64,000 nt of DNA from an uncultured Bdellovibrionales bacterium. Lineage in GTDB: Bacteria > Patescibacteriota > Minisyncoccia > Moranbacterales > UBA1568. Below, piece by piece: positions 1 through 64,000 of this stretch; position 1 is the stretch's first letter; each line of letters opens with the position of its first letter. A program made the translations under genes and the position numbers. Location: positions 356,824 to 420,823 of the forward strand of contig CAZTBI010000001.1 in the NCBI GenBank assembly GCA_964612055.1, written 5' to 3'. Below the pieces are notes generated by a model. It did not search any database and was not told the DNA's origin. It saw nothing but the letters and a program-made list of their open reading frames with translations.

Positions 1-129
1 CTCAAAATACACTTTTCCTAATTCACTTTTTGGAACGTCTAAAAAATCAGCCAATTTTTGCATGAAAACACCACCAGGCTCTCCATACACTACTCCACCA
101 TAATCAAACCCAATTGCTTTATATTTCAT
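1..129 (-). CDS. Partial ORF (N-terminal part only, continues beyond window start); HAD-like hydrolase N-terminus (MKYKAIGFDYGGVV...)
   Basis: Minus-strand ATG at ~127-129 with open frame to position 1. The motif KAIGFDYGG resembles the HAD DxD-type N-terminus. Weak evidence. Confidence 0.3.
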   Translation of the reverse strand, partial: MKYKAIGFDYGGVVYGEPGGVFMQKLADFLDVPKSELGKVYFE

Positions 130-140
130 AAATTACGACG

Positions 141-1964
141 CTATTTTTTCAACACAGCAAGAAAAGCACTCGACGGAATAGAAACTCTCCCCTGGCCCAT
201 TTCCTTGGCTTTTTTCTTCCCCTTTTTCTGCTTCTCCAAAAGCTTCTTCTTGCGTGAGAAGTCACCACCATACATGTAGCCGGTCACGTCCTTGCGGTAG
301 GCAGCAATCGTCTCCCGAGCAATCACCTTGCCACCGATAGCCGCCTGCAGAGCCACGGCAAAGTTCTGGCGCGGCAACACTTCTTTCAATTTTTCCACCA
401 CGCGCTTGCCCTCACTGTGAGCATCACGTTTCGGCACCATGCGAGCAAAGGCATCGACTGGTTCATTGGCCACCAAAATATCAAGCTTGATAACATCGCT
501 TTCTCGATAACCGATCAATTCATAGTTCATGGAAGCGTAGCCAGAAGAAGCGCTTTTCAAATCATCGTGGAAGTTCACGATCACATCCATAAGTGGCGCC
601 TCAAAAGAAAGCAGTACGCGCTCTTCGTCGATATATTCCGTATTCTTGTAATCAGCTCGGATAGACTGGCACAGCTGCATGACACCACCGAGGTATTCAC
701 TTGGCGCTACAATCGAAAGCGCCACATACGGTTCGTACATAGCTTCGATACTCGCCGGATCTGGCAGATCAACCGGCGAATACAGGGCAATATTTTTCTC
801 CTCACCTCGAATTTTCATTTCATATACCACCGATGGCGTCGTAATGGTCGGTACCAGACTAAATTCTCGCTCCAGACGCGCCTGAATAATTTCCAAATGA
901 AGCAGCCCTAGGAATCCACAACGAAAACCCCGACCGAGTGCCTGGTTACTTTCCGGCTCAAAAGTGAAAGCGGCGTCATTGAGTTTCAGTTTATCAAGGG
1001 CGTCACGCATAAGCGTGTAGTCGTCGCCATCCACCGGATACATACTGGCATACACAGCTGGTCTGATTTCTTTGTATCCCGGCAGCCGCTCTACCACGGT
1101 CTGGTCACGATCTTTCTTTTTCCAGGTCACGGTATCACCGACCCGGCAGTCAGCCACGGCCTTCAGCCCAGTAGCTACATACCCAATATCACCAGCACGC
1201 AAAACATCGGTCGCCACAAGATTCGGATGGAAAAGCCCAACCTCGACTGTCACGCCCTCTTTTTCCGTCCCGAGCATATGAAGCACATCGTCACGCTTCA
1301 CAGAACCATCAACGACTTTCACATACGCCACGACGCCCTTGTAGGTATTGTAGACGGAATCAAAAATAAGAGCCCGCAGCGGCGCCTCCTCATCACCCTT
1401 TGGTCCCGGCACTCGCTCAATCACACGCTCCAGTACCGCCTGCACGCCGAGACCGGTCTTCCCAGAAGCGAGGAGGATATCTTCTTCTTTGACACCCAGA
1501 ATATGCACGATTTCTTTCTTTGTTTTTTCCACCTGGGCATTTGGCAAATCAATCTTGTTGATTACTGGAATAATCTCTAATCCCTGTTCAATGGCCAAGT
1601 ACAGGTTCGCCAAAGTCTGAGCCTGCACACCTTTGGTGGCATCAACGAGCAAAATTGCCCCTTCGACAGCCGCCAAAGAGCGGGATACTTCGTAGTGAAA
1701 GTCGACATGTCCTGGAGTATCAATCAGATTGAGCATGTACTCCGTTCCTTGGTAGGCATAATGCATCTGGACTGGCTGAAGCTTGATAGTAATACCGCGT
1801 TCACGTTCCAGGTCCATTTGATCGAGCAACTGCTCCTTCATCTTGCGCATTTCTACCGTTTTAGTCAGCTCAAGCAGCCGGTCAGCCAGAGTCGACTTTC
1901 CGTGATCAATGTGCGCAATAATACAAAAATTGCGGATATTTTGTTGACGTATACTTTTGTCCAT
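141..1964 (-). CDS. lepA: Elongation factor 4 (LepA), translational GTPase
   Basis: 607 aa. G-domain motifs AHIDHGKST and DTPGHVDF, and a LepA-specific C-terminal domain. ATG start confirmed in the sequence. Confidence 0.95.
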   Translation of the reverse strand: MDKSIRQQNIRNFCIIAHIDHGKSTLADRLLELTKTVEMRKMKEQLLDQMDLERERGITIKLQPVQMHYAYQGTEYMLNLIDTPGHVDFHYEVSRSLAAVEGAILLVDATKGVQAQTLANLYLAIEQGLEIIPVINKIDLPNAQVEKTKKEIVHILGVKEEDILLASGKTGLGVQAVLERVIERVPGPKGDEEAPLRALIFDSVYNTYKGVVAYVKVVDGSVKRDDVLHMLGTEKEGVTVEVGLFHPNLVATDVLRAGDIGYVATGLKAVADCRVGDTVTWKKKDRDQTVVERLPGYKEIRPAVYASMYPVDGDDYTLMRDALDKLKLNDAAFTFEPESNQALGRGFRCGFLGLLHLEIIQARLEREFSLVPTITTPSVVYEMKIRGEEKNIALYSPVDLPDPASIEAMYEPYVALSIVAPSEYLGGVMQLCQSIRADYKNTEYIDEERVLLSFEAPLMDVIVNFHDDLKSASSGYASMNYELIGYRESDVIKLDILVANEPVDAFARMVPKRDAHSEGKRVVEKLKEVLPRQNFAVALQAAIGGKVIARETIAAYRKDVTGYMYGGDFSRKKKLLEKQKKGKKKAKEMGQGRVSIPSSAFLAVLKK

Positions 1965-2000
1965 TCCCCAAGCCTAGCCGAAAAATGCCCTTCGAGCAAG

Positions 2001-2040
2001 GAAAAAGAAAAAAGGCGTCCTTGAGATTCCAAGAACGCCT
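2001..2040 (-). terminator. Intrinsic terminator (interrupted 10-bp stem plus T-rich tail) downstream of small Cys ORF
   Basis: Stem AGGCGT-c-CTTG ... CAAG-a-ACGCCT. On the minus strand followed by TTTTTTCTTTTTCC. Confidence 0.6.
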
Positions 2041-2058
2041 CCTATGCCATGTTTGTAA

Positions 2059-2271
2059 TCAGTCCACTTCCCAGGGACCAAGCACTACCTCCAATTGCTC
2101 CTTGGCAACCCCAGCCTTATTTGCTGCCGCATTCCGGCAACAAGCCCTGACAGCTCGCTCAGGACTACCGGTTACCGTAAATGTGTACCGATCGCCTGAG
2201 TGACCACAAGGGCAAGGGCGATGGAGTGCCAACTTCATTCGGTCCTGCTTACTTACTTGTTCGACAAACAC
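2059..2271 (-). CDS. Small Cys-rich hypothetical protein (CPCGH...CC), GTG start
   Basis: 70-aa ORF followed by an intrinsic terminator at ~2001-2040. The start codon is GTG with a weak RBS. Coding status uncertain. Confidence 0.3.
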   Translation of the reverse strand: MFVEQVSKQDRMKLALHRPCPCGHSGDRYTFTVTGSPERAVRACCRNAAANKAGVAKEQLEVVLGPWEVD

Positions 2272-2303
2272 AGTGTTACCCTTCCTTTCTTTGCCAGTGG
2301 AAA

Positions 2304-2342
2304 GAACAAAAAAGCCGGTCTGCTTTGGGGCGAGACCGGCTT
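2304..2342 (-). terminator. Intrinsic terminator: perfect 10-bp stem AAGCCGGTCT/AGACCGGCTT plus T6
   Basis: Seen directly. Loop 11 nt. Minus-strand tail TTTTTTGTTCTTT. Confidence 0.7.
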
Positions 2343-2485
2343 CTGTCTACTGTTTCGAACTTCCTCTACCCACGCGTAACAGCAAAAAGAAACTGACCTC
2401 GCTTCTCCCAAAAGAAGAAGCCGGCAATCATTTGCATAAAAAAGCGCTCTGTGGAATTCAAAATATGTTGCATAAAAGTATTCTC

Positions 2486-2514
2486 AAAATACCAACTCCA
2501 CTCCCGATTGTCAA
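2486..2514 (-). promoter_or_regulatory. Sigma70-like promoter TTGACA-17-TATTTT driving a short minus-strand unit that ends at the 2304-2342 terminator
   Basis: -35 is an exact consensus hexamer. The unit contains only a 35-codon ORF without an RBS. Confidence 0.45.
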
Positions 2515-2530
2515 ATATCATTCCTAAAAG

Positions 2531-2565
2531 AAAAAATTGTTTACACCATGGTGTAAACAATTTCC
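2531..2565. terminator. Bidirectional terminator: perfect 24-nt palindrome TTGTTTACACCATGGTGTAAACAA flanked by A6 and T3
   Basis: Seen directly. Downstream of the 84-aa gene on the minus strand. Confidence 0.7.
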
Positions 2566-2597
2566 ATGAATCCCTTTCTGCGACACCAGACATTGCC

Positions 2598-2852
2598 CTA
2601 ACCGATATAAAGGGCGTTGGTCCGGCTTCGGTTTTGCAAAAACTTCTCTTTAGCGTCAATAGCTTTTTTCTTGTCCGCAGCTGTTGACGCTTGCTTAACT
2701 GCTCGATCATGGGCCGCCACATCACGATGGAAGTTTTGGTGCGAAACATGTACCGCATATTGACCCCATGCAGCTCTCCGACGAGCTTCTTGCTCCCAAC
2801 CCACCCAATCGAAATCCTCTGGCTGGGGTTCGGATCTCTTACGACTCGACAT
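2598..2852 (-). CDS. Hypothetical small protein (84 aa)
   Basis: Own TTGACA-16-TATCTT promoter at ~2894-2921, AGGAGG RBS 6 nt before ATG, and a perfect 24-nt palindromic terminator at 2537-2560. Confidence 0.5.
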   Translation of the reverse strand: MSSRKRSEPQPEDFDWVGWEQEARRRAAWGQYAVHVSHQNFHRDVAAHDRAVKQASTAADKKKAIDAKEKFLQNRSRTNALYIG

Positions 2853-2893
2853 GATTGCCTCCTATTCCATCTCTCGGTGAGAGACTCTGAAGA

Positions 2894-2921
2894 AAAGATA
2901 CAGCATAGAAACGACCTGTCA
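2894..2921 (-). promoter_or_regulatory. Sigma70-like promoter TTGACA-16-TATCTT for the 84-aa gene
   Basis: Seen directly, immediately downstream of the murJ stop. Confidence 0.5.
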
Positions 2922-2931
2922 AGAGATTTAT

Positions 2932-4587
2932 TCACCAATCACCTCGCTCAGGATGGTCTTCGGCCAAGGCGGCGGTTTCTGGTTGACGGAAGACGCGACA
3001 GAGGAAAAATCGTCTGACGCGCTCCAATTCCTCGATCTGAAGCCAATACGAGAACAGGATGAACGCTCCCCCACCGATAGCGAAACCGGAAAGGAGCTGC
3101 AGGAACACTTCGATGAAGGTATCAAGCTCGTTGGTCGTCAACGCAAAAACTGATTTGGAAAACTGAGCAACTCCACCTGCCAGAAGTGAGGCAAGAAGAA
3201 TTTTCCCCACTGGAACCACAATCATCTTGTCGTCCCAAAAGGAAAGACTTTTTCGAAGGAGAAAATACAGGAGTGCAAAGTTCAATATGGTACTCACAGA
3301 GAAAGCAATCGCCAACCCCTGTACCGCGTACTGTGGCAACAAAATCGGAATGAGAATGATATGTACCGCTTCACTCACCAAGGCAACGTACAAAGGTGTC
3401 TTGGTATTTTGGAGCGCAAAGAACGCCCGAGCAAACAGCGGAATCAAACTCTGGGCAAACAGACTGATTGCCAGAAACTTCAGTACTTCAAAAGTTGTGA
3501 TGGTATCCTGCCAGTCGAAATTTCCAGATCCAAGAATAACACGAACACACTGGGCGCGGAAAATAATCATAAAGATCGAAAGTGGCACCACGAAAAACAA
3601 AATCTTGCGCGCGGTCCCGGCGAGCATCAGGAAAAAATCCTTGTCACTTTTCTTGGCCGCAAAGAGCGAAAGCGCCGGAAATGCTGCTAAAGAAAAAGCA
3701 ATTCCAAACAAACCTAAGGGAACACTCTGAATGTTGTTGGCCAGAGTAAACGCCGCCAAACTTCCGGAAACCAAGGTCGACGCGAAAATCGTCATGACCA
3801 AGAGACTCACCTGATTCACCGCCATACCAAGCGAACGCGGAATCATGAGCTTGAGCACTCGTCTCACGTTTTCATCCTTCCAGGCTGTAAACAACGCCCA
3901 CTGATACTGGAACCCAGCTCGATGCAAGCTCGGGTACTGAACAACCATATGAAGGAACGAACCCAAGACCACTCCCCAGGCCAGGCCGGCCGGACCAAAA
4001 GCTGTCGTCAAAAACAAGGCTCCAAAAATAATACCAACATTGTAGAAAACCGGAGCGAAAGAATACGCAGCAAACTGTTTGAATGAAACCAGAACACCCC
4101 CAAAAACTGAACTGACTGCAAGAAAGAGTGGGGAAAGGAGCATGATACGAGTAAGCTCCGTCACCAGTTGTTGCTTCTCGGGATTAAATCCTGGCGCCAA
4201 GAAAGCCGTCAACTGAGAAGCAAAGAGAATCCCAAAGAAAGAAAAACAACCGAGCGAAAAGAGCGTGGTGTGGAGCACGCCCGACGTCAACTTCCAAGCC
4301 GCTTCTTTTTTCTCCTCTGTCAGAAGCTGAGTAAAAACTGGAACGAAGGCCGCGCTCAGAGCTCCTAGTACCAAAAAACTGTACACCAGGTCCGGTAAAC
4401 GAAAGGCGGTGTAATACGCATCGAGCACATCACCGGCACCAAACTGCGACGCAAGGACGCGGTCACGGATGAAGCCCAAGAAACGACTGGCAATACCAGC
4501 AAAGGCGATCAGGAGCGCCGCGCCACCAACGGTCGCGCTCGGCGTACTCCCCCATGAAACAATCTGATTGACGACTTTTTTTACCAT
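2932..4587 (-). CDS. murJ: Lipid II flippase MurJ (MviN family)
   Basis: 551 aa polytopic membrane protein with the MurJ/MviN-type N-terminus (ASRFLGFIRDRVLASQFGAGDVLDAYYTAFRLPD). Confidence 0.85.
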   Translation of the reverse strand: MVKKVVNQIVSWGSTPSATVGGAALLIAFAGIASRFLGFIRDRVLASQFGAGDVLDAYYTAFRLPDLVYSFLVLGALSAAFVPVFTQLLTEEKKEAAWKLTSGVLHTTLFSLGCFSFFGILFASQLTAFLAPGFNPEKQQLVTELTRIMLLSPLFLAVSSVFGGVLVSFKQFAAYSFAPVFYNVGIIFGALFLTTAFGPAGLAWGVVLGSFLHMVVQYPSLHRAGFQYQWALFTAWKDENVRRVLKLMIPRSLGMAVNQVSLLVMTIFASTLVSGSLAAFTLANNIQSVPLGLFGIAFSLAAFPALSLFAAKKSDKDFFLMLAGTARKILFFVVPLSIFMIIFRAQCVRVILGSGNFDWQDTITTFEVLKFLAISLFAQSLIPLFARAFFALQNTKTPLYVALVSEAVHIILIPILLPQYAVQGLAIAFSVSTILNFALLYFLLRKSLSFWDDKMIVVPVGKILLASLLAGGVAQFSKSVFALTTNELDTFIEVFLQLLSGFAIGGGAFILFSYWLQIEELERVRRFFLCRVFRQPETAALAEDHPERGDW

Positions 4588-4603
4588 GTTTTTGTAAGAG
4601 AAA

Positions 4604-6808
4604 TCACCGAGAACCGAAAACGATCCCCTGAAAAACGTCTGTTTTTAGATCAGTTTCACGACGGAGTTCACGTCCATACGGTACCAGATTCGGCGCAGTC
4701 TGCCAAATGGGATTGAGATTCTGAGGAAATGATACTGATGAAAGAAGCGAACTGCCCATAGAACCTGCCTGCTTCTGAAAAAGCACCGAGTAAGAATCTG
4801 CCCCCTCTTCAGCTACCGCCTTAGCATCAACACGGAATGGTAGGAGGTAGCGATATTTGAGCGTCACTGACTCTTTCGGACTGACATAGGCCCAGGCACC
4901 GAACACTGTCTTATTCCCATCCACCGATATACGCACACCTGTCTTTGGATCAACGGTCATACTCTTTTCCTCACGTTCCACATCGGGATCCGTTTTGAAT
5001 CCCAAACGATCATAATCAAGTGGCGCCGGCGGAAACTCCCACGTCGTCCCTTCAGATGAAAGCAGTGTCGAACCCTTAGGCACATAGACCCGTACATAAT
5101 CAGCATTGACCTTGTTCCACCAATCATACGGCGTATCACCACCACGATGCGTACGGACAATAGTCACTGTGTCGATCACTGATCCATCATCTTGTATTTC
5201 CGCTTGATGTTTGATGCTCTCATCGATCACGCCGTCTGTTTTATAACCATTGATGTTACTGTGGATAACGGAGAGATAATCTTTTGGTGTATCAAGCACG
5301 CGCCCAGACCAACCCACTTCATCGATCAATTTTTCTGTTTCGGGATGACGAGCATACAGAAGGATGTGTTTTTCGTTTATTCCCTCAACCAATGACTCGG
5401 CGATACGACCAAGTGTCTTCCGATCCTGCAAAGCAAACACTTTTTCAATCAGAAGTTCGGAAAGATCAGCGAGTATCTGCTTCGGTTTATTCTCCTCCTT
5501 GTCATACTTTACTTCTACCTGTTCCTGAATAACAGGTATGAAATTATCCGCATCGACTGTCAGGCCGTACTGCGGCAAAGTAATCGGTCCGATAACAGAC
5601 AGCAGTCTCTGCATGATCACTGGCGTAAGCGTCACCACGCCATCCACCGTCGGTCCGCCAGTTTTTTCGTAGAAGAATATCGCCTTTTCAGCAGAGGTTG
5701 GAAAATCCGGAAACCAGTTACTGTCATGGAGACTCCAGCCAGCGCTGACCTTCTGCAACGGTTTCGGCGGAATGATATTTTCCTTGAGCTGTCCGTCTGG
5801 GTTGAAAATACCATCGACAAAGAAACGACGCACCACGCCATCATTTACATCAAGAAGTGCATACGTCCCGATGAATCCTCCGGTGGCCCGCATCTCGTGG
5901 TTGTTCTGAAGAAGAAAGAGATAGGTGCGTGGGCCATTGCCTCCGAGAAGTTCGTGAATCAACTGCTCATTCTTTTCGAAGCCGGAAAGAAGACTAAGGA
6001 GCGTCGGGAGTGCTGTACGGACAGAAAGAAACTTTTCCCGCCTTGCTTCCGGAATATCGTTCAATCGCACCAAAGAAAGCTCTTCCGAAGCCTGTTCAAG
6101 TGACGTGCGGGCCCGATTCAAAGGGTCTTTCGCCTGGGTCAGGAGATCAAGCAGCGATATTTTCTCACCCTGTGCATAGGCTTCCTTGGAAAGGGAAACG
6201 TCTTGTATAAGTTTCGAAAGCGGTTGCCCGGCTTGCGCGAAATGACGACCCGCTTCGATTGCATGCTTTCCCGAAGCCAATCGAGAGAGTCCCGGAATAA
6301 AACGGGTCGCATCAATCAGGATACTTCCTGGGAAAGAAAGCGTCGCTTCTGCCTGTGCAAACGACTGATGGGCGCTTTCGAAATGTCTACTCGCGCCATC
6401 ATATTGTTTCAACCTCAAAAGATCAGCTGCAAGAGCAAGATCTGCATAACCACTCTCGACCTGTTCCAATGTAGCATCTTTGGCTGTGACAGCAGTCCGA
6501 AAAAGCACATATCCCACTATCCCAAAGAAAGAAAGAAGCGCTATCACCAAAAATACTTTTCTCGATCCCGGCAATAGCGGCGAATGTTTTTCTTCTACCG
6601 GTTCTGCAGAATAGTACACTTCTCGAGACACCTCCTCTTGTGGAGAAAATGAATCTGATCCCAGGTCCAAAGAACTCTCTTCTGATGAAGAATATTCGTA
6701 TGAGACAGGATCAACACTTTCCCTTCCCGAGGAACCCTCTCCGAAAGTTGAGGGTTTCATATCAGAGAGCGATGGCCTTTCATTTTTCTGTAGAGGAGAG
6801 GGTAGCAT
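4604..6808 (-). CDS. DUF4012-like envelope protein: N-terminal disordered acidic/Ser-rich segment plus TM anchor
   Basis: 734 aa. Contains NNHEMRATGGFIGTYALL, which resembles the DUF4012 signature. Adjacent to a GT4 glycosyltransferase, as is typical for this family. Confidence 0.55.
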   Translation of the reverse strand: MLPSPLQKNERPSLSDMKPSTFGEGSSGRESVDPVSYEYSSSEESSLDLGSDSFSPQEEVSREVYYSAEPVEEKHSPLLPGSRKVFLVIALLSFFGIVGYVLFRTAVTAKDATLEQVESGYADLALAADLLRLKQYDGASRHFESAHQSFAQAEATLSFPGSILIDATRFIPGLSRLASGKHAIEAGRHFAQAGQPLSKLIQDVSLSKEAYAQGEKISLLDLLTQAKDPLNRARTSLEQASEELSLVRLNDIPEARREKFLSVRTALPTLLSLLSGFEKNEQLIHELLGGNGPRTYLFLLQNNHEMRATGGFIGTYALLDVNDGVVRRFFVDGIFNPDGQLKENIIPPKPLQKVSAGWSLHDSNWFPDFPTSAEKAIFFYEKTGGPTVDGVVTLTPVIMQRLLSVIGPITLPQYGLTVDADNFIPVIQEQVEVKYDKEENKPKQILADLSELLIEKVFALQDRKTLGRIAESLVEGINEKHILLYARHPETEKLIDEVGWSGRVLDTPKDYLSVIHSNINGYKTDGVIDESIKHQAEIQDDGSVIDTVTIVRTHRGGDTPYDWWNKVNADYVRVYVPKGSTLLSSEGTTWEFPPAPLDYDRLGFKTDPDVEREEKSMTVDPKTGVRISVDGNKTVFGAWAYVSPKESVTLKYRYLLPFRVDAKAVAEEGADSYSVLFQKQAGSMGSSLLSSVSFPQNLNPIWQTAPNLVPYGRELRRETDLKTDVFQGIVFGSR

Positions 6809-7985
6809 GAGGAAATGTTTTGTTTTTGAGGACTCGTTGATATACCAGGTACGTCGCAGCAGCCATATCTCGGAAATGAAATTTTGCTGCTTGGCGATAC
6901 CCTTTTTCTCGGAGCACTTCTTTCAAATGAAGATCTCCTTCTGCTGTTTGCATCGCTTGTACCAATTCTTTCTCTGACGTCGGATCAAAATAAAGTGCTG
7001 CATCACCGAGAATTTCCGGAAGTGACCCTCGATCAGAGGCGACTACGGGCGCGCCACAGGCCATAGCCTCAAGCGGCGGTAAACCAAATCCCTCGTACAG
7101 TGACGGAAAAACATAGATCCGAGCAAAACGATAGAGCGAGGAAAGTTCTTGGTCACTGAGAAATCCAGCAAAAATAACATTCTCTATTCCGAGTGATTCC
7201 GCTTCAGCTTTGAGACGAGCATAGAAGAAATCTTCTCTCCCTACCAGAACCAGCTTGTGTTTTGGAAACACCTTGGCACAAGCAAAAAGTATAGAAAGAT
7301 TCTTGTGCGGATATGCATTGCCAACGTACAGGAAATACGGCTGTATTATATCACGGTACGATAGAGTCTTGATACTCGACTGTTCTCCAGAAAGGAGCCC
7401 TAATCGCTCGAAAAGCTCTTCCTCTTGTTTAGGAGGAGAAAACTGACAAAAAAGATCAGCTGCTTCATAGGTCACTGTCATCTTCGAAGAAGCTATTGGG
7501 TAATGTTTGGCGATGTCTCGCTCGGTAAAATGAGAGACGGTGATGATATGAGCTGCCCGATATACTGCAGAAGCAATAACCATGCGATACACAGCAAACT
7601 TGATCCAGTACAACCATGGAAAACGCGTCGTATTACGCAAGGTGGGATAGTGTACCAAGATGAGGTCGTGGATAGTCACCACGAATTTCTTGCCGTATAA
7701 AAGCGGGACATTGAAATGCGGAAAGTGTACCAGATCAAGATGCTCACGATAGAGCAAGGAGACGAAGAGTGTTTGTTCGGCAAAACCATACCAAGCATAC
7801 TGAGCTTCCATCTTTCTGAAACGCGGATTCTTGGGAGTGTATTCTGAAAAGTTTTCTCGACGCAAAAAAACCACGTAGTCATTCTCTTGATCGAGAGACT
7901 CCAGATGTTCGATAAGTTTCTCAGTGTAGCGGCCTAGACCCTTACCAAGGGAGCCATAGAACCGAGCGTCGATACCAATGCGCAT
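6780..7985 (-). CDS. Glycosyltransferase family 4 (GT-B fold)
   Basis: 401 aa. N-terminal IGIDAR and the C-terminal GT4 E-x7-E region ([25 protein letters not shown]). Confidence 0.85.
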
Positions 7986-7999
7986 AGCAAATTCTCGTC

Positions 8000-8683
8000 T
8001 TAGGATACCTTGCTCTGTTCCAGAGAATACAAGAGCAATGCTTCAGAGACAAGAATCTTAAAGACCTCACCGTCCTCAAGATGATTTTTTGTTTTGGCAA
8101 AAATAAGAAAGGCCGCCACGCCCTGAGCTTGCTTTGGTGAACGCACCACGATATCCTCCCCTTCTTCCCAAAAAAATTTCCCTGTTGCCAAAAGCTGCTT
8201 CGGGGTGAGGGCTAGAGGAAATGTTTCTCCTCCATCTTTTTGGATCATCTTTTTCATTTCCTTCGTTTTGACATCTACAAAACACAAGGCGACATGATCC
8301 GTTTTAGAGAGGAGACTCGTCGTCTCAAGTAAAGAAGCATAGACATCGCCCCGTCCCTTCAAAAACGCCTGAGAAGCCATCTGCGGCAGGCGAAAGATAA
8401 GCTCTTTGACGATATCGAGCTTTCTATTCATTTCACCAATATACGAGTAGGAATCAGAGAGATCGCGTGTAATCATGTTGGCCTGCTTCTGCAGGTGAAG
8501 CTTCTCTCGAAACACCCGCAAAAGCGCCTTCTCTTTGGCCAAGTAAATCATGAAACCGAAGATCCCGAAACAGAAAATAAGCAACGACTCCACATCTTGT
8601 TCATGAAGAAAAAGCCAATTCTGAGAAATAAGTCTCGGAGTCAGGATAACGAGAATAAATATAACGAGATAGACCCAGTACAT
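8000..8683 (-). CDS. Hypothetical membrane-anchored protein (2 N-terminal TM helices plus cytoplasmic domain)
   Basis: 227-aa ORF tightly packed between GT4 and galU. No recognisable motif. Confidence 0.5.
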   Translation of the reverse strand: MYWVYLVIFILVILTPRLISQNWLFLHEQDVESLLIFCFGIFGFMIYLAKEKALLRVFREKLHLQKQANMITRDLSDSYSYIGEMNRKLDIVKELIFRLPQMASQAFLKGRGDVYASLLETTSLLSKTDHVALCFVDVKTKEMKKMIQKDGGETFPLALTPKQLLATGKFFWEEGEDIVVRSPKQAQGVAAFLIFAKTKNHLEDGEVFKILVSEALLLYSLEQSKVS

Positions 8684-8731
8684 GCCCGTATCGCGTAATG
8701 AATGAGAACTACTCTTTTGATGATGCGCTGA

Positions 8732-9619
8732 CTATATCTTCAATCCCTTCAAGTAAGCACGGAGCTTCTCGCCCACTTCCGGATGCTTTAACCCAAAGTG
8801 AATCGTGGCTCGCAAAAAATTAAACTTATCCCCCGTATCCAACCAGGTACCCGAGAGAATCCGACCGTGAAGCGGGCGTCCTTTTTCCAGCATGAGATCA
8901 AAAGCGTCAGCCAAACGGATCTCGCCAGACTTTCCATCGCTCATAGTCGCGAGTGTCTCAAATACTTCACGAGTAATGATGTACTTCCCTGGAGCAACGA
9001 TATTAGTCGGAGCATCTTCGGGCTTTGGCTTTTCGACAAAACGCGATATCTGCCACGTGTTCTCATCGATCTTTTTTCCATCAATCACCCCGAACTTCGA
9101 CACTTCGCTGTGCTCCACTTCTGTCAGACCGATAATCGGTGTCTGAAGCTCTTCATAGGCATCAATCAATTGTTTGGCCGCAGGTACTTCACTGTCATAA
9201 ATACAGTCTCCAAAAATCACCAGCACGGATTCATCGTCATCGACAAGGTGAGCTGCCTGTAGTAAAGCATGTCCATCACCAAGCGGCACCGGCTGACGCA
9301 CATACGAGAAACGGGCGAGACCAGAAATCTTCTGTACTGTTTCGAGCAGATCGTGCTTATTTTTTTCCACCAAGGTATCTTCGAGTTCATACGAGACATC
9401 AAAGTGATCCTCGATAGCCCGCTTACCACGACCCGTGACAAAGATGATTTCTTCGATACCGGCCGCTACGGCTTCTTCCACCAAATACTGCACCACTGGC
9501 TTATCCACTACTGGGAGCATTTCTTTCGGCTGCGCTTTGGTCGCCGGCAAAAAGCGGGTACCAAATCCAGCCACCGGGAAGATGGCTTTTTTGATCTTAT
9601 GAGGAGCAGCATTGGTCAT
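8732..9619 (-). CDS. galU: UTP--glucose-1-phosphate uridylyltransferase
   Basis: 295 aa. KAIFPVAGFGTRFLPATKAQPKEMLPVVDKP closely matches the GalU N-terminus. Confidence 0.9.
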   Translation of the reverse strand: MTNAAPHKIKKAIFPVAGFGTRFLPATKAQPKEMLPVVDKPVVQYLVEEAVAAGIEEIIFVTGRGKRAIEDHFDVSYELEDTLVEKNKHDLLETVQKISGLARFSYVRQPVPLGDGHALLQAAHLVDDDESVLVIFGDCIYDSEVPAAKQLIDAYEELQTPIIGLTEVEHSEVSKFGVIDGKKIDENTWQISRFVEKPKPEDAPTNIVAPGKYIITREVFETLATMSDGKSGEIRLADAFDLMLEKGRPLHGRILSGTWLDTGDKFNFLRATIHFGLKHPEVGEKLRAYLKGLKI

Positions 9620-9631
9620 AACAAAGGAGAG

Positions 9632-10426
9632 TTACTTCTTAAGAGAAACGATTTTCTTGTACTCGGCATTGAATTCTTGAATCGCCTCATTGATCATCGG
9701 GTGTGATTGCTCTCCGAGTTTTTTCTCTCGAGCAAAGGCTGAAGCTTCAAAGAGCGACTCATGCGTCCCCATATCAAACCAAGCACCCTTGATCACCCGA
9801 ACGTCCAGCTCCTGCTTCTCCAGATAGGATCTCTGCACATCGGTGATTTCGATTTCGCCACGATTCGACGGAGCAAGCGCCTTGGCTATTTCCACCGCTC
9901 GGCTGTCAAAGATGTACACGCCCGGGATAGCATAGTTACTTTTTGGCTGCTCTGGCTTTTCTTCGATAGAAAGTACCTTGTTATCCTCACCGAATTCCAC
10001 TACTCCGAAACGTTTTGGATCAGTCACTTCCTTGGCAAAGATCCGACCACCCTGTTTAAATGTCTGGATCGCTTCAGTAAAATCATCTTCGAAGATATTA
10101 TCCCCCAGTATCAGTGTCGATGACTCGCCATCCAAAAAATCCTCAGCCAAGAGATAGGCTTCCGCCAACCCGCGCGGTGACTTCTGCACCACGAACGAGA
10201 GATTGACACCGAACTTACGAAACATTGATCCCAAAAGATTGAGGAAGTTTCCTGAGTGCTCCGGCGCCACGATGATCAAAATATCCTTGATACCCGCCTT
10301 GATCAAAGTGTCGAGCGGATAAAAAATCATCGGTCGATCATAGACCGGTAAAAGCTGCTTCGAGGTAATGGCCGTGAGCGGCAGAAGCCGCGTCCCTGTA
10401 CCACCAGCGAGAATGATTCCTTTCAT
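9632..10426 (-). CDS. rfbA: Glucose-1-phosphate thymidylyltransferase (RmlA/RfbA)
   Basis: 264 aa. MKGIILAGGTGTRLLPLT...SKQLLPVYDRPMIFYPL closely matches RmlA. Confidence 0.85.
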   Translation of the reverse strand: MKGIILAGGTGTRLLPLTAITSKQLLPVYDRPMIFYPLDTLIKAGIKDILIIVAPEHSGNFLNLLGSMFRKFGVNLSFVVQKSPRGLAEAYLLAEDFLDGESSTLILGDNIFEDDFTEAIQTFKQGGRIFAKEVTDPKRFGVVEFGEDNKVLSIEEKPEQPKSNYAIPGVYIFDSRAVEIAKALAPSNRGEIEITDVQRSYLEKQELDVRVIKGAWFDMGTHESLFEASAFAREKKLGEQSHPMINEAIQEFNAEYKKIVSLKK

Positions 10427-10435
10427 ACGATAAGG

Positions 10436-11692
10436 TTACTTATATACTGGAAACTGCTTACAGAGCTTTGTAACAGACTTCCGAATGTCCTGCAAGACCC
10501 TCTTGTTCCCGCCAGAACGGAGTGCCTCATCGATGCAGCCTGCTACGATCTTCACTGCTTTCTCCTTCATACCACGTGTGGTCAATGCCGGCACACCGAT
10601 GCGCACCCCACTTGGATCCATCGGACCACGTGGATCATCTGGGATGACATTTTTGTTGACCGTGATCCCAACCTCATCGAGCATCTTCTCAGCAACTTTC
10701 CCAGCGATGCCATACGTTTTGACCACATCCATCACTATCATGTGATTTTCTGTGCCACCAAAGAGGAGGGAGGCGCCACGCTTGGTCATTTCTTTCTCAA
10801 GCGTCTTGGCATTCTTCAGAATTTGCTTGGCGTACTTTTTGAAATCTGGTTTGAGCGCCTCACCGAAAGCGACCGCTTTGGCGGCGATAACATGCATATG
10901 CGGGCCACCCTGAGTCCCAGGAAAGACTGCTTTATCGATCGCCTGCGCAAAATCTTTCTTACACAGAATCATGCCACCACGTGGACCACGTAGCGTCTTG
11001 TGCGTGGTAGCAGTCACAATGTCGAAGTACGGCACCGGACTCGGGAGCGCCTTGCCCGCCACCATGCCAGCGATGTGCGCCATGTCCATCATGGTGATGG
11101 CCTTCACTTTCTTTCCGATCGCCACAAACTTCGCATAATCAATCTGTCTCGTGTACGAAGAAAAACCAGCCAGAAGCAACTTCGGCTTCACCTTTTTCGC
11201 GAGGGCTTCCAGTTTTTTGTAATCAATCGTGCCTTCAGGTTCCGTCTTGTAACGGACAAAGTTATAGACCTTGGCTGGCAGGGTAACCGGATGACCATGG
11301 GTGAGGTGTCCGCCATGCGACAGATCCATCCCCAGTACGGTATCACCGGGATTCAAAAGTGCGGCATAGACTGCTAGATTCGCCTGAGCACCAGAGTGCG
11401 GCTGAACATTGGCATGTTCCGCACCAAAAAGTTTCTTCACTCGATCGAGAGCGAGCGTCTCCACCGCATCGGTAAATTCCTGACCGCCGTAGTAACGGCG
11501 ACCTGGATATCCCTCGGAATACTTGTTGGTCATCACTGTCCCAAGCGCCTCGAGAACCGCTTTCGATACATAATTTTCCGAGGCAATCATTTCCAGACCC
11601 TCTTCCTGACGTTTTTCTTCACCAACGATCGTGGCTTGTACTTCTTTGTCAGCCTTCTTCAAGATATCGTGTTTCAACATAGACGTTTTCAA
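10436..11692 (-). CDS. glyA: Serine hydroxymethyltransferase
   Basis: 418 aa with SHMT motifs (IASENYVS, TNKYSEGYPGRRYYGG, the THKTLRGPRGG PLP-lysine region). Confidence 0.95.
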   Translation of the reverse strand: MKTSMLKHDILKKADKEVQATIVGEEKRQEEGLEMIASENYVSKAVLEALGTVMTNKYSEGYPGRRYYGGQEFTDAVETLALDRVKKLFGAEHANVQPHSGAQANLAVYAALLNPGDTVLGMDLSHGGHLTHGHPVTLPAKVYNFVRYKTEPEGTIDYKKLEALAKKVKPKLLLAGFSSYTRQIDYAKFVAIGKKVKAITMMDMAHIAGMVAGKALPSPVPYFDIVTATTHKTLRGPRGGMILCKKDFAQAIDKAVFPGTQGGPHMHVIAAKAVAFGEALKPDFKKYAKQILKNAKTLEKEMTKRGASLLFGGTENHMIVMDVVKTYGIAGKVAEKMLDEVGITVNKNVIPDDPRGPMDPSGVRIGVPALTTRGMKEKAVKIVAGCIDEALRSGGNKRVLQDIRKSVTKLCKQFPVYK

Positions 11693-11729
11693 ATCAAATA
11701 AAATTTTGAACTGGTTCCAAAATTCTAAA

Positions 11730-12665
11730 TCATAATACCTCGTTTAAAAATTCTTGGAGGGCTTCGGTATACGATCGGAGTTTTGGTCGCTTGGTGTTCA
11801 AAAGTACTGAACAACTGGGGCGACGGGCGGGACGCGGAAAGGTATCACTGGTCACTGGTATCACCTTCATACTCTTACCAGCCAACCGATACAGTTCTTC
11901 TGCTGCCTCATACCAAGTAGCCGAACCTTCATTCACGAGATGGTACGTACCAGAGGCACTCTCGGACTCGAGAAGCTCCCTAGTAGCCTGTGCCAGATCA
12001 GGGGCATAGGTGAAGCAGCTCTTCTCATCATCCACTGCCTGCACCTCTGTTTTCGAGGCACCCTGCTCAAGCATAGCGGCGAAGAAACTGCGTTTCGCCT
12101 CAGGACTCTTTCCCGGCTTCCCAAAAAGCTTGGAGAGGCGGATCAGGTAGTAGTGCTTGGCCTTTTGGCGCACGGAAAGTTCGCCTGCGTACTTACTCTC
12201 CCCATAACGGGACAGCGGATTGGGCACTACCTCTTCATTATACCCTACTTGGCCGGAGCTACCAGCGCCGCAGCATCCGCCCCCACAGCAGCCCGTCCGG
12301 GCCTTATTTTCTTCTAAAGCGCCGTCAAAAACGTAATCCGTAGAATAATGAACCAAAAAAAATCCAAGTTTCTCACTTATTTCAGCCAAAAACTTGGGGA
12401 CATCACGATTGAGAAGGAGCGCCTTCCGATATTCCTCGTCACTCTCTTCACACTTATCGACAGCATTATAGGCGGCGGCATTGATCACGATATCTGGGCG
12501 CAGCTCTGCGAGTTGTTTTTCAAAACTGGTGAAATCAGTGATGTCAGCATCCTCCTTGTCCCACGCTGTCACTTCATAGGCGTCATCACGCGAAAACGCC
12601 TGGACTAATTCTTGTCCAAGCATTCCAAGACTCCCGAGTATAAGCACTTTTTTCTTTTCCATCAT
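11730..12665 (-). CDS. rfbD: dTDP-4-dehydrorhamnose reductase (RmlD/RfbD) with an unusual Cys/Gly-rich insertion
   Basis: 311 aa. Rossmann N-terminus KVLILGSLGMLGQEL and the catalytic YSTDYVFDG motif. The inserted segment TGCCGGGCCGAGSSGQ is encoded at ~12235-12300. Confidence 0.85.
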   Translation of the reverse strand: MMEKKKVLILGSLGMLGQELVQAFSRDDAYEVTAWDKEDADITDFTSFEKQLAELRPDIVINAAAYNAVDKCEESDEEYRKALLLNRDVPKFLAEISEKLGFFLVHYSTDYVFDGALEENKARTGCCGGGCCGAGSSGQVGYNEEVVPNPLSRYGESKYAGELSVRQKAKHYYLIRLSKLFGKPGKSPEAKRSFFAAMLEQGASKTEVQAVDDEKSCFTYAPDLAQATRELLESESASGTYHLVNEGSATWYEAAEELYRLAGKSMKVIPVTSDTFPRPARRPSCSVLLNTKRPKLRSYTEALQEFLNEVL

Positions 12666-13153
12666 TGTCCTATCTTAGCAAAAAAACTCCCTCCTTGCAG
12701 CCCATGAGCATGAGATCCGAAGGGGATGCTGTACGCCCTTCCCCAGAGATCAATTTCTACTTTCTCGCCAGTCTCTAAGGAAATCACGAGATACTGATGG
12801 GGCGAGAAAAGCCAGATCTGCGTCCAGCGCGCTTCAATATCTTCAGAAGTGAATTTTCCACTCGCCACAAGAACCGTTCGGAGTAGGTAATTCATGTGAT
12901 TACAATGAAGAAAGCCCTCTTTTTGCCACAGCGTTTCAACATCAGTGATAAAAAACCGATCCAGTCGCAGAAACGTCAACATACGATATCCACGATACTT
13001 TTCTGAAAGAGCATCGTACGCATACTGAAGCGCTTCTCTTTGATTGGGTCTTTTTGTAACCTCTTGTACCAAAACCTTCATCTCTTCAGGAAAATTTCCA
13101 AATGCTAAGATTGGTAGCCTCTTCAACCAAGGGTCAATGAAAGAAAACTTCAT
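12662..13153 (-). CDS. Hypothetical protein, possible transglutaminase-like cysteine peptidase fold (C...H...D)
   Basis: 163 aa. HCNHMNYLLRTVL, then H..YLV...G..VEIDLWG, resembles the TGase-core Cys/His/Asp arrangement. Tentative. Confidence 0.4.
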   Translation of the reverse strand: MKFSFIDPWLKRLPILAFGNFPEEMKVLVQEVTKRPNQREALQYAYDALSEKYRGYRMLTFLRLDRFFITDVETLWQKEGFLHCNHMNYLLRTVLVASGKFTSEDIEARWTQIWLFSPHQYLVISLETGEKVEIDLWGRAYSIPFGSHAHGLQGGSFFAKIGQ

Positions 13154-13482
13154 AGCTGCTTGTTATACTTCTCACGGATTTTCTGCACTTTATGATCGAG
13201 CGCCTCCATGATATCAACATTCATTGCTTTAGCAAGAAGAAATGTCACAATCAGCACATCGGCAAATTCACTTTTCAAAGCATCTGCTTCTTGTACTGCC
13301 GCTTTATCCTTGCGCTGACCCCCAATCGAAGCCAAGACCTGATCACAAAGCTCACCGTACTCCTCACCAAGTTTAATTGTCCGACCAAAAACATGCTCCC
13401 GCTCACTAAAATCCCCAGCCCGGCGCTCCCGAAAAAACGCATCCTGCTCATCAATAAATTTCTCTAATTCCTCAATAGTCAT
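13150..13482 (-). CDS. MazG-like nucleotide pyrophosphohydrolase
   Basis: EEYGELCDQV and FADVLIVTFLLAKAMNVD match the MazG EEXGE and acidic motifs. Start reassigned to the internal ATG (MTIEELEKF) directly after the rfbB stop. The longer ORF would overlap rfbB by 88 nt. Confidence 0.7.
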   Translation of the reverse strand: MTIEELEKFIDEQDAFFRERRAGDFSEREHVFGRTIKLGEEYGELCDQVLASIGGQRKDKAAVQEADALKSEFADVLIVTFLLAKAMNVDIMEALDHKVQKIREKYNKQL

Positions 13483-13484
13483 AC

Positions 13485-14489
13485 TTAGCGTTTTTCGTAC
13501 TGTTCGGAATAATACTTCTGGTACTCCCCTGATTTCACATTCTTCCACCAACTCTCGTTTTGCTTGAACCATTCGACGGTTTTAGCGAGACCCTCTTCGA
13601 GTGTCACTGATGGTTCCCAACCAAGTTCGTTCTTGATCTTGTCGAAGTTGATAGCATAGCGACGGTCATGACCAGGACGGTCCTTCACATACTCGATCAT
13701 ACTGTCATCCTTACCAAGAAGTTCAAGTAATTTCTTCACAATCCACATATTTTCTTTCTCCCCATTGCCACCGATACAGTACGTCTCGCCCAGTTTGCCC
13801 TGATGAATGATGAGATCAATAGCGCGACAGTGATCCTCGACGTAGAGCCAATCACGCACCTGCAGCCCATCGCCATACACCGGCACAGACTTGCCTTCGA
13901 GGATATTCGTAATAGCGAGCGGAATGAGTTTTTCAGGGAAATGGTAGGGTCCGTAGTTATTGGAACAGTTGGAAATCGTCACCGGGAGACCATAGGTATG
14001 AAAATACGCCCGTACCAGATGATCAGAGGCGGCCTTGCTGGCACTATAGGGACTGCGCGGATCATATGCCGTCTCTTCGTCAAAAGGTTTGGCATCAGGT
14101 GTCAGCGCACCAAACACTTCGTCAGTCGAAACATGATGAAAACGCTTACCGTACTTGCGCGCGGCTTCGAGTAGTACATACGTCCCATGAACATTGGTTT
14201 CAACGAAAACTCCTGGATCTACAATAGAGCGATCGACATGCGATTCTGCGGCAAAGTGCACTACGATATCGCATTCAGATACCAAACCGTCTACCAACGC
14301 CACGTCTGTGATACCCCCCTTCACAAACCGATGACGTGCGTTTCCTTCGGCCGCTTTCAAATTCTCCAAATTCCCCGCGTACGTCAGATCATCGAGCGTC
14401 ACCACGTCATAATCCGGATGAGCTTTCAAGATGTAGTGCACGAAATTGGATCCAATAAATCCGGCGCCGCCTGTTACGAGAAGTTTCAT
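13485..14489 (-). CDS. rfbB: dTDP-glucose 4,6-dehydratase (RmlB/RfbB)
   Basis: 334 aa. MKLLVTGGAGFIGSNFV Rossmann motif and the short-chain dehydrogenase YSASKAASD catalytic motif. Confidence 0.9.
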   Translation of the reverse strand: MKLLVTGGAGFIGSNFVHYILKAHPDYDVVTLDDLTYAGNLENLKAAEGNARHRFVKGGITDVALVDGLVSECDIVVHFAAESHVDRSIVDPGVFVETNVHGTYVLLEAARKYGKRFHHVSTDEVFGALTPDAKPFDEETAYDPRSPYSASKAASDHLVRAYFHTYGLPVTISNCSNNYGPYHFPEKLIPLAITNILEGKSVPVYGDGLQVRDWLYVEDHCRAIDLIIHQGKLGETYCIGGNGEKENMWIVKKLLELLGKDDSMIEYVKDRPGHDRRYAINFDKIKNELGWEPSVTLEEGLAKTVEWFKQNESWWKNVKSGEYQKYYSEQYEKR

Positions 14490-14492
14490 AAT

Positions 14493-15056
14493 TTATGCGT
14501 TAAAGAAAAATTCTTTGGCAATATCTTGGAGCAGTGGGTGCTTCTGATCTTTTTCTGAAATAATCGGCGCAATATCTCCCCAATTAATACCAAGTGCCGA
14601 ATCACTCCACAACACTCCTCGATCATGTTCCTTGGAATAAAAATTCGTGCACTTGTAAGTAAAAAAAGTGTCGTCCTCAAGTACCAGAAACCCATGTGCA
14701 AAGCCCTGTGGAATGAAGAGTTGCTTATGATTCTCTCCGGAAAGCTCCACCATGACATATTTCCCAAAGGTTGGCGAACCCTGGCGGATATCCACAGCGA
14801 CATCAAGCACGCGACCGCGAAGTACTGAAACCAATTTTCCTTGTGCCATAGGCGGCGCCTGGTAGTGCAATCCTCGAAGCGTCCCTTTTTTGGAAACTGA
14901 GAAATTATCCTGCACGAAATGCTCATCAGCTGGTAGCCCCAACGCTTCCTGATAACGCTTTTCCTGAAAAAGCTCCATAAACGACCCGCGCTCATCAGCG
15001 AAGACATCCGGCGTAATAATCAGCACTCCATCTAAAGCGGTTTTTCCTACGTTCAT
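14493..15056 (-). CDS. rfbC: dTDP-4-dehydrorhamnose 3,5-epimerase (RmlC/RfbC)
   Basis: 187 aa. RmlC motifs RGLHYQ and QLFIPQGFAHGF. The stop/start overlaps rfbB by 4 nt. Confidence 0.9.
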   Translation of the reverse strand: MNVGKTALDGVLIITPDVFADERGSFMELFQEKRYQEALGLPADEHFVQDNFSVSKKGTLRGLHYQAPPMAQGKLVSVLRGRVLDVAVDIRQGSPTFGKYVMVELSGENHKQLFIPQGFAHGFLVLEDDTFFTYKCTNFYSKEHDRGVLWSDSALGINWGDIAPIISEKDQKHPLLQDIAKEFFFNA

Positions 15057-15125
15057 AAAAAATATTCAAAAAAATCTTTCAGGTTTCAGGTGGATTTCTT
15101 TTCGCTTTTTCACTTGTCTGAAGAA

Positions 15126-15196
15126 GTCTCTTGGTTCGAAAAAAGAGCTATGTCCCGCCGTTGATTGGGGGCGACTTTTTTCGGTAACCAAGAGAA
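15126..15196 (-). promoter_or_regulatory. Long inverted repeat (~19-bp arms incl. A6/T6, 28-nt spacer) in the leader upstream of rfbC
   Basis: Arms GTCTCTTGGTTCGAAAAAAG and CTTTTTTCGGTAACCAAGAGAAC. Candidate attenuator or leader structure, or a MITE-like insertion. Confidence 0.4.
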
Positions 15197-15288
15197 CTAA
15201 TGAGTCTGAAAACAGCGAAAAAAATCGTTCCTGAAAACTTGAAATGATGAAGGTCTCTTCCTTATTCTAAAATATCCCTCTAATAATA

Positions 15289-15320
15289 GCAAAAACCGCC
15301 CCGGATGAGGCGGTCTTTTA
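15289..15320 (-). terminator. Intrinsic terminator downstream of the KH-domain gene
   Basis: GACCGCC-loop-GGCGGTT followed by TTTTTGC on the minus strand. Confidence 0.7.
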
Positions 15321-15325
15321 AGAGA

Positions 15326-15706
15326 CTAGAGACGGATATCGTTCATGACATCATCGAGAGTCTTTTTCTCTTCCGGAGCTTTCGGCTCCTCAGAAGCTAC
15401 TGGAGTAGAAGCGTAGGATTCACGCGGCTCACGAGGCGGACGGAGCGATCCTTCTGGTTCATTGATCTTCAGGTTTACACGGGCGTTGTTCCGGGCACCA
15501 ATCACGCGGAGCAAAGTACGAAGCGCCTTGGCGGTCATACCTTCACGGCCGATGACCATACCCATGTCCTGCGGATTCACATCAAGTGTGATGAGCACTC
15601 CCATTTCATCAATCTTTCGTTCTACCTTTACATCGTCTGGATTATCAACGAGCATTTTTACCACGTACTCGATAAAATCACGATCCTTCATTGCGTTGTC
15701 AGTCAT
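15326..15706 (-). CDS. KH-domain RNA-binding protein (KhpA/YlqC-like) with C-terminal Pro/Glu-rich tail
   Basis: VIGREGMTAKALRTLLRVIGAR KH GXXG-type core. Followed by an intrinsic terminator at ~15289-15320. Confidence 0.75.
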   Translation of the reverse strand: MTDNAMKDRDFIEYVVKMLVDNPDDVKVERKIDEMGVLITLDVNPQDMGMVIGREGMTAKALRTLLRVIGARNNARVNLKINEPEGSLRPPREPRESYASTPVASEEPKAPEEKKTLDDVMNDIRL

Positions 15707-15754
15707 AAGACTAGAGACTCACGGATTACAATTGTTTATTCCCCTATGGCTATA

Positions 15755-16696
15755 CTACTCTTTTTCCTCAGTCGATGCAATACTCTCTGCCAATATTTCT
15801 CGGCGCGACTTCTGGAAGAAATAACCGATGATCAAGAAGGTCAATGCTGGAGCCAACCACTCGGGAACATGCACACTGAACCCCTCGGCAATCATTACCG
15901 TACCCAAACAAAAAACGGAATACATGGCGCCGTTCTTCAAATAGATGTATTTTTTGACCCGATCAATATTAGCCGCTGTCAGCTGACGGACGATGATAGC
16001 TCCAATACCGCTCCCGAGAAGAATGAGCGGTACGGACAAGGTAAAGGCAAAGGCTCCGAGTACGCCGTCGATAGAAAATGTCGTATCGATAACCTCAAGA
16101 TACATGATCTTGCTCCAATCAGACATATTCCCTCCTATCAACTTCCGTTCAGTCTCTTCGGCATGCTGACGGAAACCATGTGTGATGAAGAAAGCTGTCG
16201 ATCCCACCACCGCTCCAAAGGCGAGCATAGGGCTTGCTTGCAAAGCGTACCAAACGATTGTCATCAAAAGTACGGAAACAATGGCGTAAAACCAAGCTCC
16301 CTGCTCCATGAAAAAACACTCCGCCCGTAGACCATAGTGTTTCGCCTCAAGAAAAAGCCAGTGCAGAAAAAGAAAAAGCAGAAATACGCCCCCACCCATC
16401 AAGAGAATCGGGGCAGAATCCCGAAGCGCCCCCGCTACCGCTGGGTCATTCGAAAAGGTGGCCGTAAAGGATCCAAGAAACCCGAGACTCGGAATGGTCG
16501 CGAAAACGATGAGCCATGGCAAGATGCCTCGTACCACAAAGACAGCAAAAAATATTCCCCACGTCATGAAGAAACGGCGCGCCTTTTTCCCCATGGCAGA
16601 GAGCACTTCGGCATTGATCACGGCGTTGTCAATGCTGGACACTGTTTCAAACAGGACCAAGCCAAGAATAATCACCAGCATCGAAAAAAAATCCAT
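15755..16696 (-). CDS. Integral membrane protein, TerC/DUF475-like
   Basis: 313 aa, multi-TM, with the ETVSSIDNAVINAEVL motif typical of the TerC/DUF475 clan. Confidence 0.55.
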   Translation of the reverse strand: MDFFSMLVIILGLVLFETVSSIDNAVINAEVLSAMGKKARRFFMTWGIFFAVFVVRGILPWLIVFATIPSLGFLGSFTATFSNDPAVAGALRDSAPILLMGGGVFLLFLFLHWLFLEAKHYGLRAECFFMEQGAWFYAIVSVLLMTIVWYALQASPMLAFGAVVGSTAFFITHGFRQHAEETERKLIGGNMSDWSKIMYLEVIDTTFSIDGVLGAFAFTLSVPLILLGSGIGAIIVRQLTAANIDRVKKYIYLKNGAMYSVFCLGTVMIAEGFSVHVPEWLAPALTFLIIGYFFQKSRREILAESIASTEEKE

Positions 16697-16708
16697 AAAA
16701 CTTCACTA

Positions 16709-18028
16709 TTATTTTATTCCCTCCGTCCACTCAGCTGGCGGAGTAAAACGCTTCTTGCGCCAATCTGCCGACTGTCGACAGAGAAACGAACCAGCTGTCC
16801 GCGGATCAACCAAAAGCTGCTCTGTTACCAGCTCCATGCGCACTCCTTGCGATCCTTTGATGAGAATCAAGTCATCAGAACGCACGATACTCATAAGCGC
16901 CTCTACCGCAGACATTGGATCAGGCAACCACAAAACCTGCTTCCTGGAAAACCCTTCCTGGAGCAAACGCTCATGCAAAGCACGCATATGTTCCCCGACT
17001 GTCACCACAACATGAACCCCGGATTCACGAAGCGCGGAAGCAAGTCCAGCATGCTCTTCATTGGTATCTGGCCCAAGCTCCAGCATATCACCTAAAACAG
17101 CAATCTTTCTCGGTGCCATGAGCTCTCCCATGACTTCCAGTGCCGCCCGTGTTGAAGCCGGAGAAGAATTATACGTATCGTCCAAAAGAAAAGTATTGTC
17201 TCGTCCCGGCAAAAGACGTAAGCGTCCCGGAAGAGGTTCGAAATTTTCGAGAGCATTGATCACATCCACAGCGTTCAGTTTGAGCGCCACAGCAAGAGAC
17301 AGTGCTGCCAGTGCCGCTGGCACATGATGCTTGGCCACGATCTTCGGCAAACGAAGCGGTACTGTTTTTCCATCAAAGTTCACCTTGAAAGAGAGTCCTT
17401 CAGCGCGCCTGGCTTCACGATGAGAAACAAAATTATCCGCATGAACATCGGCCTCTTCACTGAAACCGTAAGTCACCACCTTCGCCCTCGTTCGTTCACG
17501 CATCTTCAGCGTCCGCTGATCATCAGCATTAAGAATCGCAATCCCGTCTTCAGGCAACGCTGCTATGAGCTTGCCTTTTTCCCTGGCGATATTGGCAAGT
17601 GACCCAAAGTAGGCCATGTGACTCGAAGAAACCTGTGTCACGATACCAATTTTCACCGGCACAAACCGAAGGAAGGCTTCCATGTCTCCCGGACGATCGA
17701 TACCCATTTCTAGTACCAGTACCTCAGGATACCGGACCGGGAATACCACGATGACAAACCATTTACAGAATACTCGTAACCAACCAAAAATTGAGCTTCC
17801 TCCCCCTTTTGTCCCGATGACGGTCAAGGGGAGGCCGATTTCATCATTGTAGCTCCCCTCGGTCTTTCGAACATCATACGCAACACCGAGAGCGAGTGCC
17901 ACTGCCTCTTTCGTTGAGCTCTTTCCCACGGAACCAGTGATACCAACGATAAGCGGATGATACTTACGAAGTACCATTTTTGTCATGAAACGGAGGATTT
18001 TTTCGAGGAGTTTTCTTTTACTCGTCAT
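16709..18028 (-). CDS. murF: UDP-N-acetylmuramoyl-tripeptide--D-alanyl-D-alanine ligase
   Basis: 439 aa. Mur ligase P-loop GITGSVGKSSTKE. Lies in the dcw gene order next to ftsI. Confidence 0.9.
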   Translation of the reverse strand: MTSKRKLLEKILRFMTKMVLRKYHPLIVGITGSVGKSSTKEAVALALGVAYDVRKTEGSYNDEIGLPLTVIGTKGGGSSIFGWLRVFCKWFVIVVFPVRYPEVLVLEMGIDRPGDMEAFLRFVPVKIGIVTQVSSSHMAYFGSLANIAREKGKLIAALPEDGIAILNADDQRTLKMRERTRAKVVTYGFSEEADVHADNFVSHREARRAEGLSFKVNFDGKTVPLRLPKIVAKHHVPAALAALSLAVALKLNAVDVINALENFEPLPGRLRLLPGRDNTFLLDDTYNSSPASTRAALEVMGELMAPRKIAVLGDMLELGPDTNEEHAGLASALRESGVHVVVTVGEHMRALHERLLQEGFSRKQVLWLPDPMSAVEALMSIVRSDDLILIKGSQGVRMELVTEQLLVDPRTAGSFLCRQSADWRKKRFTPPAEWTEGIK

Positions 18029-18043
18029 AAAGATTCGGGAGTA

Positions 18044-19819
18044 TTATTTCTTTGGGGTCTCTTCGGTCGGCTTGACCTTGGCGTACTCTAGCAAGAATTT
18101 CATGATCTGACCAAATGTCGGGGCCGCGCTCGACTCCGCCCACTCCACATTCTTCGGATTATCAAGCTTCACCAAAATGGCAAATTTCGGATCATTGATA
18201 GGCGCATAGCCCACAAAAGACCCGATACTCATACTTTCTTCGTACCCCTTAGACCCACTCTTAGCCACCTGTGCCGTACCCGTTTTTCCCCCGACCAGAT
18301 ATCCTGGCACGTCGGCACGCTTGCCATGGCCATTTACCACAACGCTCCGCAGCATGATGCCTATATTCTTACTCGCCTCCTCACCGATCACTCGTCGTAC
18401 CTCTGTTGGCTCATACTTTTCTTCCCGGCCATCAGAATAAATCACCTTATCGATGATATTTGGTTTGAGCAAACGACCACCGTTTGCCAAGGCGCTATAA
18501 GCCGCTATCATCTGGATTGGCGTAGCGGTGATACCTTGCCCGAAGGAAGAAGTAAAAAAACTCAGCGTGCTTCGTTCATTGCGCAAGTTCTTCAGGTTCC
18601 CAGGGAGCTCTGCCGGCAAATCAATACCCGTCCGCTCTCCAAAACCGAAACGTCTCAGATATTCGCCGAACAGTTTATTCCCGACGAGCTTCTCCACAAA
18701 GATGACTCCGGTATTGATAGATTCATCCAAAACCTTGAACATATTGCTCCGCCCATACACCTTATCCTCGGCGTTCCGGATCGTGTAGCCAGCCTCTACG
18801 ACGGCCCCAGGATCGACATACTCTGTCGTCGGCGATACTTTTCCCTCTTCCAGACCGATAGCCATCGTGATCGGTTTCATGATAGATCCTGGTTCATAGG
18901 CACTGCTTACGGCCGAATTGAGAAATATGGAGTAATCCTCTTCTTTGGCATACGTATTTGGATCAAACTGTGGCGATGAGGCCATAGCCAGAATATTCCC
19001 GGTCATAGGATCCATCACGATAGCCGTTGCCCGATCAGCCTGATAACGCTCTACGGAATCCTTGAGGATTTTTTCCGTCTCATACTGGATGACCCGGTCA
19101 AGAGTGAGTACGATGCTGTCCCCATTTTCGGCGTGGGTGATAGAACGATCAGAGAGCGGAATCCAACGGCCACTGGCATCTTTTTCCTGAGAGAGCGTCC
19201 CTGTTTCCCCACGAAGACGCGCATCGAGTGATGCCTCGACACCATAGCCACCAGACCCGCTGTGTTCGCCGAGACTGGCAAATCCAATTACCTGAGCAGC
19301 CAACTCTCCGGCCGGATAGTAACGATACTTTTCTGGTAACAACGCAACACCCTTCAATCGAAGCTCCTTGATCCGAGAGACTTCCTCATCACTCAAGCGC
19401 TTCTTCACTATTTCGAAAGGATCATCTGGTCGGTTTAGTTTATCGCGAATTTCTCCAGCATCAACACCGAGGATCTGCGAAAGTTCGAGGGCGACCGTAT
19501 CTTTCTCTTCGACATCTTTCGGAACAACGAAAACCATCTGGTACTCCCGGTTCACAGCAAGCGGATAGCGCTCTATTTCGCCGTCGTGCATGTAGATCTC
19601 GCCACGATCAGCCGAGAGCTCCGTAAAGGCATTGTGCTGGTTTTCTGCCAACGCTACCCACTTATCATGAGAAAAAACTTGCAGAAAAAAAAGACGGGAA
19701 AGAATCAGTCCACCAGCGAAAACAAGGCAGAAAAAAAAGACCCGCACCCGTGCGACACTGCCGGGTAACTGTTTGTGACTCTGTTTCTTTTTTGGTTGAT
19801 AGTTGGGGGTGTTTCGCAT
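18044..19819 (-). CDS. ftsI: Peptidoglycan D,D-transpeptidase (PBP2/FtsI class B PBP)
   Basis: 591 aa. N-terminal TM anchor; transpeptidase motifs SIMKP (SxxK), SSN-like and KTGTA. Confidence 0.9.
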   Translation of the reverse strand: MRNTPNYQPKKKQSHKQLPGSVARVRVFFFCLVFAGGLILSRLFFLQVFSHDKWVALAENQHNAFTELSADRGEIYMHDGEIERYPLAVNREYQMVFVVPKDVEEKDTVALELSQILGVDAGEIRDKLNRPDDPFEIVKKRLSDEEVSRIKELRLKGVALLPEKYRYYPAGELAAQVIGFASLGEHSGSGGYGVEASLDARLRGETGTLSQEKDASGRWIPLSDRSITHAENGDSIVLTLDRVIQYETEKILKDSVERYQADRATAIVMDPMTGNILAMASSPQFDPNTYAKEEDYSIFLNSAVSSAYEPGSIMKPITMAIGLEEGKVSPTTEYVDPGAVVEAGYTIRNAEDKVYGRSNMFKVLDESINTGVIFVEKLVGNKLFGEYLRRFGFGERTGIDLPAELPGNLKNLRNERSTLSFFTSSFGQGITATPIQMIAAYSALANGGRLLKPNIIDKVIYSDGREEKYEPTEVRRVIGEEASKNIGIMLRSVVVNGHGKRADVPGYLVGGKTGTAQVAKSGSKGYEESMSIGSFVGYAPINDPKFAILVKLDNPKNVEWAESSAAPTFGQIMKFLLEYAKVKPTEETPKK

Positions 19820-19858
19820 AATACTTGATCTTTCTCTCTGCGCGAAGCGAAATCCCTC

Positions 19859-20209
19859 CTAGCGCAGTGCAACCGGCCCACGCTCTTCGATGTATTTTAC
19901 GTTCTCAAGCTTTTGCATCTGAAGCTCCTGACTTGATACCTCCTCGATACGGTGCAGCGACCTGAGATCCGCTTCCGCGATACGCAGCTCAGCATTCTTT
20001 TGTTTCAAAATATTGATCTCTTTTTCGAGCGTTCGCATATGATACCCCTGAACAGCATTCTGGTTGACCGAATACAGATAACAACCACCGGAGACAAAAA
20101 CTGCTGTGAGAATCGCCACAACGAACAGGTGCACCGAACCGGAGAGCTCTGTTCGAGCACTCCCCTTTGGTTTCCATGAAGCAATCATTTTTCGACGGGA
20201 GACTGACAT
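19859..20209 (-). CDS. ftsL: Cell division protein FtsL-like (single TM plus coiled coil)
   Basis: 116 aa. One TM helix followed by a leucine-zipper-like coiled coil. Positioned between rsmH and ftsI as in dcw clusters. Confidence 0.6.
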   Translation of the reverse strand: MSVSRRKMIASWKPKGSARTELSGSVHLFVVAILTAVFVSGGCYLYSVNQNAVQGYHMRTLEKEINILKQKNAELRIAEADLRSLHRIEEVSSQELQMQKLENVKYIEERGPVALR

Positions 20210-20243
20210 ATTTACTTGTATTTTTATTTTTTCTGCCTACGTC

Positions 20244-21203
20244 CTACACTTTTTCAAGCACTCGGAGCTTGGCACTTCGGGCACGCGGATTGCGTACAAG
20301 TTCTGCCTCTCCTCCTACAATCGGTTTTTTAGTAAGAATCTTTGCTTTCGGTACCTGACCACACCGACAAACTGGAAAATTTGGTGGACAGATACAGCCT
20401 TCAGCCTGATCTTTCATAAACTGCTTAACCCGTCTATCCTCTCCGGAATGAAAAGTGATAACAGCGAGCCTTCCTCCAGAAACGAGCCTCTTCATCGCCT
20501 GGGTCAGAAATTTTTCCAAATGATCAAACTCCTGATTGACAGCGATGCGGAGCGCCTGAAATGTCTTGGTGGCCGGATGAATCTTCTGCGCGTAGCGGAG
20601 CTTTTTCGGATACACTGCCTCGATCAGTTCTCGGAGTTCAGAAGTTGTCCGAAGCGGCGCCTCTTCGCGCTTCTTCACTATGGCCTGCGCAATACGGTGC
20701 GCTTCTCCTTCATCGCCATAGTCTCGAAGCAATACTTCGAGCTCCTTTGCTTCGTACTCGTTCACGATCTTTTCGGCCGTCAGTTCCTTGGTCTGATCGA
20801 GTCGCATATCAAGCGGACCATCCTCCTGAAAGCTGAAGCCTCGTGATGCCGCTTCAATCTGATCAGAAGAGAACCCCAGATCAGCGAGTATAGCATCGAC
20901 CGTTTCGACACCGAGCCGTTCCAAGAGCACGTCAATCTCCGAATAGTTTCCTTGTACCAGAACAAGTCTCTCCTCCTCAGAGGCTTGCCTGAGAACATCA
21001 TCGGATTCTACGCGCTCCTTGAAACGACCCAGTGCTTCGTGGTCAGCATCCAAGGCAATCACTCTGCCGGTTGGCATTACTTCTGCAAGCATCATGCTCG
21101 CATGTCCGCCACCGCCCAAAGTCGCATCCACCACCGTCATTCCTTTTTGAAGGTGCAACTTCTCCTTTACCTCTTCGAGCAATACTGGAATATGCTTCGT
21201 CAT
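20244..21203 (-). CDS. rsmH: 16S rRNA (cytosine1402-N4)-methyltransferase RsmH (MraW)
   Basis: HIPVLLEEV and DATLGGGGH SAM-binding motifs. The ORF-track start at 21224 is a TTG codon. The ATG at 21201-21203 (MTKHIPVLL) is preferred. Confidence 0.9.
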   Translation of the reverse strand: MTKHIPVLLEEVKEKLHLQKGMTVVDATLGGGGHASMMLAEVMPTGRVIALDADHEALGRFKERVESDDVLRQASEEERLVLVQGNYSEIDVLLERLGVETVDAILADLGFSSDQIEAASRGFSFQEDGPLDMRLDQTKELTAEKIVNEYEAKELEVLLRDYGDEGEAHRIAQAIVKKREEAPLRTTSELRELIEAVYPKKLRYAQKIHPATKTFQALRIAVNQEFDHLEKFLTQAMKRLVSGGRLAVITFHSGEDRRVKQFMKDQAEGCICPPNFPVCRCGQVPKAKILTKKPIVGGEAELVRNPRARSAKLRVLEKV

Positions 21204-21308
21204 ATCTTTCTTTTCAACCCTCAAACATTAAAACTTGATGAAAAACTTTGATGTTTGATTTTTGAATACTCTCTCTTTGTTTTCTGTTGCTTGCTCACTG
21301 CTTTCTGT

Positions 21309-21743
21309 CTAATAAATACCGAGCTTGCCCAAATCTTCCGCAATCTTTCCAGTATTCTTTTCCGCCAAACTCTTGTACTTACTCCATTTCGCGCTATCCC
21401 AAATTTCCAAACGATTGAAGAGTCCGACAATCGTCACTTCCTTTTTCAATCCACCATCATGCTTCAGATACTCCGGAAGAAGAATCCGCCCTTGGCTATC
21501 AAGCTCCACATCAGTTGCGCCAGCGAGCATCACTCGGATAAAGCTCCGTGTTCCCGCTTCACCAACCGGTAATCCTCCAAGCTTGGTTGCAAGCTCCTCC
21601 CATACCTTCACTGGATAGACGAAGAGACAATTATCCAGTCCACGCGTCACCACCACCTTGTTCCCGAGCTCTCCACGAAACTTCGAAGGAAGCGCCAGGC
21701 GCTTTTTCGGATCAATCGTATGTGAGTACTCTCCGATGAACAT
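21309..21743 (-). CDS. mraZ: Transcriptional regulator MraZ
   Basis: 144 aa with the duplicated MraZ motif (DPKKRLALPSKFR ... DSQGRILLP). Candidate promoter at ~21819-21851. Confidence 0.9.
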   Translation of the reverse strand: MFIGEYSHTIDPKKRLALPSKFRGELGNKVVVTRGLDNCLFVYPVKVWEELATKLGGLPVGEAGTRSFIRVMLAGATDVELDSQGRILLPEYLKHDGGLKKEVTIVGLFNRLEIWDSAKWSKYKSLAEKNTGKIAEDLGKLGIY

Positions 21744-21818
21744 AGAGTTTGAGGAGGTAAAACGAAGGCGGTGTGAAATTCCCCACTTTCACCCACTTTT
21801 TGTAACTACCTCCACATT

Positions 21819-21851
21819 CTATACCACCAGAAGACACAACGTCAACACAAA
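21819..21851 (-). promoter_or_regulatory. Candidate mraZ promoter TTGACG-16/17-TATAGA
   Basis: Minus-strand reading of the 21817-21851 region. Moderate match. Confidence 0.35.
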
Positions 21852-21949
21852 AAGTTATACACCAAGGAAAGAGCTATTTCAAGCCATAAAAAAAGCGGCC
21901 GACTCTGCGTCGTACCGCTAGTTGTTCTGATTTCAGAGGCCACTGTCTC

Positions 21950-22237
21950 TCAGATGATGTCGTAGATTGGCCCGGTCTCGTGAGCCTGCCAATGACCGGC
22001 CACTTGTTCATGAAGCATGCGCCAATCTCCCGGCGCCGTTTCATAAAACCGGAGCTCTTCGGCCTCATCACTCTCGAGAATCAGGATACCTCCTTCATGA
22101 CTCATGACCGTGGCGCCAATGGCATCACGCTCACCGCCGTTTTGCATCTTGAAATGCACCCGGATACCTTTTTCCATGACGTCTACTCCTTGGCTGAGAA
22201 CTGCCCAGATCGTACGCTGACCCGTATCAAAAGTCAA
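21950..22237 (-). CDS. Hypothetical protein (95 aa)
   Basis: Start overlaps the bcp stop (ATGA). Terminator-like hairpin plus T7 downstream at ~21885-21915. Confidence 0.4.
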   Translation of the reverse strand: MTFDTGQRTIWAVLSQGVDVMEKGIRVHFKMQNGGERDAIGATVMSHEGGILILESDEAEELRFYETAPGDWRMLHEQVAGHWQAHETGPIYDII

Positions 22238-22698
22238 GACTGTCGGATATCTGCCAATACTTCCTCTGCATGCAACTCGGGCTTCACATTTTCGTACACC
22301 TTCGAAATTTTTCCTTCCGGATCGATAAGAAACGAGGTGCGAAGAATTCCCATATACTCTCGACCCATAAATTTCTTCTTCGCCCAGACGCCATAGAGAT
22401 TCACTACTTCCTTTTCCTCATCAGCCAAAAGCGTGAATGGCAACTCATATTTCGTCACAAACTTGGCATGCTTCTTTACTGGATCCGCGCTCACACCCAG
22501 CACCACCGCCTTGGACCGTTTAAACTTTGGAAAGTTATCACGAAACCGACAGGCTTCCACAGCGCAGCCCGGCGTATCGTCTTTGGGATAAAAATAGAGC
22601 ACTACCCACTTACCAAGGTACTCTTTCAACGTATGCAGCTTCCCATCTTGATCTGGGAGTGTGAAATTTTTCGCTTTGGTTCCTTTTTTTGGAAACAT
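22234..22698 (-). CDS. bcp: Peroxiredoxin Bcp (thiol peroxidase, 1-Cys/atypical 2-Cys)
   Basis: FYPKDDTPGCAVEACRFRD peroxiredoxin motif. Start taken at MFPKKG (internal ATG of the longer ORF). Confidence 0.85.
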   Translation of the reverse strand: MFPKKGTKAKNFTLPDQDGKLHTLKEYLGKWVVLYFYPKDDTPGCAVEACRFRDNFPKFKRSKAVVLGVSADPVKKHAKFVTKYELPFTLLADEEKEVVNLYGVWAKKKFMGREYMGILRTSFLIDPEGKISKVYENVKPELHAEEVLADIRQS

Positions 22699-22797
22699 AC
22701 TTATAACGTGTGAGGAGTTAATACAAAATTCTAGCACAAAGTAAAAGCCCTCGCCACGAACGATGCGTGACGAGAGCGGCTTCTCCTTTCAGATCTC

Positions 22798-23049
22798 TTA
22801 CCTTTTCCCGATGACTTTCTCAATGCGTCGATAGAGTGGCCAGAAACCTTGAGGCAGTTTGTGCGCCCCAGACCTGAGAACCCTCATCGTCGCCCGAGCA
22901 TCGCCATGAGCGCCATCTACGTAGAGACGTAACGCCGACCTCCAAAGCCGAAGAACTTGCTCGTCCTTAAGCCTTTGTGGACTGCGGCGCACATCTTCTC
23001 CTTCGGAGTGCGGGCAATAACTCCCTTCAACTCTGTCTTCAATCAACAA
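22798..23049 (-). CDS. Doubtful small ORF (83 aa, Arg-rich, TTG start with AGGAGA RBS)
   Basis: The only open frame in a 416-bp GC-rich intergenic gap. AGGAGAcacaaTTG context. Composition is atypical, so it may be a non-coding leader. Confidence 0.2.
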   Translation of the reverse strand: MLIEDRVEGSYCPHSEGEDVRRSPQRLKDEQVLRLWRSALRLYVDGAHGDARATMRVLRSGAHKLPQGFWPLYRRIEKVIGKR

Positions 23050-23102
23050 TTGTGTCTCCTGTGTTTTCTTGAAACGGATAAGGCCCCATGGAGAGACCTC
23101 AC

Positions 23103-23126
23103 CAAAAAAGCCCAGCTCAGGCTTTA
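23103..23126 (-). terminator. Intrinsic terminator downstream of rarA (AAGCC/GGCTT stem, T6)
   Basis: Seen directly. Confidence 0.5.
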
Positions 23127-23154
23127 AGAATAGTAACCCAGAACCACTCCCTCG

Positions 23155-24387
23155 TCAAGAGATCTCGTTTTTCGCCTTGATTTCAAGGTATTTTCGACCT
23201 TTCAATCGTTCTGGGAAATATTCCTGGGCCGCCTCTTCGTTAGTCTTAAAGTCTGGAGTATACTTGTAGCCTTTCCCATACTCAAGCTCTTTCATAAGTT
23301 TCGTAGGAGCATTGCGGAGATGAAGCGGCACTGGTTCATTCGGAAAATTTCTTACGTCCTCTTTAGCTTTTCCATACGCCACATAGAGCGCGTTTGATTT
23401 TTTGGATACTGCCAAATACACCACCACCTGAGCGAGATGCACTTCACACTCTGGCATCCCCAGCATCTGACAAGCCTGAAAAGCTGCCACCGCCTGAGGC
23501 AAAGCAAACGAGTTAGCAATACCAATATCTTCTGAGGCAAAACGCACGAGCCGTCGTGCAACATAAATCGGGTCCTCCCCCGCCTCGAGCATCCGAGCAA
23601 GGTAGTACAATGCGGCATCGGCATCATTCCCTCGCAACGATTTGTGCAAAGCAGAGATGATATTGTAGTGCTCCTCGCCATTTTTATCGTAGAGAAGATG
23701 TGAACGCTTCACCACTTGCTCGACCGTCAAGGCATCAATATGAGTCTTTTTCAACGCTGCTGCTTCAAGCGTATTGAGCGTCATTCTCGCGTCACCGCCC
23801 GAAACCGCTGCAATAAATGAGAGTGCCTCATCGGTAGCAGTGACTTCTTTTCCGAAATACTCCTTACTTTGCTTGAGCGCCTGTTGCATCAGATTAACCA
23901 GAGTCGACTCGCTGTGCTTATCAAGTACCAAGACACGTGCCCGAGAAAGAAGAGCGGCATTCACTTCAAAACTGGGATTTTCCGTGGTGGCACCAATCAA
24001 AATAACCGTACCACGTTCGACATGCGGCAATAAACTGTCCTGTTGCGATTTATTAAAACGATGGATCTCATCAACAAAAAGAATGGTCTTCTTCCCTTGC
24101 TTCTTGTTTTCTTCGGCTTCGGAAAATACGGCTCGCATATCCTTCACTCCGCTTCCCACAGCAGACAACTGACGAAATTCTGCCTGAGTCTCTTTGGCAA
24201 TCAAGAGTGCCAAAGTAGTCTTGCCGCTTCCCGGCGGGCCCCAAAAAATAAGGGAGGGTATACGATCCGCCTCAATGGCTTCACGGAGAAATGATCCGTC
24301 ACCAAACACCTTTTCCTGTCCCAAGAAATCCTCCAGCTTTTTCGGCCGTAATCGTTCAGCCAGCGGAATATATGTATTTTTATTCAT
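23155..24387 (-). CDS. rarA: Replication-associated recombination protein A (RarA/MgsA AAA+ ATPase)
   Basis: 410 aa with Walker [10 protein letters not shown] and the RarA C-terminal domain. Hairpin plus T6 terminator at ~23103-23126. Confidence 0.9.
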
Positions 24388-24427
24388 AGAGCAGAAGTTT
24401 CAAAGCGTTCATCTTTGAGTGCAAGTT

Positions 24428-24513
24428 CGAGGCGTCGGTGAGGAACTCCGTAAGCCGTACTCGTAGAGTACCGTGTCGAGTACCGGAGCCGAGAACAAAG
24501 AAATGTGCCAAAG
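24428..24513. repeat. Copy 1 of a conserved ~90-nt intergenic element (xth-rarA spacer) containing hairpin GTACTC-GTA-GAGTAC
   Basis: ~85% identical to 34221-34312 over ~90 nt. Confidence 0.7.
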
Positions 24514-24520
24514 ATGGACG

Positions 24521-25330
24521 CTAAGAGAGAATAATACCGACTGGGCAATGATCGGAGCCTAGTACCTCAGGGAGAATAAAAGCTTCTTTGATTCGCGGCT
24601 TGAGAGACTCACTCACCAGGAAGTAATCAATGCGCCAACCGACGTTGCGCGCTCGAGAATTCGCAAAGTGCGACCACCAAGAGTAGTGGCCATTCCCTTT
24701 CTGAAAGAGACGAAAGGTATCAACAAAACCAGCATCAACGAAACTCTGAAAACCTTCCCGTTCTTCGTCGGTAAAACCATGCTTCCCAATATTCCCCTTG
24801 GGATTGGCCAAATCATCTTCGGTATGGGCGACATTCAAATCACCACAAAAAATCACTGGTTTCTTTTTCTCCAAGTCCCTGCAGTAGGCCAGAAATGCCG
24901 GATCCCACTGCTTATGACGCAAGGGTACCCGACTCAAATCTTCTTTGGCATTCGGAGTATAGACAGTCACCACAAAAAAATCTTCAAACTCAAGGGCAAT
25001 CACTCGGCCTTCAGAGCACGGGTCGCCATAACCATCCGCCACCAAATTGAACTTTTTTATAATTTTTTCCGGAAAACCATTGCGAACGGAGAGTGGCTTG
25101 GTCTTGGTGAAGATAGCAGTTCCGGAATAGCCTTTGCGATCGGCAGAATTCCAATACTCCTCATATTCCGGCAGATCAATCTCAGCCTGCCCCTGCATCG
25201 CCTTGGTCTCCTGAAGACAGAGAATATCCGGTTGGTATTTTTCAATAAAAGGAAGGAATAGCCCCTTCTTATGGACGGCTCGGATGCCATTCACATTCCA
25301 AGAAATAAGAGTGATTGGTTTTTTTGGCAT
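24521..25330 (-). CDS. xth: Exodeoxyribonuclease III (Xth, AP endonuclease)
   Basis: 269 aa with EEP-fold motifs (SWNVNG, CLQETK, GDLNVAH, SDHCPV). Confidence 0.9.
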   Translation of the reverse strand: MPKKPITLISWNVNGIRAVHKKGLFLPFIEKYQPDILCLQETKAMQGQAEIDLPEYEEYWNSADRKGYSGTAIFTKTKPLSVRNGFPEKIIKKFNLVADGYGDPCSEGRVIALEFEDFFVVTVYTPNAKEDLSRVPLRHKQWDPAFLAYCRDLEKKKPVIFCGDLNVAHTEDDLANPKGNIGKHGFTDEEREGFQSFVDAGFVDTFRLFQKGNGHYSWWSHFANSRARNVGWRIDYFLVSESLKPRIKEAFILPEVLGSDHCPVGIILS

Positions 25331-25385
25331 ATCTGATAAGAGAGAATCTTGTTTACTTCACTTACATAGTATCAGTTTTTTAGAG

Positions 25386-25424
25386 AAAAGTAAAAGCCGC
25401 CGAACCAGAACTGGTAAGGCGGCG
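25386..25424 (-). terminator. Intrinsic terminator GCCGCC-gaaCCAGaaCTGGtaa-GGCGGC plus TTTTACTTTT
   Basis: Seen directly. Ends the small-peptide unit downstream of miaB. Confidence 0.65.
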
Positions 25425-25468
25425 GGGGTGGCCTCAGGTTGAATTCGTCACTGAGAGCCAGATGACCT

Positions 25469-25654
25469 TCAGAGCGACGGAACTAGTGAGACCAGCGCTG
25501 AAAGGATCAGAACTGCAGAGACCACCAGCGCAAGCCCAGCAAGGCGACGCTGACGGCAAGATGCCTCGAACTGCTCGGGGCTACGGAAAGAATCACCCAT
25601 CATGACCTCCATTTGGGCAAAGGAACACTCATAACTGCCATAACTGCCTCGCAA
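25469..25654 (-). CDS. Small single-TM peptide gene (43-61 aa, start ambiguous)
   Basis: Perfect TTGACA-17-TACAAT promoter at ~25667-25695. GGAGG before the MGDSF ATG. C-terminal hydrophobic helix. Strong hairpin terminator at ~25386-25424. Confidence 0.4.
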   Translation of the reverse strand: MRGSYGSYECSFAQMEVMMGDSFRSPEQFEASCRQRRLAGLALVVSAVLILSALVSLVPSL

Positions 25655-25666
25655 TTACTTGGCCCC

Positions 25667-25695
25667 ATTGTACACCTAAACCAACATTCTGTCAA
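25667..25695 (-). promoter_or_regulatory. Consensus sigma70 promoter TTGACA-17-TACAAT
   Basis: Seen directly, 24 nt downstream of the miaB stop. Confidence 0.6.
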
Positions 25696-25718
25696 GATAG
25701 GCATGCACTTTTATCCCA

Positions 25719-26867
25719 CTAAAAAGCCTTTTTTCCTTTAAAAGCCACGGCATCGAGTTCATGAAAGCGGCGTTGCTTCTCTTCAATAGAAATATCATCC
25801 ACCCCTTTGGCAGCAGCCGTGCCGGGGCGAGGCGAAAACCAAGCAATAAACGTCTTGGCAAAATCGACTCGCTTTACCAGGTCAATAGAATCATCGAAAT
25901 CTGCCCGTGTCTCCCCAGGAAAGCCAACAATAATATCCGTTGTAAAAGTGATGCCCGACACTTTGGCACGAATACGATCAATAAGTTCGAGATACTCGGC
26001 TCGCGTATACCAGCGGTTCATACGCTTCAAAACAGCATCGCTCCCCGACTGGACCGGGAGATGAAGGACGCGATCAACATTCTCGTGACGCGCCATGACA
26101 TCGATTAACTCATCGGAGAAATCCCAGGGGTTAGAAGAAATAAAAGAGACCTTCTTAAATTGAGGGATCTCTGCAATACTCTCCAAAAGATACGGGAACA
26201 AGGTCGGGATGCGATGACGGTTTAGATGCTTCACCATAACTGGCTTCACCTTTCTCCCATCCGGTAATTCATATTCCTCCCCTTCCTTTATTTTTTCTTG
26301 CAGAAAATCAGCACCGTAGGAATTCACATTCTGCCCCAAAAGCACCACTTCTTCATACCCCTGCCTAGCAATATCTTGAGCCTCTACCAAGATATCCGCA
26401 AAGGATCGCGAACGCTCCTTACCCCGAGAAAAGGGTACGATGCAAAAAGCACAGTAGTTATTACAACCATTGGAAATAACGATCGATGCTGACTTCCCCT
26501 TGGCACGCACCGGTACATGCTCGAAACCGACTTCTTCAAGCGGCAGGAATTCGGCATCGGGTAGACGACCCGTCAGACGCTTCATCATTTTCCCCGAAGG
26601 TTCCCGAGCAGCTGCTCCAACCAAGCAACCAGTTATGACGATACGTGGCGACGCATCACCCAATTGTTCTTTCAGACTCCGTACCAAGCCATACACTCGC
26701 TCTTCAGCCTTATCACGAATGACACAGGTATTGAGTATCAAGACATCGGCTTCTTCTTGTTTTTCGGCTGGCAAAAAACCACGCGAGCGATAAAAACTCT
26801 CGATCCGTTCCGAATCAGCGACGTTTTGCTGACAACCAAAAGTCTTGATGAAAAATTTCTCGCTCAT
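25719..26867 (-). CDS. miaB: Radical-SAM methylthiotransferase (MiaB/RimO family)
   Basis: 382 aa. MTTase N-domain (TFGCQQN...NTCVIRD), radical-SAM CxxxCxxC (CNNYCAFC) and a TRAM-like C-terminus. Confidence 0.8.
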   Translation of the reverse strand: MSEKFFIKTFGCQQNVADSERIESFYRSRGFLPAEKQEEADVLILNTCVIRDKAEERVYGLVRSLKEQLGDASPRIVITGCLVGAAAREPSGKMMKRLTGRLPDAEFLPLEEVGFEHVPVRAKGKSASIVISNGCNNYCAFCIVPFSRGKERSRSFADILVEAQDIARQGYEEVVLLGQNVNSYGADFLQEKIKEGEEYELPDGRKVKPVMVKHLNRHRIPTLFPYLLESIAEIPQFKKVSFISSNPWDFSDELIDVMARHENVDRVLHLPVQSGSDAVLKRMNRWYTRAEYLELIDRIRAKVSGITFTTDIIVGFPGETRADFDDSIDLVKRVDFAKTFIAWFSPRPGTAAAKGVDDISIEEKQRRFHELDAVAFKGKKAF

Positions 26868-27931
26868 GCTTCTGTTGTTTCAGGTTGCTCAACATTCTTC
26901 TCCACAATAAGTTGCCCGCAGGCAGCGGCAATATCATCGCCCATCGTCCGACGGCGCGTCACGACCACTCCAGCATCTTCCAATTGTTTCTGAAAACGAA
27001 CGAAATCCCCGGGAAGACTATCCTTATAAACACTGCCCGTGAAATTGTAAGGGATGAGATTAATACGTACCTTACCGACTCGGTGAGCGAAACGAATCAA
27101 TGCTTCAGCATGCATCTCGGTATCATTGATCTTTGAGAGCATGACATATTCGAAGGTCAGATGCCGACGACGGCTTTCAAACTTTTGAAAATACTCTTCC
27201 GTCCAGGTAGCTAACCCATCCAGAAATCCATCATACGAGCTTGGCATGATTTTCTTCCTGGTCTCAGAATCAGCGCTGTGCAGTGACACCGCAAGTCGCA
27301 CCGCCGGCCACGTCGGATCAGTAAGCACCTTGCGCAGCATAGGAAGCAACCCGACGGTCGAGACGGTAATACGCGTCATACCAATATCAGTATATGTAAG
27401 GAGGAGTCGCAACGTTTCTTTCACGTTCTCATAGTTGGCCAGTGGCTCTCCCATACCCATGAACACGACATTACTAATCCGTTCTGGCAAGTCTGGCCGC
27501 TTGGCAAGAAACATGTTCCAGAAACGAACCTGATCGACAATCTCATCAGCTGTCAGGTTACGAGTAAAGCCCATGGTACCGGTGGCACAGAATGTGCAGG
27601 CCATAGCGCAACCGATCTGAGACGAAACGCAGACCGTCCACTGCCCCCGAGCATTTTTCATAAGCACCGTCTCGACTCGTTTCCCTCCCTCTACTTCAAC
27701 CACCGCTTTGAACGTGTCTTTCTTCACACTTTCAAATACCTGCGTCTCTTTAATTGCCAGCCAAGGAAGCTCCTTTTCAAGTGTTTCTCGCATCGCGAGC
27801 GGCATATTAGAAACATCGGAGAACCCTTTGAAAATAGGTGAAAACAACGCTTCTTCCATCTGCTTAAGACGGAAGGTTGGCGCGTTCGGAAAAAGAGTCT
27901 GAAATTTTTCTTTTCGAGAGAGCGGTGTCAT
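26864..27931 (-). CDS. rlmN: 23S rRNA/tRNA m2A methyltransferase RlmN (radical SAM)
   Basis: 355 aa with CVSSQIGCAMACTFCATG and the C-terminal conserved Cys region. Confidence 0.9.
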   Translation of the reverse strand: MTPLSRKEKFQTLFPNAPTFRLKQMEEALFSPIFKGFSDVSNMPLAMRETLEKELPWLAIKETQVFESVKKDTFKAVVEVEGGKRVETVLMKNARGQWTVCVSSQIGCAMACTFCATGTMGFTRNLTADEIVDQVRFWNMFLAKRPDLPERISNVVFMGMGEPLANYENVKETLRLLLTYTDIGMTRITVSTVGLLPMLRKVLTDPTWPAVRLAVSLHSADSETRKKIMPSSYDGFLDGLATWTEEYFQKFESRRRHLTFEYVMLSKINDTEMHAEALIRFAHRVGKVRINLIPYNFTGSVYKDSLPGDFVRFQKQLEDAGVVVTRRRTMGDDIAAACGQLIVEKNVEQPETTEA

Positions 27932-27981
27932 AACCTGAATACTCTACCATAGAGAGACAGCGCCGTCAATGAGACTTCCCT

Positions 27982-28296
27982 TTACTCAGAAAAAATATTC
28001 CGCGAAAGCTGTGGTACTTTCTCATGGCGCACCGCTCGATCCTTGAGACTAGCCACCAACCGCTCGAAAGAGCTCTCCTTAAACGAAGTCGCCTTGAAGT
28101 TTGCTTCGATAAATTCCTTTTTCTTATCGTCGCTCCAATGATACTGGTAGAGATTGCTATACCAAAAGTATCCTCCTAAACCGAGCACCATGAGAAAACC
28201 AATAAAAAACATAATCTTGTAGGAACGATACCAGGAAGCCATGATCCGTTTCCAAGAAAATATCTTTTTCAATGTTTCAAAACGCATCTGTCGCAT
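27982..28296 (-). CDS. Hypothetical small membrane protein at the end of the pilus operon
   Basis: Single TM helix. Start trimmed to the internal ATG (MRQMRF) to avoid a 44-nt overlap with pilO. Confidence 0.45.
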   Translation of the reverse strand: MRQMRFETLKKIFSWKRIMASWYRSYKIMFFIGFLMVLGLGGYFWYSNLYQYHWSDDKKKEFIEANFKATSFKESSFERLVASLKDRAVRHEKVPQLSRNIFSE

Positions 28297-28300
28297 AACA

Positions 28301-29047
28301 CTACTTGTTATCAAGATAAACGACGGTATCAAACGAAGCTTCAAGATTTCCTGGGATAACCCCTTCTTCTGGCTGCTGAACTGGCAGAGCAGTATCGCCT
28401 CCAGAGAGAATGAGGAAAGGATTCCTTCCGGGATTGTCAGGACGTACGCTCTTTTCTTCTTCGGTCCGCAATTTTACACCGACACCAATGACATCAAGTC
28501 CGAGCGGCAACGTCTCCATCTTATGAAGAAAAGCCACAATATCTTTGTACTCACCCTGTGTCACGACTGTCACATGAAGGAAGCGATCGACAGGGAGTGT
28601 CTCTATGAGAGATTGGGGGACTTTACCATCCTTAACTGCAACATCTGTCGCGGGAGCTGCCTTCTTCACTGGTACTTTGACTGTTTTTTTATCTTCTATA
28701 GCGCTACTGCCACTCGATCGGATGGTGATATGCACTTTCGTTTCATCCGCCAACCGTTCCAGCGTCCTCACAAAATCAACGATGACATCCTCGGAAAGAA
28801 GAATGGCAAGCGCTTTCTCATCCTTCTCGATATTCTCAAACTGCTCTTGAAGCTCCGGAAGTTTTTTCATTTGCTGCTCACGATTTTCCCGAGTCGCATA
28901 ATACTCCTGAATGCCATCGGCTTTTTCAACAATAAACTGCTGAAAAGGGATAATCCCGAACCAGGCAAGGAGTCCGATGCCCGAAAGAAGCACGAGCATG
29001 ACCACGAGCGGTGAGGAGGTTTTGTATTTTTGGAGTAGCTCTCTCAT
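28301..29047 (-). CDS. pilO: Type IV pilus assembly protein PilO-like
   Basis: N-terminal TM plus coiled coil, following pilM-pilN. Start set to MRELLQ, giving an ATGA overlap with the pilN stop. Confidence 0.6.
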   Translation of the reverse strand: MRELLQKYKTSSPLVVMLVLLSGIGLLAWFGIIPFQQFIVEKADGIQEYYATRENREQQMKKLPELQEQFENIEKDEKALAILLSEDVIVDFVRTLERLADETKVHITIRSSGSSAIEDKKTVKVPVKKAAPATDVAVKDGKVPQSLIETLPVDRFLHVTVVTQGEYKDIVAFLHKMETLPLGLDVIGVGVKLRTEEEKSVRPDNPGRNPFLILSGGDTALPVQQPEEGVIPGNLEASFDTVVYLDNK

Positions 29048-29619
29048 AATGAGTCTTTTCTTAAACATTCTGGCGTCACGGTAAAGTCCATCTGAAAATC
29101 AATTTTTTCCTGCGAAAAAAGATTAGAGAGAGGAATATTGACATTACCAATACAATCTTCTGCTCCCTTCAGCTTTTCCTCAAGGAGGAGGAGGTCTTCT
29201 CTTTTTTCCGCTCTCCCAGAAAGCGATACCATGTAGTCTTTGGTGGAAAGATTATTGATCGTTACTCCAGATGGGAGCAGCGTATCGAGCAAGACGAATA
29301 TCTGTGAAAAATAGAGGTGTGAACGATCCACAGAACCGATGAGATCAACCGTTTCATTCACTTCCAAAAATTTCTTCTCATAGGAATCGAGTTGCTTCTC
29401 TTCTCCCTGCGAAGAACGAGCGGTATCCTCAGCAATCTTCTCTAGACTCTGTAATTGAAAATCAAGGATAAGAAAAATACTAATCAAGATAGTGAGATAA
29501 AATATCTCGAGCAAAAAAAGAAGAAACAGCTGCCACAAAAGAAAGCGGGAGCGGAGACGATTTTGAACCAATTCTTTCTTCTCTTCCGGGAGAAGATTAA
29601 GCAAAGTCTTCATATTCAT
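29044..29619 (-). CDS. pilN: Type IV pilus assembly protein PilN-like
   Basis: 191 aa. Short cytoplasmic N-terminus (LLPEEKKE...R..R), one TM, periplasmic domain. Gene order pilM-N-O. Confidence 0.6.
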   Translation of the reverse strand: MNMKTLLNLLPEEKKELVQNRLRSRFLLWQLFLLFLLEIFYLTILISIFLILDFQLQSLEKIAEDTARSSQGEEKQLDSYEKKFLEVNETVDLIGSVDRSHLYFSQIFVLLDTLLPSGVTINNLSTKDYMVSLSGRAEKREDLLLLEEKLKGAEDCIGNVNIPLSNLFSQEKIDFQMDFTVTPECLRKDSL

Positions 29620-30691
29620 CCAAACCTCTTAATGCCAAACCGATAGCTGTCGAATACTGTACCGAGTGACGCCGATCAATAATTGGGAGATCTCGACCGA
29701 GGTTCACATTGACCCATGGATTGCCAAATTCTACCGATCGACCGAGACGCTTTGCTAAATACGGCAGAAAGCCATTCATATTCGAACCACCACCACACAA
29801 AACAATTGAATCGACCGTACTCGAATACTTCAGGTTATTCAAATAGAAATCGATAGATTTTTCTATTTCATTGGCCATACTCTCAAGTACCGGTTCCGCT
29901 GCTTTGAACACCGGGCTTTTAAGAGCGAGTGATCCGAGGCCATGCTTCAGTTTCATCGCTTCGGCCTCATCAAATGATATTTTGAGAGACTTCGATACCG
30001 CCTCAGTAATCATCTGGGATGATAACGGCACGCTCGATGTGAAACATGGAGTACTCCCAATAGCAATAAGAAAGCTGGTCCGTCGATCGCCGATATCGAC
30101 AATGAGCGTCGTACTTTTTTCATTCTTCTCAGGGAGCAAACTTCGTGCCTGAGCAATCGATTCTGTTTCCAACCCAATAACCTGCAGACCAGCGCTCTCA
30201 AGCACGTCGGTGAACTGATCTACCACGCTTCTCGCTACCGCTACTACCAAAACACTCATTTTTCCTTTTTCTTGAGTCAGATTCAAATCAAGAATCTGCC
30301 AATCATAGTACACCTGGTCAAGTGTCAGCGGAATATTGGCTTCGATTTCCCACTTGATCGCTTCTTTCACTTCATCTTCATCCATTTTTGGGAGAACGAT
30401 AATACGAAGAAAAGCCTTTGTTTCAGGAAAGGAGCAAATAACCTGACGTGTCTTTATCTTTTTCGGCCCAGCCTTCTCGAGGAGATTCTGGATGGCGCTT
30501 TTTACCGCTTCAGGATTTATAATCTCACCATCGACAACATTTCCGAGTGCCAAAGGAACCGAACCGAAACTCGCGATTGAGTCACGATCTCCAGAACGAT
30601 CAAGCCAAACAGCCTTGATAGAGAGATCGCTCAAATCAAGGCCGAAGGAACTCGGGAAAAGATCGAATACTTTTTTTCGTAAGAAGCTCAT
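29597..30691 (-). CDS. pilM: Type IV pilus assembly protein PilM (actin-like ATPase fold)
   Basis: GLDLSDLSIKAV ... actin/FtsA-like fold. Start set to MSFLRKK (internal ATG). Confidence 0.8.
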   Translation of the reverse strand: MSFLRKKVFDLFPSSFGLDLSDLSIKAVWLDRSGDRDSIASFGSVPLALGNVVDGEIINPEAVKSAIQNLLEKAGPKKIKTRQVICSFPETKAFLRIIVLPKMDEDEVKEAIKWEIEANIPLTLDQVYYDWQILDLNLTQEKGKMSVLVVAVARSVVDQFTDVLESAGLQVIGLETESIAQARSLLPEKNEKSTTLIVDIGDRRTSFLIAIGSTPCFTSSVPLSSQMITEAVSKSLKISFDEAEAMKLKHGLGSLALKSPVFKAAEPVLESMANEIEKSIDFYLNNLKYSSTVDSIVLCGGGSNMNGFLPYLAKRLGRSVEFGNPWVNVNLGRDLPIIDRRHSVQYSTAIGLALRGLDEYEDFA

Positions 30692-30751
30692 TGTCTGTTT
30701 TTCTTTTTCTTTATCATAACACATTTCACGCACTCGTTTCATCCTCTGACA

Positions 30752-32170
30752 CTACTCTTCTTGCCAAAGGTCCATCTCATACTGGGTTCCGGTCGGGAAG
30801 TACGGTGGCGGACAATAGAGGAGATTGTTGTCATAGTAGAGGTTACGGTTCCGGTACCCGGAAACATGATTCCCTTGACTATCCGCCCACGCGAAGCCAT
30901 AGCGCTGATTGCTGGCGATAGCGCCATAGACCGTAATCGTATCCCGGATCGCCGTCGGGCCCGTATAGTTGGATCGCCCGACCCGTCCCAGCTGCGCGAT
31001 AAGCGACGCATCAAGACGTAAGACATTATTACTGGCACGATAAACTTCCACATCTTGTTGACCAATGAGACCGACCATGTCCGAGCAATCATAATTCGTG
31101 TAACGGATGTCTTTTCCGAGATACATCGTCTTTTTGGATGAGGAGATGAGATTGGCCGCGACCACCGTTACGCGCTTACCATCGACCGCTCCCTCGATCC
31201 ACACGTTGTTTTCCACGTAGATGATTCCTTCATTTGGAATAGTATAATTCGACCAACCGCCAGTATAGCTATTTATCTGGTTGGTCGAGGCGTTGAAACT
31301 CTGTACGGTGGCGATGTCAAACGTGTCGTCCGCTTTCAGAATGATGTGCCGTCCTTGGCCGCTGTTCGTGAAATACCGACTACCATTCGTTCCTGCTTGC
31401 GCTTCGCCTTTTATATAAGAAAGGTCACCGAGCACCCCGTTGAAGTCCGTAGCCGTCACCGGAAAAGAACGTCCGGCTTCGAAAACATCCGCTCGATCCG
31501 GTACAGCAGCGGGCGGCAGAGGATCAGTCGGAGCATCATGTGTATGCACGCCGAACTCGTTTGCCCCCGTATGGTCAGGGTCGTTATAACTCGAGACCGC
31601 ACTACTCACGACATTGTGCGCCAATCCATCAAAACGAATTCCTTGATTGGAATGAATCTTTCCGAATACCTCCGTCCCGGCTCCGAAACGCATGGTGTCA
31701 TTAGCAAGTACGGCATACTCGCTCCACGAAGGCTTACGGAAGCGTACCTGGATCACACGCACTGCGTCTGGATAGCGATACGTCCAGCCAGTCGCTCGCA
31801 CAATGACCACGGTCGATCCCGTCTCCGGGGGCGTTACCTCCAGGCTATACTTTCCGACAGGGTCGCCTCCCGGATCAGTATATTCCACTTCGTATGGCGT
31901 AGCGACACCATACGGATTCCCCGTCGCCCAGAAATCCGCTACCTGCTGCGCTGTCCGCCCTTCTACCTGATGCGCCAAGTACCAGCGATAGAAATGAATA
32001 CCTGACTCAGCGATCTGAAAAGCCTGTTCGCGCGCATGAATCTGTAGAGCATACTTGGTTTGGCTGGCAATAAAACCAATGATGGACGTCAAGATAATAG
32101 AGATCATAAACATGATCACCAGTCCATAGGCTAGCACCGAACCCTTCAGCATGCGGGTTTCTTTACTCAT
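30752..32170 (-). CDS. PilX-like minor pilin / pilus-associated large protein
   Basis: N-terminal hydrophobic helix followed by a QAFQIAESGIHFY (PilX_N-like) motif and a large Gly/Asn/Thr/Tyr-rich beta-rich domain. Start set to MSKETRM. Confidence 0.5.
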   Translation of the reverse strand: MSKETRMLKGSVLAYGLVIMFMISIILTSIIGFIASQTKYALQIHAREQAFQIAESGIHFYRWYLAHQVEGRTAQQVADFWATGNPYGVATPYEVEYTDPGGDPVGKYSLEVTPPETGSTVVIVRATGWTYRYPDAVRVIQVRFRKPSWSEYAVLANDTMRFGAGTEVFGKIHSNQGIRFDGLAHNVVSSAVSSYNDPDHTGANEFGVHTHDAPTDPLPPAAVPDRADVFEAGRSFPVTATDFNGVLGDLSYIKGEAQAGTNGSRYFTNSGQGRHIILKADDTFDIATVQSFNASTNQINSYTGGWSNYTIPNEGIIYVENNVWIEGAVDGKRVTVVAANLISSSKKTMYLGKDIRYTNYDCSDMVGLIGQQDVEVYRASNNVLRLDASLIAQLGRVGRSNYTGPTAIRDTITVYGAIASNQRYGFAWADSQGNHVSGYRNRNLYYDNNLLYCPPPYFPTGTQYEMDLWQEE

Positions 32171-32792
32171 AGTTATGGAGATTACGGAGATCGACAAATG
32201 ATTCGATATTGATATTGTCTGGAGCGTGGACAGGATTGATATTGACGAAGAGATGCACACGGATCATCTGGATATTACCGACATTCGTCGGTGTCGACAG
32301 CGGATTATTGACCGTATCACCAGGGTAATCGTCATTATAGTAATAAAAGATCGGGTTATCACTCTCGTTCACGACATAACTCGTCACCACTGTCACCTCA
32401 TCATCACTGTTCGGATAGGTCACTGGATTGCCAGCAATCGGATTGCTCACCCCCATATTCAGCTGATCATTCACTTGGTCCAAGAAATAGTGCACCCGCT
32501 CTACTACCCCATCATCATCAACGTCACAGTAAAAAACAAGATCAAAATCATCCGCTGACTCGATCGGATAATCACCATTATCCGCCTGCTGGACAGCCCG
32601 AAGCTGGATAACAATCTTGTTGGTGGCGCGCGATGCAGCCGCCGACGCCATCCCTTCCTCCAGAACGAACTTGTTTGTATCCCAGGTCTTGATGAAAAGA
32701 TAGGTAAAGCCCTCCATAGCAATCAGTGCCACGCTGATGGCAATCAGAAGCTCGAGGAGCGTCATAGCTTTGAGTGGTCGGTGTCTTTTCAT
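32163..32792 (-). CDS. Prepilin-type (pseudopilin/minor pilin) protein
   Basis: Class III signal: KAMTLLELLIAISVALIAM (prepilin cleavage/methylation-like N-terminus with Glu at +5). Confidence 0.65.
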   Translation of the reverse strand: MKRHRPLKAMTLLELLIAISVALIAMEGFTYLFIKTWDTNKFVLEEGMASAAASRATNKIVIQLRAVQQADNGDYPIESADDFDLVFYCDVDDDGVVERVHYFLDQVNDQLNMGVSNPIAGNPVTYPNSDDEVTVVTSYVVNESDNPIFYYYNDDYPGDTVNNPLSTPTNVGNIQMIRVHLFVNINPVHAPDNINIESFVDLRNLHNYE

Positions 32793-32797
32793 ACGTT

Positions 32798-34174
32798 CTA
32801 GTTCGCGGTCAAACCTATTATTTCAGTTTCCAAAATGCCATTCACATCCACGCTCCCAGTTTCAGTGCCATATCCGGCAAGCGATACCGAAATATCATAT
32901 GTTTCTGCAACGAGTTCCGGAAGCGCTGTCGGAAAATAAGCGTATCCGTACTGATCAGTCACTACCGTCGTGTCATATAAAAGAGTTGTATTTGTCAGCT
33001 GGACACTGGCTCCAGCAAGCCCTGTCCCATCAGCCTGATTCTGCACTTTTACCAACACCGAACCGATATTCTTATCAAGCATGATGACACTCACGTCGGT
33101 CGCGCTGCCCGCTGTCGCTGAAAATTCATTGGCAGACGTCGTTCCTGGAGACAGTTTCAAGAACTCATAGTCCGTACTGCTGGTCGTGATCGCATAATCA
33201 CCATAACTCTCGCCCGGATAACTTGCTCCTCCTGAAGCATCGGTCGTGCCCGTATCTGAAAATCCCGTCACGTCCTCTCCGGTCCCTGGATCGGTCCCCA
33301 AGACACGACCGCCCGTCAGAGTATATCCGATACTCGGAATCGCCGTACCAAATGGATCTTCTGTTGTCAGGGTAATATCGGACGACTGATCCATGACGAT
33401 CGTCTTCTGATTCAGAGCATCCGCAACCACGGAGGCATGCACATCGACCGGATTAAAGACCGAAGTCGGATAGGCAGGATAGGTCGTCGCGCCATAATAG
33501 CCGCTCTTTGAGACGGTGACCATGTATGCTTCCGTGCCAGCTGGAGCACCAGGCAGCATCAGGTTCCCCGTAGAATCCGTACTCCCCGTCACATCGACTC
33601 CGGCAGCACCGTTGACGATATGGACGCTAGCACCAGTCACGCCCGTACCACTAGCATCGAGCACATTTATGGAGAGGACTCCACCACCGGTCGATGACTC
33701 AACGCCGTTGGGTGAAAAGTTCCCGAAAATAGCTACCGTCTGATCCGTACCAAGATTTCCCCAGGACACCGTAACACGCACCCGCTTATAGTCAGTAGGA
33801 ATCACATCACCCGTAGAGACAGTGCTATCAAAACTATCGTCGACATACTGAACAAATGTATGGACCTCATAACGTATTGTATTGACGCTAATCGTCTCGT
33901 CTTCGGCCAAATCGCCAGCCGGAATACCGCTCGTTGTTCCAATAGCATCGTATTCAATACTCCGGATAATCTCCATTTTCTGATTCGCAAGCGCCGTTGC
34001 TCCAAGGCGATTTTTCGATTCGATTATGAGACGCGTCCCGACTGAGTAGGTTTGGAGAAAAACGATACTAATCAAAGAAAAGAGAAACAAGAAAACCAAC
34101 GCCTCAATAAGCGTAAAACCACGATACGAATGTCGAATTTTGAATTTTGAATTTTGAAAAAAATACCGCATCAT
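32798..34174 (-). CDS. Large type IV pilin-like protein with repeated Ig/CarboxypepD_reg-like beta domains
   Basis: Canonical prepilin motif RGFTLIEALVFLFLFSL. 458 aa with repeated ...GASV.V.NG..G...TG.TDS.G... segments. Confidence 0.7.
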   Translation of the reverse strand: MMRYFFQNSKFKIRHSYRGFTLIEALVFLFLFSLISIVFLQTYSVGTRLIIESKNRLGATALANQKMEIIRSIEYDAIGTTSGIPAGDLAEDETISVNTIRYEVHTFVQYVDDSFDSTVSTGDVIPTDYKRVRVTVSWGNLGTDQTVAIFGNFSPNGVESSTGGGVLSINVLDASGTGVTGASVHIVNGAAGVDVTGSTDSTGNLMLPGAPAGTEAYMVTVSKSGYYGATTYPAYPTSVFNPVDVHASVVADALNQKTIVMDQSSDITLTTEDPFGTAIPSIGYTLTGGRVLGTDPGTGEDVTGFSDTGTTDASGGASYPGESYGDYAITTSSTDYEFLKLSPGTTSANEFSATAGSATDVSVIMLDKNIGSVLVKVQNQADGTGLAGASVQLTNTTLLYDTTVVTDQYGYAYFPTALPELVAETYDISVSLAGYGTETGSVDVNGILETEIIGLTAN

Positions 34175-34220
34175 TTTATCTTATCCATTTTCTAAGACTT
34201 TCATTTTTTGAGGGCAGTTG

Positions 34221-34312
34221 TAGGCGTCGGTGAGGAGCTCCGTAAGCTGTACTCGTAGAGTACAGTGTCGAGCACCGGGACCGAGAACGACCAAATGCAC
34301 CAAAAAATGAGG
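34221..34312. repeat. Copy 2 of the conserved ~90-nt intergenic element (pilC-pilin spacer), hairpin CTGTACTC-GTA-GAGTACAG
   Basis: ~85% identical to 24428-24513. Confidence 0.7.
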
Positions 34313-34315
34313 GTC

Positions 34316-35536
34316 TCACTTTATGTTTTCGAGTACGGAATACATCGGCTGTAACATCGCCACCGCAAAAAATCCCACGCCACCACCGATAAATAGCATC
34401 AGGATCGGCTCAATAATCGACGACATGTTCTTGGTGATCTGCGAAACCTCTTCTTCATAAAATTCCGCCAACCGTTGGAGCACTGTTTCTGTTTTACCCG
34501 TCTCCTCTCCCACTTCGAGAATCTGCGGCACCAGAAGAGGAAAAATAGCCGGGTACTTTATAATAACTTTGGAAAGGTCGACACCTTTCTGTACCTCAGC
34601 AATCGCTTCTTCCAGGGCATCTTTGTAATACACATTGGAAAGAGTCTTTGAAACAATATTCAAAGCATTTACCACCGAGACACCGCTCTTTAAAAGTGAA
34701 CTGTAAATGCGAGCAAAGCGAGCGCAGTTCACTTTGATAACAATATTCCCCACGATAGGCATATGCACAAAGAGGAATCCAAAAAATCGCTTCCCCGCTT
34801 TCGTGCCGGAAAAAAGCTTCACCGCTACAATCGTGATAACAGCCAAAGAGACTGTAAGAATGGCGTGACCACGGATGAAGTCAGAGAGCGCCATAATGGC
34901 CCGAGTGGTAGCCGGCAACTCGACATTCATATCCTTGAACACACCGGTAATTTTCGGCAGGATATAAACCAACATGAGGATACCGATACCGATCATTGCC
35001 ACCACGATCACTGCGGGATAGATAAGGGCGCCACGCACTTTCGACAGGAGGTCATTTTCTTTTTCCAACTGCAAAGCCAAGATATCAAGCACTTCCTCGA
35101 GATTACCGCTCACCTCTCCGACGTATACCATGTTGACGAACAGCTCGTTGAAAACAGCCGGGTAGGCTCCTAATCCTTCTGAAAGCGTCTTTCCTGCCTG
35201 GAGATCATCGTTGACACTCTCGAGAATCTTCTTAAATGTCTTGTTCTTTGTCTGGAGAGAAAGGTTCTGGACCGCCCGAGAAATCGTCAACCCCGAAGAC
35301 ACCATGACCGCCAGGTTACGGGTAAAGGTCATCTTTTCTTTGAGGGGCACCTTCTTGAAACGATCAAGGAATTTCACCTGAAGACTCGATCCCTCTTCTT
35401 CTTGTTTGAAAGATGTGAGAAGAAGTCCCTGGGCACGAAGATCCTGAGCCAAAGATTTTTCATCCTTGGCCTCTATTTCTCCACCAGAAGACTCACCCGT
35501 CACAGCGTTTTTCGCCGTATAGAAAAATTTCGGCAT
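34316..35536 (-). CDS. pilC: Type IV pilus assembly platform protein PilC (GspF family)
   Basis: 406 aa with two GspF repeats and three TM segments (…GEVSGNLEEVL…, …GEETGKTETVL…). Confidence 0.85.
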   Translation of the reverse strand: MPKFFYTAKNAVTGESSGGEIEAKDEKSLAQDLRAQGLLLTSFKQEEEGSSLQVKFLDRFKKVPLKEKMTFTRNLAVMVSSGLTISRAVQNLSLQTKNKTFKKILESVNDDLQAGKTLSEGLGAYPAVFNELFVNMVYVGEVSGNLEEVLDILALQLEKENDLLSKVRGALIYPAVIVVAMIGIGILMLVYILPKITGVFKDMNVELPATTRAIMALSDFIRGHAILTVSLAVITIVAVKLFSGTKAGKRFFGFLFVHMPIVGNIVIKVNCARFARIYSSLLKSGVSVVNALNIVSKTLSNVYYKDALEEAIAEVQKGVDLSKVIIKYPAIFPLLVPQILEVGEETGKTETVLQRLAEFYEEEVSQITKNMSSIIEPILMLFIGGGVGFFAVAMLQPMYSVLENIK

Positions 35537-35604
35537 AGAGTCCGAGTATTGGTATGTGTTTTCGAGCTCTTTTCAGATGGGCTGTAGTCACATTATACCA
35601 CATC

Positions 35605-36552
35605 CTACAGTGTAAGACGCTCTTTGAACGCCTGGAAAACACGCGGGCCCCTTGGTCGCGGCAAAAAGACCAGTGCCTGGTCGGTAGCTTCGATGAGACT
35701 CCCTTCCAAATGTGTTTTTGGATTGCGCTCTATCTTCTTCTGCTGCCACGAACGAAGCCACGCTTCGCCATCAAAAAAATCAAAGACTTGTTCAAGAATT
35801 CCCCGAACACGTCCTGAGAAATCGGTTTCTTTCACAAGCCAGAGCCCCGGTAAAAGGGTCGGAGTAAAGTTCGGTTTGTACGTCTTGATCCAGCGATTCT
35901 TCAGTTCAAAAATCTGAAACAGCGGAAAAGAAAGAAGCGGGATCAAAAAACGGTACTCGTGAGCAGAAAAAAGATCCTTGGTCGCAATCTCCAGATTATC
36001 ATCCGTCACGAAATAATTGAGACAAGCGCGGTTACTCACCTTCTTCCCGTGACGCCGCTTACCAATACCGTGCAAGAATAACGTCAAAATCGTGCGACCG
36101 ATCCAAATCTTTCCTGATTTAAGAACGACAAACATGTCCCAGTCGCTTCCTTTGACGCCGTTTTTCATAGCCAAGCTTCCCGTAGCACCCACCATACGCA
36201 GATACGGTACGAATGCGAGCACACTCGCCAAGCGGCGCATACGCTTCAACTTCCCAACTGAAAGTTTTTCACCCTGGATCCGTTTCGCTATAAGCGCCTC
36301 TCGTCCATTGAGAAAGTACAAACCATTTTTTTCAGAAACCTTTCCTGAGAGTTGACCCGAGTGAAGCACCTTCCATACTTCAGAAAGTGTTACCGGCGCA
36401 GTCAGGGCTGGGCGCTCTCGATCGTATTCCAAAAGATGCTTCCAAATTTCAAAAGCCGTCAACGGAAAATCCATGACATCATAATACGTCACCGTCGCTG
36501 TAATATTTTTCGCCAATAGATAAGTCATGCTGCCAAAGTATAAAAAATACAA
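35605..36552 (-). CDS. Hypothetical protein with nucleotidyltransferase-fold motif (GS...DxD)
   Basis: GATGSLAMKNGVKGSDWDMFVV matches the pol-beta NTase hG[GS]x9-13DhD signature. Confidence 0.4.
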   Translation of the reverse strand: MYFLYFGSMTYLLAKNITATVTYYDVMDFPLTAFEIWKHLLEYDRERPALTAPVTLSEVWKVLHSGQLSGKVSEKNGLYFLNGREALIAKRIQGEKLSVGKLKRMRRLASVLAFVPYLRMVGATGSLAMKNGVKGSDWDMFVVLKSGKIWIGRTILTLFLHGIGKRRHGKKVSNRACLNYFVTDDNLEIATKDLFSAHEYRFLIPLLSFPLFQIFELKNRWIKTYKPNFTPTLLPGLWLVKETDFSGRVRGILEQVFDFFDGEAWLRSWQQKKIERNPKTHLEGSLIEATDQALVFLPRPRGPRVFQAFKERLTL

Positions 36553-36613
36553 GGTACCAAATATCCCGAAAGAGTCTTCTTATTTTAGCATTACTAAGCC
36601 CTTACTTGCACCA

Positions 36614-36642
36614 TTGACTTTTTACTCTTTTTATGCTATGCT
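36614..36642 (+). promoter_or_regulatory. Promoter TTGACT-17-TATGCT for the orphan plus-strand ORF
   Basis: Seen directly. Confidence 0.5.
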
Positions 36643-36693
36643 GGACATAAAGTAGTACCTCTGTTCCACAACCAACCTGAAAGGAGCGCTCCC

Positions 36694-36909
36694 ATGCGGA
36701 TGCAGCTTAGCCAAGTGAAGCCAGACGACGTCTTCTCCCGGCTGGTTCTGCCGGGAGTGCGATTCGTGATGACGCATCATCGATACATGTGCCAAGAAGG
36801 CACGACCATGCCCCAAAGGTGCAACCCAACCGAGGAAGTTGAAGTCTTCAAGGCAGCGCCGCAACCGACGCCCTGGCAACGCCTGAAGAACTGGCTCTCC
36901 AGCCTGTGA
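36694..36909 (+). CDS. Orphan plus-strand small protein (71 aa), GC-rich
   Basis: TTGACT-17-TATGCT promoter at ~36614-36642. AAGGAG RBS 7 nt upstream of ATG. Intrinsic terminator at ~36931-36966. An antisense ORF (36631..36945) also exists but lacks signals. Confidence 0.45.
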   Translation: MRMQLSQVKPDDVFSRLVLPGVRFVMTHHRYMCQEGTTMPQRCNPTEEVEVFKAAPQPTPWQRLKNWLSSL

Positions 36910-36930
36910 AACACAGGCACCCCCTCCCCA

Positions 36931-36966
36931 ACGCCCCGCGTGCAAACAACGGGCGTTTTTTCTTTT
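36931..36966 (+). terminator. Intrinsic terminator ACGCCC-14nt-GGGCGT plus TTTTTTCTTTT
   Basis: Seen directly. Confidence 0.55.
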
Positions 36967-37125
36967 CCAAAATTCTAGAATCTCATTCCAAGAATTCTCT
37001 TGGGCACGCCTGGAGCCGAAAGCTGGTCTTTTACGAAGTAAAAGTTTCGGTGAAGAGTAGCAAAAACACGCTGGTGTTTTTGTGGCACAAGAGAATTACT
37101 TGGAAGAGAGTACGTGCGAGGATAA

Positions 37126-37152
37126 AAGAAAAACTCCCTTGCGGGAGTCTTT
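37126..37152 (-). terminator. Terminator downstream of uvrA (ACTCCC-ttgc-GGGAGT, T-rich both sides)
   Basis: Seen directly. Confidence 0.55.
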
Positions 37153-37153
37153 T

Positions 37154-39952
37154 CTATAAGTATTTCGCGGTAAAACTACGTTTACAGTTTTTGAGTTTCT
37201 CTGGAGGGCCAGCATAGATCAATTCACCGCCTTTTTCGCCGCCTTCTGGTCCCAGTTCCAATACCCAGTCGGAGGAAGCGATCACATCGATATTGTGTTC
37301 CACGACTAGTACCGTATTTCCTTTATCAACCAATGCTTCGAGTACTTCAAGTAGACGACGCACATCTTCGAAGTGTAGCCCAATCGTCGGTTCATCCAAA
37401 ATATAGAGCGTCTTGCCGGTTGATTTACGTGCCAGTTCAGTCGCAAGCTTGATACGTTGGGCTTCACCGCCTGAGAGATTGGTCGCGCTCTGTCCTAGTA
37501 CCAAGTAGCCCAAGCCCACTTCTTCCAGTACCCGCAGCTTCTCTTCGATCATCGGCTGATCCATGAAAAAGCGTCGCGCTTCGGTCACGGTCATTTGCAA
37601 TACATTCGCGATATTTTGACCACGGTATTCGATAGAAAGCGTTTTCAAATTATAGCGCGTTCCCTGACACACTTCACATGGGACATAGACATCCGGCAAG
37701 AGGTACATTTCGATCTTCTTCAGTCCCCCACCCTGGCAGGCCTCACAACGCCCACCACGCATGTTGAAACTGAAATGACTGGCTGAGTATTTCTCTCGCT
37801 CCGCTTCCGCGGTCTCAGCAAACAAATCGCGGATCAGACTGAAGACACCAGTGTAAGTCGCAGCATTGGAACGCGGCGTGCGACCGATAGGGTCCTGCGT
37901 CACGGCAATCACCTTGTCGATATTGGACAGTCCTTCCATTTTCTTGTGCGCTCCCGGTTGCGCCTTGGCATGATAGAAATATTTCGATAAAGCACGCGAA
38001 AGGATGTCGTGCACCAGAGACGACTTGCCTGAGCCAGAAACTCCAGAGACTGCTACCAGTACTCCAAGCGGAATCTTCACATCGACATTTTTCAGATTGT
38101 GTTCCGTAGCGCCCGTGATAGAAATGCAATCACTTCCTGGTTTACGTTTTTTCTTCTTGTCAGAAACTTTCCGCTTTCCAGAAAGGTACTGCCCCGTGAG
38201 TAATTTGGAACGAAGCAGCTTGTCTGGTGTCCCGGCAAAGATCACTTCACCACCTTCGATACCGGCACCCGGGCCCATGTCGATGATATAGTCAGCACGC
38301 TTCATGATAGCAACATCATGCTCCACGATCACCAGAGAGTTGTTAGCCGTCCGTAGGTCTTCAAGTGCATTGATGAGCCGCTCTGTATCACGACTATGCA
38401 GCCCCACCGAAGGTTCATCAAGGACGTAAATGATTCCAGAAAGTCCCGATTTCATCTGGACCGACAAACGGATACGCTGCGCCTCACCACCAGAGAGGGT
38501 ATCAGCACTGCGACAGAGTTCGAGATAGCCCAAGCCCACTTTTTCCACGGCTGAAAGTCGAGTTTGCATTTCCTGAAACAAGGGGTCGATCATACCCCGC
38601 TCCCCAGTCTTCAAAAGCATCTCGCGAAGCGGTTTCAAAATTCCCAGAAAATTCTCGGTACTGAGACGCACCATGTCGTCGATCGATCGACCGCCAATCT
38701 TCACCGCCAAAGTGGTCTGCTTGAGACGCTTTCCGAGACAGGTCGGACAGAGCTTGGTCTGCATGTAGGCCTCGATTTCAGCCCGCAAATGATCGGATTT
38801 GGTCTCACGGTATTTCTGTTCCAAAAGAGCGATAACCCCTGGGAAACGATCTTCCCGTTCATTCTTTTCACCATGCAAGATAACATCGAAATGCTTGGTT
38901 GAAAGTTTCTTGAGGGGTGTATCCAAAGAGAAGCGTTCGCGCTTGGCACACTCACGCAAGAGCTGCATCGGTCCAGATCCAGCATGCCGATCACTGTTCA
39001 TCTTGCTCCATGGACGGATCGCGCCCTCCGCAAGCGACAGACTCTTGTTTGGAATCACGAGCGCCGAATCAAATTCCAGCGTCACACCAAGACCAGCACA
39101 CTTCTGACAGGCTCCTTCCGGACTATTGAAAGAAAAATGACTTGGGGTAAATTCTGGCAAATGAATGCCGCAAGTCTCACAACGATACTCTTCGTTGTAT
39201 ACATGCTCCTCTCCCATGCCATTCAAGCGCAAGGTAAACGTCCCCTGTCCGACACGGAACGCGGTCTGCAAATCATCCATGATACGTTCTTTGTCAGGAC
39301 GAGCACGATCCAGTACGAGACGATCAATCACGACCGCTATCGGCGAGCTCTCTGTGGGAGATGCTTGCGCCAAAGCTTCCGCCAAAGAAACAATCTCCCC
39401 CCGAAAACGAACCCGCACATAACCCCACGTATTCACCAGGTTCAGAGCCTCTTTCTCAGTTTTTCCGGTAAGCTGCGTACTTTCTGAGATGAACACCAAG
39501 GCCATCCCATCAGGCAAGGCCAATATTTCTTCGAGGATTTCCCGCACACTCTTCCGAGTCAACACCTTACCGCATGTCGGGCAGTGCGGCACACCAAGCT
39601 TGGCAAAAAGAATGCGCAGATAATCATACACCTCAGTCATGGTACCGACGGTCGAACGCGGACTCCGTGAGACACTCTTCTGATCAATCGAAATAGCTGG
39701 TGACAAATTGCGGATCGCGTCGACATCTGGCTTATCGAAGCCGTCCAAGAAATTGCGCGCATACGAAGAAAGCGACTCGACATAGCGTCGATTCGCTTCG
39801 GCAAAAAGTGTATCAAAAGCAAGAGAAGATTTACCAGACCCAGAAAGTCCCGTCACGACGACGAGCGCGTCGCGTGGAATATCAACATCGACATTCTTCA
39901 AATTATTGACTCGGGCACCTCGGATTTCGATGACTGACTTTTTCGCGGCCAT
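37154..39952 (-). CDS. uvrA: Excinuclease ABC subunit A (UvrA)
   Basis: Two ABC ATPase modules ([20 protein letters not shown]), zinc-finger Cys clusters and signature LSGGE motifs. ATG at 39950-39952 (MAAKK) is preferred over the GTG at 40012. Confidence 0.9.
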
Positions 39953-40080
39953 AGAGCGTGAAAGGAGGCGAGAAAAAAGATATAACAGATACTCATCTGA
40001 TTTTACCGACACTCGCTCGGTAATAATTGCTTTCCATCGTATCAGCTTTTCAAGCGACTGTCAAAGCTCTGTGCATAACT

Positions 40081-41394
40081 TCACTTTCCGAGGAACTCCC
40101 TGCCCCGTCGCTTCCGGTGAAAAGTGATCGCAAAACGATGAGCCTCACTGTTTACCAAGAGGATCTCCTTCTCAAAACGCTCAATAAGCGCCTCTGGACC
40201 AATTAAGCGTTCCGGCTGGTGACGCTCGTTTTTGACCACTCCGACAACCGGTATGGTAATTCCTGCCTCAGCCAGTACTGCTTCTGCTTTCTTAAATTGG
40301 AGGAGTGCTCCATCAACCACGATGATTTCAGGGAGCGGCCACTCAGCATGCTTCAGACGTCGCGTCAGGATCTCGCCGAGCGCTGACAAGTCATTCCCGT
40401 TGTGTTTCTCGCGCAACTTGAACTGACGATATTCACTCGGATTGGCGCGGCTTTCCTCCACAACCGTCATCACTCCCACCGACGCTGTCCCGCCCAAGTG
40501 TGCCACATCATAGGCTTCGATCCGATGAGCGTGTCGCTCACGCAGATCATCCTTGATGAGTGCCATATCCTGGATATGTCGCAGTCCAAAAAGCGTCCTC
40601 TTTATTTCTCCTGCTCGTTCAAAATCAAGTTTCTTGGCTGCTTGTTTCATCTCTCGGATCAACTGCTTCACGATATCATTCTTATGCCCTTCGAAAAAAA
40701 GCCGAATGTGGTTGATAGTCTTGCCATATTCGCGAGCCGAAACTTTTCCTGTACACACGCCCGGACACAGACCGATTTGTGCATTGAAACATGGTTTTGG
40801 ACTTTTCGACTGTTTTTTGTTGACTGTTTTTTGTTGACTGTCCCATGGCGTACCCTGGCCGCGTCCCGCGACCGCGGGCAGGCATTTGTCACGGTAAGGA
40901 AAGAGCTTGCGCACAATCTTGAGCGCCTCACGCAGTGCCCCGCCAGCCGGAAAGGGACCAAAGATATATTTCACTGGTTCCGTAAATTTTTTCTGCTCAA
41001 TATCACGGCCACGCACGATCAGGACTCGTGGGAAAGTTTCTTTGGTAATAACAACGTGATTGTAGCTCTTATCATCTTTAGCATCGGTATTGTACGGCGG
41101 CTGCTCCACCTTAATGAGATTGCCTTCAAGAATGAGCGCCTCCAAGACTGAATCAGTCTGACGATATCCGATATGCGCTATCTGCCCCAACATCAGTTGA
41201 ATCTTTGGTCCACGCGTTTCTTCGAGATCCTGCATAAAATAACTTTTCACTCGATCTCGGAGTGAAGTGGCTTTGCCGATATAGAGAAGCTCTTTTTTAT
41301 CATCCAAAAAGAAGTACACTCCCGGTGTCTCCGGCAATGTATTCTTTTTGGCAAAAGCTGCCAAGGCCACTGATTTTTCCCACAACTTAGCCAT
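40081..41394 (-). CDS. uvrC: Excinuclease ABC subunit C (UvrC), short form lacking the C-terminal (HhH)2 domain
   Basis: GIY-YIG N-domain ([24 protein letters not shown]), UVR domain and RNase H-like endonuclease domain ([14 protein letters not shown]). Ends right after the endonuclease domain. Confidence 0.85.
40805..40844. repeat. Tandem 14-bp repeat (GTTGACTGTTTTTT x ~2.7) inside the uvrC coding sequence
   Basis: Seen directly. Encodes the Lys/Gln-rich segment [12 protein letters not shown]. Confidence 0.7.
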
Positions 41395-41397
41395 AGT

Positions 41398-41428
41398 ATT
41401 GACTTTTACAGTAAAATGGAGTATAATA
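41398..41428 (+). promoter_or_regulatory. Perfect consensus sigma70 promoter TTGACT-17-TATAAT
   Basis: Seen directly. Divergent from uvrC. Confidence 0.6.
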
Positions 41429-41494
41429 CATTATTGTTGTTTTAACAACAGACGCTTTCACCCCCACCACCACCGAAAACCCACGGAGGCAATT

Positions 41495-41872
41495 GTGACG
41501 ACTTACGCAGAAGCGTTGACGACGGCCGTCTTCGAAGCAATCAAGGACGAGGATCTCAGACACTTTGACCACAACTTCCGGCGAGCCTACGGCAGAGCTG
41601 CCAAGAAAGAACCGGACATGACCAGCGGACAAATCAAGGCCCTCTTCGGGTCGGTGATGTGCCGCACGCACACCAAGGTGCGAGAGTATCAGAAGAATCG
41701 TCCCGAACAGGAGTCCCTGCTTACCGAAGCCAGTGGCAGCAAAGGTCAGGTTGTTCAGCAGGTACCGGAGCCGCCACGCGTGTTCACTCAACGGCCTGAT
41801 CCATCCACTGTACATCAGTACATCATGGCCCTACGCCAAAGATTCGGGAGACCGACCAGGCAAGCGAAGTAG
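41495..41872 (+). CDS. Orphan plus-strand small protein (~125 aa, GTG start), GC-rich
   Basis: Perfect TTGACT-17-TATAAT promoter at ~41398-41428. GGAGG then 5 nt then GTG at 41495. Intrinsic terminator at ~41893-41932. Confidence 0.4.
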   Translation: MTTYAEALTTAVFEAIKDEDLRHFDHNFRRAYGRAAKKEPDMTSGQIKALFGSVMCRTHTKVREYQKNRPEQESLLTEASGSKGQVVQQVPEPPRVFTQRPDPSTVHQYIMALRQRFGRPTRQAK

Positions 41873-41892
41873 TGCTTGCCGGACATCAAAGA

Positions 41893-41932
41893 GACGCCCG
41901 CACCCAACAGGGAGCGCGGCGTCTTTTCATTT
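41893..41932 (+). terminator. Intrinsic terminator GACGCC-loop-GGCGTC plus TTTTCATTTC
   Basis: Seen directly. Confidence 0.5.
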
Positions 41933-41988
41933 CATATATAAATGAAGCAAAGAAAAAAGGAGGTGACACGTTCATCATCTCCTTCGCT

Positions 41989-42492
41989 TCAAATTTCAAG
42001 ACCTCGCCCTTTGTTTTCATCGAGAATGGCGTCGACAGATACTGCAATGAGCACGTAAACCGCGCCGTACACCCCCTTCGCGTCGCCGACACGAAAGCAC
42101 AGCTCTTCGAAACTGATCCGGGTCATCACGGGGCTCTTGCGCCTCCGAAACGGCAGCTTCTTCGGAATGAACAGTTGGTACGGACCAAGGTTATCGACGC
42201 CGTACTGAATGCTGCCGTCTTCACTTTCCTTCGTTGACAGCACTTGCGCCTGTTTGCTCGAAAGAGTCAGCACAACCGCGAGCTTGCGGCCACTTTCTTC
42301 CGAAAAAAGCTTCCGCAGCTCCGAAGAAACGAGGGTCATCATTGGTCGAAAGTCACTGCTCTCTGTAACCTGACATGGCGCAGCGATAAGCTCGAGCCCC
42401 GCCATGTTTTCTGCTTCTGGGAAGCGCTCAAGCAATACCTGGTACGCCTGAGCTATTCTCCTATTCACATAGGATTCGATATAGCCTGGCAT
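41989..42492 (-). CDS. Hypothetical protein (167 aa), GC-rich
   Basis: Long ORF convergent with the orphan plus-strand gene and sharing its terminator region. No recognisable motifs. Confidence 0.45.
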   Translation of the reverse strand: MPGYIESYVNRRIAQAYQVLLERFPEAENMAGLELIAAPCQVTESSDFRPMMTLVSSELRKLFSEESGRKLAVVLTLSSKQAQVLSTKESEDGSIQYGVDNLGPYQLFIPKKLPFRRRKSPVMTRISFEELCFRVGDAKGVYGAVYVLIAVSVDAILDENKGRGLEI

Positions 42493-42863
42493 ACACCATT
42501 CCCCTTTTCATCTGTTAAGTTACGAGATTCCACTCTACGCGAAAGGAACACGATCGTCAATTATCCACCAGTAAACCGTTGATACTTCTCGTATTTTACA
42601 GTATACTAAGAGCTCTGAGTGACGTCCTCAGTAACATAGTTCTTTCGTTTGATAGAGGAACGTAACAGTTCGAGAATTTGTCCCCCTGGGGAGTTATAGG
42701 AGGAACTCTACAAAGAGTTCTAGTCCCATCTGAGAACCTATTCCCGAATGACAACTTCCTCACGAGAGACCGGCGCCCTTTTGGTTTCCGAGGAGACACT
42801 GTTTCCCCGAAACCAAGGCAGAACCCTGCTTCGATCAAAGTGCACCTTCTCTCTGTCAGACAA

Positions 42864-42900
42864 TACAAAAACCGCCCCTCAGAAGAGGAGGCGGTTTTTT
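42864..42900. terminator. Bidirectional intrinsic terminator downstream of csp (ACCGCC-CCTCagaaGAGGa-GGCGGT, A5/T6 flanks)
   Basis: Seen directly. Confidence 0.7.
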
Positions 42901-42927
42901 GTGTACTCAGAGTGTCCGAGCTACTAC

Positions 42928-43125
42928 CTAGGCGCGTGAAACGCTGGTTGCAGCTGGTCCCTTAGGACCTTCGGTGATCTCGAAAGTGACAGTATCGCCA
43001 ACTTTGAGTTCATCGAACATGACACCGACGAGGTCCTTGGAGTGGAAGAACAGATCCTTTGTCTCGCCATCGCGAGCAATGAATCCGAAGCCTCTGTCCG
43101 TAAGGGTCTTGATTGTTCCGGTCAT
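42928..43125 (-). CDS. cspA: Cold-shock protein (CspA family)
   Basis: 65 aa. RNP motifs GTIKTLTDRGFGFI and DLFFHSKDL. TTGCAT-17-TATAAT promoter at ~43195-43223. Terminator at ~42864-42900. Confidence 0.9.
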   Translation of the reverse strand: MTGTIKTLTDRGFGFIARDGETKDLFFHSKDLVGVMFDELKVGDTVTFEITEGPKGPAATSVSRA

Positions 43126-43194
43126 ATAAATGATGTTTTTGGTGAATTATATCGTGAAACTCGACTCTGTTTCCGCATCTACTAGCACGGGTTG

Positions 43195-43223
43195 ATTATA
43201 GCACGAAAGGAAGTACTATGCAA
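43195..43223 (-). promoter_or_regulatory. csp promoter TTGCAT-17-TATAAT
   Basis: Seen directly. About 65-nt leader to the csp ATG. Confidence 0.6.
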
Positions 43224-43365
43224 GGGTGTGCCCAGTAGTACAACTTTAAACCCTTTCCGAGAACGATTTCCCTTAAAGTTTCGAAACCCATGGAAGCATC
43301 GAAAAACGACAGTTTCAAAAAGAAAACCAAGGTCATTTTTTTAAAGTTGTCCCACTGGGTGTGCT
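43223..43365. repeat. MITE-like element: ~20-bp terminal inverted repeats (CCCAGTAGTACAACTTTAAA / TTTAAAGTTGTCCCACTGGG) flanking ~89 bp, with a short direct repeat (GTGTGC) at both borders
   Basis: Arms pair at 18/20. Abuts the csp -35 hexamer. Confidence 0.4.
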
Positions 43366-43529
43366 ACAATAGGGCTGAAAGCCTTCAGAAAGAGGGTGCG
43401 AAAAATTGAAACCCACCTTGATTTTCAGGGAAAAATGTAATTTTTTCCGTTAACTCGTTTTTATGGGATTCAGCCGCCCTTCCGCATTGAAGGCTTTTCA
43501 TATACCCAAAAACTCTCCATCTCTTCTCC

Positions 43530-44015
43530 CTAAAACCACACTTTGACGACAAAGACGATAACCATAGCGATGGCCAAGAGAAATTTCAGCACCGTGCCAC
43601 CAAGAAAACCGAGGATACTCCCGATACCGGCATGAAGCGCCTCTTCCAATTTTTTCTTTCCCCAGAAATATTCTCCGAGAACAGCCCCGAGAAAAACACC
43701 AATAAATAATCCCGGGAGGCTAAGCAGAAGTAATCCCAGTAATCCGCCAAGTGTCGATCCCCAGATACCATACCGAGTCGCCCCAAAGCGCTTCGCTCCA
43801 TATAAACTCGCGAGAATATCAATGACGAAAGAAAGTGCCAGCGCTACACCAAGCAATGTCAGCGTCGTCAGTCCGACGGTCGCCACACCAAAATACAGAG
43901 CGTAGAGCAGGATCCCGCCAAATACTAATACCATTCCTGGCAAAATCGGAACAATTGTCCCGACAAGACCAACGAAGATAAGAAGCCACACCATAACAAT
44001 CACTGCTATTTCCAT
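43530..44015 (-). CDS. DUF456-family small membrane protein
   Basis: 161 aa, four TM helices, GLVGTIVPILPGMVLVFGGILLYAL motif. Confidence 0.6.
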   Translation of the reverse strand: MEIAVIVMVWLLIFVGLVGTIVPILPGMVLVFGGILLYALYFGVATVGLTTLTLLGVALALSFVIDILASLYGAKRFGATRYGIWGSTLGGLLGLLLLSLPGLFIGVFLGAVLGEYFWGKKKLEEALHAGIGSILGFLGGTVLKFLLAIAMVIVFVVKVWF

Positions 44016-44054
44016 AGTTTTGTCTTTATAAATTTTCTCCCCTCCCGAGAATAG

Positions 44055-44417
44055 CTATTCCGGACGATGACACACGGCTTCTATATTGTGACCATCAAGA
44101 TCAAAGACGAAAGCGCCGTAGTAATTTTCGCCGTAGTGTGGACGCAGCCCTGGGCCACCATTATCTTTGGCTCCCGCCGCCATGGCCGCCTCATAGAAAG
44201 CGCCAACTAAAGCTCGGTTTTCTGCCCCGAAAGCAATATGGAGTCCTTCTGGATTTTTTCCAGGCACCAGCCAAAAATCTGGATCCCCATTAACTCCCAG
44301 GCCCACAAAACCAGGAAACTCCATAACCACTGCGTACCCCAGAGGCTTCAGGGCTTCGACATAAAAGGCCTTACTCTTTTCGAGGTCACTGACCGGAAGA
44401 CTCATGTGTGAGATCAT
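44055..44417 (-). CDS. VOC-family (glyoxalase/bleomycin-resistance fold) protein
   Basis: 120 aa with the MISHMSLPVSDLEKSKAFY ... HIAF ... beta-alpha-beta-beta-beta pattern. Confidence 0.75.
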   Translation of the reverse strand: MISHMSLPVSDLEKSKAFYVEALKPLGYAVVMEFPGFVGLGVNGDPDFWLVPGKNPEGLHIAFGAENRALVGAFYEAAMAAGAKDNGGPGLRPHYGENYYGAFVFDLDGHNIEAVCHRPE

Positions 44418-44441
44418 ACGATTTTTGAAAAAAATTATTAC

Positions 44442-44825
44442 TTACAAAACTTCACGCACATAATCCACAGCTTTTTGTGGCGTGGTCAGCGACTTTACCA
44501 GATAAAAACGTGTTTCAAATTTCCCCACTTCCTTGAAAGAATCCTCGTTATCAATATTCGTCAGAACAATGACGGGGATTTTTCGCAGCTCCGCATCTTG
44601 GTGTAATTCCGCCAAAACCTCAACGCCGTTTTTGACCGGCATCTGAAGATCAAGCAAAATAATGTCTGGCCGTTCTTTTCGGATTACTTGCAGACCTTCT
44701 TCGCCGTTGGTCGCCAATGACACATCGAAACCCTCCTGATTAAATTTCATGAGGTAAATTTCACGGACGCTTGGGTCGTCATCAACGATGCAGACTTTTT
44801 TCTTCGCCCAAATTTCTTCCTCCAT
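44442..44825 (-). CDS. Stand-alone response-regulator receiver domain (CheY-like)
   Basis: 127 aa: VCIVDDD ... DIILLDLQMP ... VIVLTN ... K. No output domain and no adjacent kinase. Confidence 0.85.
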   Translation of the reverse strand: MEEEIWAKKKVCIVDDDPSVREIYLMKFNQEGFDVSLATNGEEGLQVIRKERPDIILLDLQMPVKNGVEVLAELHQDAELRKIPVIVLTNIDNEDSFKEVGKFETRFYLVKSLTTPQKAVDYVREVL

Positions 44826-44854
44826 ACATTTTCCCTGACAGACTTAGACACTGC

Positions 44855-45256
44855 TCAACCCAAGAAATCCTCGTCTTTTTCGAAACGCGCCCGCCACGCA
44901 ATGAGATTGATGAAAAGATAGAGCAAGAGCGTAATCGTCAGGAGTCCCAGGTGCCGATCATGATTGAGCGCTGCCTGATCAACGAGGAGATAGGTGATGA
45001 CAAAGGCGAGAAGCGGGAGCACGACATCGACCCAGCCATTGCCTGGCGCTTCAGAGAGGCGAACGTATTTTTCCAAAAGTTCCCAGAGGAGCGCCAACAC
45101 CAACATACCGAGAAAGGTATACGACGCCGGCCAAGAAAATGAAATCGCAAACAAAGCCATGACAATACCAAACATGAAGTGCGGTACTGACCACCAATCA
45201 AAAAGCTTCTTGGCATCAAAAATTTCTTTTTTCAACTTTTGTTTCAAGCGTTTCAT
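44855..45256 (-). CDS. Hypothetical membrane protein (133 aa)
   Basis: Four predicted TM helices. No motif. Confidence 0.5.
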   Translation of the reverse strand: MKRLKQKLKKEIFDAKKLFDWWSVPHFMFGIVMALFAISFSWPASYTFLGMLVLALLWELLEKYVRLSEAPGNGWVDVVLPLLAFVITYLLVDQAALNHDRHLGLLTITLLLYLFINLIAWRARFEKDEDFLG

Positions 45257-45303
45257 ACTCCTAACCCCTCATAAAACCAAACAATGCAAACCGTGTTGGG
45301 AAA

Positions 45304-46518
45304 TTATTCAAAACGGATGCGGAAAATTCGATCATCTTCTGATGTAGGCGTCCCTCGTCCGTCCCGATTGGAAGTCGTGAAGTAAATGAAACCATCGGGT
45401 CCTTCCATCACTTCCCGGATACGACCGAAATCTACTGCCTTCAGTTTCTCATAGTATACCACGCGCTTGGGGTTTTGCTCATCGAGTACCAGGCGCATCA
45501 GTCCCTCGCCCTTCAATGCCCCGAAAAAGAGATTGCCACGCCATTCGGAAAATTGTCGGCCAGAATAAATAAGGAGCGAGGCCGGTGCCTCGGCGGGAGT
45601 GAAAACGATGAGCGGTGCCTCAGTACCACTTCTTTTTTCTTCATGAGACACCAGTGGCCAGCCATAGTTCTTGCCCTTTTCAATGAGATTGACTTCATCT
45701 CCCCCGCCCGGTCCGTCAAAACCCGATGGTCCATGTTCGCTTTCATAGAGAAATCCATTGTCCGGGTGCCAGGCAAGACCCTGAGGATTGCGGTGACCAT
45801 AGCTCCACACCGGACTCCCAGAAAAAGGGTTGTCATTTGGGATACCGCCATCAGCATTGAGACGCAGAATCTTTCCAGCAAGCGAGTTCTTGTCCTGTGC
45901 TAGGTTCTTGTCAGTGGCATCACCCGTACTGACATAGAGTTTCCCGTCCGGACCAAACGCCACGCGAGACCCAGCATGAAAGCGTGCCGCCGGGATATCA
46001 TCAATCAAGATTGAAGGATCAGCTAATTCCGTACCCGTATCCAAGAAACGCATGACTCGATCGACGATGCCGCCATTTTTCGGTATCGCTACCACCAGAT
46101 AGACAAAGTGGTTTTGCGGATAATCAGGATCAAGTGTCATCGAGAGTAATCCTTCTTCTCCGGTTTCCGAGACTTCACGAAATGTGTAGAGTGGTTCCGG
46201 CAACAGTGTACCCTTTTCTATCACCCGGATTTTCCCTGGCCGCTCTGTGACCAATATCCGATCTGGATCCGTAAACACCATGCTCCATGGCGTATCGAGA
46301 CCGCTTGCCACCATCTCGACTACCGGTTCCTGATCGGCAGTCTCATCCTGTGCCGAAGCGGTATCCTCGTTCGCAGATTGTTCTTCCAACAAATTCACGC
46401 CTGCACCACGCGGTACTGGCGCATCCAAAAAGTTCGTCCGCTGCTCCACAAACCAAAGCACCAACCCTAACCCCGCTATAGATACCATGGCAATAAAGAG
46501 TGTTTTTTTCATGTTCAT
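45304..46518 (-). CDS. PQQ-dependent (soluble glucose/sorbosone dehydrogenase-type) beta-propeller oxidoreductase with signal/TM anchor
   Basis: HRNPQGLAWHP ... EHGPSGFDGPGGGDEVNLIEKGKNYGWP, characteristic of the GDH-B/SNDH family. Confidence 0.75.
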   Translation of the reverse strand: MNMKKTLFIAMVSIAGLGLVLWFVEQRTNFLDAPVPRGAGVNLLEEQSANEDTASAQDETADQEPVVEMVASGLDTPWSMVFTDPDRILVTERPGKIRVIEKGTLLPEPLYTFREVSETGEEGLLSMTLDPDYPQNHFVYLVVAIPKNGGIVDRVMRFLDTGTELADPSILIDDIPAARFHAGSRVAFGPDGKLYVSTGDATDKNLAQDKNSLAGKILRLNADGGIPNDNPFSGSPVWSYGHRNPQGLAWHPDNGFLYESEHGPSGFDGPGGGDEVNLIEKGKNYGWPLVSHEEKRSGTEAPLIVFTPAEAPASLLIYSGRQFSEWRGNLFFGALKGEGLMRLVLDEQNPKRVVYYEKLKAVDFGRIREVMEGPDGFIYFTTSNRDGRGTPTSEDDRIFRIRFE

Positions 46519-47591
46519 TCTTTAGAAACTGAAGATGAAGAAAAAGTGCTGTCAAAAAGTGTGACTGTCCGGTCCATAACTGTCGGCCAAGCGTTGATAA
46601 ATTCATGCGGCTCCCCCGGGTAACGATAATATTCGATCCGCTTCTCCTTCTCCCGAAGTATCTGATCCAAACGATCCGACCACGCTATCGGCACACTCTC
46701 GTCTACAGTTCCGTGATGCAACTGGAGAGGAGCCTCTATATCAGAGAGGAAGGTCATAGCAGAGATACCGTCCCAAAATGCTGGGTTATCCTCTGGACTG
46801 CCGAAACGCTGTTGGATTTTTTCTGCAGTTTCGGGACGACGGGAAAGCCATCGATCGAAATTTTCCCGTTGATCAGAAGAGACTGGGGCAAACAAAACCG
46901 CCGCTTGAACCAATTCCGGTTTGATGACCAGCACAGATAACGTCACGCCACCGCCCATAGAGTGTCCTAGCATACCAATCTTTTCCGCATTGACGTTTTG
47001 GAGTCCTGCCTGCTTCAAAGCCAGGATACCGTTGATCACGTCCTCTACATAACCAAAACGTAATTCCACATCGGCATCTGGATCCTTGTCCGATCCAGCG
47101 TGGTTCCGATAATCAGAGTGCACAATCACGTATCCGCGACGCGCCAAGTAGTCCTGCTCCCGCTTCAAACCACGACCGGTGGTATAGATAGCTGGGTCGA
47201 TGAAACCATGATTGAGGAAAAGTACCGGAAAGCCACCAGAGGGCGGCGTACCCTTGGGCATATCCATGATACCCGAAATAGTCAGGTTACTACTCTTGTA
47301 CGTAATAGCTGATTGGGTATAAGCAGTATTTTCCGCAAACGTTTTTCCTATGAAAAAATCCCGGCCGTCATACTCCTTTTCGCGGTAGGCTGGTATGGAA
47401 AATGGCTGGAAAGCCAGAGACTCTCCTTCTTTCGTTTCTTCTGAAAGAGGCGCTTCAAGAAGTTTCTCCCCTACCTCTTCGATAGAGACACCTTCTCGTA
47501 TCACCTGCTGCTTGTACCAATAAACAAAACTGAGACCAAGCAACACTATAACGATGAGAAGAAAAAACGTTTTCATATTTTTCCTACTCAA
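46515..47591 (-). CDS. Secreted alpha/beta-hydrolase (S9/dienelactone-hydrolase-like)
   Basis: Nucleophile elbow GHSMGGG. N-terminal signal anchor. Downstream Asp/His. Confidence 0.7.
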   Translation of the reverse strand: MSRKNMKTFFLLIVIVLLGLSFVYWYKQQVIREGVSIEEVGEKLLEAPLSEETKEGESLAFQPFSIPAYREKEYDGRDFFIGKTFAENTAYTQSAITYKSSNLTISGIMDMPKGTPPSGGFPVLFLNHGFIDPAIYTTGRGLKREQDYLARRGYVIVHSDYRNHAGSDKDPDADVELRFGYVEDVINGILALKQAGLQNVNAEKIGMLGHSMGGGVTLSVLVIKPELVQAAVLFAPVSSDQRENFDRWLSRRPETAEKIQQRFGSPEDNPAFWDGISAMTFLSDIEAPLQLHHGTVDESVPIAWSDRLDQILREKEKRIEYYRYPGEPHEFINAWPTVMDRTVTLFDSTFSSSSVSKE

Positions 47592-47624
47592 TATTTATAC
47601 TCACCCAAGAGAAGTGTCAGACAC

Positions 47625-48041
47625 TTAGGCGCCCGGAGTTTGTGGAGCCTGGCTCATATCCATATAAAATACTTCCCAGATATGACCATCCAAGTCTTCA
47701 AAAGCGCGACTATACATAAAGCCTTGATCCTGCGGTTCACGAGGTTCGCTTGCTCCAGCTTCCAGAGCTTTGGCCATCATCTCGTCCACTTCTTCCCGGC
47801 TCTCCACCGAAAGCGCGTTCAGCACCTCGGTCACCTTGGTGGTGTCAGCGATTTCTTTTGTGATAAAGGTCTGAAAAAAAGCTTCCGTCAAAAGCATGGT
47901 GTAGAGATTTTCCCCGATCACCATACAGGCGGCGTTTTCGTCGGTGAACTGCTCGTTAAAGGTGAATCCGAGCTTTCCGAAGAACTCCATCGTCGCCTCG
48001 AGATTACTCACCGGGAGATTCACAAATATCTGCTTGACCAT
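47625..48041 (-). CDS. VOC-family protein (glyoxalase-like)
   Basis: 138 aa, VNLPVSNLEATMEFFGKLGF ... typical VOC fold. Confidence 0.7.
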   Translation of the reverse strand: MVKQIFVNLPVSNLEATMEFFGKLGFTFNEQFTDENAACMVIGENLYTMLLTEAFFQTFITKEIADTTKVTEVLNALSVESREEVDEMMAKALEAGASEPREPQDQGFMYSRAFEDLDGHIWEVFYMDMSQAPQTPGA

Positions 48042-48131
48042 ATCTGCAAAATTAGTACTTACGCCCTCAGTATAACATTTTACCGATGAATAACCAGAGA
48101 AAAATCAAGGACTCGACACCCTCTTTAATCA

Positions 48132-48368
48132 TCACGGATCAGGCACCTCAAAAACCTTGTTTTTTCCAGTAGCACCAGAACGAAGAATCAACTGTGATTT
48201 CGGAATATTGAGGTGCTGAGCGAGAAGCTTCATGATAGCGTCATTCGCCTTCCCCTCCACGGGCATGGCTTTTACAGACACAACGAAATGAGTGGCGTCT
48301 TTCCGCTCCACACCTTCTTCTCGCGCCCTCGTCTTGGCTGTTACAAAAACTCTCATATGTTTCTTCAA
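48132..48368 (-). CDS. DUF167 (YggU/UPF0235) family protein
   Basis: 78 aa. VKAMPVEGKANDAIMKLLAQHLNIPKSQLILRSGATGKNK matches the YggU family. Confidence 0.7.
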   Translation of the reverse strand: MKKHMRVFVTAKTRAREEGVERKDATHFVVSVKAMPVEGKANDAIMKLLAQHLNIPKSQLILRSGATGKNKVFEVPDP

Positions 48369-48455
48369 TTATATCACCTACAAAAACCAGTTCGCCCCCT
48401 TATATAAGACGTCACACCACAATTTTTCTCATTTCCTTTTGTTTCGTCCAAAAAA

Positions 48456-48464
48456 TGCTATAAT
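48456..48464 (+). promoter_or_regulatory. Extended -10 promoter TGcTATAAT
   Basis: Seen directly. Confidence 0.45.
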
Positions 48465-48493
48465 CGAAAAAGAATCCTTAACCCCCTACCTTT

Positions 48494-48748
48494 ATGGGAT
48501 CGATGGAGCAAGTGCCGCTTGATTTTGAAGCCGAAGAGAATTTGGAACGTTTAAGTACTGAAGAACTGAAGGATCGTTATGTGAAGAGCGTCGGCTACGA
48601 ACCTGGTATGCGTTTTATTGGAAAAACGGAGCCAGAATTACGAGAAATCTATATAGAAGGAATAAACAATAAAGAGGCTGCTCTCCAGCGATTGCGAGAT
48701 ATAGACTCTGGTTATGACGGCATTGGTGACACCTGGAGTGGAAAATAG
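48494..48748 (+). CDS. Orphan plus-strand small acidic protein (84 aa)
   Basis: Extended -10 (TGcTATAAT) at ~48456-48464. Bidirectional hairpin terminator at ~48755-48785. Weak RBS; a start at MEQVPLD is an alternative. Confidence 0.45.
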   Translation: MGSMEQVPLDFEAEENLERLSTEELKDRYVKSVGYEPGMRFIGKTEPELREIYIEGINNKEAALQRLRDIDSGYDGIGDTWSGK

Positions 48749-48754
48749 AAACAA

Positions 48755-48827
48755 TAAAAACTGCCTTTCGGCAGTTTTTATTTTGAACAAAAGAAAAGGA
48801 GGGTTGATGATACATCATCTTCCCTCC
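48755..48827. terminator. Two adjacent hairpin terminators (AAAAACTGCC-tttc-GGCAGTTTTT bidirectional; GGAGGG...CCCTCC plus T-run on minus strand)
   Basis: Seen directly. They separate the convergent plus-strand orphan ORF and the lipoprotein gene. Confidence 0.65.
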
Positions 48828-48861
48828 GTGGTTCGGGTCAGGCGTTGAGCTGCCACCAGCA

Positions 48862-49173
48862 TCACTTGCCTTCGATGCGGTCGGTGCCGGTGCGGTTGCC
48901 CACCGGTGCGTTGGTTGCCGCGGCAGTGTCGGTCTTCTTGCCGGCCAAGTTGTCGAGGAAACCGCCGACCCATCCGTGAACGGCAGCGCCTGCCTTCCAG
49001 CCGGAGCCAAGCGTCGTGTTGCCCTTGTCGTCACTGCTCTTGCCCTGACCAGCCATCCATTGGCCGCTGGCCTTCATGCCGCTCGAGCTGCTCTCCAGCA
49101 CCGTAGCGCAGCCGCCGAGTGAGAATGCCATCGTGGCGAGCATCAGAGCCAAAGCCATACGAATCGTCTTCAT
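48862..49173 (-). CDS. Small lipoprotein (signal peptide plus lipobox LGGC), GC-rich
   Basis: MKTIRMALALMLATMAFSLGGCAT. Perfect TTGACT-17-TATAAT promoter at ~49221-49249 embedded in a 14-bp-arm palindrome. Two tandem terminators at 48755-48827. The ORF-track start at 49206 is a TTG. Confidence 0.5.
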   Translation of the reverse strand: MKTIRMALALMLATMAFSLGGCATVLESSSSGMKASGQWMAGQGKSSDDKGNTTLGSGWKAGAAVHGWVGGFLDNLAGKKTDTAAATNAPVGNRTGTDRIEGK

Positions 49174-49220
49174 GGGGACCCTGCCTTTCGTAAAGAACCG
49201 AACCAATCGTCGGTAGCCCT

Positions 49221-49272
49221 ATTATACCACTTCCAAAGCTCAAAGTCAATGGTATAATAGGGCTTATACAAA
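49221..49272 (-). promoter_or_regulatory. Perfect TTGACT-17-TATAAT promoter inside a palindrome with 14-bp arms (GCCCTATTATACCA / TGGTATAATAGGGC)
   Basis: Seen directly. Drives the lipoprotein gene. Confidence 0.55.
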
Positions 49273-49318
49273 AGAAAAAGCCGCCCCTTTCGGAACGGTT
49301 CTGTGGGAATATTCTCCC

Positions 49319-50692
49319 CTACTGCTTCGCCTCTGACCGAAGAAATGCTCGCGCACTCACCCAGTCTTTGACTTTCTCCTTGGTGAAGTGCCGATAATAC
49401 GGCGAGAGCCTCTGCCAAATCTGACGAATTCTCGCCGTGACAGCCCCGACCTTCATACCAAAGTATTCGCCTGCTTCTTTGTAACTTCTCGTACTCCCGG
49501 AACCGGGGAGGCCATAGCAATAGCAGAACAGCTCATGATCTCGTGTGGTAAGTCTCTCCCGAGATGTAGCCCACACCATGTCAAGCCTGGCCTGGATGAG
49601 CTCTAACCGCCCTGCCACTGAAAGGGTAGGGCTCGAATGCGTCACAGGCTTTTCCTTCCCTGCCACTGAAGGAGCGAGGTCCGAATGCGTTGAAATGTCT
49701 TCCCAGGAGAACTCACCCTGAGCGATTTCTTCGAAATAAGGAACGCCCGCCATCGCCCGTTCAAACACCTCTTCGGTGAAGATATCCTTGGGCACTTTCT
49801 TCCATATACCCTCCTTGATCTGCCGGATCCGCTCTCTTGTCAGATTGAACTGCTTCCCCGTCTCCTCAAGAGTTCTTCTCTCCCGATCAGCATCGAGACC
49901 GTAGAAATAGATGAACACATCGGAACGGTCATGCGCCATACCGGTACGGAGATACCGAATCAACAGGCTCACTTTTCTGGAAATTTCCTCCAGTTCTTTC
50001 CGAGCCTCAATGACCAAAGAAGGCTCTATGCTGTTCGGGTCGGCGACGGTATCGCTGATGGTGAGGTCTCCAGATTCTCCCTTGGTTTTCATAGGCTGCT
50101 CAAGCGAGGCCACCCCTCTCTCGTGAAGGAGGCGCAACATCTTCTCTACCTGCTTCTCCGTCAGCCCTGTCGCTGCGGCAATGTCTCGTCGGGTTGGCAC
50201 CACACCTTGAGCCAGTAAGCGCTCTTGGACATAGAGTACCTTTGAAACCAACTCTCCGACATGCGTAGGGAGACGGATGAGGCGACCCTGTTGAATGACA
50301 GCCTGAGCAATGCGTTGACGGATCCAGTAGGTCGCATACGTAGAGAACGCTGCCTTCGCCGGATCATATTTTCGAGCCGCTATCATGATCCCGATGGTTC
50401 CTTCTTGCATCAAGTCCTCAAATTCGAGGCCTTTTCTCAGGTATCGCCGGGCTATCACGTGCACCAATCCAAGATTGTGTCGAACCATCTTGTCGAGGGC
50501 GGCCTCATCTCCGACGCGGATACGCGCTGAGAGGGCATTGACCTCTTCTTGAGGAAGTACCGGGTAACGTTTCCGATCCGAAGGGAGACGACGTAGGGCC
50601 GTCTGACTATCGGAAGAAGGAGCTTCTCCGCTCAGATATCCCTCCCTCTCCAGAGAGGCCTCTGAGACGAAGTCTTGATCGACGTCTTTCAT
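49319..50692 (-). CDS. RNA polymerase sigma-70 family factor with an apparent tandem duplication of region 4
   Basis: Regions 1.2-2 (YATYWIRQRIAQAV), 3 and 4 (YFYGL...TLEETGKQFNLTRERIRQI), then a second region-4-like segment (CYCYGL...SYKEAGEYFGMKVGAVTARIRQI) at aa ~360-430. AGGAGG RBS. Confidence 0.85.
   Translation of the reverse strand: MKDVDQDFVSEASLEREGYLSGEAPSSDSQTALRRLPSDRKRYPVLPQEEVNALSARIRVGDEAALDKMVRHNLGLVHVIARRYLRKGLEFEDLMQEGTIGIMIAARKYDPAKAAFSTYATYWIRQRIAQAVIQQGRLIRLPTHVGELVSKVLYVQERLLAQGVVPTRRDIAAATGLTEKQVEKMLRLLHERGVASLEQPMKTKGESGDLTISDTVADPNSIEPSLVIEARKELEEISRKVSLLIRYLRTGMAHDRSDVFIYFYGLDADRERRTLEETGKQFNLTRERIRQIKEGIWKKVPKDIFTEEVFERAMAGVPYFEEIAQGEFSWEDISTHSDLAPSVAGKEKPVTHSSPTLSVAGRLELIQARLDMVWATSRERLTTRDHELFCYCYGLPGSGSTRSYKEAGEYFGMKVGAVTARIRQIWQRLSPYYRHFTKEKVKDWVSARAFLRSEAKQ
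49611..49690. repeat. Imperfect 32-bp direct repeat (period 48 bp) inside the sigma-factor gene linker
   Basis: CCTGCCACTGAA...CGAATGCGT occurs twice. Encodes the 16-aa repeats ...APSVAGKEKPVT / ...PTLSVAGRLELIQ. Confidence 0.55.
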
Positions 50693-50797
50693 GCAAACCT
50701 CCTAGAGAAGTGAAACAAAAAAAGAGTTGTTAAAGACCCTTAGGAATATTCCCATGCTTGCATTTCTATCTAAGATAGTCAACCAGAAGCAAAGCCT

Positions 50798-51070
50798 CTA
50801 TTTCTCGTCCTTCCAGGCCCACCACTGGAGTTTCTTGGGATCTGGTCTTTTGGTACTGGCATAATAAACAGCGCAACGAAACACGTAGAGCATGCAGCGA
50901 TCAATATGCTCCCCACGCAACTGACACAATTTTTCGTACAGACGTTCTGGATTCTTCCCCTTCAGACAACTGGGTCGATCGATACCGAGATCCCGCAGAT
51001 CCTGGGCGATACTTTTTCCCACTCCGGGAATACTTTCTAATCCTCGTTCTGGTTGTTTGAGAGTTTTCAT
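50798..51070 (-). CDS. Helix-hairpin-helix protein of the Cdd1 ('pathogenicity locus') family
   Basis: IPGVGKSIAQDLRDLGI HhH plus LYEKLCQLRGEHIDRCMLYVFRCAV ... WWAWKDE, matching the Cdd1/PF11731 pattern. Start set to the internal MKTLKQ. Confidence 0.55.
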   Translation of the reverse strand: MKTLKQPERGLESIPGVGKSIAQDLRDLGIDRPSCLKGKNPERLYEKLCQLRGEHIDRCMLYVFRCAVYYASTKRPDPKKLQWWAWKDEK

Positions 51071-51157
51071 ATCCGCAGTATACACCAAAGAAAAAATGAA
51101 ATGAAAAAGGATAGCGTCGAGATCGACACTACCCTTTGCTGATGCGTTGATCATGCA

Positions 51158-52006
51158 TCAATCGTCACTGTCACCTTTCGGCGATAGCTGGCGCCAGGCC
51201 AACTGTCCGATACCCGCGACTGCCGAAAAGATCCCAGCGAAGATGAAAACCGCATCAGCTGCAGCTCTGATGGCATTGTCATGATCCCGAAAAACATCTT
51301 CTTCGAGGGCAGCACGCCACGCGCCAGCCGTCAGGTAAACGTAGATGACGATGCCGACCCAGAAAAGAGGAGACATCTCTATGGCTCCCATCCCGAGCAG
51401 AGACCTGGAAGTCTCAGAAGCAAACTCCCAGAACACAAAGCCCAGAAAGAGCGCCGCATTCACCACGCCAGCCAGCGCCCAACCATCTTGAAACACTTCG
51501 GTGAAGCAGAATGCCACTAAAGATATAGCGGCAATGATGACTACCGTGGTCATGACTGCCATGAACACTTCCGACCAGTTGAGGAGCGCCGTCATTGACC
51601 CAACCGCTAAGCCGAGAAAGATCATCGTTCCAAGCACGCCTGCCAGGGTGCTACTCGGCTTACCTTCCTGGTGTGCCGAGTAGAGACAGATGAGCGCCAT
51701 CACAAGACAGGCCGCCGGGGCAGACCAAGTCGGATGGAGCCAAGCGTGACCGAGTGCCACCGTACTGCCGAAGATGAGCGCCAGCAGCGCCGAATAACCG
51801 GTCATGCCTCGAATGAAACCTTCTTTACTCCACTCCTTCGGCTCCTGGTGCGCCGAAGCAGACATCACATGTGACATGATGGACTCCTTGTAAAGTTGCC
51901 CTGTGAAAAAACCGACCGAGATCGGCACCGTACGACTCAATGAACTGCCAATAGTATACACCTCTATCGGATAAAATATCCTACTCCCCCACCTGTTATT
52001 CGTCAA
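51158..52006 (-). CDS. Hypothetical polytopic membrane protein (282 aa), GC-rich
   Basis: Six or more hydrophobic helices. No motif. Confidence 0.45.
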   Translation of the reverse strand: MTNNRWGSRIFYPIEVYTIGSSLSRTVPISVGFFTGQLYKESIMSHVMSASAHQEPKEWSKEGFIRGMTGYSALLALIFGSTVALGHAWLHPTWSAPAACLVMALICLYSAHQEGKPSSTLAGVLGTMIFLGLAVGSMTALLNWSEVFMAVMTTVVIIAAISLVAFCFTEVFQDGWALAGVVNAALFLGFVFWEFASETSRSLLGMGAIEMSPLFWVGIVIYVYLTAGAWRAALEEDVFRDHDNAIRAAADAVFIFAGIFSAVAGIGQLAWRQLSPKGDSDD

Positions 52007-52068
52007 CTTGGTAAAGAAAAAAGCGAGGGATCAGTGATCTCCTCGCTCCATGTTGCATGCCTCCCCGG

Positions 52069-52575
52069 TCAGAAGGCCGGCTTGTCAGCGTCGGCTTGTT
52101 CGCCATCCCTGGCAGCCTTGATGGCCTTGAGCTTGTCAGCAGCACTGCGATACCTCGGGCCCTGCTTCAGCTTGCCCTGTTCGAGGAAATCCCCTGGATA
52201 GGCTTTGGCATTCCGGCCATTGCGTTTCCAGAGACGAAACTTGAGGACATCACTGCCTTGTTTCGAGGTCAGCACCAAAGTGACAAATCCGTCAGGAAGA
52301 CGAAAGAACTTGCGCCTTCTCCCGTCATAACAGCGCACAGCTTTGCACTCGGACACTCCTTCGTACCCGAAGCCATGAGCGGCCAATGCCTCGCCAAGTG
52401 CCCTGTTGCTGTCGTTATTCTGACACTGAGCAAACCACTCCACTGCCGGGCCCTTCTTCTCTTCGCTTTCTTTACTACTCATGTCTGCTCCTTGGGAAGT
52501 TGCTGTACTGCGCGTGGGGAAGTTTCCCAACGACTCCGTATAGTAGAGGGAAAAATGCTCGTTGTCAATGATCAA
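52069..52575 (-). CDS. Hypothetical protein (168 aa) downstream of the DUF1905 gene
   Basis: Overlaps the DUF1905 stop by 11 nt, so probably co-translated. Basic C-terminus. No motif recognised. Confidence 0.4.
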   Translation of the reverse strand: MIIDNEHFSLYYTESLGNFPTRSTATSQGADMSSKESEEKKGPAVEWFAQCQNNDSNRALGEALAAHGFGYEGVSECKAVRCYDGRRRKFFRLPDGFVTLVLTSKQGSDVLKFRLWKRNGRNAKAYPGDFLEQGKLKQGPRYRSAADKLKAIKAARDGEQADADKPAF

Positions 52576-52870
52576 GAGTGAGAGTAAATGAAATAGTACT
52601 CCCTTTGTGAATACCTTCTGCGCTTCGAACAGATGCTTTCAAGGGAAGAAGATAGCTCTCTTGTTTTTTCTCAGGAAACAAAGATGTCTTCCAGGTCGTC
52701 TTGCCAATGGTGACGCTCACCTGGAGTGATCCCCAGCCCCGCGCGTTCATAGCAAAATTCTTTCTGATCTCTTGCGCTTGTTTTTTCGGGAGTGTCACAA
52801 AATGCCAGCTTGCATTCTCTCCTGGATACAACCATACCTCTGCTTTCATTTTGAATTGGTTCTTTATCAT
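52565..52870 (-). CDS. DUF1905-family protein
   Basis: KAEVWLYPGENASWHFVTLPKKQAQEIR ... GWGSLQVSVTIGKTTWKTSLFPEKKQESYLLPLKASVR matches the DUF1905 pattern. Confidence 0.7.
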   Translation of the reverse strand: MIKNQFKMKAEVWLYPGENASWHFVTLPKKQAQEIRKNFAMNARGWGSLQVSVTIGKTTWKTSLFPEKKQESYLLPLKASVRSAEGIHKGSTISFTLTLDH

Positions 52871-52929
52871 AGATACACATCATGAATACCTTCAGTATAT
52901 ACCAACTGAAAACTTTCAGAAAAGAAAAA

Positions 52930-52966
52930 AGCCGCGGGTTGATACCTCGCGGCTTTTTCTTTTCAA
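52930..52966. terminator. Bidirectional terminator AGCCGCG-loop-CGCGGCT with A6/T-run flanks
   Basis: Seen directly, downstream of the DUF1428 gene. Confidence 0.6.
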
Positions 52967-52983
52967 CAAAATTCTGATGCTTA

Positions 52984-53358
52984 TTAGGCCTCGACGAGGA
53001 CTTCGAACCCGCCGTACGCCATGCGCTTCATATCAAAAGGCATCGGCTTGTCCTTCCACTCTTCCGGGCTCATCGACGGATCACTCATCACTTTGGCGTT
53101 CACCTGATCGCGGTGCTTGCGTGACTTGAAGACAATGAAAGAAAAGATTACGACTTCCCCTCGCTTCAAGTTGGTCATCTTGGGGAACTGTGGCACCATC
53201 CCCATGCCTTTCGACCGGATGTCATCGCTCACGCACTCCTTGTAATCAAGTGCACCATACTTCTTCCAGACCCGCGCTCCTTCTTTGGCCATTTTCTTGT
53301 AAGCTGCGAGATCTTTTTCTTTCACCACGAGTACGAACCCGTCTACATACTTTGCCAT
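52984..53358 (-). CDS. DUF1428-family protein
   Basis: MAKYVDGFVLVVKEKDLAAYKKMAKEGARVWKKYGALDYKEC ... typical DUF1428. Bidirectional terminator at ~52930-52966. Confidence 0.7.
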   Translation of the reverse strand: MAKYVDGFVLVVKEKDLAAYKKMAKEGARVWKKYGALDYKECVSDDIRSKGMGMVPQFPKMTNLKRGEVVIFSFIVFKSRKHRDQVNAKVMSDPSMSPEEWKDKPMPFDMKRMAYGGFEVLVEA

Positions 53359-53431
53359 AGGATTACTATTATTTAATTATTTCTTCGATATTTCTAGTAT
53401 ACACCAAAACAAAAACCAGGTTAGAGGAGCT

Positions 53432-53716
53432 TCATCGTAACAACAGATAGACCACGTAGAGCAGTGCCATGTTCTCAAGAAAAAGAAGCGGGATACCGAT
53501 GAGGAAATACCACTTGCGGGTCTTGTGCCGGAACGTGAACATCCCAAAGAACACACCCACGCTCCCGAATAGTGTCGCCAAGAAAAAAAGCAGTCCCTCC
53601 GACACTCGCTCTGCCCCTTCTTTCCGAGACTTCCGCTTGTCGATATACATGACGAGCACCGCAAGCAAATTCATGAAAACGAAGAAGGCGGAAATGGCTT
53701 GGAGTATCGGGTCCAT
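53432..53716 (-). CDS. DUF1294-family membrane protein
   Basis: 94 aa. YIDKRKSRKEGAERVSE..LLFFLATLFGSVGVFFGMFTFRHKTRKWYF signature. Confidence 0.65.
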   Translation of the reverse strand: MDPILQAISAFFVFMNLLAVLVMYIDKRKSRKEGAERVSEGLLFFLATLFGSVGVFFGMFTFRHKTRKWYFLIGIPLLFLENMALLYVVYLLLR

Positions 53717-53728
53717 GGAATTGAAAAA

Positions 53729-53983
53729 TTATTTAACGAGTGAATTTTCTATAAGTTCCAGCTTCGATGAACGGGGAAGTTTCTTGATACGAGATTCTTC
53801 GATAGAAGCTTTGGAGCGATTGCGAAAGGCTTTGGAATAGACCAGTTTCACCGGCCGCCTGGCTCGCGTATACTTTGCACCGAGAGCCGACGCATTATGT
53901 TCCTCTACTCTTCGTTTCAAATCTACGGTAATACCAGTATACAGCGTCTTATCCGCACACCGGAGAATATAGAGGTGATACAT
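53729..53983 (-). CDS. GIY-YIG nuclease-superfamily small protein (YhbQ/UPF0213-like)
   Basis: MYHLYILRCADKTLYTGITVDLKRRVEEHN ... GIY-YIG motif. Confidence 0.75.
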   Translation of the reverse strand: MYHLYILRCADKTLYTGITVDLKRRVEEHNASALGAKYTRARRPVKLVYSKAFRNRSKASIEESRIKKLPRSSKLELIENSLVK

Positions 53984-54007
53984 ATGTGTAACCAGTTACG
54001 TAATTCT

Positions 54008-57000
54008 TTATTCACCTAACTCATTCGCCAGAAGTTCAGCTTGCTTCAAAACATTTTCGGTCGCTACCAACTGTTCATCGGGCGGATATCCATAACGATT
54101 CAAAATACGCTTCACATCTCGACGCAAACGCGCCCGGACACTCTCCTTGAGCGTCCAATCAATCGTCGCATTCCCCTTTACACTTCGGAATACCTCAATC
54201 GCTATCACGGCCAACTGCTTATCACCCAGTACTTCACGAGCGTTTTCGTTATTAGCAAGCGCATCATAAAATGCCAACTCATCTTCAGCGAGATCCAGTT
54301 CTTCTCCACGTTTGTCTCCTTCCCGAATATCTTTGGCAAGCTTGATCAATTCCTCAATCACCTGCGTTGTTGTGAGTAAATTGTTCTGATACTTCTTGAT
54401 GGCATTTTCGAGCATCTCCGAAAGCTTCCGACTCTGAATGAAGTTTTTTCTCGTCCGTGTCTTGATCTCATCATTCAATAATTTCTTCAACAATTCCAAG
54501 GCAAGATTCTTGCGCTCCATATGGCGCACGTCCTCCAAGAACTCATCCGAAAGAATAGAGATGTCTGGCTTCTTGATCCCGGCCGCATCAAAGACATCGA
54601 CGATACCTTCTGATACCACGGCCGCATCTACGATTTGCCGGATAGCCGTTTCAATTTCCAAATCAGACTTACCCGTTCCGGCTGGCTCAAACTTGGTCAA
54701 TCGTGCCTTTACCGCTTGGAAAAACCCAATCTCATCCTTCAACTCCATCGCTTTCAGGTTTGGCACGGACAGAGCAAAGGCTTGCGAAAGTAACCCCACC
54801 TCACGGGTAAACCGATTCTTGCCATCATCGAGTCCGAGCACGTGTTCCTGTGCCTCAAGGATCACCGTCAATTTCTCCCGGGTATCAGCCGAGAAATATC
54901 GTTTGTACTCAAATCCGGTAAACATCTGCTCGACGACTTCGAATTTTTCCAATAGCTTAGCAACTACTTCCGACTGGTCCAGTGTCGGCGTACCTTTGCC
55001 ACCACTCGATGTATAGGTCGCCAGAGCCGTTTTCAAATCAGAGGCGATGCCGATATAGTCCACGATGAGCCCTCCGGACTTATCCTTGAATACGCGATTC
55101 ACTCGAGCGATCGCTTGCATCAGATTGTGTCCACGCATCGGCTTGTCGACATACATAGTGGAGAGGCACGGTGCGTCGAATCCCGTCAGCCACATATCCC
55201 GCACGATCACCAGTTTCAGCGGATCGCTCGCATCCTTGAACCGCTCACCGAGCGCTTTGCGATTCTCTTTGGTGGTATGGTGCATCTGCCAATTTTCTGG
55301 ATCCGAAGACGATGACGTCATCACTACCTTGATTGCACCTTTTTTCAAATCCTGATCATGCCACTCGGGACGGATTTTCATTATCGCCTCGTAGAGCTCT
55401 ACAGCGATGCGCCGACTCATACAGACGATCATCGCTTTCCCCTCCATTGCTTCTTGGCGTTTCTCGAAATGATCCACGATATCAGTCGCCACTATCCGCA
55501 AACGGTCACGGTGTCCGACGATTGCTTCGAGCTGCGCCCACTTCGCCTTGGCCTGCTCGGCTGCTGTACTCTCTTCTCCTTCGGTAATCGAAGCAACCTC
55601 GTCATCGAGCCGGGATTTTTCTTCATCCTTCAAATGCACCTTAGCCAAGCGTGATTCGTAATAAATCCGCACGGTCGAACCATCTTCGACTGCCTGAGCG
55701 ATATCGTAAACATCGACATATTTCCCAAAGACCGCAGGTGTCGAGGCATCCTCTTTTTCAATCGGTGTCCCGGTGAATCCGATGAACGACGCATTCGGCA
55801 AAGCGTCACGCAGATACTTGGCAAAGCCGTATTTAGTGAAGACTTCTCCGTCTTTCTCGGTCGTCTTGGCACCAAAGCCATATTGACTCCGATGAGCTTC
55901 ATCCGCCACGATGATGATATTTTTTCGCTCAGAAAGCATGTCAAAGTTCGCCGCACCATCCGCTGGGAAAAATTTTTGTATGGTTGTGAAAACGATACCT
56001 CCACCCGTTACCCGAAGCAAGTTCTTCAATTCCTCACGATTGCTCGCCTTCACCGGATCCTGTCGCAACAACTGCTTGCAACTCGCAAAGGTATCAAAAA
56101 GTTGTTCGTCCAGATCGTTGCGGTCAGTGATAACCACTACTGTCGGATTATCCAGTGCCAAGACCACTTTGCCGGTATAGAACACCATCGAAAGCGACTT
56201 GCCACTCCCCTGGGTATGCCAAACCACGCCAGCCTTGCGATCGCCCGCTTCACTCGATGCTTCCATGGTCGAAATAATCGCCTTGTTCACAGCGAAGTAC
56301 TGGTGATAAGCAGCAATCTTTTTCACGGTGACGACTGACACTATCCCTGTCTTCGGATCTTCTTTCTTCGACTTTTCAAAAACAATAAACTGCCGAATCA
56401 GATCAAGTAGTACTTCTCGTGTCATCATCCCATGCACGAGCGTCTCGATCTGAGGCACTGTCGCTCGGTCCTCTTTCACACCATCCCGAGACTTCCACGC
56501 GAGGAAGCGCGACATGTCCGATGATATCGTCCCGACCCGAGCATCCAGTCCATCCGATGCGACCAAAAGTGCATTGTAATAAAAAAGCGATGGAATGGCA
56601 TTTTTGTAATTCTGAAGCTGGGTATAGGCTTTGTGGACTGTGGCGTTTTCATCCACTGGGTTTTTGAGCTCGATCACCACCAGCGGTAGCCCATTAATGA
56701 GGAGCACTACGTCGGGACGCTTGGTCACATTATTCTCGATCACGGTGTACTGATTACGCACGAGGAATTCGTTTTTTGTGACATTTCCGAAGTCAACCAA
56801 ATGCACTTTCTCGCCTTTTACTCCATCCGTTCCCATCACTTCTACCTCGATCCCTTCGGTGAGCATGCGATGAAACGCCTCATTGTTGTCCATCAAGTTC
56901 TGACTCGGTAAATTGAGCACAAGGCGCAAAGCTTGTTCTTTGGCTTCTTCTGGGATACTCGGGTTGATCCGGTCAATCGCCTGCTTCAATCGTTCCCGTA

Positions 57001-57124
57001 ACACTACTCCACCAAGATCGGGTCTTTCTTTCTCTTGATCCTCAGGCGACAAATACTCGAACCCTTGGGATTCCAAAAGCTCAATCATGAATTCTTCAAT
57101 CGTAGATTCAAATATTTTGGTCAT
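54008..57124 (-). CDS. hsdR: Type I restriction enzyme R subunit (HsdR)
   Basis: 1038 aa. N-terminal PD-(D/E)xK region, SF2 helicase motifs (TQGSGKS, DEAH-like VADEAHRSQ, motif VI) and the HsdR C-terminal domain. Confidence 0.9.
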
Positions 57125-57597
57125 GACTTTCTACCCTTTGATTCTTGGATTATTATCTGCGCCAACATCCCAAACATTCTATATCCATAAAATAGGTTAA
57201 ACAAAAATACAGAAGTAAGGAGATAACTAGACTTACTGTCCATATAAACATTATTAACTCCACTCTGATTCAGTAGAAGGATAAGCACAATAATATATAG
57301 TATTGAAGCCAAAACAACAAGCATCCCTACCTTATACTTAAAGATAAGAGCGTGTAACAATGTTTGTGATTTATCTTCGCTATCAGTCAAGCTATAAAGA
57401 CTAGTAACATACTTAGACGTTGAAAAAATAGCAAAACTTGTTACGTAAAACCCAAAGGCTATTGAAAGAAAAGTTACAACATTCGTTAATAAATCAACTT
57501 TCAAAACAAAGCCTTGAAGGAAAAAATTTTGTAAGTAATATCCGCCGATACCAAATATAAACAACTCGACTATTAGTCTTTTATACTGCGGTTTCAT
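57121..57597 (-). CDS. Unknown 4-TM membrane protein embedded between hsdS and hsdR (candidate defence effector)
   Basis: 158 aa, very AT-rich. Start overlaps the upstream gene by 17 nt and the stop overlaps the hsdR start by 4 nt, so translationally coupled. Confidence 0.55.
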
Positions 57598-58408
57598 TTT
57601 GTTTTATTTTAGTGATTAGTGATTCAAAAAGATTGTTCTCATAGAGCTTCCCTGTTTTATCATCAGTAACTCCATCTACTGATATCTTATTCACCACTCC
57701 ATCAGTATTAAACACGGACGAAAAGTCATCTGCTGTTCTTCCGACTATTGTCAATTTTTCAAAAGTACTCTTTTTTCCTATTATAGACCGCATCTTATCT
57801 TTTACGCTACCGATAGTCATCCCTCTTTTATATCTCAAAATCAATGTTGCTTCATCTGCGCCAAAACCATATATATCCTCTGATAGTTTTGCAGAAAGTA
57901 ACTGCGAATCATACTGATTGAACAAATTAGGCACAACAGTTAAGGACACTTCAGAAACGCTTTTTATTTTATTGATGAATTCTTCTTTATCAAAGAGCGG
58001 TTTTATAACCACTTCAGCACCAGTCTTCTCTGCGAGCCAACCGATCAGGGTATTTACCCTTCTTTGGTCCGATATGTAGATTATTTGAGTATTTGCATCA
58101 ATAAGGGCGAATACCTGATCATTTGTTTCTATTTCTTCTGGTGACTTTGGATTATCATGCTCCTTCAGACTAGCGGAATCAACAACCATCGGAGAGTAAG
58201 GCCATTTTTCTCCTTCTTGAAAATATAACCCTATAAACCGACTCTCGAACTCTACTTTTTTAAAAATCCGTATAGATATGACTTCTTGGTCTATTTTAAA
58301 CGGCTCAGTATGACTCCCTGGTATTCTTCCTGAAAAATCAAAAACAAAGCGATTATCGTCAACAATCATCTGGTTTGCTGAAAATGACACTTGCTTTACT
58401 TTGCCCAT
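57581..58408 (-). CDS. Unknown soluble protein (275 aa) embedded between hsdS and hsdR (candidate defence sensor)
   Basis: AT-rich. No TM. No recognisable catalytic motif. 5-nt gap to the hsdS stop. Confidence 0.55.
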   Translation of the reverse strand: MGKVKQVSFSANQMIVDDNRFVFDFSGRIPGSHTEPFKIDQEVISIRIFKKVEFESRFIGLYFQEGEKWPYSPMVVDSASLKEHDNPKSPEEIETNDQVFALIDANTQIIYISDQRRVNTLIGWLAEKTGAEVVIKPLFDKEEFINKIKSVSEVSLTVVPNLFNQYDSQLLSAKLSEDIYGFGADEATLILRYKRGMTIGSVKDKMRSIIGKKSTFEKLTIVGRTADDFSSVFNTDGVVNKISVDGVTDDKTGKLYENNLFESLITKIKQNETAV

Positions 58409-58413
58409 AAAAG

Positions 58414-59613
58414 CTACTTACTTATCGTTACTTCTCCGCTCATCAACTTTGGCAAAAGAGTGTCTCTGAGGGTTAAGAGGGTTTGGATTTGAGAATCATT
58501 ATTCCAGATTTTGTATTGCAATGGCTTTATAACTTCGGCAAATTCATTCGCAATATTTGGCGTTGGAACAATATATTTTTTCTGCTCAAAATCCGGCCAA
58601 TGCCCCTTGTATTCGATAAATGATACTTGGCCGAGAGTCATATAATAAACAAAGAATGTACTATACTCGATGTTTCCCCGAAATGGAAGAACGTTTTGAA
58701 TCGCACAAAATGAATAATTCACAAACCACATATTACATGTATGGTTTGTAAAAAGAATCACTGGGTTTTCCGTGCTCGCTTCAAAATCCGCTGCGCGAGA
58801 TGTATAACCATACAAACCCGTTGAGCCCTGATCAAAGATCGGTGTTTTTCCTTTCGAATCTAGATCATCTTTATCACAACGGTAACTTACCGAATGCTTT
58901 TTGATTACATCTTTCACCGTCCCGACTTTCCACCCCTCTGGGATTTCGCCGAGTTCGGAGTCGATCATTTTTCCACCGGAGGACTTATAGGGTTTGCCTT
59001 CAGCGTTCGGAAAATTGAAATTCACAAACCATTCTTTGAAAATCGCCTGCGCGGTCGCTTCAAGTGTTTTATTCTCCTCTCGCAAAAGTTCAATCTTATC
59101 ATCCAAACTCGAAAGCACCCCCGCAATTTCCTTTTGCTCAGGAAGAGATGGAAGAAGAATTTTTGTTTTTAGCAATTCCGACTGTTTTATACCCGTGACA
59201 GTTGACCCTGATTCCCTACTCTTCAATTGATGCTGATAGTATTTGCTATCAATAAAGTAATTAAAGAAAAAAGAATCAAGAATATTCTTCTTTGTTCTTA
59301 TTCCAAAAATTCGCTGACTTAAAACTAACTTCTCCTCCGATTTCCAAATAATATGCTCTCCTAGAGGAGCCTCTGAGGTCAAAAAAATATCGCCGTACTC
59401 AACCTCTTCTTTCATCCACTTCCTATACAAATTCTCTGACAAAAGATTCATCTGTCCCTCATTAACCAATTGACCATTTTTGATTGACTTTGCGGAAATA
59501 GCCCTATATCCGACCACGGACCAGTCTCCGCCCATTTTTTTAGGCGTCATCCCTCTATGGTCGATTATAATATCAACTGCTTTTCCTAAAGTTGTTTCTT
59601 TCCATTCGTTCAT
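58414..59613 (-). CDS. hsdS: Type I restriction-modification specificity subunit (HsdS)
   Basis: 399 aa with two target-recognition domains separated by the conserved central coiled-coil (LPSLPEQKEIAGVLSSLDDKIELLREENKTLE) and the C-terminal conserved repeat (LLTLRDTLLPKLMSGEV). Confidence 0.85.
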   Translation of the reverse strand: MNEWKETTLGKAVDIIIDHRGMTPKKMGGDWSVVGYRAISAKSIKNGQLVNEGQMNLLSENLYRKWMKEEVEYGDIFLTSEAPLGEHIIWKSEEKLVLSQRIFGIRTKKNILDSFFFNYFIDSKYYQHQLKSRESGSTVTGIKQSELLKTKILLPSLPEQKEIAGVLSSLDDKIELLREENKTLEATAQAIFKEWFVNFNFPNAEGKPYKSSGGKMIDSELGEIPEGWKVGTVKDVIKKHSVSYRCDKDDLDSKGKTPIFDQGSTGLYGYTSRAADFEASTENPVILFTNHTCNMWFVNYSFCAIQNVLPFRGNIEYSTFFVYYMTLGQVSFIEYKGHWPDFEQKKYIVPTPNIANEFAEVIKPLQYKIWNNDSQIQTLLTLRDTLLPKLMSGEVTISK

Positions 59614-59615
59614 AC

Positions 59616-60605
59616 CTATTCCAATTCAAAATCAGTAATTTCATTTGCCTCATCTATTGTTGATGTTATATATGCATCCGTGCTATCAACAATAGTGCCG
59701 CCATCACTATCTTCCCTCTCCAGATCCAAACCAACATATGTTTCGACTAAAAATACCCCATCTATACCCAGACTGCTATCCCCTTCAATTTTTTCAAATT
59801 TAGTACATTTATTCAAAATTTCAACTCCGACGATATCAAATTCCTCACCATCTTTTTCCCATTTCTCAATATTGTACTTAATATAGTCCTTAATCTGATC
59901 ATCAAAATATGATGTTTGTATCAGAGAGAAAATTTCTTGATTTTCAATAATATCAGCATATGAACTCTCTATTTTTGCTTGTAAAAGAGATAGGTCTTTA
60001 ATTATTTCAAGACTCTTATTCTTTTTTTCAATAAACTCTCTTTCGCATCCGTCGAACCCAGAATCATCCGTTAGAAAAAATATTTCATCGTAATAAGTAG
60101 TATTAGAAAAGTTTTTCAAAAGAGTTTCCCATATAACCACATCTTTGAATCCAGCATCGGTTCCCTTTTTAAACGGCGCTCTTTTCTCTACGGACCTGTT
60201 AAGAATATTTCTAAACATTTCTGCGTGATCGCTTTTGTCACTACAAAGAATTTTTATATGATAATTTTTAGTAAAAAACTCTTTTTGCTTTTCGTTAAGA
60301 AATTTTTTAATATCTAAATCAAAAAATTCAACCTCCTTAACAACGCCTACTTCTTGTAAAGATTTCGCAACTGACTTAAATCTCGACACATCAGTTGCAT
60401 ACTGATCAGTCTTCTGTTTTAACAGTTCACGAATAACAATTTCTGGAACAGCTATATGCACGTAATCTTTAAGTCCCTTCTCTTTGATGAAAGAGTCTAC
60501 GAATTTATAGTCGCCTCCCAATACAAAATCTGCGTATCGCAAGTCACTATTATTTGAATCTCTAAGCTTATTTGTATCAAACACTATAAGTGTTTTATAA
60601 GACAT
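59616..60605 (-). CDS. Unknown AT-rich protein between hsdM and hsdS, possible PIN-like nuclease fold
   Basis: N-terminal LIVFDTNKL resembles PIN strand 1 (hhhDTN). Candidate acidic residues at IRELL and FLTDDSGF. 2-nt gap to hsdS and 16-nt gap to hsdM. Confidence 0.5.
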   Translation of the reverse strand: MSYKTLIVFDTNKLRDSNNSDLRYADFVLGGDYKFVDSFIKEKGLKDYVHIAVPEIVIRELLKQKTDQYATDVSRFKSVAKSLQEVGVVKEVEFFDLDIKKFLNEKQKEFFTKNYHIKILCSDKSDHAEMFRNILNRSVEKRAPFKKGTDAGFKDVVIWETLLKNFSNTTYYDEIFFLTDDSGFDGCEREFIEKKNKSLEIIKDLSLLQAKIESSYADIIENQEIFSLIQTSYFDDQIKDYIKYNIEKWEKDGEEFDIVGVEILNKCTKFEKIEGDSSLGIDGVFLVETYVGLDLEREDSDGGTIVDSTDAYITSTIDEANEITDFELE

Positions 60606-60621
60606 ACACTAAAAAGTTTAA

Positions 60622-62169
60622 CTACGGTTTCAACCCGATCTTTGAAAGTTGCTTCTTTATTTCCTCGTTCAGCTCTTCTTCCTTTTCCATCTGTTGTTTC
60701 AATGTTGCTGTCAGATCAGCAATCTTTTTCTCAAACGGAATACCATCATTAACTTCATCGGGAATACCGACATAGCGCCCTGGGGTCAAGACGAAGTTGT
60801 GTTTGGTGATATCCTCGATTGTCGCAGATTTCGAGAATCCTTTTTTGTCTTCGTGCTTCCCCTCTTTGCTTCGCCATTCATGATAAGTGCTCGCGATCAT
60901 CGCCATATCCTCATCGGTGAATTCTTTGTGAGTCCGATCAGCCATATGCCCGACTTCGCTCGCATCGATGAAGAGGATTTCACCCGTACGTTTACGGTCA
61001 CCATTGCCGGTACGCTTGCGTGAGAGAAACCAGATACATGCCGGGATGCCGGTGTTGTAGAAGAGTTGCTTCGGCAAAGCGACGATACAATCTACCAAAT
61101 CATGTTCGATGAGTGACTGACGAATACTCCCTTCACCACTGGTTTGACTCGAGAGCGACCCGTTAGCCAAGACACACGCCATCACGCCTTTCGGTGAAAG
61201 ATGATAGATCATGTGCTGCAACCAGGCAAAGTTGGCATTGCCGGCTGGTGGCATCCCATATTGCCACCGCGGATCATTAGCTAGGAGTTGCCCTGACCAG
61301 TCGCTGTCATTGAAGGGTGGGTTGGCGAGGATATAGTCGGCCTTCAAATCTTTGTGTGCGTCATTCAAAAATGATCCTTCAGTGTTCCACTTCACCTGTG
61401 ATCCATCGATCCCCCGAATCGCCAAGTTCATCCGACAGAGACGATAGGTAGTCTGATTGCTTTCTTGTCCGTAAATAGAGATATCATCTACCTTTCCTTG
61501 GTGACTCTCCACGAATTTCTCACTCATAATAAACATCCCGCCCGATCCACAGGCTGGGTCATACACCCGGCCGCTATGGGGCTCGATCATTTCTACCATC
61601 AGCTTCACGATCGATTTCGGCGTGTAGAACTGACCACCTTTCTTGCCTTCGGCATTGGCGAATTCTCCAAGGAAGTATTCGTAGACTCGCCCAAGAAGAT
61701 CTTTACTCTTGGCTGCCTCGGTCCCAAGCGCGATATTCCCCACGAGATCGATCAGTCCACCGAGCGCAGTTTTGTCGAGATTCGGACGAGCATAGACTTT
61801 GGGCAGAATACCTTTCAAGGTCGGATTTTCTTTCTCGATCGCCTCCATCGCATCATCGAGATCCGTGCCGATACCGGGCTGCTTGGCTCGTGCATGGAGA
61901 TAATTCCAACGAGCTACTTGCGGAACAAAGAAAACATTTTCCGCCCGATATTCATCAGCATCTTCCGGATTGGCATCTTTGAAGTCTCCTTCTCCAGCTT
62001 TTATTTTTTCGTACAGCTCCTCGAAAGAATCTGAGATGTATTTGAGGAAAATAAGCCCAAGGACAATATGCTTGTACTCAGCCGCATCCATATTCTTGCG
62101 AAGCTTATCCGCCGCCCGAAAGAGGATCTTTTCAAAAGCCTCTGTTTTCTGGTTATCATTTTTCGCCAT
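60622..62169 (-). CDS. hsdM: Type I restriction-modification DNA methyltransferase subunit (HsdM), N6-adenine MTase
   Basis: HsdM N-domain (ILFRAADKLRKNMDAAEYKHIVLGLIFLKYISD). SAM motif I (DPACGSGGMF) and motif IV NPPF. The true start is the internal ATG (MAKNDNQ). The upstream 93 codons of the ORF-track frame are spurious read-through over the GFA gene. Confidence 0.9.
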   Translation of the reverse strand: MAKNDNQKTEAFEKILFRAADKLRKNMDAAEYKHIVLGLIFLKYISDSFEELYEKIKAGEGDFKDANPEDADEYRAENVFFVPQVARWNYLHARAKQPGIGTDLDDAMEAIEKENPTLKGILPKVYARPNLDKTALGGLIDLVGNIALGTEAAKSKDLLGRVYEYFLGEFANAEGKKGGQFYTPKSIVKLMVEMIEPHSGRVYDPACGSGGMFIMSEKFVESHQGKVDDISIYGQESNQTTYRLCRMNLAIRGIDGSQVKWNTEGSFLNDAHKDLKADYILANPPFNDSDWSGQLLANDPRWQYGMPPAGNANFAWLQHMIYHLSPKGVMACVLANGSLSSQTSGEGSIRQSLIEHDLVDCIVALPKQLFYNTGIPACIWFLSRKRTGNGDRKRTGEILFIDASEVGHMADRTHKEFTDEDMAMIASTYHEWRSKEGKHEDKKGFSKSATIEDITKHNFVLTPGRYVGIPDEVNDGIPFEKKIADLTATLKQQMEKEEELNEEIKKQLSKIGLKP

Positions 62170-62189
62170 ATCTGTCTTTCCAATCCTAA

Positions 62190-62540
62190 TTACATGCTCT
62201 TCCCATCGAACTTCCCTGATTGCAGGGTTGAGAGGTCGACGCCCTGCAGACAGCGGACGTTTACCATGACGGTGGCGTTGCCGGCTTGATCGGTGCCGCG
62301 GCCGAAAGACTGGACTCCGCAGACTTTGCAGAAAAGATGAGCGATTTTCTTGGTGTTGAAGCGATACTCTGTAAGCATGTCCTCCCCCGAAAGTAGCGTG
62401 AAGTTCGCTGCCGGGACAAAGGTCAAGATGAAGCCCTTTATCTCGCAATGCGAACAGTTACAGGTAAACGTTTTCGTGAGGTCCGCCTCGACCTCATACT
62501 TCACCACCCCACAATGACACCCACCAGTATATTTTTGCAT
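62190..62540 (-). CDS. GFA-family (glutathione-dependent formaldehyde-activating enzyme/CENP-V-like) Zn-binding protein
   Basis: GGCHCGVVKYEV ... CNCSHC ... Cys pattern typical of the GFA family. Start set to MQKYTGG. Confidence 0.7.
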   Translation of the reverse strand: MQKYTGGCHCGVVKYEVEADLTKTFTCNCSHCEIKGFILTFVPAANFTLLSGEDMLTEYRFNTKKIAHLFCKVCGVQSFGRGTDQAGNATVMVNVRCLQGVDLSTLQSGKFDGKSM

Positions 62541-62561
62541 AGTATTTCTTCCAACCACGAA

Positions 62562-63203
62562 TTACTCTTTCGACCCCATTTTACCACCTATCCCCTCTTT
62601 AAGCCAAAAGTCGGCGATGAGACGGTCACCTGTCTCATGACTACCGAGCTCATAAAGGCCGATGTGATCAGCAATGAAAGAAAATTCTTTTTGGGGGAGG
62701 TAAGCCAGCACGTCGGCTCGGGGTTTCTTCAGTTTCGTAAAGCTAATATGGGGAGAATACCGAGTGTAGGCATCTGCCCAACCGCATTCTAAAATATTTT
62801 TACGTTGCTCTTTACTCATTTCTGCCCACCGGTCAGAATAGCGCGCATCATCCTCGATCACCCGATACTGCTTCACGGCGTCAATCACTACCGTATGCAT
62901 ATCAAAAAGCGCTTTATCGGCCACGTACCGAACACCCACCCAAACACCCTGATCCGGATAGTAAGTATCTTGTGTCAAAAGAAATGGTGCGGTTGAGTGA
63001 GCGATATCCTCTATCGCCGAAATAACTGTAGGGAGATCTGATTCATGAAAGGGGACCCGATAGAGTGAGAGATGTGGGTGGCGCGACACTCCATCGAGCA
63101 CAAAGAAAGTGCCAAAGGGTGCGAGCGCTTGGCTCAGAGCAACCGCCTGGTCCGCAATCTCCTTTGGCGGAATGATGACGATATCGTAGCGCTTATAGTT
63201 CAT
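62562..63203 (-). CDS. 2H-phosphoesterase superfamily protein (LigT/2'-5' RNA ligase-like)
   Basis: Two H-x-S/T-x motifs (HPHLSLY and PHISFTKL) at the spacing expected for the 2H fold. Tentative. Confidence 0.45.
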   Translation of the reverse strand: MNYKRYDIVIIPPKEIADQAVALSQALAPFGTFFVLDGVSRHPHLSLYRVPFHESDLPTVISAIEDIAHSTAPFLLTQDTYYPDQGVWVGVRYVADKALFDMHTVVIDAVKQYRVIEDDARYSDRWAEMSKEQRKNILECGWADAYTRYSPHISFTKLKKPRADVLAYLPQKEFSFIADHIGLYELGSHETGDRLIADFWLKEGIGGKMGSKE

Positions 63204-63241
63204 ACCAGATAAAGAGAAAACCCCTGGCGGGGTTCTCGAAC

Positions 63242-63406
63242 TTAGGCTTTGGATTTTTTCTTCTGGTGGCCGAGGTTTTTGATACCAACGTTTTTCACCT
63301 TGCCTTCAAGCCGGGTAGCTTCATGCATGGAACCAACCTTCTGATGCGAAAGCGCGTTCAGATCCTGCTTGCCGCGCTTGTTGTCCGTTTTCTCTGGTGT
63401 CAGCAT
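63242..63406 (-). CDS. Small basic protein (54 aa), not in the ORF track (under 60 aa)
   Basis: Translates as MLTPEKTDNKRGKQDLNALSHQKVGSMHEATRLEGKVKNVGIKNLGHQKKKSKA. Extended -10 (TGcTACAAT) ~23 nt upstream. Hairpin plus T-run terminator at ~63216-63241. Confidence 0.35.
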   Translation of the reverse strand: MLTPEKTDNKRGKQDLNALSHQKVGSMHEATRLEGKVKNVGIKNLGHQKKKSKA

Positions 63407-63445
63407 AGTCGTATGTGTTAATTACCTTTATTGTAGCACCCTCGT

Positions 63446-63988
63446 CTAATCCCTCATAAGGAAGTAAACAATAGCAAAGAACACTGTGGCGAGTACCGAA
63501 AGCTCAAAAGCCAGTTTAAAATTTGGTCTCAGATATTGCTCCTCAAGCCAACGAGGGTTGCCATGGACAGCGGCCGTAGCCCGCTGCTCGGCTTTGTTAC
63601 GAAAGTGATGCTTGGGGCTATAAGAAGCGAGAGTGAAGTAGCCACGGTAGAATGGATGGAGCCACTGTATCCCCCAACCACCATCGATCGTATCGTGAAT
63701 AAAATGCGCCATGGTTCCGAAAAACCAAACGACTCCGTAGAGCGGACCGATGAGCGAGATGAGCAGTCCGCCGCCTACACCAAAGATAAGCGGCAAATGC
63801 AGGAGGTCACGATGCTCATGCGCATACTGATCCACCTTCCAGTTGTTGCGAATAAGCCATACGATGAAATCAAGATCTGGCGACAGAGTCGCAAACACTC
63901 CAAATAACATAAGAAAAAGATGCTGTTCCCCTGCTCCGGTAGCAACAAGCCAACCAATGAGTAGCCCTATGGCGATATCGATATACAT
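63446..63988 (-). CDS. Membrane-bound metal-dependent hydrolase-like protein (DUF457/YdjM-like)
   Basis: 180 aa, 3-4 TM, His/Asp-rich motifs (HEHRDLLHLP, HFIHDTIDGGWGIQWLHPF). Confidence 0.4.
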   Translation of the reverse strand: MYIDIAIGLLIGWLVATGAGEQHLFLMLFGVFATLSPDLDFIVWLIRNNWKVDQYAHEHRDLLHLPLIFGVGGGLLISLIGPLYGVVWFFGTMAHFIHDTIDGGWGIQWLHPFYRGYFTLASYSPKHHFRNKAEQRATAAVHGNPRWLEEQYLRPNFKLAFELSVLATVFFAIVYFLMRD

Positions 63989-64000
63989 ATACGTACTTTA

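Follow-up and report, generated by a model that had tools for sequence, protein, structure and literature searches.

What is a gene of 329 codons doing between the methyltransferase and specificity genes of a type I restriction-modification (RM) operon? The stretch of DNA analyzed here, 64,000 nucleotides in all and referred to as the window, carries a complete type I RM system, with strong Pfam scores for HsdM, HsdS and HsdR. The initial annotation placed the additional open reading frame between hsdM and hsdS with spacers of 16 and 2 nucleotides, and both the sequence and the Pfam assignments of the neighbors bear this out. The locus is laid out as follows.

60622..62169, minus strand: hsdM, type I methyltransferase subunit (Pfam N6_Mtase 2e-113, HsdM_N 2.9e-25; GC 0.483)
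60606..60621, minus strand: 16-nt spacer between the hsdM stop and the PIN_12 start (sequence read directly)
59616..60605, minus strand: PIN_12 (DUF4935) gene, 329 aa, ATG at 60605 (PF16289, E 1.6e-17, 64.9 bits)
60006..60605, minus strand: N-terminal PIN nuclease domain, residues ~1-200 (Pfam alignment, residues 7-184)
60576..60578, 60426..60428, 60141..60143 and 60063..60065, minus strand: predicted catalytic codons D10, E60, D155 and D181, respectively (sequence read)
59619..59993, minus strand: C-terminal alpha+beta domain, residues ~205-329 (AF2 secondary structure)
59614..59615, minus strand: 2-nt spacer between the PIN_12 stop and the hsdS ATG at 59613 (sequence read)
58414..59613, minus strand: hsdS, specificity subunit (Pfam Methylase_S 1.1e-22, two stretches)
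57581..58408, minus strand: ORF275, which opens a separate embedded module of two genes (no family match)
57121..57597, minus strand: ORF158, hydrophobic, second gene of that module (from its sequence and its conserved pairing with ORF275)
54008..57124, minus strand: hsdR, restriction/translocase subunit with a HindI-like C-terminal domain (Pfam HSDR_N, SWI2_SNF2, T1R_D3-like, T1RH-like_C, 1.7e-130)

The start of hsdM is most likely the ATG at 62169 (MAKNDNQ...) rather than the upstream TTG at 62448 given in the mechanical list of reading frames. Read directly, its product ends in ...IGLKP-TAG with the stop at 60622, and that of the PIN_12 gene in ...FELE-TAG at 59616. The hsdR gene is found downstream of hsdS, beyond ORF275 and ORF158. 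Its closest solved structure is the HsdR of EcoR124I (E 5e-41), which matches the N-terminal half only; a PDB sequence search returned no solved relative of the C-terminal domain. Scanning the interior of the operon for promoters and terminators gave nothing above shuffled expectation, with no terminator-like element above chance on the strand of the hsdM/PIN_12 spacer, so that a single hsd transcript is plausible.

The pair ORF275 and ORF158, lying between hsdS and hsdR, constitutes a second embedded module that was absent from the initial annotation. ORF158 shares 17 nt with ORF275 and 4 nt with hsdR and, judging from its hydrophobic sequence, is probably membrane-spanning. No Pfam, NCBIfam, PADLOC or PHROG match was obtained for ORF275, and scans of ORF158 against NCBIfam, PHROGs and PADLOC gave nothing useful. 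A homology search with ORF275 returned five clusters in total, and its AlphaFold model, built from 5 sequences, is of low confidence (pLDDT 36). In four related loci (L088-L091), ORF275 is always followed by a 158-aa gene, and the pair again lies between hsdS and hsdR.

The 329-aa product belongs to PF16289 (PIN_12, formerly DUF4935), which it matches at E 1.6e-17 with a score of 64.9 bits, the cut-off being 32; residues 7-184 span all profile positions, 1-172 of 172. A word search for the protein yielded 20 homologues, each of which (20/20) carries a precomputed PF16289 assignment, and a homology search retrieved 1623 clusters at E<=1e-3 among 1.84 billion representatives. Full-length homologues of the same size at 30-44% identity mark the reading frame as a real gene. 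The active site is expected to consist of four acidic residues conserved among relatives: D10 in 78/80, E60 in 80/80, D155 in 83/83 and D181 in 76/83 (N in 6). The motifs with which the loci were fished include D10 and D155 and do not include E60 or D181. E60 (in IRELL) and D181 (in FLTDD) had been singled out beforehand and are indeed conserved, while D155 (in GFKD) had been overlooked. Scans against NCBIfam, PHROGs and PADLOC gave nothing useful, the sole match being one of 14 bits to NsnC, and a PDB sequence search produced chance matches only for the single protein and none for the family profile.

Structure prediction points the same way. The AlphaFold model (pLDDT 87, pTM 0.75) shows the order of strands and helices expected for a PIN domain: strands at residues 5-9, 49-54, 117-120, 174-178 and 198-202 form the five-stranded parallel sheet of a Rossmann-like alpha/beta/alpha fold, as in the VapC group of the PIN superfamily. 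Among PDB structures, the matches of highest probability are VapC2 of Rickettsia felis (0.99) and the PIN domain of Nmd4 (0.89); the Foldseek E-values against the PDB are weak (at least 1e-2). The initial annotation had recognized a PIN-like N-terminus and named a PIN_12/DUF4935 profile search and a structure prediction as the means of checking it. The profile match, the conserved D-E-D-D set and the modeled fold all uphold this suggestion, and no homology to a non-nuclease protein emerged. The gene is thus predicted to encode a metal-dependent nuclease of the PIN_12 family.

Following the PIN domain, the model contains helices and then four long antiparallel strands, with a block pLDDT mostly of 85-94 and one block at 73. 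The sequence of this C-terminal domain varies among relatives, and Foldseek returned weak matches only, to the CaMKII hub and to ARC6/PARC6 domains, all of which we take to be NTF2-like. It is put forward as a candidate docking or sensor domain. Comparison of the short-form PIN_12 protein with HsdM, HsdS and HsdR by hhalign revealed no similarity (probability <1%), and the window protein, being of the short form, therefore bears no recognizable HsdR-like module.

The insertion of a PIN-like gene into an RM operon had been regarded as an unusual architecture. It is instead a conserved operon layout found across many phyla. Among 84 related loci on genome and metagenome contigs (80 from species-representative genomes; relatives at 25-44% identity), 80 lie inside type I RM operons, as do 77 of 80 in a second metagenome sample; all loci were fished with peptide motifs of the window-protein clade, which sets the ascertainment limit of these counts. 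The genes occur in Bacteroidota, Bacillota, Patescibacteria, Omnitrophota, Spirochaetia, Akkermansia, Alphaproteobacteria and six archaeal lineages. The usual order in relatives is hsdM-PIN-hsdS-...-hsdR, with hsdM-PIN-hsdS also seen in 4/4 metagenome contexts, and HsdR is encoded in almost all loci of sufficient length; in some relatives, the PIN gene follows hsdS or hsdR instead. The phage collection INPHARED holds no match to the protein, IMG/VR holds six (four in hsd context), and the sole plasmid match, pBT62A of B. thuringiensis, has the order hsdM-PIN-hsdS and no hsdR within 7.5 kb. Since relatives occupy an equivalent slot across so many bacteria and archaea, the PIN_12 gene is probably an uncharacterized accessory part of type I RM systems rather than a chance insertion.

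The initial annotation called the PIN gene the lowest in GC at the locus, which holds for third codon positions (GC3 0.267) and fails for total GC, where ORF158 (0.317) lies just below the PIN gene (0.321; hsdM 0.483). A recent one-off insertion of the low-GC block at 57.1-60.7 kb was considered and rejected, because the PIN gene is AT-richer than its own hsdM in 75/75 loci tested. Low GC is a trait of the PIN gene family and not an insertion scar.

An accessory gene may still act on its own. Embedded systems that act independently are known to cluster in type I operons (Payne et al. 2024), and TgvAB, BrxU and numerous other embedded defence genes belong to this class. The PIN gene could accordingly be a single-gene defence or toxin module for which the operon serves as a landing site and a source of co-regulation, with no tie to the enzyme. 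The operons of relatives also accommodate VapC-type PIN pairs, a YhcG nuclease, a KAP NTPase, a Schlafen-like ATPase, DUF6119 and ABC-3C modules, and that of the window has its own second embedded module. A few relatives are found away from type I operons altogether, two beside GmrSD (L048, L049) and one behind a type II methylase (L079). Against this stand the near-obligate association described above and a fixed slot adjoining hsdS. The PIN/hsdS junction measures at most 43 nt in 65/70 loci and is an overlap in 49/70, most commonly a 4-nt overlap of the ATGA type (29 loci), and in 22 loci with other genes inserted after hsdM the PIN gene still adjoins hsdS. Tight coupling of this sort is also seen for the independently acting TgvAB. 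Evolutionary distances of PIN_12 also speak against independence, in that they track those of HsdM (Spearman rho 0.79) and HsdR (0.78), compared with 0.91 between HsdM and HsdR themselves. A constitutively active PIN toxin lacking an antitoxin would moreover need an inhibitor, and none is encoded nearby. An unconnected module is a possible but doubtful explanation, further weakened by the HsdR-derived tails discussed below.

No antitoxin-like small ORF adjoins the PIN gene in the window, and the same is true of the PIN gene in relatives. Spacers of 16 and 2 nt are too short to hold one, which sets the locus apart from a VapBC module. The reading favored here, to which we assign a probability of roughly 45%, is that the PIN_12 clade comprises a long-standing, co-inherited accessory nuclease docked in a latent state on one type I RM lineage, a guardian in the manner of PrrC. 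In this scheme, the PIN protein would be co-produced with HsdM and HsdS and would dock on the RM complex, where, since no antitoxin gene is available, it would be held inactive. Phage anti-restriction proteins, for example, might disable or overwhelm the complex and so free the nuclease or switch it on. The activated enzyme would then cleave nucleic acid of the cell or the phage, with RNA the most likely target, as for VapC-type PIN domains, and infection would stop. Such a course of events would resemble that of PrrC in EcoprrI, but with an unrelated nuclease and another slot in the operon. The overlapping junctions, the co-phylogeny and the HsdR-tail copies of variants provide indirect hints that latency may be imposed through the RM enzyme. 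RNA rather than DNA as the substrate is a guess from the VapC-group assignment.

A quite different role, within the upkeep of the operon, was also weighed. Type I systems need restriction control during establishment, and an RNase encoded between the M and S cistrons of what is plausibly one transcript, with no internal promoter or terminator above chance, could process hsd mRNA so as to set subunit ratios or delay HsdR in a new host; alternatively, it might stabilize the cassette as an addiction toxin. The occurrence of the PIN gene after hsdS or hsdR in some relatives fits a protein partner better than RNA processing in cis. The protein also evolves as fast as HsdS (mean pairwise identity 29%, versus 61% for HsdM), as expected for genes engaged in conflict. 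Such housekeeping duties seem quite improbable.

A further clue to a physical link with the enzyme comes from variants of the protein. Long PIN_12 forms of 462-506 aa end, in 11/11 cases, with a segment of ~55 aa that shares homology with the very end of the HsdR C-terminus, and a twelfth long form from the second sample (L099) likewise bears an HsdR-like tail. The segment is detected by Pfam T1RH-like_C in 3/8 long forms scanned (E 3e-8 to 3e-6), by an HMM of the HsdR tail built here in 7/11 (E 2e-9 to 1e-4), and by BLASTP against the window HsdR (33% identity, E 1e-6). All four long forms of known context (4/4) lie directly after hsdR. In one further protein (L080), the motif is fused at the N-terminus instead, and the tail was gained twice independently. 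A putative role of the HsdR tail in assembly is extrapolated from EcoKI and EcoR124I; the literature on DUF3387 offered no explanation of the tail, and no match to it was found among solved structures.

The tails could also be taken to mean that the PIN nuclease replaces or supplements HsdR as an effector subunit, occupying its place on the M2S1 core and cutting target DNA, R-loops or transcripts directly. A copy of the HsdR tail in long forms suggests use of the HsdR docking surface, and the plasmid pBT62A combines hsdM, PIN and hsdS with no hsdR nearby, which is weak evidence because the PLSDB gene table leaves out pseudogenes. Matelska et al. (2017) also noted three PIN+HsdM+HsdS operons without an R candidate. 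The presence of HsdR in nearly every sufficiently long locus speaks against this reading. So does the fold group, since the PIN_12 family was placed by Matelska et al. (2017) in the VapC group of PIN domains. Characterized members of that group are known as RNases. An effector subunit of this kind is judged unlikely.

A broader formulation of the latent guardian is offered tentatively. A type I lineage spread across Bacteria and Archaea may possess a fourth component, a PIN nuclease docked to its methyltransferase core that turns failed or inhibited restriction into nucleic-acid cleavage. Docking would in some variants proceed through the borrowed HsdR C-terminal tail, so that the nuclease may compete with HsdR for its site. 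The single known case of PrrC/EcoprrI would then have a PIN-based counterpart of far wider distribution.

For decades, type I restriction enzymes have been regarded as machines of three subunits, and to our knowledge PrrC is the only well-studied example of a nuclease that backs up such an enzyme from within. Should a docked latent nuclease be confirmed for the PIN_12 clade, a back-up of this sort would be widespread and old in a large type I lineage whose hosts include archaea, gut Firmicutes, Bacteroidota and candidate-phyla bacteria, the last often without CRISPR. DUF4935/PIN_12 would gain a function, a family missed by current defence-finding tools would be added to the known repertoire, and the conserved HsdR C-terminal tail would become a portable docking module. 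Cloning or deleting such hsd operons to obtain transformable strains would also move a possible toxin along.

No prior description of the association between PIN_12 and type I RM systems was found. A search for literature on PF16289/DUF4935 returned only Matelska et al. (2017) and one unrelated genome paper, and a search on PIN together with hsdM and hsdS returned nothing specific. In the former, DUF4935 is of "function unknown" and its genes are "usually mono-cistrons", which implies that the RM link may hold for the clade of the window protein only. The family described there shares with the present protein an N-terminal PIN domain with 4-5 acidic residues, followed by a less conserved alpha/beta region without structural relative, but the clade sampled here is almost always found in type I RM operons and in some cases carries the HsdR tail.

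Several other systems invite comparison. VapC toxins share the fold group and the D-E-D-D set, VapC2 of Rickettsia felis being the top-probability structural match. In contrast, the PIN protein has no VapB-like gene upstream, its operon partners are HsdM and HsdS, and it differs in its long helical inserts and in an additional domain of ~125 aa at the C-terminus. The candidates obtained by "guilt by embedding" (Payne et al. 2024), such as HEC-03 (an ABC ATPase with a PIN protein) and TgvAB of Vibrio cholerae, are likewise nested genes of the same orientation, including in type I RM operons, and often RNase-type effectors, whereas the PIN gene is single, lacks an ATPase partner and looks more tightly linked to its host system. 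PF16289/DUF4935 does not appear in the available parts of the text and supplements of that study, and no PADLOC v2 model matched the protein. NsnC of the Menshen system has a PIN-like start at its N-terminus and gave a weak PADLOC match (E 0.006, 14 bits). Its PIN-like domains lack catalytic residues, and it has a separate C-terminal toxin domain and the partners NsnA and NsnB (PMC12065111); the PIN protein, by comparison, retains an intact D-E-D-D set and has no NsnA or NsnB nearby, placing it outside Menshen. The closest parallel is PrrC, whose gene sits within a type IC operon; the restriction enzyme keeps this nuclease sequestered until T4 Stp triggers it (PMC3874165; PMC12707154). As with PrrC/EcoprrI and the relative RloC, the gene of the PIN nuclease is nested in a type I hsd operon and shares its strand, as seen in the window and in the 80/84 and 77/80 related loci, and it has no antitoxin gene. 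The two are not homologous, and PADLOC, Pfam and NCBIfam gave no match of the PIN protein to PrrC or RloC: an ABC-ATPase joined to a HEPN-type nuclease in the one case corresponds to a PIN domain with an uncharacterized alpha+beta domain in the other, and PrrC lies between hsdS and hsdR, whereas the PIN gene lies between hsdM and hsdS.

The 329-aa ORF between hsdM and hsdS proposed in the initial annotation is borne out by the six-frame ORF list and the raw sequence at 59616..60605 (-), and so are its spacers of 16 nt and 2 nt. hsdM ends in ...IGLKP-TAG at 60622 and the ATG of the inserted gene follows at 60605 after 16 nt; this gene ends in ...FELE-TAG at 59616 and the ATG of hsdS follows at 59613 after 2 nt. 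On the minus strand of the operon, no internal terminator or promoter was detected beyond shuffled-sequence expectation. The genes are arranged as follows:

60622..62169 (-), hsdM; Pfam N6_Mtase (2e-113) and HsdM_N (3e-25); GC 0.483
59616..60605 (-), PIN gene; Pfam PIN_12; GC 0.321
58414..59613 (-), hsdS; Pfam Methylase_S (1e-22); GC 0.393
57581..58408 (-), ORF275; GC 0.361
57121..57597 (-), ORF158; GC 0.317
54008..57124 (-), hsdR; Pfam HSDR_N, SWI2_SNF2, T1R_D3-like and T1RH-like_C (1.7e-130); GC 0.489

The mechanically called hsdM ORF (60622..62448) begins at a TTG and overlaps a cysteine-rich 122-aa ORF (62190..62558) in a different frame. The most likely true start, the ATG at 62169 (MAKNDNQ...), agrees with the homologue lengths of about 510 aa. 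An 84-aa GIY-YIG nuclease gene lies directly downstream of hsdR at about 53729..53983 (-) (6927-7181 in the fetched locus L001).

The PIN-like signature suspected at the N-terminus is settled by a profile search, in which residues 7-184 span all 172 positions of PIN_12 (PF16289, formerly DUF4935) at 64.9 bits (E 1.6e-17; gathering cut-off 32 bits). NCBIfam, PHROGs and PADLOC give no match except one of 14 bits to Menshen NsnC. An alignment of 20 homologues reveals invariant or near-invariant motifs: D10 in LIVFDTN, E60 in ELLKQK, P144-F145, D150..G152-F153-K154-D155..W159, and D181. Acidic residues at PIN-like spacings had been anticipated, and among 83 relatives from the fetched loci D10 is kept in 78/80, E60 in 80/80, D155 in 83/83 and D181 in 76/83, of which E60 and D181 alone are independent evidence because D10 and D155 fall within the peptide patterns that fished the loci. 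A confident AlphaFold model (pLDDT 87.2, pTM 0.75, from a 20-sequence alignment) agrees with the profile; up to about residue 202, five short strands alternate with helices, followed by further helices and four long antiparallel strands. The best Foldseek matches in the PDB by probability are VapC2 of Rickettsia felis (0.99) and the Nmd4 PIN domain (0.89), with weak E-values. For the C-terminal part the matches are faint throughout and fall on NTF2-like domains, those of the CaMKII hub and of ARC6/PARC6. The PDB holds no sequence-related solved structure for the window protein. In Matelska et al. 2017, DUF4935 is a 'function unknown' member of the VapC group of PIN-like domains, with the same two-part build and with genes 'usually expressed as mono-cistrons'. 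The family is small: in 1.84 billion representatives it amounts to 1623 clusters at E<=1e-3, or 132 at E<=1e-30.

The architecture, initially thought unusual, proves to be recurrent: hsd genes stand beside PIN_12 in 80/84 loci, by annotation with a PIN_12 HMM and with phmmer searches that took the Hsd proteins of the window as queries. The related loci were all retrieved through motifs of the window protein's clade, and the counts cover that clade, a part of PF16289. With one genome scanned for each GTDB species, 80 loci were obtained, from Bacteria (Bacteroidota, Bacillota, Patescibacteria, Omnitrophota, Spirochaetia, Akkermansia, Alphaproteobacteria) and Archaea (Nitrosopumilus, Methanosarcinales, Methanohalophilus, Heimdall-, Bathy-, Woese- and Nanoarchaeota). 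The closest homologues are just 30-44% identical to the window protein, and wherever the contig is long enough their genes follow the order hsdM-PIN_12-hsdS-(variable genes)-hsdR, in reading frames that overlap. Metagenome contigs formed a second sample, with relatives of 462-506 aa (long forms) as seeds; hsd context was found in 77/80 loci, mostly from gut Bacillota and redundant, as they were not de-duplicated.

Gene orders among the loci (M, hsdM; P, PIN_12; S, hsdS; R, hsdR)
M-P-S-R: 48 loci
M-P-S: 8 loci, nearly all truncated by the contig end
M-P-S with inverted extra hsdS copies (phase-variable loci): about 9 loci
M-S-P-R: 3 loci
M-S-R-P: 3 loci
R-M-S-P: 1 locus
PIN_12 alone, without hsd genes: 4 loci

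The most constant feature is the junction with hsdS, which is at most 43 nt in 65/70 loci, an overlap in 49/70 and a 4-nt overlap in 29/70. The hsdM junction is an overlap or at most 17 nt in 49/71 loci; in the other 22, genes are inserted after hsdM and the PIN gene still abuts hsdS. Its position between the M and S cistrons would also suit an operon-internal regulatory RNase or addiction toxin, the least probable of the readings weighed here. In one of the four solitary loci, L079 (5004-7993), PIN_12 overlaps the end of an upstream type II N6/N4 methylase by 32 nt, with genes for a BamHI-like endonuclease and GmrSD next to them, and in another, L049, it adjoins GmrSD; the L079 arrangement means that the RM link may reach beyond type I systems. 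Among 72,556 plasmids the single match, B. thuringiensis pBT62A, repeats the arrangement as methyltransferase, 'PIN domain-containing protein' and S subunit. A phage collection gave no match to the PIN_12 gene; IMG/VR gave six, four of them in hsd context.

The genes inserted after hsdM in relatives encode a VapC-type PIN with a 308-aa partner, a YhcG PD-(D/E)XK nuclease, a KAP NTPase, a Schlafen/AlbA_2 ATPase and a transposase. Type I operons behave as general hotspots for embedded genes, which favours PIN_12 as an independent embedded defence gene, an unlikely but not negligible reading. Other embedded genes lie between hsdS and hsdR in L002 (10269-14600), L005 (6017-7609) and L092 (12138-16923), including DUF6119 proteins and ABC-three-component-like sets (MC6, CTD10/DUF2326, DUF3732); the operon lineage therefore has two separate insertion hotspots. 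In the window, this second slot holds a separate module, ORF275 and ORF158 (57121..58408, -), which overlap by 17 nt. ORF158 is hydrophobic and probably membrane-spanning, ORF275 has a predicted structure of pLDDT 36, and the pair looks like a rare sensor-plus-membrane-effector candidate. Just five protein clusters of the module exist, matching no family; the pair recurs in the same slot on four further contigs at 59-91% identity, and a PIN_12 gene is absent from at least one of them (L088). Upstream of the hsdM-PIN-hsdS-hsdR operon of L004, a cluster at 223-4034 (QueF, QueC, TGT-like, Ogg-like glycosylase, SLATT, ThsB-type TIR) is a possible island for 7-deazaguanine DNA modification or for defence.

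Pairwise distances in 49 complete loci correlate between PIN_12 and HsdM (Spearman 0.79), HsdR (0.78) and HsdS (0.40), compared with 0.91 for HsdM-HsdR. Although part of this correlation stems from host phylogeny, it argues for long co-inheritance of PIN_12 with the hsd operon rather than fresh insertion again and again. The PIN protein and HsdS evolve equally fast, with mean pairwise identities of 29% and 27%, against 61% for HsdM. In the Moranbacteria relative L019, whose HsdM is the closest among the fetched loci (lowest E-value, 2e-286), identities to the window are 78% for HsdM, 63% for HsdR and 30% for both PIN_12 and HsdS, a pattern consistent with conserved flanks around a rapidly changing centre. 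A protein at least 90% identical to the window ORF at 4604..6808 likewise belongs to a Candidatus Moranbacteria MAG, and a candidate-phyla-radiation bacterium is the probable source of the window.

The description of the PIN gene as the lowest-GC gene of the locus is essentially right and holds for GC3 (0.267), though on total GC it is tied with ORF158 (0.321 vs 0.317). There are two steep falls in GC, one where hsdR starts (~57,100) and one over the final 150-200 nt of hsdM (~60,620-60,800). A recently swapped-in cassette was considered for this block and rejected: in 75/75 loci (L002-L087) the PIN_12 gene has a lower GC than the hsdM of the same locus (mean difference -0.098 GC), so that low GC is a gene-family trait and no mark of a recent event here. 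It is also AT-richer than hsdS in 63/75 loci, and hsdS is AT-richer than hsdM in 73/75. Fast turnover, cassette exchange or amino-acid composition could underlie the bias.

A further sign of a tie to the enzyme is seen in twelve long forms, whose last 55 or so residues are homologous to the extreme C-terminus of HsdR. T1RH-like_C positions ~270-325 match 3/8 scanned long forms above cut-off (E 3e-8 to 3e-6), an HMM built on the HsdR tails of these loci matches 7/11 (E 2e-9 to 1e-4), and residues 414-470 of the long form P0136 align by BLASTP with window HsdR 974-1030 (33% identity, E 1e-6). The motif IDW..ES..A..R..IKR.L is present in 11/11 of the first long forms aligned. All four with known context directly follow an hsdR that retains its own tail:

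L046, 6989-8410, long form after hsdR
L054, 6998-8518, long form after hsdR
L069, 7001-8440, long form after hsdR
L099, 5731-7221, long form after hsdR

The other long-form proteins are P0123, P0131, P0136, P0137, P0156, P0160, P0163 and P0169. In L080 (2229-3227, order M-S-P-R), the tail motif instead lies at the N-terminus (residues 31-65, E 6e-5), followed by a PIN domain without the usual C-terminal domain. The conserved tail seems to be a portable module, and two independent fusions suggest that the nuclease needs access to the binding partner of the HsdR tail. The HsdR C-terminal region of EcoKI and EcoR124I is reportedly required for HsdR to assemble with the methyltransferase (Davies et al. 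1999; Grinkevich et al. 2018; Gao et al. 2020); such a role here is an extrapolation, because the window-type HsdR family has no solved structure. The same mimicry would suit a PIN protein that acts on DNA at the M2S1 core as an alternative effector subunit, as would the lack of a nearby hsdR on the plasmid pBT62A; we regard this reading as improbable. The window protein is a short form without the tail or any detectable Hsd-subunit similarity, and the signs of its tie to the enzyme are position, junctions and clade membership.

The favoured reading, at a tentative probability of about 0.45, draws on analogy with PrrC, an anticodon nuclease embedded in a type IC locus: PIN_12 would be a nuclease docked latent on the type I enzyme and freed upon restriction block to abort infection. 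It is based on a predicted nuclease that has an intact active-site set and no antitoxin gene, occupies a specific position in type I operons almost without exception, is inherited together with HsdM and HsdR, and in variants shares the HsdR tail. The PIN protein, HsdM and HsdS would be made from one transcript, and the PIN protein would dock on the restriction enzyme and be held silent there. Once restriction is blocked, it would become active and cut RNA, the usual substrate of the VapC group, thereby aborting infection.

PADLOC v2 does not detect the PIN_12 gene, and the searchable literature, itself incomplete, contains no description of the PIN_12 clade as a conserved type I RM component or of HsdR-tail fusions to PIN_12. 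Defence genes embedded in type I operons are already established (PrrC; TgvAB; Payne et al. 2024). The window protein belongs to PIN_12 and stands apart from three known systems: it is no VapBC toxin, as it has no antitoxin gene; it is not of the PrrC/RloC type, having neither an ABC-ATPase nor a HEPN domain; and it differs from Menshen NsnC in its intact active site and its want of partner genes.
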